DNA from: Psilocybe cubensis
Lineage: Eukaryota
NCBI GenBank assembly: GCA_017499595.2
Contig: CM039005.1
Span: forward strand, 434,001 to 498,000
Reading direction: 5' to 3'
Length of the DNA: 64,000 bases
The position numbers and the translations under genes were made by a program. The stretch's first letter is position 1; each line of letters starts with the position of its first letter. The notes beneath the pieces were generated by a model that was not told the DNA's origin, made no database searches, and was given only the letters and a program-made list of their open reading frames with translations. Below, piece after piece: positions 1 through 64,000 of this stretch.

Positions 1-11008: not shown

Positions 11009-14000
11009 TTAAGCAGCGGTCATCTTCGACCGCGACGTTAGTCCACCAGCAACGGCCATGGCTAATGCCAGAATGAACCATTTGCCCCACCATTTTCCAG
11101 TGCCCTTGGTTGACGGTGGCCCAGTCGGACGAGATGGGAGAGAGTTCATCAACCTGAACACGGCATTCTCCTTGGAAGTCTAAGGAAGCAGATTGTTAAT
11201 ATGCTACTATACGCGGAAAAGGTATACGTACGTTGTAAGGAGGAAAGCGGAACTTTAGGATGTAATCAATCCTACAGGTTACAAGTCAATCATTTTGCTG
11301 GCAGAATTCTAAAGCATAAACAGACCAGCTTGGGGAATCCATCGATGCACGGAAATGAGTGAACATATCGAAGGTATACTTTCCAGTGTGCATGCCGTCT
11401 GTTAATAATAAGTAAGTTATAATGGATCGCTATGACTGGTCTGGCGACACATACATCCACTCGGACCAACACCGCCGAATGGCAATCCGTCGGCACCAGG
11501 ATGGATAAGGGTTTCATTGGCAATGACGGCTCCACTTTGAGTTTTGTTGAAGACTGAAATAAATATAAATCGATTGGTCATAAGAAAGGACAACAAACAA
11601 ACGATACGGTACCTTTAGTTTTAAGTTCGTTGTCTTGGGAGAAAATGTATAATGCCAAAGGATAGTCGCTAAACGCTCAATCAGAGATAATGACAAATAT
11701 GTCAGGGATAAAACACGAACCGTTCATTCACGAACTTAATAGCATCTTCGATGCTGTCGACAGGAACTATAGGGAGAACTGGGCCAAATATTTCCCTGAT
11801 TAACGATAACGGTCAGAACTCAATTGTATGAAATTTGGAGAATGAGAACTGCTTACTCGCTCATCAATGAATCATCGGCTTTGACGTCCGTTACAACAGT
11901 GGGCGCGATATACTTGGAGTCTTTGTTGATTTCACCACCGAAGGCGATTTTGCCCTGAGTTTTCTCTAATAGTCCCGAGATACGCTCTGTAGCCTGAGGA
12001 GTAATGATCCGACTGTAGGATCCAGGAACAGCAGCACGTTTTGCGGGGTCAGGGTAGAATTCTTCGTATCTGGTTTATAACGACATAAGCGACGGAGAGG
12101 AAAGTTTAAAATTTATCCACACATACACTTCCTTGAGGGCGTCAACGAATGTTTCCTGGAATTCTCTTGGTACGAGAATGTAATCGGGAGCCACACACGT
12201 CTGTCCCGCGTTGACAACTTTTCCCCACATGATCCGTTTAGCGGCTGTCTTGAGGTCACATTTGGGGTCAATGATCACTGGAGATTTCCCTGTGAAATAC
12301 TTTGAGTATGAGATTCGTTATGAAAATAAAAATTTCGAACCTCCGAGCTCGAGCGTGACGGGAGTGAGGTGCTTAGCTGCGGCGGTTGCCACAATCTTGG
12401 CGACTCTTCCGTTACCTAAGATTGGGCTCATCAGGAACCAGCACCCCCTTAGGTAAGCAAAAGTTGGCTTACCTCCGAACCTTTTCAACCCTTCTGCACT
12501 CACACTATTCTACATTTTTGAACCACAGATATGTAGGTTATGCTTCTTTGAACACATCTGTGGTTTTTTTTTTCAAAAAAATTTTGATCTCAAGAAGTTA
12601 TAAAGATTTTAATTTTTTTCCTTTTTTTTTAGTCTAACACGTCAGAAATGGTGTTTTCTCGAGTTTGGGAGATTTTCGAAAATTTGACAATGTTCTTTTG
12701 GCCGCTTATATAATGGTACACGTGACCACACGTGACAATAAGTCACGCCTAAGTAATACCTCTCAGACTCATTATGGACTTCCAGAGACTACAATTTGAC
12801 CTCTGAGGTGTAATTCTATTATTGTGGGCATAAAGGCTAGTAGTAAGGATTGTATATGCACATTTATGAATTTTTTTTTTTTAAACTTTTTGTCTGAAAC
12901 CATTTTCCGTCAACATAACTTTTGATTTTTTTTTCGAGCTGGATTTTGGCCGCTCTTGGCGCCAAGCCCATTGATTACGTAAGGGTGCTGGTTTCTGATG
13001 AGCCCAATCTTATATCAAACATTCAGGAACACAAGGCATCTCGAGGAGAAAGTTATTATGTACCCGTGTACAGAACTGATAAAATAACTATCAGAATGAG
13101 TCAATGGAGATTGACGAGATAGACGTACTATGGTCCCATTGCAGCTCAAGGAGCTAAATATATCCCGAACAGTTGTTGTTACCATGCATGATCAAATTGG
13201 TGACATAGGCTTACTCTCGTGGTCTCTGGGATGGCTCCATTAACAAAGCTGACTAGATCCGTGTCCAAGTACTTGGCAACAAGTTCAGTCATTAATGCAC
13301 TGGTAGCGGGGGTTGATTCCGAGGGCTTGAGGCAGACAGAGTTTCCAGCCGCCAGGGCACCAGCCTAGTTGCGCCACAAACATGTCAAAAGGACGAAAGT
13401 TGAGCGGATGAGGCGGCGCTTACGACTGGTGCCAGAGTCAACCAAACAGGATAATTGAAGGGACTGATTATAAGAACAGTTCCTTTGGGTTCTTTCCTGA
13501 TCAAAGGTCGCATAGCGAAAAAATTAAAACTGAAGGGTGGTCTGGTTGGCTTCGTCCATTTGTCCACATTCTTCAATTGGGTGACAGCCTCGCTGATGGT
13601 AGGAATAATGTCCATCCTGAATGAAGAATGAATGAAAGCCCAATCTGTGCATCAAAATAGGGTTACGCACATTCGAGCCTCCAAGGCGGGTCTCCCCAAA
13701 TCTTTGGATAGCGCTTCCTCGAATCTAACCATGTTGTCCTTGACCAAGTAAATGAGTTGAGTAATCTGATATTTTCTGTATTCATTCGATTTCAGCTTTC
13801 CAGACGCGAATCCTGCTCGGAGGTTGTCGCGAATCTACAAGGGAAAATACATTAAAATTAGTATGAACTGGATGCATATTGTTGGTTGAAATGGGAATGA
13901 AGTCTAATGGCATATTAAAAAGTAGAGTTTGTGAAACAATACAGAGAGCGTGTCCTGCACTGCGAAATCGTCATACAGCGGTTCTTCTGCACGACTAATT

Positions 14001-14150
14001 TATTTAAAACTACATTGTGATTGAGTTTTTGATTCCATCTTTCAAAGAATCATACGAGGGAAAAATGGATAAAATCACGACGAACAACAATAATACACGT
14101 ACTTTCGCGATTTCCTCGATTGGGGTGTACACAAGTTCTGATGTTGACAT
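11009..14150 (-). CDS. HFD1: Fatty/NAD-dependent aldehyde dehydrogenase (ALDH3/Hfd1 family), multi-exon
   Basis: [21 protein letters not shown], catalytic [12 protein letters not shown]-terminal membrane anchor [14 protein letters not shown]. Confidence 0.9.
12419..13010. mobile_element. MITE (592 bp), TA target-site duplication, Tc1/mariner-like, inside an ALDH intron
   Basis: TIRs AGATTGGGCTCATCAG(G/A)AACCAGCACCC...TTA.GTAA at both ends; TA at 12417-12418 and 13011-13012; AT-rich non-coding interior. Confidence 0.85.
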
Positions 14151-14960
14151 CGTTGCCAGTCTGGGGTTCAGTAGAGGTACCGAGGACGCTGAGATATGTA
14201 AAGAAACAGGGAGCAAGAGCTAAGTGCTGCGTGTGCTTTAAGAGTGTTTAAATGGCTCTGGTAAAGGATTGTGATAGGCAGGTTCAAAAATAGGGTGGCA
14301 GTAGAACGTCACAGACCAGTTGACAACAGCATGCTGACATACAACCGGCCTCGGTGTTTAACATACCCGATTTCCGGATGTGCGGCAATCACATGAGAAC
14401 TCACATCAAAACCCAATCACTTGGCTGACCAAGAGCCGTATTAAAGCTTACAGACGGTCAAGAGTCAAGAAAATTCAAACAGACCATCGCAGTTAGAAAA
14501 GAGAAAGAAGCGATTCGATTTTTCGGATATCAGGGAGAAATCAATATCTTTTTCTTAATTTATCAAGTGGTAACAATCAAAGTCACGTTTCCGACACATT
14601 GGAGCCCCTTTCGACAGGTTTCGGGAACGGCCACGCTGCAAGAATACAATATACAACCCCCGTTCCATAGAAATCTCTGCCGTGAGATTGCGTACCTATA
14701 AAGAACCCTTTTGTTGTTTCTATATGTTAATCTCAATTGCAACCTAAAAAGAACGACAACGAAGTGAGGGAACCTCAAGTTGTATCTGGGTTATGCGGCG
14801 GAGTACGGCGGAGTTGTAAGATTTAGTGATGATCAAATTTAGGCGACCGACCATGGGCGCTGTCGCATCTTCGCATCTCAGAGTGCTCCATTTGATAGAA
14901 TCGATGATCAATTGAACCATTGAAATTCTTGTTCACTGCTTGCTCTTGTCTCCAACCAAG

Positions 14961-16299
14961 ATGGGAAAAACGCCTCTCCTACTTTTATCGGACGATCTTT
15001 TCGATGTGATAGTTGACTCCGCTGTCGGTGAGACGGTGGATTACTGGCCGTACCGATGGGAACTCCTCTCAAGCTGCGCTCTGGCTTCTAGAGTATTTTT
15101 ACCCCGCTGTCTGCAACACTTGTATTCGAAGATAAAACTCCCATTTGATCTGGATCCCGGAAAACGCGAGCAGAGGATACGCGACCTGCACGCCATCTTG
15201 CACGCCCGTCCAGTAATTGCAGATTACGTGCAAGAACTGCATCTATGTCTTCCACGGGGAGAAGCATCATGGACGTACGAGGATAGCTATTTTGTGGAAG
15301 TAATGGGGCTGTTACGCAATGTGAAAAAGCTGCGGTTGGAGGGAGGACCACATCAGGAAATACTTAGTATGCCTGATATCTTCATCCAGCGTTTCTTCCG
15401 CCCGTACATTGCGCCCACTGTCAAATCGCTTCACCTTGAATGCCTAGTCGACGCCCCTACTCAGTTGGTGACTGAGTGCACTCAATTGGAGGAACTCGTC
15501 ATGATATTCTGTAGCTTGGATGCTAAGTATCCTGGAGGAACAATCACTCGCCCATCGATCAGAAAACTGGACTACAACAGCGCAGGCATGGCACTATCAG
15601 AACTTCTTCCAAAGGGACAAAGCGGAAGCTCTTCTCTTGTCGATTTTTCGAATTTACGCAGCCTCAAAATTTACACTGACACGTTGCGAAATCTACTTTT
15701 CGAACAAGAGGTAATTGATGCATCACGAGGAGCTCTTGAGGAGCTGCGTTTCGTAGTTGATGAATGGCAAAGTGAGTCCCCCTCATCTCAATCCGAATAT
15801 TAACTGACTTTGCGTAGGAGATCCGCAGTTTCAAGCATCCGTTTCCCTTCGCGATTTGCCAAACCTGCATAGCCTCGAATTCCCTATTTTTTTCCGGATC
15901 AAGGTTGAAGATAGCCTTATTGATATCTGCAGCACTCTAAACACTATTCCCGACGAGTTCCAGAGTCTAAAAAATCTCTGCCTTCGGTTATATGTTGGAT
16001 TCACCTGCACCACTACCCCAGAACATTTGTTGGAATCCGACTGGGGCCCTTTAGCCTCCCAGATCCTCAGGATCTCAGCAGGAAGGTCGTTGGAACTGTC
16101 CCTTGACCTGACATTTCAGGATAGAAGCGACGAACCGGACACGCCAAGCGATCTCGGCAGTCCCAATCGAGAAGATTTGGATGGTAGATGCCAAAAGGTT
16201 CTGGAGGAGCTGGTTCAAGGGCCGCTAGCTCGACTTAAAGAGAACAATCAAATAATCGTCACTCTTTCCAGTGCAGTCGAGACTCCTCATTATTCGTGA
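14961..16299 (+). CDS. F-box-like/LRR-like hypothetical protein (2 exons)
   Basis: LSDDLFDVIVD...LSSCALASRVFLPRCLQHLYSKI...IADYVQELHL followed by LxxLxL repeats; intron ~15772-15818 joins ORFs 14940-15803 and 15856-16299. Confidence 0.7.
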
Positions 16300-17353
16300 A
16301 GAGTCACCTCTCTATCAATTTGAAATCTGAATGCGACACTTTCTTTTTCAATGAATAATTGTCATGTCAAACGAAGGAAAGCCAATGTGTTAAATTCAGT
16401 GGATCCAAAGGCCAAAAACTTTGTAAACTTTGTACGTATAGAGCCGCTAACATATAGGCGCCGGGGCTTTAGACGTTACTCTACCATTAGCCTCGTTCCT
16501 TGGACTCTGCAAGAATTCAGTTTTTAGTGTATGGTGCCGGTTGGAGTGCTTGAACGTCTGTGACTATTTCTCACTCCAAGAGACAATGCGGCGGTCGGTT
16601 GGCACTTATTATCATATATATACGTTCGTAGGCGATCTTCACGTCAGTTTTGAAAAAGTGATCACTGTTTTAGCTTTGTTAATGTGATTTCAAGGTCTTG
16701 GAATAATTGATGTCCAGCTCCCAAGCTCTACCCGGTGCTGCCTCACTTTGATTTCATGAAGAATTATCCACGTCCGCTGGCTTGATACTGATGCTCCGAA
16801 CCTCATCCGCGCTCTCATCATCCACGGTGACAAACTATCCACGATGACAGTCATTTTCAATCTTCGAATATCCGATGCTTTTACTATTCCCTAACGGTCG
16901 TCTTTTATCTTTCAGAAAGGTGACAATACAATCATGTTGTCCGCCTTTTCAACTCAGATATCCTAGACTTTCTCTCAACTAATCCTATGAACTAGGCTTT
17001 GCAGTGTTATTGATATCGATTCAATCATTTCGTTTCGAATGCCATCGACCATTGTAAACTTAAGCATTAATACCAAGGAGTTCCACCTTGTGTTCGTCGC
17101 TCTTCTATTGTCATTTCTTGCTCAAATTCACGCAAATGAATTGTGATTGTTGTTTTATTGCTTGTTACGAATGTAATGCATGATCTATGTATGTATGTGA
17201 TTGCGATGATTTAAATGATGAGTAGTGTAACTAATAATAATATAAGATACAAGCCGTTCAATGTGGGTTTTCATGGGTATAAGGTCGAATACAAATTACA
17301 ATGATGAGTCGTGATTGGGATAAGTTGAGAGTCGAATTGGTGTTTGCCGTGGC

Positions 17354-18013
17354 CTATAGGACGAGACGCGGGGTCGCGGGGAGGTGCAATGCCGTGTCGT
17401 GTCTCCAGCTGTCCAAACTTGACTGGAGGACCTGCTTGCGGCGCTCAGATGCCCGAGGGCCGAACCTGTTTCTTCGGGGTGCGAGGCGGGGCGAGTGGGG
17501 CATCCTCTGCGCGGGTGGTAGGGTGGGTGTTGGTGTGGGAGCAGCAGCAGCTGGAGCTGGAGCTGGAGCAGGGGAACGGGTGGGTGATACACGGCGATGC
17601 TGGTGCTCCGCAAACTCGAGGTTCTTTCTCATGCGCCTGTTCATGAGGAGCTCGGGGGCGGGTCCGGCGCGGATCTTCTCCTTCATCCCGTCCTCAGCGT
17701 TTGGTCGAAGTGACAGGAGGAACTGGAGAGAGTAGACGCGTGGGTGAGGGGTGGTTGTAGCAGGCAATGGGGCTGTAGGGGTAAGATAATGTAAGCCGTT
17801 GAGCGCCTGTGCAAGTGGGGGAATTGACGAACCTAATGTGGAAGTTGGAGACCCTGGTGACGGCGAGCGCTTATGCACTGGCACATACAATCCCTTTGAT
17901 GGGGAAGAGGAAATATATGACGACGCGGGTGAGGATGTTGTGTAAGACCCCGACTCGGATCCTGAAGAGGATGAAGAGGCTGAAGAGCGAGGGATAGAGA
18001 TGGGCGACGACAT
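17354..18013 (-). CDS. Intronless Ser/Pro-rich disordered protein with a YxxxxL-phi (eIF4E-binding-type) motif
   Basis: ORF from MSSPISIP; contains RVYSLQFLLSLR and LYVPVHKR within low-complexity sequence. Confidence 0.7.
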   Translation of the reverse strand: MSSPISIPRSSASSSSSGSESGSYTTSSPASSYISSSPSKGLYVPVHKRSPSPGSPTSTLGSSIPPLAQALNGLHYLTPTAPLPATTTPHPRVYSLQFLLSLRPNAEDGMKEKIRAGPAPELLMNRRMRKNLEFAEHQHRRVSPTRSPAPAPAPAAAAPTPTPTLPPAQRMPHSPRLAPRRNRFGPRASERRKQVLQSSLDSWRHDTALHLPATPRLVL

Positions 18014-20280
18014 TGTCTTCAAGCTCAAAGAGGTTGTTGGCTGTTGGGAGTGCAGACGCGTTTAATCCGGTAGAGGATGGGGGATCGACATGGGACGGAT
18101 ATGGAGATTATATAGCAAACATGACTCGACTTGAGACGGGTGTTGTGTCATTATTGTGGAAGCACGGGTATTGGCCGAAGCACAGCTCATTAGTACACGT
18201 AGGCCTTGACAGGAACGCTAAGCTGATCCACGACATCAGCCCGAACATCGAAGCGCTTGCTGGGATTGCGGAGACGGCTCTAGAAACGTGTGGAAACATA
18301 TTTGTCATCTTCCATCACTCTTGCAAAACCTCGGCTCGGCATGGCGTAAGCATATCCGATACCGTTTTTGCTCCTCCTCGCCTAGGTCACAATCTAATCT
18401 TTCTCCCCGAACCCTTCATTCCTTAGTATTGAACAAACTCATGAGACGGTGCGATATACTTATCGCTCATTCTTCAATTCAAATGTGTATCTTTCAACCA
18501 ACCATGGTCTGGTACCTATCGCAATGAATTTAGATATCTAGGCCCAGTGTAGTCTGTTAGCCCAGACCTTGCAAATCAATACTTCCAACCTTCGACATAG
18601 TGAGAACGTCCTTGTAATATTAATGCTCTTCTAATCCGAAAGCAAGCTATCAATCAGCTGCGTACCCATAGCCTCGAGCATGACAAAGGTGGCATGAGTC
18701 TATAAACGAATTGTCTAGAACGTCCGAGAGCACAGCATTCCCAGAGACACGCAGCCGATGCTTGGCCGTCGCAGCAATGGTCGCCAAAAGCCGAACTTGA
18801 ACCTCACGTGCGTTCTTACTTTGCGACGGCAGCAATGGGAAGGCATGTCGTCAGCCTTGTTTACTGAGCACCGTCGGCGCCTTATTCCGTCGAATGTAAC
18901 GAATTGTAATGACCGTTGGCGTCATTGCTCCTAATATTCAAGGCCATTACACAGTGGGTACTCTACAATGAAAGGACATGAACCAAATGTATGTCAAACT
19001 GCGGGGTTGTGGGCACTCGCTGCGGCGCAGAATAATGTCTCCTGTACGTTTAACTATGGCGTCATCTGTCTAAGGTCTGACGGTTGAACGATCTAATATG
19101 ATACGCCAGAAAGACTAAAGATTGATACTATAGGCCAGGGGTATACTCCAATATTTTGACTTTGAAGGCCACGGCGGTCATTTCACCGCCATTGCCTGTC
19201 ATCATTCTGGAGGTTTACTAGCATTGCAATGTGTCACTCAAGTAACGCTAGGCCATCGTCTGTCCAAAGATATAAACACAATGACGACAGTGGCCACCTA
19301 CCTTGTGAATGATGTACGGATCTCAACATCTCGTTTAGCATATTCGAGCAAACAGTGGCACCATCCGATTTTTTTTTTTTTTTTGGCCGGCCAGGACATT
19401 GAGTAACTTTAGGCCTGCCAAAGCGAAGTGCTGGGACTGATTTGGCCGGAAGGCGTGACGCGACGCGACGCGATCAAAGTCACATGACGTTGGACAAGGT
19501 TTGGGTCTTTTTGCTTTTCAGTCTTGCGCTTTTACCATTGCTTCAAGTTTGGAGTCCTCAACTATAGCTCTTTATACTGAGTTCATCTATTCTGGTCTGG
19601 ATATATTCTCCTCTGTATGACTCTACCTATTATCAATTTTCTGTTCGATCTTCGACGTTGGAAGACGGCCGGCCTTATTGAAATGTGAACTTGAAACGCC
19701 TTCAGTTTCACTGCGGCCGATTGCTCATGTTATCACGCTACGCTTGCTATCGATGATGACAGGTTTTTTCAAAGTTGCTGTGGGTTTAAATGACATATGA
19801 GTTGGGCTACCGACGAATGTTGGCGAGTGACTGCGTCCTCATTCGGAGGTGAGTCGTCTCCCTTGTTCAACTTCATTTTGAAAAGAAGCATATGCTAGGC
19901 TTACTTGAAGGTGCTCTTCGTTTCTGAGTGCGGCTGAACTTTCAACAAATATATCGACCGAGAACCTTCAATGCAGACTGTACCATGGGCAAAGCACTGC
20001 ATGCCAAACAAGCAGACTCTCATAAAGTAATCTTTTCCTGAGAATGCAGCTTCCAAATCCAATGGAATACGATGTCGGATGTGAATGTGCTGCTGCTGAG
20101 TTTGGTGGAAAAGGGCAAGCGCTATCTCGGAATCATCTGTGGTACTGTTTTTGCCATTGGATTCATATACTCATTTCGAATCAAGCAGGGATGCTCAAAA
20201 AATAACAGGATATTATCGATGCACTGTTCATAATTTTGCCCTTTCTATCGGAATCGATGCGATGTACAGACTTCAGACGA

Positions 20281-22000
20281 CCATGGACATGAACAACAAG
20301 GGATGAGGTGCAAGGGTGTTTGGACCAAGTTTGAACCGTGCCCGAACACACTCCGCGGTCCGGAGATAAACCTCACGTGAATCGATCCTATAAAACGAGG
20401 ACTCCTTTCTTTCGAGGCCGCCCACTTTTTTTCCTTCCCTCTCTCATCATCTCCTCCTCCATCCTCCTCTCCCTTCCTTCCCACGAACTCTTCTTCTGTC
20501 GGGTTATCCTTTCCCTCTTGTGGGATCGCAGTTTTCATGTCGACTTGACGTCGCAACTGGCTTGGTGCCACTCAGGATGGTCTATCGATGTACTGTGGCA
20601 TGACGCGCTCTCCCTGGTTGATGCTGGTCGGATTTCTCACTGGCTTGCTCTTGTGATTAGGTGTTATCTATTCTGCTGTGGTGAGCCGTGTTTCTCGATT
20701 CTCTAACCTTCGTGCCATCTGATCCATGCCACCAGTTTCTTGATCTGCCTGAGTACCCTGAAAGCCTTACTTGGCCCCTCTTCGCTCATATATGCGCCTT
20801 GACTCTGTCTGAAGTACTATCTTCCCTGATATTCTGCTGCTGGTACTACTCTGACTCTCGACTTGGACATCTTGGGCTACCGGCGCGATGAGTTTTGATG
20901 TGCTTACGACTTGATAGCTTGATTTTATCTCTGGGATTCCCACATTATCCCCATATTTCTCAAGGGTATCTGGACTATGTCGATATCATCCTCTATCTGC
21001 ACTGGATATATGCGCTTTTTCTTGGTTGGAGGATGGACATCTTCGCGTTTCCTTCACGTCTTGTCGATCACAATTCTATCGAGTGGCACTGGTCTATTTA
21101 TAGGTCGACGCGATCGAAAGTGTCACGTGCTATTTGCTGGCTGGCTGTTGGCTTTTCTGGGCTTGACGGTCAATCTGGCTTGCAGTTGTCGTTTTCAATT
21201 GCTGGGCGAGTCTGTGTTTGCGCTACACTCTCTTGCCTGTTTCTCAAATCTGTTACTATCCTTTTGATATATCTGATCGTACCTTGCTATGCTGCTGGAA
21301 CTTCTTTGTATGCTCGCTGGTTCCGACTGTCTGCCACCATGTTGACTGATTTGCTGTCTTATGAACTCTGATGTTATGTCCGGACTTGTAGAATCTGCTT
21401 GTCTCTACTCTACGAGGCACATTTCCTCAGCTATGCTTTGTTCCTCTTGTAACCCTGGTTTTAAATTCTTGGCTTTAGTACAATCTGGCTTTGCCCGCTA
21501 TGTTCAAGCGCACAACTTTCTGGGCTTGCAGAACATTTCCCATGCTTTGATCTTGGGTGTTAATCAGTGGAACTCTTGAAAAGGACTCAATAATTGTGGC
21601 TCTACGTGTTGCTCTGGGGCTTGGGTTATTATTTTTTACGTCAACTTCTACCTCTTATTGGTTACTTTTATCGCTCATTCATGATGGTACTGGTTGCAAC
21701 ACACGTATTTTGGCTATTTCTTTGGGATGGCTCAACTATCTGTCTCTGACTGGAACTCTGCTTTGTTACTTTCTGGAAACTTCGCTGGTATATCCGAATG
21801 TCATTTTGTATCACCCTTTTGGACAACATCCAACGGCAGCCGGGGCGTCGGCCCCTGTGAGTTCTATTCCCGCTTTATTCTTTGGATCGACTATTAACAT
21901 TTCTTCACATTATTATGTTTACTCTGCAGTCGATTATCTTTGAACTTCTTTGGGCACCACCTTCCCTGGGCGCCAGAAGAACGCCAGAATAATTTCATGC
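20281..22000 (+). other. T-skewed ORF-less element, copy A (candidate spliced lncRNA or decayed gene)
   Basis: TATAAAA at 20389; intron-like 20681-20735 (GTGAGC..CTAAC..CAG); hairpin GGGGCgtcgGCCCC at 21842-21855 followed by T-GTGAGT; 23 T vs 5 A in 21121-21180; terminal motifs shared with the 34215-37400 element. Confidence 0.5.
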
Positions 22001-22636
22001 GCTTGCACTAAGGATCGTTTTTGCACTTCTAAATTGATGGGGGTGGAATAGCTGACGTTTTTTTATTGAATCTTTAGATCCAACTTTGATCTGCAAACCT
22101 CGCACATCTCAAAACTGTTCTGTATCTCCAACCAACCCGTGAGTTCAAAGACACATCTTGTATAACGAATGGTAAGTGGAAGCACTGCGTGGGGCAAGTC
22201 AACAAATGAGGACTCGTCATCTGAGCTATCAACATTTTAATCCCGTCTTATCTTTTGAGGTAGGTATTGCTGGCTGTGATCTTCTCGTGAGTTGTGAGGC
22301 GTTTCTCAACAACATCTTGGGGTATGCAATCTGTCAATTTAGCCTGATGAATCTGTCCACCGTCACGGCACGACACATTACAAAGTTCAACTTTTCTGGG
22401 GGTGCTACGACCTGAGGGTACTGTTCAATGTATTTGGAGCCAACTTTTTTGAAACGGCAAGGCAAATGCCCTGATCTGTCTGTCTTCGACGGCAAAAATA
22501 CCCTTCTTCAGCAAATTACCCGCTTTCGATGGAAGTTTGAAATGAGAAGTTACAGCGATAGCTCAAACGATCGTTCAACGAAAAGCAACGAAGTAAATGA
22601 GGTACAGTTTTATAAGTCGAATATTCATTTGATCCA

Positions 22637-23304
22637 TCACCAGTCATTGAAGTCCTTCCACACCTCATCGACTTTAACCTCCATCCCTTCCAGGTACATT
22701 CCTGAACTCATAGCCAGTCACAAATTTGCTAGCGTCATGAGAATTCCGTTCCTCGTATACTTTTCGATTACATCTTGAAAAGGATGACATATGTCAAAAA
22801 TGCCCGCCATCTGCAGCCCAAGAATCCATTCGCATCCCAGAAGCTCGATATTTTTGAGGCCTTTATTCATGTTGACGACAGTGCATATTTGCTCCTGGAG
22901 CGCTTCTTCGTCCAAGACAATAAAAGCTCCTTCCCAAAATCCAGGAACTTTTGGTTTAATAATGTTGGTGTCGTACCACGCAGCAACCTCCTCAAAGCTC
23001 ATTCCAAGGAATGGCGATTGGAACGGCTGAACCGGTTGAGTCAACAAATGAGGGATTTCAGATACGTTTTCCGAGGTCATTATCACTATCCATTTAGCAA
23101 TAATAAAATCGGATCTTTGAAAAACTTCGGGTGTACCGAGCTTATGGTCCTCAGTTATGCTAAGAAAGCAGTCTAATTCCTGAGTTAGATGCACTCGATA
23201 ATTAGCGCACGCACTTGACAGAAGTAAAATATCAAAACGATACGAACCGAAGCTGGAATTTCTGCGGTGCAAAACACAGCACAACGATTCGGTGGACGGA
23301 TCAT
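22637..23304 (-). pseudogene. Tandem-array paralog 1 with a premature in-frame TGA
   Basis: Exon 1 MIRPPNRCAVFCTAEIPAS; exon 2 ELDCFL...TLANL*; stop at 22718-22720 is followed by the intact family C-terminus LAMSSGMYLEGMEVKVDEVWKDFNDW*. Confidence 0.7.
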
Positions 23305-23895
23305 CGAGTACCAAGTGGAAATATTTCACGCTCGAGGCTGGCAAGTAGGATAAGGTGAACGTATGAAATGTAGTATAACTCCATCGACTCGCCAGCGAGA
23401 AGGTTTTGTTGTGATTTACGTAGTGTGCAGCATGGTCACCCTGAACGGCATTCAACAATCATAATTCACAACGCCAGAAGGTGCACACTGTCCACAATCA
23501 TATTTTCGGAGGACTTCGATGCCAGAGGTGCACACTGTCGATGCGATATTATGTATGTCTGCCAAATATTAAGCGGTTTAATCACCGGCAAAGTAGAAGC
23601 GACCCCCAAAATAACTTAAATTCATAGGAGAAATTGGAGGCTTCGGTGTAGATAACCATTACTCTTTCCGGGTGACGTGCCGACAACGAAGAAATAGTGC
23701 TGGGGGTCAGGCTATTGACACCTATCCTTACATCCAAAGTATGGGGGAGAGGATTCCCCGATGCGTATTTGTGAATGTGGCAAGGCTGCTCAGCCTTCAC
23801 GATATGACACGAATTGACGGATTGAGGGTCACTTCGCATTCAGATCTGAACAAAACCTTTGAAAATACGTAGTGTAAAATGTCATATCACTGCCG

Positions 23896-24550
23896 TCACC
23901 AGCTCCCAAAGTCCTTCCACACTTCATCTATTTTGACTTCCATTCCTTCCAGATATCGTCCTGCACTCATAGCTAGCTTCAAATTCTCTAGAGTCATGAT
24001 GACCCCCTTCCTGATGTACCTTTGGATTGTCTCCTCAAACGCATGGTCTAAATCGAGAATGCTGGCCATCTGCAGTGCAAGAATCCATTCACAACCCAAA
24101 AGCTCGATATTCTCCAGGCCTTTCTTCATATGGACGACAGTGCATAGTTGCTCCTGGAGCGCTTCTTCATCCATCACGACAAACGCTCCAAAATAGAACC
24201 CTGGAACGTTTGGTTGGATAATGTTGGTGTCGTACCACGCAGCGACCTCCTCAATACTTTTCCCAATTAAAGGCGATCGGAAAGGCTGGACTGGTTGGGT
24301 CAACAAGTGAGGTATTTCAGATACGTCTTCTGAGGTCATTATCACCATCCAATCGGAGATGATGAAGTCAGAGCTTTGAAAAGATTCCCGGTTACCCAGT
24401 TTGTGTTCCTCAGTAATCATCAGAAGCGTGTCTAGCTCCTGTAGGGGGTCAGGTTCAATGCGTAAGCATAGGTATGCAGTAGTGGATGGAACATACTGAG
24501 GCTGGGATGTCTGCAGTACAGAAGACGGCACAGCGAGATGTTTGGCCCAT
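23896..24550 (-). CDS. Tandem-array paralog 2, ~200-aa acidic protein of unknown function (possibly remote DUF6924-like)
   Basis: Exon 1 MGQTSRCAVFCTADIPAS, GT-AG intron, exon 2 ELDTLLMITEE...WKDFGSW*. Confidence 0.85.
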
Positions 24551-24679
24551 TGACGGCTATTTGGGATAGTTGCTGTTGGTCAACGGTGTATGTTGAGGTT
24601 AAGTACAATGTTGTGATTCAAATAATGATCTGATCATGAGTCCAGATCTCGTGTGCTAATGGCAGACGCTGGACTATTA

Positions 24680-25331
24680 TGTCATGCAGAAAACAACACA
24701 ACGACTCAGTCGGGAGCTCATTGATCCCCAATAAACATGTTTGATCATCAATATTGGGTGGTAAGATAGGCTGAGGGTACTATGGGGGTAATGGACCTCA
24801 GGCTCCATCGAGAAGGTTTCGTTGTGCGTTACCTAGTGTGCAGCGTGCACACCTCGGACGGCATCATCCACAATCATATATTACAAGGACTTCGACGCCA
24901 GAAGGTGCACACTGTGGATGTGATATTATGTATGTCTGTCAAATACCAAGCGATGTACCCACCGGCGATGTAGAACCGACCTCTAAAATAACATGAAGTC
25001 TTAGGAGAAGCTGGCTGCTGGAGGCTTTAGTGAGGGATGTAGGCAAACATTACCCCTTCCGTGTAACGTGCCGACAATGAAGACATAGTGCTGAGATTCA
25101 GGATATTGATACCTATCCTTACGTCCAAAGTATTCGGGAGAGGATTTGCTGAAGACTATTTGTAAATGCGGCAAGGCTCAGCTCAGCCTTTACGACATGA
25201 CACGAGTTGACGGATTGAGGGCCACTTCGGACTTGAATCAGAAAGTGTACACAGTAAACCATCGAAATTTGATGCAAATAATTCATGAAAAAAAAAATTC
25301 AACAATGTGTAGTGTAAAACGTCATATTGCT
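24680..25331 (-). repeat. Relic array unit: exon-1 remnant plus duplicated upstream/spacer region
   Basis: 24680-25331 aligns by eye with 23265-23895 (e.g. CACAATCATAT..GGACTTCGA.GCCAGA.GGTGCACACTGT; GACGGATTGAGG..CACTTCG); TGCAGAAAACAACACAACGACTC resembles exon 1 of copy 1; exon 2 is absent. Confidence 0.7.
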
Positions 25332-25337
25332 GCGGTC

Positions 25338-26425
25338 TATGGCTGTCCGTTTGCACATTTAATACCAATCTATAAACTTTTTGTCCCATACATAGAAGTC
25401 TCAATTCTACACAATTTCATATACACACTCTAATGTCCCAGATATAGAGAGATGGTTTCCGAACATATAAATCCAGTATCCATACATTCATAGGTTGCAC
25501 CCTCAGATACAACTTTGAATACCATACATATAGTTTTGGTGCCCACATATACAAATTACAATCCCTTACATAGAGAAAACACTCCCTTTTATACATATCT
25601 TGTTGTCTTACTTATGTCTGAAGGTTCCCCGTATGATTATTCTTACCTTTCTTCATCCCGAAGATATACAGTCATTTTTCGGCATTCTGTCTATGCCGTG
25701 CATGCCTAGGCATCGTGAGAATCAGCAAATCTCGGCAAATGTGGACACAAATTACAGTTCATTGCCTGTATGCCTATCAACACATGCTGATTGAACATTA
25801 AAGAGATGCACATTTATCCAATTAATCAGTAAATATATTTCTGTGTAGGCTGATTACAGAAGTAGCTTGTCTTCATAGTTTGAGACGAGTGCTTTGACCA
25901 GCCCAGTTGCCGTGCTAAGGCTTAAAAGGCCTAAGTTGAGGTTGCAGACAGAAAATTGCATTGGAGTAGTCTATATTCAGTCTTATGTGACTTTAATGTA
26001 CGAGTGTTTATGCTGATGATTAATTTTATAATCTTGTAATGACTTTCCTACTTTCTTCACAAGTAGCAATCCACTGCAAGCGGAACGAAAATCGAGTTCC
26101 CACGCCTCTACGGCACGGACGGCACGAATAATATTCATCTGGTCAACTCTATATCTTTGGACAAAAGTTGAGGTACATGCGGAGAGGGTCACAGACTATG
26201 GTACTGAGTTTTTATGTATGGATAGCATACCCTTATGTGTGCAGCTCCCATTCAAACTGAAGGGCATGCAAATACAATGACCGGGATAATTTTTTCTATG
26301 CTCGGAAATTATCTCTCTATAACCGGGACACCAAGGTATGTAGTTGGGTTCAAGAAAAATTGTGATTTATATGTATGGGGAAAGAATTTATACTTTGGTA
26401 TTAAATGTGCAAACGGACAGCCATA
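25338..26425. mobile_element. Non-autonomous DNA transposon (1088 bp) with long TIRs and GCGGTC target duplication
   Basis: 31-bp perfect TIR TATGGCTGTCCGTTTGCACATTTAATACCAA, extending imperfectly to ~140 bp; GCGGTC at 25332-25337 and 26426-26431; removing it restores a site matching the empty site next to copy 2 (TCATATCACTGCCGTCACCA). Confidence 0.88.
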
Positions 26426-26429
26426 GCGG

Positions 26430-27095
26430 TCACCAGTTGTCGAAGTCCTTCCACTCCTCGTTGATTTTGACTTCCATCCCTTCCAAATACCGTCCTGAAT
26501 TCATGGCTAGTTCCAAATTTTCTAACGTCATGAGGATGTTGTTCCTCATGTACTTTTCGATCACTGCATCTTCGAACGGATGATTCAAATTGAGAATGCT
26601 GGCCATATGCAACGCAAGGATCCACTCGCATCCGAGAAGCTCGATGTTTTGGAGGCCTTTCTTCATGTTGACGACAGCACATATTTGCTGCTGGAGGGCA
26701 TCTTCATCCATTACAATAAACGCTCCAGAATAGAACCCGGGAACTTTGGGTTGGATAATATTGGCATCGTACCATGCAGCAATCTCCTCAATGCTCTTTC
26801 CAAGGAATGGCGATCGGAAAGGCTGAATCGGTTGAGTTAAGGAATGAGGAATTTCAGATACGTCTTCCGAGGTCATTATTACCATCCAATTAGAGATGTC
26901 AAAACCGCCGCTTTGAAAGACTTGCGGGGTACCGAACTTGTATTCCTCGGTAATATTTAGAAAAATGTCTAGCTCCTGTGTGCGTTCACGTTTGTTGTGT
27001 AAGTAAGATACATGTACCAGTAGATGCCACTGACTCACTGAGGTTGGAATGTCTACGGTGCAGAAGATGGGGCAACGACGTGTTGGGTGACCCAT
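26430..27095 (-). CDS. Tandem-array paralog 3
   Basis: Exon 1 MGHPTRRCPIFCTVDIPTS, intron, ELDIFLNITEEYK...WKDFDNW*. Confidence 0.85.
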   Translation of the reverse strand: MGHPTRRCPIFCTVDIPTSVSQWHLLVHVSYLHNKRERTQELDIFLNITEEYKFGTPQVFQSGGFDISNWMVIMTSEDVSEIPHSLTQPIQPFRSPFLGKSIEEIAAWYDANIIQPKVPGFYSGAFIVMDEDALQQQICAVVNMKKGLQNIELLGCEWILALHMASILNLNHPFEDAVIEKYMRNNILMTLENLELAMNSGRYLEGMEVKINEEWKDFDNW

Positions 27096-27467
27096 TGACA
27101 GCGAGGTGGGATGGCTGGTTAGCAGTGTATGTCAAGATTAAGTATGATCTTTGTGTATGGATAATTATTTGATCGAAACGCCACATTTCGAATGATTCTG
27201 CATTCGACTAACAAATCTTACCGCCGATGCGAGGAAGCGATATTCAGAAATTACGACGACACCACGGCTAATACCATCCAAAATATAGACGCTTTGGTAA
27301 TTCACTGAGATGAGCAGTCTGTGCCCAGTACTTCTATGGCTAGTTCTGTTGGTTTGAGATTTCATGGTTTGAGAAACGTTTACAATGATGGTTTATTTAT
27401 TCATTCGAACAACAACCAATTCCAGCTAATACATAGTAATGAGGTTTTGAACGTTGTAATAGCTCCA

Positions 27468-28129
27468 TCACCATTTGCTGAAGTCTTTCCACTCCTCGTT
27501 TATTTTGACCTCCATCCCTTCCAGGTACCGTCCTGAACTCATGGCCAGCTTCAAATTGTCTAACGTCATGAGGATTCCATTCCTCGTGTACTTTTCGATG
27601 ACTGACTCGAACGCATGATCCAGGTTGACAATGCTCGCCATTTTTAACGCAAGGATCCATTCGCATCCCAAAATGTCAATATCGTTAGGGCCATTCTTCA
27701 TATTGACGACAGCACATATTTGCTGCTGGAGGGCATCTTCATCCATCACAATAAACGCTCCAGGATAGAATCCGGGAACGTTTGGTTGGATAATATTGGC
27801 ATCGTACCATGCAGCAATCTCCTCGATACTCTTTCCAAGGAATGGCGATAGGAAAGGCTGAACCGGTTGAGTCAACGAACGAGGAATTTCAGATACGTCT
27901 TCCGAGGTCATTATCACCATCCAATTGGAGATGTCAAAACCGCTGCCTTGAAAGATTTGCGGGGTACCGAACTTGTATTCCTCGGTAATATTTAAAAAAA
28001 TGTCTAGTTCCTGTGTGCGTTCATGTTTGCTGCGTAAGAAGATACATGTACCAGTAGATGCCACTGACTCACTGAGGTTGGAATATCTGCAGTGCAGAAG
28101 ATGGGGCAGCGAGGCGTTGGGTGACCCAT
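27468..28129 (-). CDS. Tandem-array paralog 4
   Basis: Exon 1 MGHPTPRCPIFCTADIPTS, intron, ELDIFLNITEEYK...WKDFSKW*; very similar to copy 3 including the upstream region. Confidence 0.85.
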
Positions 28130-28632
28130 TGACGGCGAGGTGGGATGACTGGTTAGTAGTATATGTCAAGATTAAGTATGATCTTTACTTTGTGTATAGA
28201 TAATTATTTGATCGAAAAGCCACGTACCGAATGATTCTGTGTTTGACCAACACGCCCCAGTAAGCGATATTCAAAAATGACACGAACACCACGGCTACAA
28301 TTTGATTCAGAAGAGTGTCGACTCCGCTTTTGTAATTAACTGATGGAGAATAAAAGACTTATCAAATTATCCGCAGAAATCCCTGCATATGGCGTGTTGA
28401 CAATGAGGAAATGATCCCTAGTCTTACGTTCAAGACTTGGGGGAAAGTATTCACCAGTATCCATTTCAGTTTGTGGATACGATGAGTTTGTGGATATGAC
28501 GAGTTTGCTCAATACTGACAATACACACAAGTCAATCATAAATTGTCAGAGACCCGTGGCACTCCCCACAGTCTGAATCAGGAAAAACTGCGTCTGCGAA
28601 CACCACAAAGTCCTGTTGTCTGACCTGGAATA

Positions 28633-29268
28633 CTACCAATATCTGAAATCCTTCCACTCCTCATCGACCGTGACCTCCATACCATCTAGGTACATACCCC
28701 CATTCATAGCGAGCCTGAGATTTGCCTTCGTCATCAGTATATCAAGCCTCATATACTTTTCGATCACTTCTTCAAATGCGTGATCCAAATCAAGGATGAC
28801 CGCCATATCCAGTCCAAGAATAAACTCGCAGCGTAAGATGTCGATGTTATCCGGCCCTTTCTTCATGTTCACAACGGTGCATATTTGTTCTCCAAGCGCT
28901 TCTTCGTCAAGGACTATGAATGATCCCTTAAAGAACCCAGCGGTATTCGGCAATATGATGTTTGCGTGGTACCAAGTGGCGATGTCTTGGGGTGTTTTTC
29001 CAACAAACGGCGTATCAAAAGGTTGAACGGGTCGGGTCAAAAGTTGAGGAATTTCCAAAATATTCTCCGAGGTCATTAGAACCATCCTCTCGGTGACATC
29101 AGAGTTGGACTCCAGGTACTCCTGGCTAACATTTAGCAGAGTGTCTAAAATCTGTGGATAGTGAAAGTAAATCAACATCGACTAAAATTGACTATAAAAC
29201 TGGCTCTTTACAGGAAGTGGAATTTCTGTCGTACAGAAGACTGGGCAGCGATACGGCGGGCGTGTCAT
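28633..29268 (-). CDS. Tandem-array paralog 5 (most divergent)
   Basis: Exon 1 MTRPPYRCPVFCTTEIPLP, intron, ILDTLLNVSQEY...WKDFRYW*; short deletion in the N-terminal variable region. Confidence 0.85.
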
Positions 29269-29601
29269 TGAAGAAAACGGGCTGGGGACGAGTCGCTATT
29301 AAATGTCATTTTTGTGAGCGGATAGATCTCAACTGACCGATCAAGGAATATACTAATTTTCTGGATCGAAGCCTTACATTACTGTGTGCTTGATTCTTTT
29401 CTTCTTTTTCCGTACTCCGTTTACGCGCTCAGGGTATTACTTTATTGTACATGCTGTCAGCTCCGAGTCACCGTCACGGTGGTATACATGGTACTGCCAG
29501 TTTGTAATTTCACGTTTAGAAAAAGACTTAGAGAGACAATTCATTCAATCATGCATCCGGCTCTACCAAAAAACAATTTGAACATCCTAATATTAATTCT
29601 A

Positions 29602-30256
29602 TCACCAGTTGCTGAAGTCCTTCCATACCTCATCTATTTTGACTTCCATTCCTTCCAGATATCGTCCTGCGCTCATGGCTAGCTCCAAATTTTCTAGAGT
29701 CATGATGACCCCCTTCCTGATGTACTTTTGGATTGTATCCTCGAACGCGTGGTTTAAATCGAGAATGCTGGCCATCTGTAGCGCAAGAATCCATTCACAA
29801 CCCAACAGCTCGATATTATTGAGGCCTTTCTTCATATGGACGACGGTGCATATTTGCTCCTGAAGCGCTTCTTCATCCATTACAATAAATGCTCCAGAAT
29901 AGAACCCGGGAACCTTGGGTTGGATTATGTTGGTGTCGTACCACGCAGCAACCTCCTCGATGCTTTTCCCGAGGAATGGAGATCGGAAAGGTTGGACTGG
30001 TTGGGTCAACACATGAGGTATTTCAGATACGTTCTCAGAGGTCATGATCACCATCCAATCGGAGATGATGAAGTCGGAGCTTTGAAAAGATTCTCGGTTA
30101 CCCAGTTTGTGCTCCTCACTAATGATCAGCAGAGTGTCTAGCTCCTGTATGGGGTCAGGTCCAATGCGTAAGTATAGGTATGCAGTAGTGGATGGAACTT
30201 ACTGAGGCTGGGATGTCTGCAGTACAGAAGACAGCACAGCGAGGTGGGCGACCCAT
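29602..30256 (-). CDS. Tandem-array paralog 6
   Basis: Exon 1 MGRPPRCAVFCTADIPAS, intron, ELDTLLIISEEHK...WKDFSNW*; closest to copy 2. Confidence 0.85.
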
Positions 30257-30816
30257 TGACGGCTAGTTGGGAAGGTTGGTTAGTAGTTCCATGATGTATG
30301 CTGATGTTAAGTACAATGTTTATAATGATCGGATCAAAGAAGCCAGAACTCGAACTATTCTGGACTTGGAAATTGGAATAGAATGACCACCAGGACTGCT
30401 GTCAAGAGTGTGGGTGCTTTGATAATGAACAGATTGACATCCAGCACTCAGTATCTGTGTATTCAAGCTCCTAATTTATAAACAAAAATCGCATAACCCG
30501 GCAGAAATCTAGAAAATCTTTTATCCAGAAGGTGTAAATCGCTGTTATATCTCTGCCGAGTGCAGGCGCATCACATACACTTGTGGACAGTGTACTTACA
30601 AGCGCGTTATTCAGTTGTAACGGACTTCCTGAGTTATGAGCCCACAGTAGTTTATCCTCAGACTACCCATTGAGTCGACAAAATATGGTTACCACCTGCC
30701 TCCTGGGTAGACATACAAGTATATATTATATTACTAGACTGAAATCAGTGTATCTTCACCCCTTCGCTGGCCGAAGGATATCCATATACCAACTCAACTG
30801 AAGAGTCACGATAAAA

Positions 30817-32482
30817 ATGGCCGGGACAATCAAAATTTCCCTTACTACCTTCATTTTCTTATTCTATCTACTTCTATCCACTGGTGGTGCCCCTTTACCT
30901 CCAAACGAAGCCGAAGAAAAATTACGCCCTCTGCCCGGGAGATATGACCAACATTACGACTCGGAAACTGGTATAGTCACAGCTTATTATGGCGATGACA
31001 AGCTTCCAGAGCATATGGCTCATGTACAATTCAATCAAGCCCTTCATCCAGAGAATCGAAAACCTATGCCGGTTGCAGACAGTGAAACCAATAGGTTAAA
31101 TCGGGCAAATGCATTGCGCGGTATACCTCATGGAGGGCCATTTCGAGAGTATGCACCATCGCTGGGTGACCGCGTCCGCGATGAAAAGCAACCTGCCATG
31201 TTTGACAACGAACATCATTCAACTACAACGACGGTTCAATATGTTCCAGATCGCGAATCCAGTAAGTACACTGATAACACTGGTAACTTATTGTGCGATG
31301 AGTTGGTACTAATTTGGTTGTAGCAGCCGAAGGCGGGCTTCTGAATGGAGCAAAAAGGCTGATGATCCAACATAATGCACTGGGGACGGTTCGAGCAAAC
31401 CCGGGCTGGCTCCCACTTGATCCCAAGCAGCGCATTGGCCATGAAGCGCCTGCACGCCTTAATTCACAAACTCAGAAACCTAAGGATGAAGAAAAGGCTT
31501 CCAACACCAAGTCAAAGAAGAAAAAAGTCGTTCTGAAAAAGTTAAGAATTCCCAAAAGGTACATACCATACGTTATCGGCCTGTTCTGCCTTCTGGCAAG
31601 GTGCTACGCTATCGCGATGGTGTTTCATCCAAGCCCGCTAGTTCCCGGGCCAAAAAGGCGAGGTCAAGGAATACCCGAAAGAAGTCATATCTCCACCCAG
31701 GTCGCGTCGCAGAAAAGGATCATGTTTGGAAGCCAGAAAACTTTCAACCTTCAAAGGATGACCATGCTTCGCACTTTGGAGCTCCTGTACCAATATCAAA
31801 CTCAGACACTCGCCAACCACCACGTCCACAAGATAGAGCGCATTACGAACGTTTGCTGGCAGAGAAGGCTCAGAAATTCAACAAAGACCATCCTCCACCA
31901 GCGGCACATTCTCTTCATAATCTCGTAGAATCTCACAGTCATGATAAGCCGATTTCGAAGCCTGGAGAAACTGCAGAAGAGCGGAAACAAAAGTTCGTGG
32001 AGGACCTCGACAAGAAGATTAAGGCCGACAGATTAAAGTCAAAGATCGACAAATTCAACGCGGCACATCCTCCAGCAAAGATACATCAAACTGCAGAGGC
32101 GCCTGCAAGGTTGGAGAGCCATGGCTTTAAGCAGCAGCCTAGTAAGCCGGTTGGCCGCCGACGTGGACGGAGCCGACAGCGTGCGAAGTCAAACTCCAGG
32201 TCTTCGACTGGTTCAAAAAACAAGTCGACCGGACCCCGCCGCGCTTCATCATTGTCGGTACAGCCTGAGAGTGGCAAAGTTCATGGCAAGGGGCAGCACA
32301 CATCCACAGCTACCCCGGCTAATCAAAAGGCAAAGGCAGATCAACATGATCGTTCCAGTCATCACAATGTTAACAAATCAAAGCCTTCCTCTTCGAAAGT
32401 ACAGTCGTCGAGAAGCCGGTCGAAATCTCCAGGAGGTCATCGTGGATCAGGGAAGGGGAAGAAGAAAGGTGGAAGAAAGTAA
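30817..32482 (+). CDS. Secreted NucA/NucB-like (beta-beta-alpha-metal) deoxyribonuclease with a long basic tail; apparent frameshift at the A6 run 31521-31526
   Basis: Signal peptide MAGTIKISLTTFIFLFYLLLSTGG|AP. Motifs LPEHMAHV, NRANALRGIP, RDEKQPAM and TVQYVPDRES|TAEGGLL parallel Bacillus NucB (YPETGAHI, R..SLKGIP, RDEWPMAM, SVRYV...DNRGAG, recalled from memory). Intron 31262-31323. EAPARL recurs on both sides of the frame change. Confidence 0.65.
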
Positions 32483-33360
32483 TTTACACACTATCCACGT
32501 CTGTCATTACTTGGAAATGTGAATTTTGGATTATTATCCTTGATGAACTTTGCTCAACGATTCCCGAAGTGGGCACACCTTGCACATTCGATGAGTGACC
32601 AGCGATATTTGCCTGAATACGTACATTCAAGAATTGAAGATTAATTCGACATCGTGCGCCCTAAACAATCTGAGAAACTGTTGTGTCTCAAGGTCTGGCT
32701 TTAACGATGAGATATCAATAACCCCAATCATTGAATGTACATGTTCATGGCGACAGATCATTGGCGTGTTTCCTTGTATCGACTCGATGAAGCAGAAGCA
32801 GAATACGAGAAAGAAAACTTGAGTGATCCATCTTTAACTTTGAAGTGAGCCTATGCCATCCATATACGTGGGAGAATCGTAGAATATCGAGAGAGAGAGT
32901 AAAGGAAAGCCTCAAAATGAACGCCAGAGACGCGGTGTAGGTAAAACGACGAGGCAGGAAACAGCGTGAATCACAACCCTGAGAAGAAAACTGCCATATG
33001 CGGAACTTGCCGAACCTATACCCACGCTCGGACCCTCGGTGGAAGAAAGGGATTGTGTAAAAGTGCAACGTCCCTCGTTGCAAATAATATGCTGCTTGTA
33101 CGTTCATTGCTAGGAACGTAATATATATACATAAAATAATGAATAGACGGAAGATGATTTGGATTGCTAAATCCAGTTCATTGAACGAGTAGCCAATGCT
33201 ACTGTGTTCCAAGTTCCAACTTCAACAAGGAATATAACACATCGCTTCTCAACGGTATCAGAAGGTTTGATCACAGTTCAAATAGAATAACATTGTTTAT
33301 ATATTACATTATGTGGAGGATAAATGCACAATAACTAGGGTATTTGATAACTTAAGTCAT

Positions 33361-33815
33361 TCAGGTATTCTTGTTGATCTCCTGTTGAGCTTGACCTTTA
33401 TCGTGTCGAGCATTTCCTGTGATGAAAAAAAGACGATGAATAAACATTTGAAAAAGGGCACTAAAAAGCACATTTACCTGCAGCTTGCTGAGACTTGTCA
33501 CCAGTGATGGCACCGACGATTGAGTCTTTCTTGCCACTGATCCGGTCGGTGGTCCCTTCGGCGTATCCTTTGGCCTGGGCAGCTTTGTACTCGGCCTCGC
33601 CAGCGGCGTGCTCTTCTTTTCCGGACTGCTGCCACGATGTGGCCCCGGTTACGTTGCCGATAGCTTCGACTACGTTTCCTTTGGTGGAGTGGAATTGCCC
33701 TGTGGTCTTGCTATACATGGCAATGTGGATTAAGCAAAATTTCAAAAAAGTTGAATCGGTACAGTACGTACTTGGGCTCTCCAGAAACAGTGTTGTTGAA
33801 AGCTGATGATGCCAT
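33361..33815 (-). CDS. CsbD-like small stress protein (Hmp1 'mismatched base pair and cruciform DNA recognition protein' family), 3 exons
   Basis: [88 protein letters not shown]. Confidence 0.85.
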
Positions 33816-34214
33816 GTTTTTAAAGTAGGTTTGATAGGTGCGATGCGTTTAAAAGGCGGGAATTTGATGAGTACATTGGCATTCTGTTGCCCTCCTTTAT
33901 ACGCATTTCGAGGGCGATTTCGGATCCAAACTACCTTAATTCCGTTCATTCTGCAATTACGATTGTGTAGGCGAGGTCGACAAAAGCCCCATTGGTGACA
34001 TCATACGTCTGAGTCGTGAACAAGCGCCGATGATGTTCACAGACGTCACAGTCAGCTCGCTAACGATGACATCATAGCTTATTTGAATTATGCCCAAGTC
34101 ATTTCTGGTTCTTCATCGCTCCTTTTCGCAAAGCTTGCGACTAAATTCCCACAGCTGCTGCGGTCTCAGGCGGTCTTGGGTTTATGAGGAAAGAGGTAGC
34201 GTCTTAAATAACAG

Positions 34215-37200
34215 TTAATGAAATTACTCCGTTGTAGCTCTTCAGCGAACAAACAATTGTGACTACAATCTCGATAATCAACCACATAGTTTAAACTAAA
34301 ATGTCCAAGTCTGCTACAAAATTTAATCCAGACCTACGAGGACCCGACCTATAAAAGAAAAGGTATAGGGACGTCAGTACGCTGTGAAAGACAGGATAAA
34401 GCAAATATACTCACAGGGGCAGCCGCCCCATCTAACGTTTAAACTCTCTCAACAAATCATGCCCAATCTAACATTTTGCGGATCCTAACACAAATAATCA
34501 GCAAAATAAAGCTTGAAAAAAATACTTACCTTAAATAAGAGATTGCAAAGTCTGGATGAAAATGGTTAGCATTATACAGTGCCAGTCATGATACATAAAA
34601 GAAAGGTTCAATATGAAAACATTAAAAGAGAACAAATATAGCAGCAGAGAATTCAGAGGTCCCGCAAGCATCAGAAAGCATTGAGAATACGACAGACAGA
34701 GAAATCAAGCTCTAAGACGACCAGATAGACAGATAGAAATCCTGTGGGAGCCAAGACGTGACGAGACAGAAACACAGATGCCCAGAGCCAGAAATATAGA
34801 TACAACACAGTACAATCCAGACAAGAAGACCTAACTTGAGAAGACACGCAAGGGAACCGAGCACAAGCCATGAAGGACAGAGCAACAGTAAGCAATAACC
34901 AGTCAACCAATCCGAACGATCTGAAGTTAAAATGAATCAATATCCTGAGGGATAGCTAGCAGTATATAGACTCACCACGCCCGCCCGCCCACCCCAGCAG
35001 CGCAATCGTTGAGACGTTTCATACCAACAACAAGAACGTTTAATCGTAACCAAGACAACCCCAGACAGAGTAGATATCCGACAGGACACAGCAAACTGAA
35101 CGGTGAGGCATATAATAAGAGTGAGCAATAGATGACAGGTATTCAACAAGACAGACCATCAGCCAGTAGACACCAAAGAGAACGAGGACACGCATGCCTA
35201 CAGAAAACCGGACTCCGAGAATAGCGAAGCAGATAAATCGTGCACGAGACAGCAACAAGAAGCAACCAAGTATGAGGAGTAGAGATATCGCGTTATGCAA
35301 AGACACAAGACCACAATTGAGAGGAGAGAGCAAAAGTAACAGCACCATAGAGCCTCCATATCGATAACGCCAAGCTATAGAAAAACAGGCAAAACTAGAA
35401 GAAGCGCGAACCAACAAACCCTAGACAGATTATATATCCAACAAAACACAAAAATCACGAAAGAGAGGCACAGAACAAGAGTGAACCATAGATGACAAGC
35501 ATTCAATTACACAGACCATCAACTGGCAATAGACACGAAAGAGAACAAGATGCACAAGACAGAATTAGATTCCAAGAATAGCGCAACCAGAGTATAGCCA
35601 ACGTAGCTAATGAGAGACAGTATTGCGAGTTAACCAAGTTCGAACAGCGCAAGCAGACCATAGCCAAAGTAACCAATGAAAGACAGCATGACGAGTTAAC
35701 CAAGTTCAATGATCAGAAACACCACATTAGAGGAAGAAGCGAAGACCAGGATAACAGTAGCAGCACCATAGATCCATGCCAACAAAGCTAAGCCAGAGGA
35801 TACATTAAAGACTCGAACAACAGACATGGTAACAACCTCAAGACATGACGAGGCGAAATCAAGCGAGAACCAACAGAGCACAACAAAGTAGAAGCCAGAA
35901 ACGCATAAAGGCAATATATAACAGACATCCATAAGAGACCAGAGCAACAGACCATTGACAGCGAGCAGTCAACCACAATGCCACAATGTAGAGTCCACCA
36001 CCGAAAGAGAAAAAAGCGAACACCCCCAAGTCCACAATCCAGTTGGTAAGCAAGAAAAGTCAAGAAGACCCGAGCAACAGCCATTGTAGCAACCAATGAG
36101 CAAGACCTAGAACAGAATCAGAACTCTGTGCAACGTTGGCAGTTTTGAAACTTACCACGACCTCCCACCCACCCCAACAGTGAATAAAAAACGCAACCAA
36201 ACAGACAGGGTGCCATAACAATAGTTCCACATACAGAAGAAGCGCGGGATAAAATCCAAGAATCGTGCAGTCAAAGACACAGTCACGCAAAAATTGACCC
36301 AGGGTAGCAAAGAGAAACAGACCGACAGCAGAAACAAGCAGGAAGAATTATCACAGAGTCAAATCTACACAGGAATTCATGGAAGACAACAACCTAGAAA
36401 AGCGATAGCATTGTGCGCTGACATACCCTCAAGCCAGGTAAAGGTGGACAAAAGCGAGGATTAGGAACCTTGGGCAGAGGATAAGCAGACAAAATAGACG
36501 AGCCACAGATAAAGACGAGCAGTCACAAAACACAAGCCCACCCACAAGGCCAAGTCCGGCAAACAGAGCCCACGTGATAGACATTGACCCATCAAACTAT
36601 AAATAGACAAGCGCCAAGTAAAGGGCACGGATTGTTGGAAAGCACGAAAACACACACCCCGAGAGCATAAGGAATCCCCAACTTCAGGACAAGGCGTATC
36701 ACAAGTAGATATGTTCTACCAAAAGACCAGCAGAGATTCTTTCATGAAAAGCGTCATCCGGACTTCAGACAATAGACGCAGACAAAACACTGTAGACATC
36801 CGCAACGGGTCAATCGATGATGGAAGGGCACGGAAGATGAAAAGTACCAATCATAGACCCAGTAATGTAGTAGCGGTGCAGAAAGGGTTAGCCAGAATGC
36901 GAGTCGGAAGAAAAATCACACAAGATATAACAGAGAGGGCAAGACCAGACCATAGTACTTCATTGCCGAGACAGAACCTGCGGTGGCATAGTGAGGAAAA
37001 TAGACAAAATCATCCAGGGCGAGTGCTTTAAACTTACCATAGAAAAGAACCCATAATGGCGGGCATAGACGCAACGCGGAAGCTTCGTGGTAGAATGCCA
37101 CACTGCATACTGCAGCAGACGAGCCGAAACCAAGACCGAAAGCAAGGCTAGAAGTAGACTACTCACGGTTCCACAAGTGGGAGGCATAGTGTTAGGTGCA

Positions 37201-37400
37201 TAAAGAATGAGAGATCGACCAGTCTGAGGAAGAGATGGTGAATGTTGGGGAAGAGAAAGGTGAAGGGGGGGAAAGAAAGGGGCCGGCAATTTATAGATAA
37301 TCGTGGGCACCAAAGTTCAACTCCGCCAATCCTGGGAAATTGATGGGCCACACAAAAATAAACCACCTCATTGTCGTCCCGTTTTGTCAAGTCCAGGGTA
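34215..37400 (-). other. T-skewed ORF-less element, copy B (candidate multi-intron lncRNA or decayed gene)
   Basis: TATAAA at 37295-37290; canonical intron-like segments 37110-37166, 36978-37037, 36107-36155, 34921-34975, 34485-34529 and 34349-34414; hairpin at 34416-34429; 24 A vs 4 T on + strand in 35161-35220; no ORF >125 aa. Confidence 0.55.
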
Positions 37401-38662
37401 CCGGGTACCAGCCACAGCCAAGGTTTTGCTCAAAGGATGGCTGTATAAAGCCTTTGTAACAAGATGAATAGCCAGAAAGATAGATACTCGCTTGCAAGGT
37501 GACACGGTGAGCCACAAGCCTACTACTATGCCAGCTAATCCAAGGTGTTTGATAGTAACTTTGCGTCGTTGAAAGCCAGGTCAACAACTCTAGTCCGCAG
37601 CATAAAAGCGTCTATGAATTACATTTTCAGGAAGCCAAGTCATGTCGACAGATGATTTATTAGTTGGGTAAGTCAAGGCGTGCACTGTTGTGTCATTCAT
37701 TGAAAGACAATCTTCACATCTTAAAATGTTACGACGTGCATATCTAGAAATCTAACCTGTCCATTTCCTCTGTCATGCTCAATCAGACAGAATATCGACT
37801 CGGAGACAAAGTTGTAACAGCGTTCCCGGTCATAGCATGAAACAGACAGACGGATGGCGAGAACAGGATGCTAGCTAGTAGCCGATCGTCAAACTCTGGA
37901 CGACGGAACGATTAGATTCGTATGTTCTGTGCCAGAACTCTCTTAAAAATGTGGAGATGATGACTTTGGTATGTCTTCCTTAACTTTTATAAAGGAAACT
38001 AGAATGCTGGTGCTTGTCTAACATAACTTCTGGACTTGACAACTAGGGCTAATCGAGACGTCAAATACAAGTAATGCTATCACTGGCATTGCCTATAATG
38101 TTTTGACATGCACACTTAGGTCACAACTCTATGCACTATGCATGATGCCAGTTTCCGTTGAGAATGCGGACATCTACGCTTGTGTTGAATTGTCAAGTTA
38201 TCCGTCATTTTTTACACTGCAGTGCATACCTTTCAATGAGTGAGCTAGCAAAATGAAATCTTTCAAGCTGGATAAAACTAACATCCCCTAAGTAAAGTAA
38301 CTAGGTAAACGTAAACCCATAGGAGGGTCGCGTCTACAAGATCTTATCAATAACCCATCAAGGGAATAATTTCAGCTGTGGAGTCTGTCGCTCTTCTAAG
38401 TTCTGGCTATGTTTCGGCCTACCCATGCATGGCAAATGGTATTAATATGGCTTATGCCTTGCCGTGGCAGTCCCGGAACAAAAATATATCAGTTGATGTA
38501 CGCACTAAAATTCTCGACTCTATTCTTGTACTGCATTAACAGAGCGTCCACAGGGCCTTCGCATCTTTAACGGAAAATCATGTCATAGCTATGTGACTTC
38601 GAATCGAAGCCCATTTCACATAATTAACTCAAGGCGCCATCTAAGGGGGGCTCTTCATCGCA

Positions 38663-40196
38663 ATGACGCCCCCGCTTCTGCCCAGCCTCGCTGGTCCTCT
38701 CATCAGGCTACTTCTACTCTCTGTTATCATTTCTCGTTCAACGTGTCGTCATGCATTAGACTCCGATGCCGATCTCGATGCTGAACTCAACGGGAAGAAC
38801 GCCAGTCAAGACATCAGCTCAAGGCAATGTAGCCATCTGTTAAAGCGTCAAGAGTGGTAATCAAAGCTGTATTCCAATATTCAACACTTGATGGTACTCA
38901 TAGATCCATTATAGGAGAACGCTGAGTGACGAGCACAAGTCGGAATACATACGTGCTGTGAAGTGCACCAGGAAATTGCCCAAGCTATCTTCGTACGCCG
39001 GTGTGCAGTCGCGGTTCGACGATTTTCAAGCGGTTCATATCCACACGGCGGATTCAATACATTATACAGTATGCAGACGCAGTCAGTATCTGCGACCGAA
39101 CCTCTGACGACAAAATGAAGGGGCACTTTTTACCTTGGCATCGCCGTTTCGTCACCCTATTTGAACAGACACTCCGGAGGGATTGCGATTATCGAGGCGC
39201 CATACCGTATGTTCTAGGTCTTCAACGCACTAAGCTATTCATACTAACCGACGCATGACCAGATACTGGGACTGGAGTCAAGATGTAGCCGGAAATAAAT
39301 CGCAAGGCATTCTACTTCCACTTTCATTCAATCCAAACTAACTTGCAGCATTTTAGAATCCGCACTTCGCCCGTTTTCGATCCCGTAACAGGCTTTGGTG
39401 GGGACGGCGTAAAAGGGACTTATACCCTCCCTGACAACGTCACCGAGGAATCGCAAATTATACGCAGCACCTTCGTAGGGTGCGTAATGGACGGCCCATT
39501 TGGGTACAACGCCAGCGATCCAGAGAGCTTCGTTGTCCATGGAGGCCCGGGAAAGCTGGTCACGACACACTGCCTCGTGCGAGGTATTAACGATGGTTTC
39601 AAGCAATTCTTGAGCGCAGACGTAGTGCAGAACGCTCTTCGACAGCAGACCTACGAAGAGTTTAGATTGGCGCTAGAAGGAAACGACCAACATCATAGAC
39701 GGGAAGAGTCCATGGATGACAGCGACTTGGAACTTTCAGAACACGCCTCTGGGCATCTTGTCGTCGGTGGTGAACTGGGGAATCTGTACTCTAGCCCGGG
39801 GGGTAAGCAAATATACCCTCAGTCTTGTTAGCATGAACTCGTGCTGATATTCTGGCAGAACCCCTCTTCTTTTTGCATCACGCTAACTTGGATAGGATAT
39901 GGTGGAACTGGCAAATCATGGATCCCGACCAGCGCCTTGCGGATATGTCGGGAAACGTTTTGTCGGATGACGTTGAAGATGCCCCCGAAGATGGATTAGA
40001 ATGGGAGGATTGGATCTCTGGTCAACTGCCAGAGGACCACGATGATCAATACAATGGAATTGACTTTGGCGGATTAAATGCGTCAAGCACAGTCACTCTG
40101 GACCTCGGATTGCGCTTCGGCCCCCTAGGGGAGACAATCCACATTAGAGATATCATGGATATAACTCAGTTTCCCTCCTGCTACATATACATTTGA
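38663..40196 (+). CDS. Secreted tyrosinase / di-copper-centre protein
   Basis: RQEWRTL, SRFDDFQAVH..ADSIHYTGHFLPWHR (CuA), PYWDW, HASGH..VGG...SSPG.PLFFLHHANLDRIWW (CuB); hydrophobic N-terminus. Confidence 0.9.
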
Positions 40197-41951
40197 CCTA
40201 ATTTTATGTATATCAAACTGAGTATAGAGGATCTGCTATCTGCCCATGGGTGCCTATTCATGAATTTGAGCTCTACCAAGCTTGAAATCAATCGTCAGGG
40301 GTCAAAATTCCAAGTCCTGTATCTAGCTAATGTCCAAACTGTAGGTCCTTGAGAGTCCTAAAAGTAATTCGGCTCAATGTTATCGAGCCAAACTTTTATG
40401 TGCCTCGTACTTCATCAAAATGTCATTTTTTCCTCATTGTGTGCCTGGCATCTGCAAGATTACAGTGAAAAACGTGTTGGTGTCCGTTCCGTGTCGCTAA
40501 ACGGACGTAAATCCAGGGCTCAATTAAAATCTTGGCAGGTTAGGTTAGGCCTATGAAATCCGCTGAAATCCAACGACCAAGAGGAACCCTGGCGAAAAGC
40601 CACATTCACAATCCAATTGGTTAGCAGTTTCCAGGGGTTTCCAAGACAAGGGTAGCACACTAACTTATCATGTCGACGCTATCGATACAGTATTATATCA
40701 GACGGCATATCTGTTGCCAGACACAAAGATATGATGGAAGAAGCAGATGTGTGCAATCGAGAACCACTGGTCAGTCAACTAAGACAATTAACATGTGGCT
40801 AGGGTATTTTGCCAAGGTTAATATAGTCATGTAACCTCGATGAAATACGTGAAATACTCAGAATAATCGCAATGATAGGGGATGATGAATACTGTCGTCA
40901 CTTTGTTGCCTTGAGCTGCAGCATAGTTGATTTGTATACACACTTCTCCCAATCGTTCAACAGCTTTCGACAGCAGCGAAGGAGCTTGCCGAACAATTTT
41001 ATCTGTAGATGGTGCGATCCTGTTGCGCTATTGCTCTTATGTCGACTTTGCAAACACATCCCCGGTGAACTGTGTGATCTTAGCAAGAACCAAACCAACC
41101 GGAGGCGCTTTCAGGTCTTTTCAGGTATGCAACAACTCCAGAATATAACAAAGAAATGGAAGCAGGAAAAATAAGCTTCAAATTGTTTCGGAGCATGAAA
41201 AGAACATGCCAGGACCAGGTCCTTGAATGTGCTCTAGGCCGTGGGCTCTTCGGAGGTAGCTAGGTTCTTGTTCAGTATGATATCTGAGCCTCAGTCTATT
41301 CGAACTCTACGTCAATAAGTCCTGTGAGCGTCACCACGATCATCGTGAGTCATCGCACATGAATTGGAATATGGTGCCTCGTCACTTTCATTCTCGGTGA
41401 AAGTGGCTGTGCTAGGAAGAGTATTCGCCGGATTGTAAATTTTCGATCAGCCTTTTGCCTGTGATTCGTGAAGGTGTGGATAAAAGTTGCATAAGATAGA
41501 TTGTACGACCGTGCGTAGCATTTCATGGTGGAACTTGAAACAGAGAACAAAAACACATGGATCGAAGCAGACTATCGATATATCCTCATTTTCTAGACGA
41601 GTCTCGATTGAGGGTTTTGCCTAAGTGGGCACAAAAGAAGATTTTTTAAAATTTCGTTGGTTGGTATGTGTGTCGCTAAAAATCTGTTATCAGACCTCGA
41701 GCGAGAATGAACATGATAGATTATCAAGAAGACGAAGGGGGGAGGGGCGGAGGGCAGCAGTCAGTGTCCTTGAAAGGCAACCAGAATGATCGAGATTCGT
41801 TGAATACTGATGCAAGGCCACGTGATTCTACCGAGACAGAGAATCACATGCGAAACTGGGCTGTAATAGTTTTGTATTAAAGGGGCTTGCAGGAAAGCGC
41901 CTATCTTTTCAACGAACGTTCTTATCCACCACCACAACACCCTCGTTCACG

Positions 41952-43214
41952 ATGTCGGCGACGACTACAGAAACGCAGACTTCTCCTCCCCAGACCCCCC
42001 AAACGCCAGAGTTCACTGTGCTCAACCGCGTTGCTTCCATTCCAATGATTTCTTCATCCCTGGTCACCATTAATGAAGCATTATCGACCAATACCTACAC
42101 CCGCTCTTCGTATATTCATGCTAAAGAGCTCTCTACCTCTGCCTACAAGCTTACCGAACCTCTCCAAGTCAAATTGGCTCCCCTTATTGTCCGTGCTGAC
42201 ACCTACGCCAACAAGGCTGTCGACGCGGTCGAGTCTCGCTACCCTTATCCATTCAAGGCCCAGCCAGAGGAGGTTGCCACCTACGTGCGCGAACGCAAAG
42301 AGAGTACCACCAACTATGTCAGCGAGCGTGTCAACCATGTCAACAAGGCGATTGATGAAAAGGTCAAGACCCCCGCCTACAATGTTGTTCACGGCATCGA
42401 TAGGGTATGATTTGACTTCTCCTTTTCCGTTCCATTCATCATGCTTATCGTGCATTCACACAGCGATTTGCCCCAATCGTCGACTACTTCGAGGTTACCG
42501 TATCGCGACTCAACAATTCCGAAGCCGGCCCATCTACACCTCCTGATGCTCAATACCAATACCAACGTGCTCTCGCCCTTTCCAAAACTCTCGGCGAGAA
42601 CATCTACGACTATTCCAACGAGCAACTGAAACACTTCCAGGCCCAATCTGTTATCGCGTATGTTTATTCTTCTTTTCTCTTTGATCTAGGTTCCTAACAT
42701 AATTCAATTCAATAGTCAGAAGGCCTCGGAGACTGCCGCCTCTATCTCTACCGTCGCTTCGTCATCTCTTGCATCTGCCCAAAACCGCATCCACACCCTC
42801 TCCGATACCATGCTCGCTGAGCTCCAGAAACTCCAGGCTTCAACAAACTCCCTCACAACTTCTCTCCAGGCCAGTCTCCAAAATTCCGCTTCGCAACTCC
42901 AGTCCCAGCTCCCCAGTCAGATTCAACAGTCATATGCCGATCTCTCCGCCGCATTAACCTCTACTGTCAACGAGCTCACGACTATTATTACCACGAAGGA
43001 CCTTCCCCTCCAAGAAAAGGTAGCCCGTGTTGGTAAAGAAGTCCAGGAACGTGTGCACCCTCTTCTCGAAACCGTGAAAAAGGGTGTTTCGGAGGTCCTT
43101 GCCCGCTCCAAGGAGGCGAGAGTCGTTGCTGAACCTGCTGCAGAGCCAAAGGAGGCTGAAGCTGAGGTCAAAGAGGCGAACGGAAACGGCCATGCACCAG
43201 TCGCCTCTGAGTGA
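41952..43214 (+). CDS. Lipid-droplet perilipin-like protein (Cap20/Mpl1/Pln1 family), 3 exons
   Basis: VLNRVASIPMISSSL...PLIVRADTYANKAVDAVESRYPYPF, followed by amphipathic Ser/Gln-rich helices. Confidence 0.8.
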
Positions 43215-43541
43215 TGTGTTTGTTTTTTCTTTCGTTCTTTAGTTTATGTCGAGGTTTTTCCCATTCTTGCGTTTCCCCTCTCCCCGGCACACCACATTTT
43301 AGAGTGTACATTATACTATAGACGCCCCCATGTTACTATTCCGATGCACTCTACGTAATCAGCGATATTCAATTCGATAGCTTTGTGATTATCTTCCAAT
43401 ATGGTTTCTATTTTCGCAATTCAATTGCCTCGCTCAAGTAGCAACTTTATCAGACATCACATTTGAAATAAAGATAGTTCGACATAATTTCTGTATAGCA
43501 CACAAGGTTATCAAATTATCATAAGTCAAGGTTCTAGCAGG

Positions 43542-45326
43542 TTAAAGGTAATCCATAACTTGTAGCTGTCGAAGACCACGTTGATGCCCTTGAACCGTCT
43601 GAATGAAAACCCTTCCTGTCATGGAAGATATCGCAACGCATTCCATCCTCATAGTTCCTTCATACCCTAGGATAGTTGTCTGTGCTTCTAATGGATTTAA
43701 CAACTCAGGATTCCGAAGTTTCAACGACGGAGTTCCTCCATTCATGTCCACGACATGGGCACGGAGGCGGGAATAATCAACGTTCAAATAAGAGATAAGA
43801 ACATTATCCTCATCTAAATGATGAACCAGACCCGATTTTGGACCACCGGGAACACTCACTGCAGAAAGATTCACAGTGCCTGCGTGGACCGGAAGCTTCT
43901 GTGGTAACCTAGAGTTAGCGAGAGAGTTTAAATCTTGGATTCGATAGATAGCGGCCACGTCCTCATCTGTATCTGACAGACAGAGGTAGTCAGAAAAGCT
44001 CTTGTGGTTATCAGCGATTGGTATATGAGCACAAGGGCCAGAGAAAGGACGTCGTATGTCGATGTTGGGAAATTGGGTCACCTTGGGGTTCTCCCAGAAA
44101 GCTGAGCCATCGGTGAGTTCAGGGGTGTTGTATACTCTTAGATTGCCGTCAATGTCAACCACAATTAGAGCGTTGTCGTAGGGATAGAACTGTTGGTGAA
44201 AGTCACTTGTGAGTACGCATCATGCCAACGATAAAGAATATCAGTGCTTACAATGGAACCGTCATAGTAGTAGGTGTCTTCTAATGTGTCTTTAGTGAAC
44301 CAGGATGTCGATTTGTTCTCTAAATAATCCCATACAAAATACGCGTTTTTGTCATCTTCGCCTTCATAGAATTGTCCGGTAATCCTGTGCGAACGAGGAG
44401 AAGCTACAATTAGAAGGAGATGCAGATGACCAGGAAAGTCTATCTTAGCAAAGAGTTTCATTTCGTTTACATGGGAAGTGATATCCATCGTATAGACGGA
44501 GACTGAGGATTTCGTCCTAAGAATTTAAAAATTAGTAGACGTTATGCAAGAAAATCAAAACAGCTTACGACTCTGGTATCAGATGAACTATCAGAAACAA
44601 TGTTCCACTTCCATAGCTCGGGTCAAAGTGCAGTGCGACAGTGTAAAAGTCATGAGTATCTCCACTGATTGGGATGGACACGCGTTTAACAGGTTTCGCG
44701 TCCGTATTGAAAGATCCATGAATACCTAGATCCCAGATCGTGAAAACCCATAACAACTCGTCACTGTTAACCTTGTGGTGGATGGTTTGTACCGCGACAA
44801 ATCTTCCTCCAGGGGCGACAGTGAAGGTCTCAAGCACTGTATTGCCAGTTACTCCGAAGCTTTGTTTCTCGTTTTCAGTTAAGCGGCACGGTAGAATCCG
44901 CGTGTTTGTTGGCTCAAGGAGCGAACCATCAGCTTCCTTCAGTAGTGTAGTAAATCTGAAGGGCGACAACGCCGCATGCTGTAGCATTTCAAGCGACATA
45001 GATTTCAGAGGAAAGGTATCCTCGGTAACGAAGTGATCATCCATGACCTTCCGCAGAGCATTTAACCACACGACTCGGCGTTCGGTCGTCTTGAAAAATT
45101 GGCGGCATGTCTGTAAACATTACATGGGGTAAGTTAAATGAAACATAAAAGAGCTCAAGTAGAAATATGACGATTTAATTACCTGTCGGTAAGCCATTAT
45201 ATCCTGAGGTCTCATGAAACTGAGGAGCACGATGGCTACATCGTCATTTAAAGAGGTCAACGACAGACGAGATACATCTTGACTGCGGAGGACTAGTTGA
45301 GAGGTGGTTGAAGGGGTAGAATCCAT
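43542..45326 (-). CDS. F-box-like protein with PGGRF-type C-terminal domain (multi-exon)
   Basis: LTSLNDDVAIVLLSFMRPQDIMAYRQ|TCRQF...RVVWLNALR; VAPGGRFV; IWDLG; ends LQVMDYL. Confidence 0.7.
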
Positions 45327-45637
45327 GGTTTCGATGGGTTGCTATTAGGAAGAAAATTATCTGCGATGAGATAGCTAGGAGTTGTCCGAAAAAAACTGAC
45401 GAAAGATTGAATTTCGACCCTTCTTTTAACCGCAATCAAAGCGTCATGGGCCACACACGATGCCTATTGCGACTAGCGAATACAAGCGCCACTGGGCCTA
45501 GGACAAAGTTGGGACCAGTGGCTTGTGCCTGGTTTGACTGTGCCACATAGTTTAAAAAGGTTCGGGCCCATGGCCCACAACGACAATATGAAAGGCATCG
45601 AGTGGAATTTCCTCCAAAAGTCAATGAATAGTATTGC

Positions 45638-47325
45638 CTACACCGAAAGTTCCAGTATTCGAAGCTCTCCTGTATGAGTCGAAATGCTAAACCCACGTCC
45701 CGATACAGGACAGAACTGCAGACTCTTGCAACCCTCCTTGCCTTTCTGAAGTACACATGCGTCCGACTGGATGGTATGGGCAGGATTTGTACTGCCAGAC
45801 GCAAACCATGGTATATACGAGAGGGAAAATTTATCATCGTGACCGAAGGTGGATGACATGAAGACCACGTTCTCCTGGCAGGCTTGGGTTGTAAAAGACC
45901 AGCTAAGAATTATATCCATCGAGTTCGTGCCTATTGTGCGTCTGTCTAACTGTGCGAGAATGCATGGCGCAGATAAAGGGTCCGCAGGGTTCCAGCTCGC
46001 ATCCAGTCGGAAGATGGCAAGGTGGTCAAAGTCAACGTCGGATTCGTAGCCACGACAGACCAGATAGCGGGGAGAATCGGGGCCTGTTAACCAGCCGAGG
46101 GAATGATTTTCCATTGAATTGTGTTTCTCGCTCTGTTCCCGCTCGTGCGCTCCCCACATCGTCAAGGGTTGCGACCAAATAGGCGAATCTGGCCCATTGT
46201 CGTAGGTGTATTCTGGGTCGCCTGGTTGTAAAGGTGGTATACTCCACACAGACAGTATGTTCTTACAGAACGTTATGATGTGGTTTCCGTGCAAATACGT
46301 CTATAAAGAGAAGAGATTAACTTTTTAATTTTTTGAAGACAGAAGCAAGACCAACATGGTCCGGTAGTGGCCCATCGGGTTGAAGTGTCGCTGACGTTTT
46401 ATGGACATAATCCCATATCAGTATATGACCCTGGAAAAATGACTGGGTAGGCGGGGGGCCGGCAGTAATGGACGAACACACAACAAGGTTGCCTGACATG
46501 ATCCCGGAATAGACTGCATTTGACGCCTGGATGGTCGCGATTTGTTTGAACTCGGGCTTCTTTGAAAATGGGTGGATTTCAAAAACTCGGAGAGTGTTAC
46601 CTGCTCTGCAGTGCCTATTCTCAACATCCATGAACAGAATAATCTCGAAAACCGTACCTCGTCTCTTCATTCACAACAATCCGAATGCCCAGTTCATCAG
46701 GAGTCGGAGCGGTAGCGAGTATCCGGAGCTTGTACCTGCCGACAAACCTGGCGACCAGGGTGATACGTGAGTATCGCTTACTTGTAGGTTGGCCAAGATC
46801 CCATAGCTTCACATATACATCACCGTCCATTTCGCTGGCAGAAATCGTAAAAAGAAAGCGGCCTCCTGGAACCAACACTGCGTTATCGAAGTCTCGATAC
46901 AGGGATTCCTCCGGGAATATAATATCCTTGTGCGCGATTTCATCTTCTTCGCATATATCATCAAGAATCCTTTGGCAAAGTGGAACTTTAGACAATGCAT
47001 GTGGTCCTTTCGCTCGATATAAAAGAATAGATGGAAACACAGCTGCCCGTTCAAGATCATCGTCGGTCATGGACTCAATGTGGTAGGTGCCTTTGAAAAT
47101 GTTGTTATCTGCAACGACATTAGCTAGCACTTTGAGCCAGATGTTTCGGGGTTGAGTAGCAAGATACATGAGCTTGCAGGTCTTGTCAACGTATCAGACT
47201 AATTCAGAGAAAGTCACATAAAGGAGGCTACGCACCCTACGCATGTTTATGATATCCATCGGCCTCATCACGGAGAAAAGAGTATTGAGGACATCAAAGT
47301 CCAAGTCGTAAATGCTTGTCACCAT
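45638..47325 (-). CDS. F-box-like protein with PGGRF-type domain, tandem paralog of the preceding gene
   Basis: MVTSIYDLDFDVLNTLFSVMRPMDIINMRR|TCKLMY..RNIWLKVL; LVPGGRFL; LWDLG; FCPVSGR. Confidence 0.7.
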
Positions 47326-48091
47326 CTTTTCACGGTGTAGCGCGTGGATGATCTATTTGAAGTTGGGCCTAGGACGACGATGAACCCTTCGTTGAAGATG
47401 TTCAAATTATATTTTTGCCGATTTCTTCACGGCCATTGGTCAAATTTTGGTCAATTGATATTTCGGGAGTTATTTGGATATTTTTAGTATACTTTTTGTG
47501 GGAGTATTTCAATTTTGGCCTGATATCTGGTTACCCATTTGTGTACGCGTGATTTGCCATGAATTTACAAAAGGCAGTCCTTACCCTGCCACTACCCTGC
47601 CTTGTTGCTGTCTTGCCCTTTTTTCCTCCATCTCTGCGTTGAATTGATGTTTTACACACACTTATAGATGTATCAAAACTTAAAGGAAACACCCATTACC
47701 CACAACTTGCGTACCAAACTTGGTTGAAACCGCAGGTCCACGCCTCTGCCGTTTTTCAACTGAGGCCTAACCAATCTATTAACTTCTCTATAGTTTACTG
47801 AATAAATGTGCTGTGCCTTAAAGCAACTGTATAACGCCCCGAGGCTATTTTCATGACTGAGTGCAGCTCATCGGACTCCTGAGTCATCCTTTGGATTTGG
47901 AGACCTGCTGACCACGCTGACTGAGGATGCCGATCGAACGCGAAAGCTTCCAGCTAAGTTTATTCTTCGATCTCCTTCACTAGCTGAGTATTGTTATCAG
48001 ACTCTGAACACAGTGCATGTGCATTGCAATGCAGTAAGCAGACATATAAAAGCCTCTTGCATCATGATTCATCCAACCAATTTCCAGATTA

Positions 48092-49169
48092 ATGAACCCC
48101 ATGACGTCGTCCACTATTTATCTCATAACTGGAGCTAATCGTCCTCGAGGCATAGGTAGAAAGGATCGGACATACGGACAACTTATGGTATGCTGATGAA
48201 TTGGTTCCGTTAGGTTTTGGTCTAGTCGTTCGTATCTTGACGGCGCACCAAAACTCTTTTGTCTACGCCGGCGCACGCAGTCCAGAAAATGCCATTGAAC
48301 TCCAAGGATTAAAGACCAAGTACCCCGGCCGAATCGAGGTTGTTAAATGTATATCGGGAGATACGGAAGGCAACGCCACCCTGGCGAAAGCGATCGAAGA
48401 GAGGCATGGTCGAATAGATACTGTAATCGCTAACGCAGGTAGGCGATCATCCTGCCCTGCGGAGAGTGGCTTTGATGCCGTTTGCTTCACATAGCCATAT
48501 GGAGCACGTTCGCTCGTATCGACGACGTAACATCTGCCGATTTACAGGAGCACTTTCATGTGTGTTTTTTTTCAATGTGCGATTTTTATAAGTGCTAATA
48601 ATGTCACCGCCTATGCAGGTGAACGTCATGGGTCCGATTGTCCTGTTCCAAGCGATGCTTCCGCTTCTGAAAAAGAGTCCCAATCCCAAATTTGTGCCAA
48701 TGAGCAGTACAGGTGGTAGTATCGGCGGCGAGAATCTTGTTGCAAGTCAAGTGGGCGGTGTATGCTATGGTGCAACTAAGGCCACACTAAATTGGGTCGC
48801 GCGAAAGATCCATTTCGAAAATGACTGGATTGGTCGGTTAATTTTCTTTTTTGTACTGACTGTAATTCTTACCAACGACCCCCTGGACCTGCAGTCGCTT
48901 TTCCAATGTCGCCCGGAGGTGTTTCAACAGACCTATGTATGTGCCAACTCCTCTTATGCCTCGTTCTCATTAATGAATGATCATCCGAAATCTCAGTGAG
49001 CGATACCAGTGACAATGACCCAACTGGAATATTCAAAACATTCCTGACTGGAAATGAGCCCACAGCTGAAGAGGCAGCGAAACTCATCATGCAAGTGATA
49101 GATGATTCGACAAGAGAAACAAGCGGTGGAAAATTCATGCATTTGGATGGTTCCACAATACCATGGTAA
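48092..49169 (+). CDS. Short-chain dehydrogenase/reductase (Nor-1/C-factor-like)
   Basis: YLITGANRPRGIG, IDTVIANAG, YGATK catalytic motif, ends GKFMHLDGSTIPW*. Confidence 0.9.
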
Positions 49170-49223
49170 ATATATCCTCCTACAGCTAGATAGGCCAACA
49201 ATACTTCACATTGCTACAAAAAA

Positions 49224-50028
49224 TTAAACAGCGAAGTTGGGCGCAATAGCACGATGTTGACCGTGGCCAGCATACACGCTGTTGTGCGCCTCGGCCACCC
49301 TTTCTGCCGAGATCCTGATAACAGCGCTTTTCCATGCAGCCGCTTTCCCTTCGAGTTGACTCTCCAACGCGGCTTCGAGCTGGAAGAGTAGTTCGACGTC
49401 TTGGGCGGAGTATGCTTGAACGCGTGGATCCAGTGGCCTAGTTTCAAAAACTTCAAATGAGCCACCTTGTTTAGGCTGGAACAGCGCAATCCCTTCTTCT
49501 TTAACGCGCTTCCATTGGGGGGTTGGGTTCAAATACTGTTCGATGCACTTTCCCAGGCCAGTGACGAACTTGACCCGCAAATATTGAGAACGCCGCGCCG
49601 CGATTTCGAGCACTTGAAGATCATATGTGTTGGTCAAATTGACCCCGAAAAGATGATACAATGAATCGGCATCATTTCTGACATCGAAGAAGACCTAGCA
49701 AATAAATGTAATGTTAGAGGTTAGCGTGGCGTTGGGGTTTGAGTATTGTCGAAATGACCTTTACGATCCCCTGACTTTCCAATACGCCTCTCAGCGAGCT
49801 ACCATATGCGGTAGTGTGGTCGAAGGCAGCTTTGCCGAGGACGGTGATGTCAATGATCCAGATGATGTTGGAATGATAGGACAATATTTGAAGGAGAGAG
49901 ACCTTGCCGTGGCGACATAAATCTACTCCCTCGAGATCAACAGCAAGTTTCGTAGTCCCAAGCGATGAGATATCAGCAAGACATGTGTCTAGCTTGAGTA
50001 GATCGTCCACTAGTGTAATTGTAGGCAT
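49224..50028 (-). CDS. Stand-alone DEDDy 3'-5' exonuclease (EXD1-like), 2 exons
   Basis: ExoI AVDLEGVDLCRHG, ExoII FFDVRNDADSL, DLQVLE, ExoIII RPL....QAYSAQDV. Confidence 0.82.
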
Positions 50029-50269
50029 TTTTGGATGTAATACCTGAAGTTGGCCAACAACCTCCAACAACACCCTCTTATATATCTTCCGAGTCAGTAC
50101 AATTTTGATCCGCAACATAACCGCCGTCTGCAAATATAAGCGCCAGGCCGCGTTGCGAATGTGTTTCCAAAACGTAAATAGTAATGAATGTTGAACACGA
50201 CGAATGCCTAGATAAATACATGTAGTGATAGAATAAGTTACATAACTTGCATATCTCGTCCTCCTAAAA

Positions 50270-53200
50270 TCAGATATAAAATGGTATACCATAGACAACG
50301 GGCGCAGCCCCTGTTAGGTACTTTAATTTACAGGAATCACGAGATTGAGCCACCGCAGCAACTATTGAAGGTCGACTCTTCGCGTTCTTCTCCCGCGGCA
50401 GGTTAAGGTCCTTGCCTGTCAAACCCATCTTGTCAAAGACGGATTGCGAAAGCTTGTCGATGTCCTTGTCCGTGACATCCCACAAGTTTGCGATCAAGGT
50501 AGGACTAGAAGACGATGAGCATTTATTCAACACACAATCATGGACATGCTTACCATCCTGCAAGCATGTAATTGTAAGGCGTTCCCGTCCTGTCAAAGTC
50601 GCCCATGTCGCGTAACAGGCCTGAAGAACAACCCCAGAGCATAGTGGCGGCACAGGTAGGGAGACTTCTGATTTTATGTGAGCGGATATATTGTTCGCCT
50701 CCGCCGTGACCAAAATACCTAATCAAAGGGATGTCAGAGCGTTTTTTTTAGAAGATAACAACAACACATACACAACAATATCGCGGGTTTTGAGGGCGTT
50801 CACAAACTGTTGCTCGCTGACGGGTTTGCCTGCTACGCCATCCCATCCCGAAAATTTCATATCTTTGGCCCAGTCTCTGAATCGTTCTTCAGTCCTGCCG
50901 AGGTCGCCACTTGGGTTTAAGACATAATAACCGTTTTTAGGGTCAATACATGCGCCATTGTCCGCTTCGTATGACTGGCCGTTGGCTTCTCTTTTCATCT
51001 TCGCGAAGGCAAGCCTGTCATAGAGAAATTGGACGCCAGGGATGCGGCTCACGCTTCTTCCTCGCAAGATAGGTATATTTTCCCAAGGAAGGCCCTGTAC
51101 ATTCTTGTCCAAGACGAGGAACAGATGCTCATCTTCTGGGGAACGTCCTGGTTTATTCTGTCGATTTTTCTTTGACGAATGGTCTTCCAACACTGTCCTG
51201 AGGTCAACGACTAGTTGATCGATGTCGACTTCCGCGATGGCGACAGGAACACCATGGAACTGATATAGGTCAAGAACGAAATAGATAAGATCTTCAAGTT
51301 CCTCGTCGCGACACTTCGGAGATAGAGTTGAAAAGCAATTGATCATAGTGTCGTCAAGGGTGAAGTCTGTCGCAGATATGTTCGGCGTTTGAGAAGCAGT
51401 TTTTCTGTGGGCTGTTTTAGATTTTGGTTTTTTCTCTTTGACATGAAGACTGCGATAGAAAGCTTTCTCGAACTGATTTCGAAGCTCAGACGTTGTCTCG
51501 GGCGATATAGGTGTTCGCGGGCTGAGAATAGACTTTGAAGCCATTATTACTTAGGAATTATTGAATATGAAGAACTACTCACTTTGAAAGCCCCCAACCA
51601 GCAATATTCAATGTTTTCGAGCAACTCTCGCATTCTGACGTCAAGCTCTCCACGTATCTTCCACCAGTTCGATTTTGCCTCGTCGTCGTCAGACTTAATA
51701 TCCACAGCGGATTTAATACAGTCATCACTGGATTGAACGATATCCTTCATTTCTTGAATCGCTGCATCGAATGTCAGATATGTGTCATCTTCATCGCCTC
51801 CGCCATGGTCCCTGCGACCTTTCAACGGGATGCAGAAGATCAAAGGTTCGGTGGCATCCAAGCCTCCATCTTGTCTGGAAATAAAAAGTGTGCTCTTATC
51901 GGGAGTCACACTTATATTGATGACTGCCCATGTTTGTGGAAGCCCGGTGGTTTCATTGGTGGAAGGAATGAACGAGCCTAGCACTTGGGATTGGTACCTG
52001 GCGAGTGTAGTTTTCCAATAGCTCTTTACCGCCTTCGTTGAAAACCTCGACGAATCTTCGCTGTCAGATTCAGAGTCGGAGAGGGAGGAGAGAGAGAATT
52101 TTGATGACAGTGACTTGACAGGGCGTGGAAGGGCTGCACCGTCAGGGGACAACGGTGGCCATTGCAGGTCATCTGGACATTGTAATGAAGGAAACTTATT
52201 CGCGATTGCATCCAGCATATCCCGTCGGAGTGTGAGAGCAACTGATATATCTAGAGAACAATCGCTTTCAGTGAGTTCAAGCGCAAAAAATCACATTCAA
52301 ACTTACCAAGTAAAGACGCCATAGTCGAGGAGCCTTGAATTTTCTTATCTCCAAGAGATGTACGGAACGCGGATATGAGAGCTAAGGAAATGGCAGCTTC
52401 GCGTACTTTGATGACGCTCCCTTTTGATGCTGTCAGGCTTAGATGGTCCCAAAAGAACTTTTCAGCACTTGACAAAGCATCCACCATATCTGCAGATTGG
52501 GCTGGCGAAGGAGAGGACTCTTTGCTTTCCATCCCCATAGGCACTGCAATAGCTACCGAAAGTTTTTGTAAGTTATAGAACATGGATCCCAACAATGTAA
52601 ATAATTACAGACTTGATTCGGTCAATGAGCTCAGAAACATATCACTTCTGAAACGGCCATACACTTTGTGCAGGGTAAGCTTTCCCAAGAGGGCATTCTC
52701 TTCAGCCTTATGGAAATATTAAGAGTGATTTAACGCCAGAATAGTATAATATATTTACCTTATTTTGAGGAGAGTAGGATAATGAGAGTAACTTTTCCAA
52801 TAGAGAGTTGAAGTTATCATCGCCGGCGTCTCGTAGGTTCCACACTAGCACCAGATTTTAGCGGAACCACGGCGTTGCCAAGAAGGCATAAAACTTACAT
52901 TGTTGGCTAAGGAGGGATACCAACAAATCAGGAGCCAAAACGTCAATACGAGTTTTGCTTCCGAGAGAAGTGCGAGGGCTGGTGGAGGCATCAGAACCGA
53001 CAGACGAATCAATAAAAGTGAGTGCTTACCCGAACGCAAGGTTATCGAACTGTCTGAAGGCGGCGTCGAGGTCTTCGAGCATGGCCACTGTCTCATTAAA
53101 TTCAGTTTGATGATCTTCAGCTACGACTGCATCTTCTCCATTTACTCGCAAATCACATTCGACTTTTAGTCGGCGAATTTCCACAGTTTCCAAACCCGGA

Positions 53201-56200
53201 ACGTCCTTGACGATGAGAGATGCCTTCATCAGAGTTTCCCAAGCATCTTGGAGATGTCCCATATGTAGCTGAACTTCGCCTTGCCTGGTCAACGCGCGGC
53301 CGATCATCCCAGGCGCATTCATTTGCTCAGCGAGATCGACAGCCTGTTTAGCAAAGTATTCTGCCTCACGGGCGGAACCTCTGAGAAAATACGTCTGCGC
53401 TAGTGCCAACATCGTCGATAAGAGTCCTTCCGACATCCTCCATTCCAAACCATCCAAGAGTGGTCTGCGTTCGTTTGGTTTCTTCGTGGTGCTACCATTG
53501 GCAGGTGTGGGTACAGAAGTGCTGGAGGTGCTCGGTAGAGCGTCATTCAAACTTGTCATTTCGAAAGGATCGGATTCGGGTGGCCCTCGAACAGGATATA
53601 ATCGAGTTATCGCATCAACGGCCCTATTCCATAGGCGAAGCGATTGTAACAGGCCTTCATGCGAGGCATAGATGTCACCCTGGATTGCAAAATGTCAATA
53701 CACACAAAGAAAACGAGAAGAGGAAAGATCTTTATTGTACTTTTTCAAATTGCACGAGGCTGAAAACCCGTGAAGCCAACGCCGCAATTTCTAACACTTT
53801 TGCCCTTGCATATATGCGTTGTTGTGTTGACACCCCCTTTTGTTCGAGATCCAGCGCATTCGATATTACATGAGCCTCTAGATAAACTTTGGAACTATGA
53901 TGCAGCAACTTTGTCAGACTTAATCTTTTAGTAGTATTGTGCAGTCATTAACCTTTCTGGGACATCTCCAATAACACACAGAGATTCGGAAAACCGCAGC
54001 AAGAACCGGACGGCCACGTCGTCGGAGACCTGCCCGCTGCGTACTATCTCAAGAGCGGGATAGAATATGGATGCAGCTCGCTTTGTTTTTCCAAGGAGAA
54101 CATATTCATGGGCAAGGTCTAGGGATGAGATAACAAATTCTAGAAAGCCGTACATTAAAGTTCATGTCATTATTATAAAGCTGGGGTCCACTAACCGTCA
54201 CTTTTAGCTCCGACGTGACGCTGGGCCAGTTTCCTTGTCATGTCCAACAACCGCGCCTTAGGCAGTATCAGCGATAGCAGCCCCAGAATTCTGGCAGTTA
54301 GTTCTAAGACAATTTTTAGGTGAAGAAGCGAGAGCAAGAAGACAAGCAAAGTGGACGCACGAAGAAGGGACATGAAATTTTCAAAGTTATCAAAGATCAA
54401 CGTATGTGCTTTGGTAGGTTGTGCTGGATCCATAGACCGCCGCGGCGGTGTTTGCTTCACAGTGAACGTTGCGGGCAAAGCTTATGAAGATAAAGAAATC
54501 AGCATTTAAATTGATCAAAGGCAATGGAGCCTACCTGTCCGAGTACGCGGTTTAGGCGTTACAGGATTTAATGGTACTTTCTGGGAAGCCCTCAACGGCG
54601 GTGCCTTTCTTGGAGCGGCAGGAACTGTGCGCTGGCGGGTAGATCGAAGTTGCTTTGGCGAAACGAGCTTGTTGACCTTGGGCGAAACAGTTGCCTTGAC
54701 GATTTTCGGACTAGACGTCTTGCGAAGTTTGGGTGTTCCTTCTGCTTCTTTGGCCAACAGCTCCTTCATCATGCGGCAGGCATCATCGGTATGTCGAGAC
54801 ATTATACCTGTCTGCTGGGGATCGACTCGGCGATGGGCATGTAGGGCAACCCACAGATGACTGGCTATGCGATATTGGTTGGTATAATGGTTGAGGCGTG
54901 CATCTTTTCCTAGATTCTGAATAAGCAAAAATGTGAGCAGTAGGTCGGTAGAAGGTAAAGAAAACACGAGCATTGTTAGTCAAAAGCTCCTCGATTTCAG
55001 CACCGATCTCATCCACGGTTTTGAATCCAAGATTAGCGCAAGCGTCGTCTGCCTGATCTCTGTACAAGAATTCCAAACATCGGACTAGAATTCTTGCCCT
55101 TCTTACAGGCATGAACGCAGAGCTGTTCTCGTGATGTTTAGAATAAACTAAAAGAGCATCTCGGAGAAGCCTTAGCTGAACACTTCGCACACCATCTTTA
55201 CACCTGCTAGGTTCCAAGCTGTCCAATTGTCGTTCCAGCAGAACCCCTATGACGCATGATTCGAGACCAGCGGGATTCGTACCCTGGTCAGGATGGTCGC
55301 ATGTTGTGAAGTTGGTCGCTGACAGCACCGAGATTTCTTCAGGGGGAAGGAGTAGGTCGCACGAGCCAATGTACGATATTCGGTCCACCAGAGTGACGAG
55401 CGACTGAATAGCAGAGCTTGCAGAAGATCCAAAAAGTATATCTGGTGCTTGATGGTCGGTTTGACCAGTCAAGCCAGAAGAATGGAAAGGGAAGGTGTGG
55501 ATGGACTGTTTAAAAGCGTGGTATGCGTTCTATCAAAGGAGTTGGAACCTGACATTAACAATATATGAGGTGAATTTGCTTGCCTTTCGATCGCCATTTT
55601 TCGAATAACACACGCCCAAAAGCTCCCACCGCCGAAAAAACTGTTCTTCAAGGTTTTGCCATTCCTTCTCCCGCATTTCATTGGATACTTCGGGAATAGG
55701 TCGAGATAACTGTAATGCCTTGGCTCCCAGTACGCATGATTCCATCAGGAAAGGAACAGCGTTTCCATATCTTGAAGCCTGATACAATGATCCAGCAATG
55801 TTGTAAAACGCCCCTGAGATGCATCGTGCATAGTTGGCGATGTCTACGGCTTGATCGACAGGAGAAAGAGGGAATTTATCTTGAGGGACGGTCTTCAGAA
55901 TGTCGCTAGCCCGATTGAGTAACTCGAAAGCGATAGTGAACGTTGAAGGTTCGCCGACATTAAGGACTGTTTTTGACATAACGAATAAAGTGTCGATAGA
56001 GCGCGTTAGCAAATCGCGAGTTTCAGTGGCTGTCAGATCCTAAAGAATGGAATCGTCAAATGAAAAATAAAATAAAATAAAATAAAAATAAAAGTTGCTT
56101 GAGCTACTCACCGGAATTTGCAGAACTGAATGCAGAGTGTCAACCGCAGCCAAAAGAAAATTGCGAAGAACAGCATCCCGAGTGGTATGAAAGGTTTCGG

Positions 56201-57840
56201 ATTGAGTGGAGGTTGGATGGATGTCGAGATATTTGATGGCCATCCGCCGAAGCTTTTCAAACGCTCGGTCTACTTTGCCAGATATTCGAGAAATGGATTG
56301 CTGTTCTTTGGATAATTTTTCACCAATCCTCAGGCTAGATTGCAGCAGGGTTCGTATAGAGGAAGATGTGTTAAGAAGAGTGGCACAGTCCTCAATAGAT
56401 CGGAGTAAGTCTATTATGTGACTTGTGAATGTCATATTTTTCTGGATTAAGTGAAACGGCATACCATTATTAGAAGAACTTTCGGCATTTTCAAGCAGCA
56501 CTAAGGTCTGAGAAAAGAGTGTGCAGACTTTAGTGCCATCGACCACAATGTCCTGTTCAACAGTAGCTGATTCATGTGATTGAGACTTGGGTGGTGTGGA
56601 TGAAGAAGGTTGCTTCATGCATGCGTTGATCCTCTGGATCGCAGAAATGTCACCAGCCTGGAAATTTCTAATGAAAACTGCTCTGTGTTGAAACACCTAC
56701 GAAGAGCTTACCCGTTTCGCGAACGATAGCCAGTGCTCACATAATCGCAAGAAGCCCTTCTCTTGCTGTTCAACCGACATGAAAGCTTCTCGATCTGTTC
56801 TTTGCTCAGCAAGATCCACGAGTTGACCAAATGCATGAAGAATCATAGAAGTAGTTTGCTCTTCTCCTTTCTGTGGCGTGGCTTTGACAAACACACTGGC
56901 ATAACGCGTTGCTTGATCCCAGAATGTATTTGCCTCAATAGTACCCGGGGTTGTATGAGCAAGGCATCGAAGGGCGTACATGCGAAGAATAAATATTGAT
57001 TGAGGAGATGGATGAGCTTTGGACTTCGTCGGAGGTAATGAAGAGGATGTTGAACAAAGCTTGTTGACGGCGGTATATGCTCGGGTAAGCAACGAGTCGG
57101 TATGCTTTGCAGGTAAGGCTGACAACATCGGTAGCCATGACAGCAAGGAGTGCGTTGTCGGAGAGCTTAAGGACTTTGAAAGTTCGTCGACTGAGTTGCT
57201 TCCATGTGACTTGATGATTAGTGCATAAAGAAGATAAAGCGACACCAAATTTAACAGAATAGCATTTGTTGGTGGAGACGACGGTGGTGGGATTGATATA
57301 GGATTGGATTGATCTGAGTCAACGTTCAACAGTAGAATGAGACGAGGTTGCGTCTCTGTCAACGCTTTCTCTGCAAAATCGAACTACAGAAGGTGTGAAT
57401 ACACAACGAAGCGTAGGAATGAAAAGATAACGCACCATTTCGAGAGCAATTAACTTTCCCAATACACTCGAAGCTGCTCTTTCAACATCCAAGTCTCCCG
57501 GTCTCAACTTCCTGAGAGTATCCAAAGCTTTGGAGGCCTTTGAAGCTGCTGAAGTCGCCGTAGCTAATGTTGTCTTGGACGAGTCTGCCGACTTCTTCCA
57601 ACCGGATTGAACAACGCCAGATAGCGCCTGGGATGCTTCATTTACTGAACGCATAGCTAAAACTTTGTGATCGACGTTTTCCGGTGTCTTCTTGGCCTTC
57701 GTGGTAGTTTTTGTTTCAGTGCCATTGCTAATTGTGAGTTTGGTGGCGAGTTCGTTTGCGAGTTGAGTAGCAGTAACTGTAGCGGATCTGGCCAGCTTTG
57801 AGGGTTCTCGTGTGGTTGTGCGACGAGTAGCACTGGCCAT
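50270..57840 (-). CDS. ESP1: Separase (peptidase C50), multi-exon
   Basis: Long helical N-terminus; LVLDKNVQGLPWENIPILRGRSVSRIP, YYVLNPSGDL, YFGHGGGEQYI, LWGCSSG (catalytic His/Cys), ANLWDVTDKDID, YLTGAAPVVYGIP. Confidence 0.95.
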
Positions 57841-57925
57841 GATCTTTATCGTAACCTTTTGGACTAAGTGGTGAGGTGGAAAGCGTTTCAATTACAACGG
57901 GTGCAATCAATGCACACAACTTCAC

Positions 57926-57968
57926 AAAACGCGATCACGTGAATGCGCGTTGCTTGTACCTGATTGGT
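57926..57968. promoter_or_regulatory. Putative cell-cycle promoter motifs upstream of separase
   Basis: ACGCG and CGCGT (MCB-like), TCACGTGA and ATTGG (CCAAT box) clustered ~90-130 bp upstream of the ATG. Confidence 0.4.
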
Positions 57969-58104
57969 TCGGTGATCCCCTATTCGCCCCTAACCGATAA
58001 TATATACAGAGATGATAAGTATTGCCTTGAGTAAAGATTTAAATATCTTCTTTATTTCTCTTCCTAATAAAAACCATTTCAGAAAGCGTCCTCACATATT
58101 GCAT

Positions 58105-59190
58105 TCACCAGGAAGATATCTTTGTCCCATCCAAATGAATAAACTCTCCCCCATGTTCCTCACGCGTTGCTTCATCGATAACTTTAAGGATAGAAACAGC
58201 TGCCTCAGCTGCAGTAGGCTCTACACCTGAGACCAGTGAATTAAATACTGGATCATCATTGCAGGCATTGGTGACTTTAAGTATTGAACAGCATTAGTAT
58301 CCAGTAGACAATAATACATAAATAAAATACCCATATCTGTTGAAATTCCTCCCGGAGACAGAGGAAATGCCACTATGAGTTCCATTCAGAACACGTTCAG
58401 AATCCAGATCAAAAACGTAGGAATCTTGGCCTACCTAACCAGTCATTTTCGAAGTGTATCTTTCTTGTGGCCCAGTTCAATGCAGCCTTGCTAGCACCGT
58501 AGCATATAGCACCTGCTTGAGTGGGGACCAGCCCCATTCCGATGCATCCCCCAATGCTACTAACGGATATAAAACGCGGACTAATGCTTTTCTTGAGAAG
58601 AGATAACATTGATTGAAATAGGACAATAGGCCCTGTCGTGTTAACCTAAAGCAACATGTTTTTTTCAGATGCCAAGCAAAAATTGCACCATACATCTCGA
58701 AAGCTTACATGAAAGTGCTCTTCAAAATCCTTTACCGACACTTCAGAAACGGGTGTAAATGAGTTCCATATGGCTTTGAACAATGCAAAGGTCAGAGGTT
58801 CGTAATGTAGCATTTTGAAGTGACTAATTTGCCCACCTGCATTTGCAATAACAGTATCGACTCGGCCATGACGTTCTTCAATTTGTTTTGCCACAACAGC
58901 ATTTCCCTCACTGTCTCCCGAGACACATTTAACAATCTCAAGACGGCCGACAAATTTCTCTTTCAGCTCATGGAGGGCATTGGCTTTGTCTGGATCACGC
59001 GCTCCCGCATACACAAAGGCGTTCTCGTGCTTCTCCAAAGCGTGTTGAACTAAAGCCAATCCTACATGTTGAACAAAGTAAATCAATTAGTGATGGGATC
59101 TCTTGGATAAAGGAATATTGTACCTATGCCTCGAGAACGGTTTGCTCCGGTTATTAAATAAATGACAGATGGTGAGTTTGGTGCTACCAT
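58105..59190 (-). CDS. Short-chain dehydrogenase/reductase, paralog of the 48092-49169 gene
   Basis: YLITGANRSRGI, VDTVIANAG, YGASK, ends FIHLDGTKISSW*; same intron positions as its paralog. Confidence 0.9.
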
Positions 59191-60992
59191 TGAGTTGTCG
59201 AGCTTCTTAGCAGTGATAAAAGGAATGAAAACCAATGCGATGACTCTTCTTCCCTAATAGCCTCGTTTGCATGGTTTAGCCGAAGTGTATATATTAATCC
59301 AGCCTGTGAAGATCACAACATTCAATCAAATTATTATTGTTCGAGGCTTGAACAGATGACCACCCAGCGTGTTGTGGGTTGTAATCTCATAACCCCTAAA
59401 ACATATCACGGGGCAATGATTCCACGCGAAATCCGCTGTACTGGTTATTAACCCCCTCCGTGAGAGAAGAAGCTATGGATGATAAGCCGGAGTCGGTGTA
59501 TTACTCAAACGTTCACAAACGACCATGTCAGTTGATTGTGGTAATTAAATGAAAGTAAATGAAAGCATATTTCAACCTACATATTCCCACATCATGTATA
59601 GCTCTACAGTAAGGTTCTCCCATCTTGTGGAACTCGGATAAAATGACAAAATTCTCTCCGGACTTCAAATATACGCTGGAATTACAATGTGAAGATTTCC
59701 TACACTCCTAAGGATAGAGATATATCCATTCCTCATGACATTTTTAGTGTAGACTCACCGTGATTCGTGAAATCGGAAAAGTCATCAGGTGATTACCTCT
59801 GTGGATAGCCTATTTACGTTGCTTTCATGTGTTTCATTGAGAGACGGTAGTTTTCGCCTCTTTACCTACAGTCCAGAACAAAATTTGCTCACATTGCATG
59901 ATCCTCCATCCTGTTGATATCCCGATTGCTTAAGCGCCCATACGTTATGATGACCGGACATTTCAAATTAAATTTGGGTGTTTGTGAAGGTGTCGTGGAT
60001 TTATTTTTAGCAGCAGAATGTTCCAAACTTAGTCACTTAAAGCTTGATTGCTTGACAGCGACTATGTACATTGGGTGATCTAACAGCCATTTGGACAGCG
60101 TACAAATTCGGATAAGTGGCAAATCAGCGTCCCTGGTGTCCCGAACTGAATGAAGCGGCACAGAGTGGTACAATTTACTTAAGCCACAGAAGAACCCACT
60201 TTCTTTCTCAAAGAATGTCGCAATTTTCTTTCACCCGAAAGGCATTGAGGGTTATAACATGATAACAAAATCCTGGAGTCCGATTCTGTTGTACTGACTA
60301 ACTACTCTGCCGTCAGGTATGGCACAATACTCCTGTATTTTTTTATCATTGGATCACCGTCACTCGCCATTATGCATTATTTATAAATTTAAGTACCATT
60401 CATACCCAGCTTCCGACATGGCAGGACCGGCAGGCGCAGGTGCTCTAGCGACCAGTTGTCTAGATATGTTTGTTATTCTGCGGAGCTCTACTGTGTTTTG
60501 AATTTTTTCATGGTCGATGTCCAAGCTGTCGAGGTTTCGGAGGCGTATGGGGCATTTAAAAAATTTCTTTTTCGACAGCTCAAAGTAATCGCCTCACTAT
60601 GGTGAATCTCAGATATTTTCGCGGGGATAGCATTTATTCAACCATTCATAATCCTGGCTCGGGCTTCGTAACAATTGCCCGAGGAAGCGGTCACGTGAAA
60701 AGGTACTTCAAGGGTTTTCATGCCTTGAAACTTGTATGGTAGGCCATTGTTGGCTATTGAACTACGATGTAGGGCATTTCCCGGGTTATCTTACGTGGTA
60801 CTGTAGCTGGGCACACCGGCTTCTGGGTTTTCTGTTACCGGTAGAACAGCCGATTTTATTCATAAACTTCGAGTTGTTGAAGTCCATTGAAAGCATTTAG
60901 CACCGGTGACCCAGTACTGCGTTCTTTGCCCCTCAGCTCTGTCATTGATTGGGTCATATACCCTTAGTTACACGAAAATATCTGCCGATACC

Positions 60993-63057
60993 ATGATTTC
61001 TTCTTCACATCCAAAGAACTCACGTATCATAGATACTTTCACGGTGGAGTCTAACGACGTTGAGAAGAAAGGGGAGGTCGTAGTATCAGTTCAGACAGCA
61101 CCTACTAGCGCTTTGGTATTTCCGGAAGGCGGGAGACAGGCATGGTTATCACTCATAGGAGCGTAAGCATAGAAGATGGAAAATTGTACAGATTAATTGA
61201 CTTACTCCACTATTCTATCTAGATTTTTAGTCCAATACGTTACATTTGGGTTGTTATCTCTTTCACGTCTACTCAAGTTATACTATTCTGATTTTTCTTT
61301 GCTTAGCTACATTGGTGCCTTTGGTGTATATCAGGATTTCTACGTCCGTGAATATCTCACGGAGCATACACCAAGCGAAATCGGGTGAGCTTATTCGTAC
61401 ATTTCTTGCTCTATTTGGTCCTGATCAATGTATTAACATTAAAAGCTGGATTGGAGGGATACAAATCATGCTCACATTTTCTGCGGGTATTTTTGTTGGA
61501 AGGGCATTTGATCGCGGATACTTGTAAGCACTGGGCGCTTATTTCTTTCGAAAGGCTAACAATTCACCGACGAAGTTATCACCTTATGATATGTGGGGCT
61601 ATCATCCACGGATTAGCGAGTACTAATATCTCTCAGATAAAATGAGTATCAGATCAGCTGATGGGCGTGGCTAGTTTTCATGCTATCACTTTCTCATAAA
61701 GATTCATATTATCAAGTGTTTCTCACGAACGGTGTAATGATGGGGTTATCAGCTGGGATTTGTTATATTCCCAGTAAGCAATTTCAATCTGTTCAGACTG
61801 CTAATCATTCATGCTAACCAAAAACCTGACAGGCCTTGGAATTGGTACGCATTATTTCATGAAGAAAAGGTCCATGGCAATGGGCATAGCAACATCTGGA
61901 AGTGCTCTCGGTAATAGATTTTATACGTTTTGACGAACTTATATCTAACTTTTTCATAACTCACACAGGCTCTGTCTTGCATCCTATCATGCTGAACCAG
62001 TTTTTTGGTGGATCCATTGGCTTCCACAAAGGGGTCAGAATAAGCGGCGGCATCAACCTTGCATTGTTTGTCATCGCCATAATCATAATGCGTACCAGAC
62101 TCCCCCCAAAGAGCGCCCAAAAGTTCCCAATTTTATCTTGGATGAAAGAGCCCGCCTACCTAGCGCTGTTTATCGGGTATTTGTTCCTCCAGACTGAGCA
62201 TACATATCAAAATTGAATGAGCTTGACTAGATCATGGTTCGTCTTCTTGGGGCTTTTCTATCCCATATTTTATATACAGCTCTCAGCTATCAAACATGGG
62301 ATTGATCACACGTTTGCGTTTTACTCAGTAGGTTCTTTTCTCATTACGTTCACAAGGTGCTTATCAAATAATCAGCTCTCTATTCTCAATGGAGCAAGCG
62401 TTCTTGGACGAATACTTCCAGGCGTCCTTGCCCCTCGGCTAGGAGCGTACAATCTTCTTTCGTTCTGCGGGATTGTGGCGGGAGTTGTTGTTATATTTAT
62501 GGTCTTTGCTAACGACGTTACCTCTGTAACACTGGTTGCAATATTCTATGGCCTGTTTTCAGGATCCTCTATTGCGTTGGTTCCATCTGTTGTCGGTGAG
62601 TTGTCGCGTTGTACACTAAGTTAGTTCAAATCCATGGTAATATCATGAACTGCAGGAAGTCTATGTGCAAACATGAATGAGTTTGGAACAAGGATGGGGA
62701 TTATGTTCTTTTGTGCAGGTAAGCATACGATTCTAATCGGTTCCAACTACTTTCTGACGAAAAGGGATTAAAGGTATATTGGGTCTTTTCGGTGAGGAAT
62801 CCATGGTCTCATAGTCTGAAGTAAACTCAAAAGCATGGGTTCTAAAAATAGCGACTCCGATATCTGGTGCCTTGCTCACGAGCGATTACCATTGGATTAG
62901 AGCGGATCTCTTTTCGGGGGTGAGTAGTCATACTATGAATGTGACACTCTGTAAAATATAACTTGATCAACTTTAGATCTCGCTTATTGTTGCGGGGATA
63001 TTCTTTTTGATTTCTAGATATTTTGTATCCAAGCAGCGTAACACTCAAATTCTGTAG
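60993..63057 (+). CDS. MFS monocarboxylate-porter-family transporter (MCH-like), many exons
   Basis: FPEGGRQAWL, FGVYQDFY, WIGGIQ, GRAFDRG, R..AMGIATSGSALG, ILNGASVLGRILPG, GTRMG. Confidence 0.88.
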
Positions 63058-63113
63058 CAAATCTTCATTATACATTCAGTAAATTATGCGAACTTGTATA
63101 GCCTACTAAATCT

Positions 63114-64000
63114 TTATTCTAGCATCTTTTCTACTGGTACTATGACCAGCTCCGGAACGAGCACGTTTACCTCCCAGCGTTTGAACAGTAGGTCACCGAC
63201 CCAAATGTCTACATATACTAGAGACGGACTTGCTTTAAAAAGCGCTGCAACCTCGCTTTGGATTTCTTCTGACCGATATATTTTTTCGACAACAGTGGGA
63301 TACGGAAACGGGACCTTGGAAACATCCGGCCTGATTATGAAACGCTTGAGACAAGGGAACTTCTTAGTTATGTTGATTAGCTAGCACATTCTATCAGTTT
63401 GCGAGTGGAACGAAGAATTTCTATACTCACATTTGACATAGCTTGATTGGTGCATATTTCCAAGACCTCCACATTCTGTAGCCTTCGTAAACCGTTCTGG
63501 AGCTGACTGGAGAATAGACGCGAAAGGGTTTCCATTGATATAGAAAGTCCTCTTATGCCTGATAATTCCTCAAGCTGAGAGGCATGAAAAAGTATATTGA
63601 AATACGACCATGGACGATGTGCACGCCACGGATACTCCCTCCAGTACAGTTTGCTGATTGAACGTCCAGGAAGGGCTGCGCATATGAGGTCGACGTCACC
63701 GTCCAAGGTGTGTAAGTCCGGTACAATGTCTGAAGGAATGTTTTGGTTAAGTTGGCAGCTCAGTTGGAGAAATTTGAGCTTGTGCTGAGTCCTGAGAAAT
63801 TGCGTGACACCGTCCTGACGATGGCGACCTTCGACTGCCCAAACAAATCTCTCCAACTGGAATGGTATTTCTTCACCCTCGCTTACTTGAGGAAACGGAT
63901 TCTCGGATTTGGCGAAAAGGCTGAGGTACACCAATTCCTTGAGATTAGTCATTTGCTTGATGCAGCAAAGAACAAGCTGCCAGCTAAGCGACCCATCCGA
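63114..64000 (-). CDS. Hypothetical protein, C-terminal part (LRR-like, probably F-box type); runs off window end
   Basis: ORF 63377-63952 with MTNLKEL, FQLERF, FLRTQHKLKFL, PDLHTL; last exon ends ...PSLVYVDIW..EKMLE* at 63114. Confidence 0.6.

Follow-up and report, generated by a model that had tools for sequence, protein, structure and literature searches.

Three related U-rich elements on one contig

The 64,000-nt window that we analysed, from Psilocybe cubensis contig CM039005.1, holds two related elements, A and B, and no gene overlaps either of them on either strand. The predicted transcription unit of copy A is U-rich, spans 20424–22000 on the plus strand, and has two recognisable introns. 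That of copy B spans 34215–37261 on the minus strand and has seven predicted exons (95, 72, 822, 1,131, 391, 70, and 134 nt), giving 2,715 nt of spliced RNA. The original prediction had counted two copies, but there are three: copy C lies outside the window on the minus strand (G000:C8:430763-413816), 24–40 kb from A, is split by a KDZ transposon, and is 82% identical to A over 1,521 aligned columns. All three sit within 58 kb on one contig. From their sequences, B looks intact, A eroded, and C broken or dead.

The collinear homology proposed for A and B was borne out by a whole-element chain test, in which three blocks scored 35.2 excess bits. None of 300 global and none of 300 local dinucleotide shuffles reached this score (maxima 17.4 and 18.2), whereas the best single block alone is borderline, its score of 33 equalling the maximum among 100 shuffles. 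One of the three blocks (CTATTTATAG..TCACGTG) lies in the interiors, which had been said not to align by eye (A 21084–21165 against B 36616–36533, E 2.9e-4). Homology between A and C extends more than 300 nt beyond the element into the flank, and the element is not better kept than the 3' flank (82% versus 86% identity). Comparing A with C, the blocks shared by A and B are kept at 88.3% versus 77.6% elsewhere (637 of 20,000 random placements, p ~0.03; site-level Fisher p 0.038).

The sense-strand excess of T over A had been described correctly: A has 16.7% A and 37.3% T, and B has 14.8% and 40.7%, against 28.2% and 26.8% in the window. The skew of B is the strongest among 844 sampled strand-windows, and its spliced predicted RNA is 14.4% A and 40.9% U. 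The body appears unstructured, with mean folding z scores of +0.47 for B (50 windows) and +0.11 for A (25 windows). Copy B also carries internal duplications at 35048–35997 on the minus strand: a 66-nt unit present twice (35576–35707, 83%), 35409–35591 matching 35048–35233 (73%), and 35756–35997 matching 35335–35574 (62%). Adenine makes up 21–22% of letters at variable sites versus 10–16% at conserved sites, as expected under an eroding skew, the pairs being unpolarised. Of the other T-rich stretches in the vicinity, four were compared with the three copies; they are unrelated and look like UTRs or intergenic sequence.

Searches for relatives returned little. With models of the two ends, no further copy emerged from the surrounding 264 kb, nor did the 3' model give any match in 212 kb elsewhere, these scans covering <1% of the genome. 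Four extra pattern matches (L038, L042, L045, and L050) had no 3' block under model R2, and L042 and L045 proved unrelated on reading. A metagenome scan for the 3' motif gave one match, a bacterial rpsB-tsf intergenic hairpin attributable to chance; a viral scan gave none. Exact 15-nt matches in the rest of the 264 kb numbered none for B and two isolated ones for A. Since B has no second genome-wide match, a long antisense target is not indicated. Literature searches gave no description of this locus or family, and no lncRNA gene family that had been characterised from a mushroom-forming fungus; supplementary lncRNA catalogues may list relatives.

An element family had also been suggested as a possibility. 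Among the repeats listed, no terminal repeat belongs to A or B, the three copies are clustered rather than dispersed, and A/C homology runs into the flank, which speaks against a mobile element, including a non-autonomous transposable element with its expected terminal repeats, target duplication, and dispersed copies. We suggest that A, B, and C form a small local family of Pol II genes, probably non-coding and possibly the fossil of a protein gene.

Predicted promoters and introns, and the shared blocks

TATAAA occurs at 20389 in A and at 37295 in B, followed 15 nt later by CCTTTCTTTC in both, as predicted. The putative promoter of A (20281–20424, plus strand) comprises a CACGTG box, TATAAA (20389–20394), a CT box (20404–20413), and a CA initiator (20423–20424), and it is 93% identical to C over 20388–20459. 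That of B (37261–37400, minus strand) has TATAAA at 37295–37290, a CT box at 37280–37271, and a CA initiator at 37262–37261. TATA-to-initiator distances in the three copies are 35, 34, and 35 nt. Coprinopsis TATA elements lie at −38 to −31, with a mode of −34, in the accessible part of PMC12230235, and the predicted core promoters of all copies show this agaric spacing. The first ~140 nt of each element would be promoter and lie outside the RNA, which is predicted to start at 20424 or 37261. Both copies would thus have their own Pol II promoter outside coding genes. The far-upstream CC.TGGAC.TGA.. motifs are weak (global z 2.9; local shuffles 26/500) and gapped in C.

An early intron ending in ATGCCACC(GC)AG was found in both copies, as claimed: the A early intron (20681–20735, plus strand; GTGAGC..CTAAC..CCACCAG) shares its 3' end with C and with B intron 2 (37037–36978, minus strand; 60 nt). 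B intron 3 (36107–36155; 49 nt) follows a G-rich exon end and is an old duplicate of intron 4 (34921–34975; 55 nt). Intron 5 (34485–34529) is 45 nt long, or 98 nt with the AG lying 17 nt 5' of the last donor as its acceptor, and the last intron (34349–34414; 66 nt) has the branch sequence TACTGAC. These five of the six canonical introns proposed for B, all on the minus strand, stand; intron 1 (37166–37110; 57 nt) has a perfect donor, absent in A and C, and no A in the usual branch window. The B sense strand has six GTRAGT donors against 1.06 in shuffles, five of them with branch points. Four introns in B pass strict rules, a number reached by 0 of 1,000 shuffles, and none does so antisense; under a looser branch rule B has five, and at least five occur in 4 of 844 background 3-kb strand-windows. 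The intron signals of B exceed chance, and splicing of its introns is predicted. In A the predicted last intron spans 21857–21929 on the plus strand (73 nt).

A search of sequencing runs with B listed five runs under a single species label, none of them labelled as RNA. RNA-like runs X1 and X5 are spliced at a neighbouring gene. Their contigs touch A and B weakly, covering 20741, part of 36618–37251, and 21729–21906 at low depth, and no splice joint within A or B is among those listed; bins lacking contig cover in X1 and X5 were excluded as evidence. The X5 contig at 21729–21906 (depth 6.3) crosses A's last donor unspliced and may be read-through from the convergent genes.

The 3' block GGGGC-N4-GCCCC-T|GTGAGT is present at A 21842–21862 and B 34429–34409. 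Extended to the preceding AG, it spans 21838–21862 on the plus strand in A, with the palindrome GGGGC-GTCG-GCCCC at 21842–21855 and the donor GTGAGT at 21857, and 34409–34433 on the minus strand in B, with GGGGC-GGCT-GCCCC at 34429–34416 and the donor at 34414. The AG lies exactly 17 nt 5' of the donor in all three copies. Farther downstream, TAATTTCAT recurs near both 3' ends (A 21990, B 34226). The ACATT..GATTATC tail does align (29/500 local shuffles; 0/500 global ones, for bounds picked by hand). Its placement differs, however: partly within the last intron of A, and within the last exon of B. An Rfam search of 19500–38500 gave one match, E 0.54, outside both elements.

Selection on the GC hairpin as RNA, part of the original prediction, gained no support. 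All 5 stem pairs are invariant among the three sequences, which show no covariation, and folding z scores of −0.4 and −0.9 describe a 5-bp hairpin of no unusual stability. Since its pairs never vary and its folding is ordinary, the palindrome may instead be a palindromic DNA motif, a protein-binding motif, or the codons G-A-x-A-P.

The interior block (A 21084–21165, plus strand, GTCTATTTATAG-N19-TCACGTG; B 36533–36616, minus strand) is common to A, B, and C and lies 703 nt from the TATA in A versus 687 nt in B. In A it may be a 3' splice site, a TATA with an E-box on the antisense strand, or a site bound by protein. Read on the opposite strand, it offers CTATAAATAG with a CACGTG box upstream, the pairing found in A's sense promoter. 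A conserved fold, suggested here by window z scores of −3.3 and −2.1, did not persist on refolding, and A, B, and C fold differently.

These blocks bear on a further reading, which we consider rather improbable: that it is the DNA or the act of transcription that matters and the RNA is a by-product. The blocks would then be promoter or factor sites (the sense TATA, the antisense CACGTG-N-CTATAAATAG, and the dyad GGGGC-N4-GCCCC), and transcription of B might tune the CsbD-like gene ~300 nt downstream or a divergent transcript towards a tyrosinase gene. The antisense pairing that mirrors the sense promoter, the dyad symmetry of a palindrome free of covariation, and the identities of the neighbours agree with it, as does the precedent of RZE1, which acts mainly in cis according to the available portion of PMC4654512. 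However, A and C carry the same blocks beside other neighbours, a splice donor and an intronic GYTTTAT word directly adjoin the palindrome, and no CT box follows the antisense TATA.

Coding potential and a possible protein ancestor

The B exon at 34484–34415 has stops in all three frames, as reported. Codon periodicity gives z −0.1 for A and B alike, against 6.7 and 9.9 for two PMA1 membrane-protein exons and 3.8 and 8.3 for two neighbours; one MFS control exon scored only 1.6, so the test may miss weakly biased genes. Whichever of three donor rules is applied, the longest spliced ATG frame of B does not exceed those of shuffles (9/30, 4/30, and 27/30), and each spliced frame of B contains 25–28 stops. 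Gaps that are not multiples of three account for 24 of 29 between A and C and 22 of 29 among B's duplicates. Run X2 has two insertions, one of 4 nt at 21306, within the longest ORF of A, and one of 7 nt at 35545. A go-back joint of 195 nt (34820/34626) occurs in both X2 and X4. The allele count excludes variants that match copy C, namely the indels at 20426, 20741, and 20744 and the joints at 20460/20581, 21116/21270, and 21914/21988. To obtain a splice path of 332 codons in A, any GT has to be allowed as a donor (1/60 shuffles); the path, with 0 of 7 introns among GTNNG candidates, was rejected as implausible. Pfam searches of 12 frames gave no match better than E 0.13, and protein searches for an intact long-ORF homologue, weak for distant proteins, found none.

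Two coding proposals fare poorly against these data. A 77-residue peptide, with the rest of B a long intron-containing 3' UTR, seems very unlikely: once all six introns are spliced out, 77 codons do follow from the first ATG, at nt 61 of the transcript, across introns 1 and 2, but this depends on intron 1, which has no branch point, and the unspliced frame is 12 codons. Both the ATG and the donor are missing from A and C, and the 41-residue exon-3 part has no match. Rescue of a protein gene by recoding or RNA editing of stops is barely credible, although some B stretches between stops resemble membrane helices. Indels break the frame between copies and strains, every spliced frame has its 25–28 stops, and Pleurotus has virtually no editing in the part of PMC8893723 consulted, a precedent against it.

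There may, however, be a faint coding remnant in A and C. An open frame without ATG (21551–21943, plus strand) enters A's last donor in phase 0 as G-A-S-A-P, with a faint synonymous excess against C and no protein match. Over 21434–21857, one A/C frame has 23 synonymous and 42 non-synonymous differences versus 12/55 and 10/57 in the others (scan p 4/300, ~0.013), and A/C mismatches are slightly 3-periodic (20/1000; 13–19/500 under three gap settings). This keeps alive the reading of decaying pseudogenes of a lineage-specific hydrophobic (membrane) protein with residual transcription, the blocks being its slowest-changing remnants: promoter, splice sites, and a G-A-x-A-P ending at a phase-0 intron. 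We think this possible, though on the unlikely side. The synonymous excess sits in the very frame ending G-A-S-A-P, and the palindromes of the three copies differ solely within one codon of it. The AG 17 nt before every last donor suggests a micro-exon, and agaric coding genes commonly contain these (PMC12230235, accessible part). The dinucleotides are CT/TG-rich and CC-poor, unlike those of four nearby U-rich stretches of flanking or UTR-like sequence. The repeat of 66 nt keeps the frame, intron 1 signals are lost in A, and a transposon has entered C. Yet no intact relative was found by searches each weak for distant proteins, and B combines six perfect donors with no periodicity. Stops are common to B's duplicates and to A and C (21548) and are therefore old. 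Over all A/C blocks, the best-frame synonymous fraction is 0.32 versus 0.33 permuted, and conserved sites of the B duplicates are 48% T and 10% A, versus 27–33% T in PMA1 membrane exons.

A proposed family of spliced non-coding RNA genes and comparable known systems

The evidence consists of homology, copy number, a core promoter, the intron signals of B, no usable frame, and four short blocks with extra conservation. We give roughly an even chance to A, B, and C being paralogous Pol II genes for spliced long non-coding RNA, produced by local segmental duplication, and infer that B is transcribed and spliced as drawn. Conservation of the shared blocks between A and C, the missing codon signal in B, and frame-breaking indels together suggest that selection acts on the promoter, the splice signals, and short motifs and not on a protein, in line with the original prediction except for its hairpin.

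Under this non-coding gene reading, the shared promoter would set the timing of RNA production. The long body would be U-rich and unstructured, and neither its precise sequence nor its length would matter, because it grows by tandem duplication and tolerates indels freely. The short invariant blocks would be protein handles, and the GC palindrome, one base 5' of the last donor, would influence splicing there. As a landing platform or decoy, the RNA could serve U-rich-RNA-binding proteins, which retention of the same blocks beside different neighbours favours over an effect in cis on a particular neighbour; a gene for a hydrophobic protein may have been the ancestor. We hold this whole mechanism about half as probable as the reading itself. 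A stronger version is unlikely: a selected family of adenine-poor, deliberately unstructured lncRNAs, also present in related agarics, in which the GC hairpin gates the last splice and a conserved internal antisense promoter gives every gene a counter-transcript of its own.

Three paralogues (intact, eroded, and transposon-broken) mark out the small set of bases retained after duplication of a non-coding gene, and they define precisely what to mutate: 10 stem bases, one donor, and one interior block. Should the coding trace prove real, the locus would document a fungal protein gene becoming an RNA gene; should B prove silent, the copies would be no more than a cluster of ordinary pseudogenes.

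Four known systems, each described here from the accessible part of its source, invite comparison. RZE1 of Cryptococcus neoformans (PMC4654512) is likewise basidiomycete, intergenic, apparently non-coding, and near developmental genes; it has demonstrated expression and a known target, whereas A, B, and C are three paralogues with an extreme U-rich body and a predicted role. Non-coding transcripts of Agaricomycetes, natural antisense or of fast turnover (PMC8893723), share low sequence conservation and the fungal class, but A and B overlap no coding gene and have their own predicted promoter and introns. NORAD-type repeat-built decoys (PMC4947167) resemble B in a long low-complexity body grown by internal duplication. 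Unlike in NORAD, B has only a small number of irregular duplicates, it contains fewer copies of the Pumilio-type word UGUA than expected (z −1.75), and the decoy role is a proposal. Finally, lncRNA fossils of protein-coding genes (PMC5577775) show the same gene-like promoter and splice sites, broken frames, and faint coding trace; the described cases are mammalian and were recognised through a coding orthologue at the syntenic site of an outgroup, of which A, B, and C have yielded none.

Three homologous copies

Copies A (20281-22000, plus strand) and B (37400-34215, minus strand) of this U-rich element share three strong collinear matches in a full-length alignment: a TATA-CT tract (E 7.7e-4), an interior block (A 21084-21165, B 36616-36533; E 2.9e-4), and a GGGGC-N4-GCCCC palindrome with the last donor, GTGAGT (A 21857, B 34414; E 2.9e-4). 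One block by itself is of borderline significance against shuffles; the three-block chain amounts to 35.2 excess bits, reached by 0/300 global and 0/300 local shuffles. The original prediction was right that A and B are homologous. It had also stated that the interiors do not align by eye, which the shared interior block corrects. This block, GTCTATTTATAG-N-TCACGTG, lies 703 nt (A) and 687 nt (B) 3' of the TATA, so the copies are collinear across their first 800 nt. Of the conserved ends, the TATA-CT tract and the palindrome with its donor held up; support is weaker for the motifs far upstream and in the tail. B is longer than A largely because of internal duplications (66 nt, about 180 nt, about 240 nt, and one containing an intron).

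Seven pattern searches across the 46.6-Mb, 21-contig genome led, weak mismatch matches aside, to three places only, which adds a copy C (C8:430763-413816, contig CM039005.1, minus strand, 82% identical to A) to the predicted two; copies of greater divergence may escape our word-based DNA search of the same genome. A promoter pattern allowing three mismatches recovered B and C genome-wide, not A. Four weak extra matches, found with mismatches allowed, failed on closer checking. A KDZ (Kyakuja-Dileera-Zisupton) transposon (C8:414820-430069), inserted about 55 nt from the interior block, interrupts C; it is 15.3 kb long, shows an 8-bp target duplication, and encodes KDZ (E 8e-36) and CxC2 (E 4e-16) domains. 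Homology between A and C extends more than 300 nt beyond the element into the 3' flank, so the copies arose by segmental duplication rather than transposition. The elements themselves are not a transposon.

Coding potential and constraint

Three-base periodicity is absent from A and B (z -0.1 each); z was between 3.8 and 9.9 for four coding controls and just 1.6 for an MFS exon. In a splice-aware search, no frame of B exceeded shuffles and A yielded 157-163 codons (4/60 and 3/60 shuffles), versus 215-508 for controls that exceeded 20/20 shuffles. Frame-breaking gaps make up 24/29 of those between A and C. Sequencing run X2 shows 4 nt inserted within A's longest frame, on a contig that is 99% like A, and 7 nt inserted in B; a 195-nt duplication joint in B occurs in both X2 and X4. 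Pfam (12 frames), phmmer (159-residue frame), two word-based protein searches, and one Atlas query returned no protein relative. An encoded short peptide is very improbable, and recoding scarcely credible.

Over 21434-21857, codon differences from C in the A frame that meets the last donor as G-A-S-A-P are 23 synonymous to 42 non-synonymous; the remaining frames give 12/55 and 10/57 (scan p 4/300, by a permutation that disregards neighbouring-base effects). Four stops and five indels lie inside this region, and the synonymous test over all A/C blocks was null. The excess is possibly the trace of a coding ancestor. That the copies are plain pseudogenes is a rather unlikely reading. Blocks delimited from A and B alone and then scored between A and C are 88.3% identical, versus 77.6% outside (637/20000 random placements; site-level Fisher p 0.038), modest support, independent of block definition, for constraint on short motifs. 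The element body itself is unconstrained: A and C are less alike there than in the flank, it folds no better than shuffles, and its variable sites hold the base A more often than its conserved ones do. That last enrichment would fit slow erosion of the skew.

Selection had been predicted on promoter, splice sites, and hairpin. The shared blocks speak for selection on short motifs; the hairpin as an RNA fold adds no support, having five invariant G-C pairs, a variable loop, no covariation across copies, and an ordinary folding energy. The palindrome admits three readings: RNA stem, dyad DNA site, or codons. In all copies, an AG lies exactly 17 nt 5' of the donor, which makes a micro-exon upstream of the last donor possible. 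The interior block likewise has more than one reading: it may be a 3' splice site, while the opposite strand reads CACGTG then CTATAAATAG, the same layout as A's own promoter; it also matches the MADS-box consensus, CTA(A/T)4TAG. We consider it unlikely that the elements act at the level of DNA or transcription.

Promoter, introns, and transcripts

A CA initiator lies 34-35 nt downstream of the TATA start in 3/3 copies; a single further A occurs at +26 in copies A and C. Among canonical TATA boxes of Coprinopsis, 83% begin 38 to 31 nt upstream of the start site, most commonly 34 (PMC12230235); by this spacing, the conserved CT box is part of the promoter.

GTRAGT occurs six times on the sense strand of B (1.06 in shuffles) and never on the opposite strand. 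A strict rule gives B four introns (as many in 0/1000 shuffles) and a looser rule five (at least five in 4/844 background strand-windows). Of the six canonical introns predicted, all six donors are present and five pass the looser rule; intron 1 has no branch point. Two introns can be recognised in A; in C, the last acceptor is gone. The T>A skew, described in the original prediction as extreme, is so for B: 0.44, the top of 844 background windows (next unrelated, 0.30). G-rich exon ends occur on the minus strand of B at 36170-36184 (before intron 3) and 34981-34997 (before intron 4); the latter, with four GGG runs, could form a G-quadruplex.

Runs X1 and X5 were taken as RNA by guess; contigs of both join across a GT-AG intron in the adjacent gene (joint 38239/38293), so spliced RNA is present in both. 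On A, their unstranded contigs lie at 20741 (depth 5.7) and 21729-21906 (depth 6.3), and on B they cover part of bin 36618-37251. Among the joints listed, none falls within A or B, and an X5 contig runs unspliced through A's last donor. This patchy cover weakly suggests that A and B are transcribed, and the contigs lend splicing no support.

A spliced plus-strand transcript (37747-38498; X1, X5; joints 37944/38046, 38070/38120, and 38239/38293), with no long frame in this stretch, leads away from the B promoter toward the tyrosinase gene that follows B. The interval from A to B holds a CsbD-like gene, a small element with inverted repeats, and seven diverged members of an unnamed gene family (about seven in a tandem series at 22140-30400, minus strand; ~160-240 aa). 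This family has no Pfam match, and its Atlas matches, to unnamed fungal clusters, reach only 0.87; X2 and X4 show go-back and skip joints, which suggest that its copy number varies between strains. RNA-like X1 and X5 contigs cover a truncated family copy (22043-22882) directly downstream of A; this stretch has a duplicate beside C. A MITE-like element (25337-26426) has 46-nt terminal inverted repeats; X2 and X4 cover it at very high depth, and it is missing in one X2 contig (joint 25330/26429). A perilipin gene (41952-42410) is 100% identical to a Psilocybe cubensis protein and 85% to Galerina, which places the genome in that species or very near it. A Ser/Pro-rich ORF (17354-18061, minus strand; no Pfam match) contains YSLQFLL, a match to the eIF4E-binding consensus, YxxxxL-hydrophobic. 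Two arms of an inverted duplication (48116-48940 and 58327-59163) are about 72% alike, with ~10 kb between. C8:555000-598000 (segments L030-L034) is, as assembled, an apparent tandem array (unit 8476 bp, at least 5 copies, 98.7-99.9% identity) rich in introns on both strands; L030-L031 have no Rfam match, so it is probably not rDNA.

A proposed role and known systems

We put the chances that A, B, and C form a selected non-coding gene family at about even, and those of the following mechanism at about half that. The TATA promoter would drive a capped, spliced RNA (~2.7 kb for B), with a U-rich, unfolded body tolerant of duplications and indels. The parts kept would be the promoter, the splice signals, and two short blocks; the blocks might serve as docking sites for proteins, and the palindrome might influence the last splice. 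We suggest that such an RNA could serve U-rich-RNA-binding proteins as a platform or as a decoy.

The elements are not an Rfam family, and we found no published description of the locus or family in the literature, supplements aside. Their membership among intergenic lncRNAs is incomplete, with transcript and splicing predicted from sequence. In the mode proposed, they would resemble the intergenic lncRNA RZE1, and they may belong with the lncRNAs that descend from former coding genes (PMC5577775).
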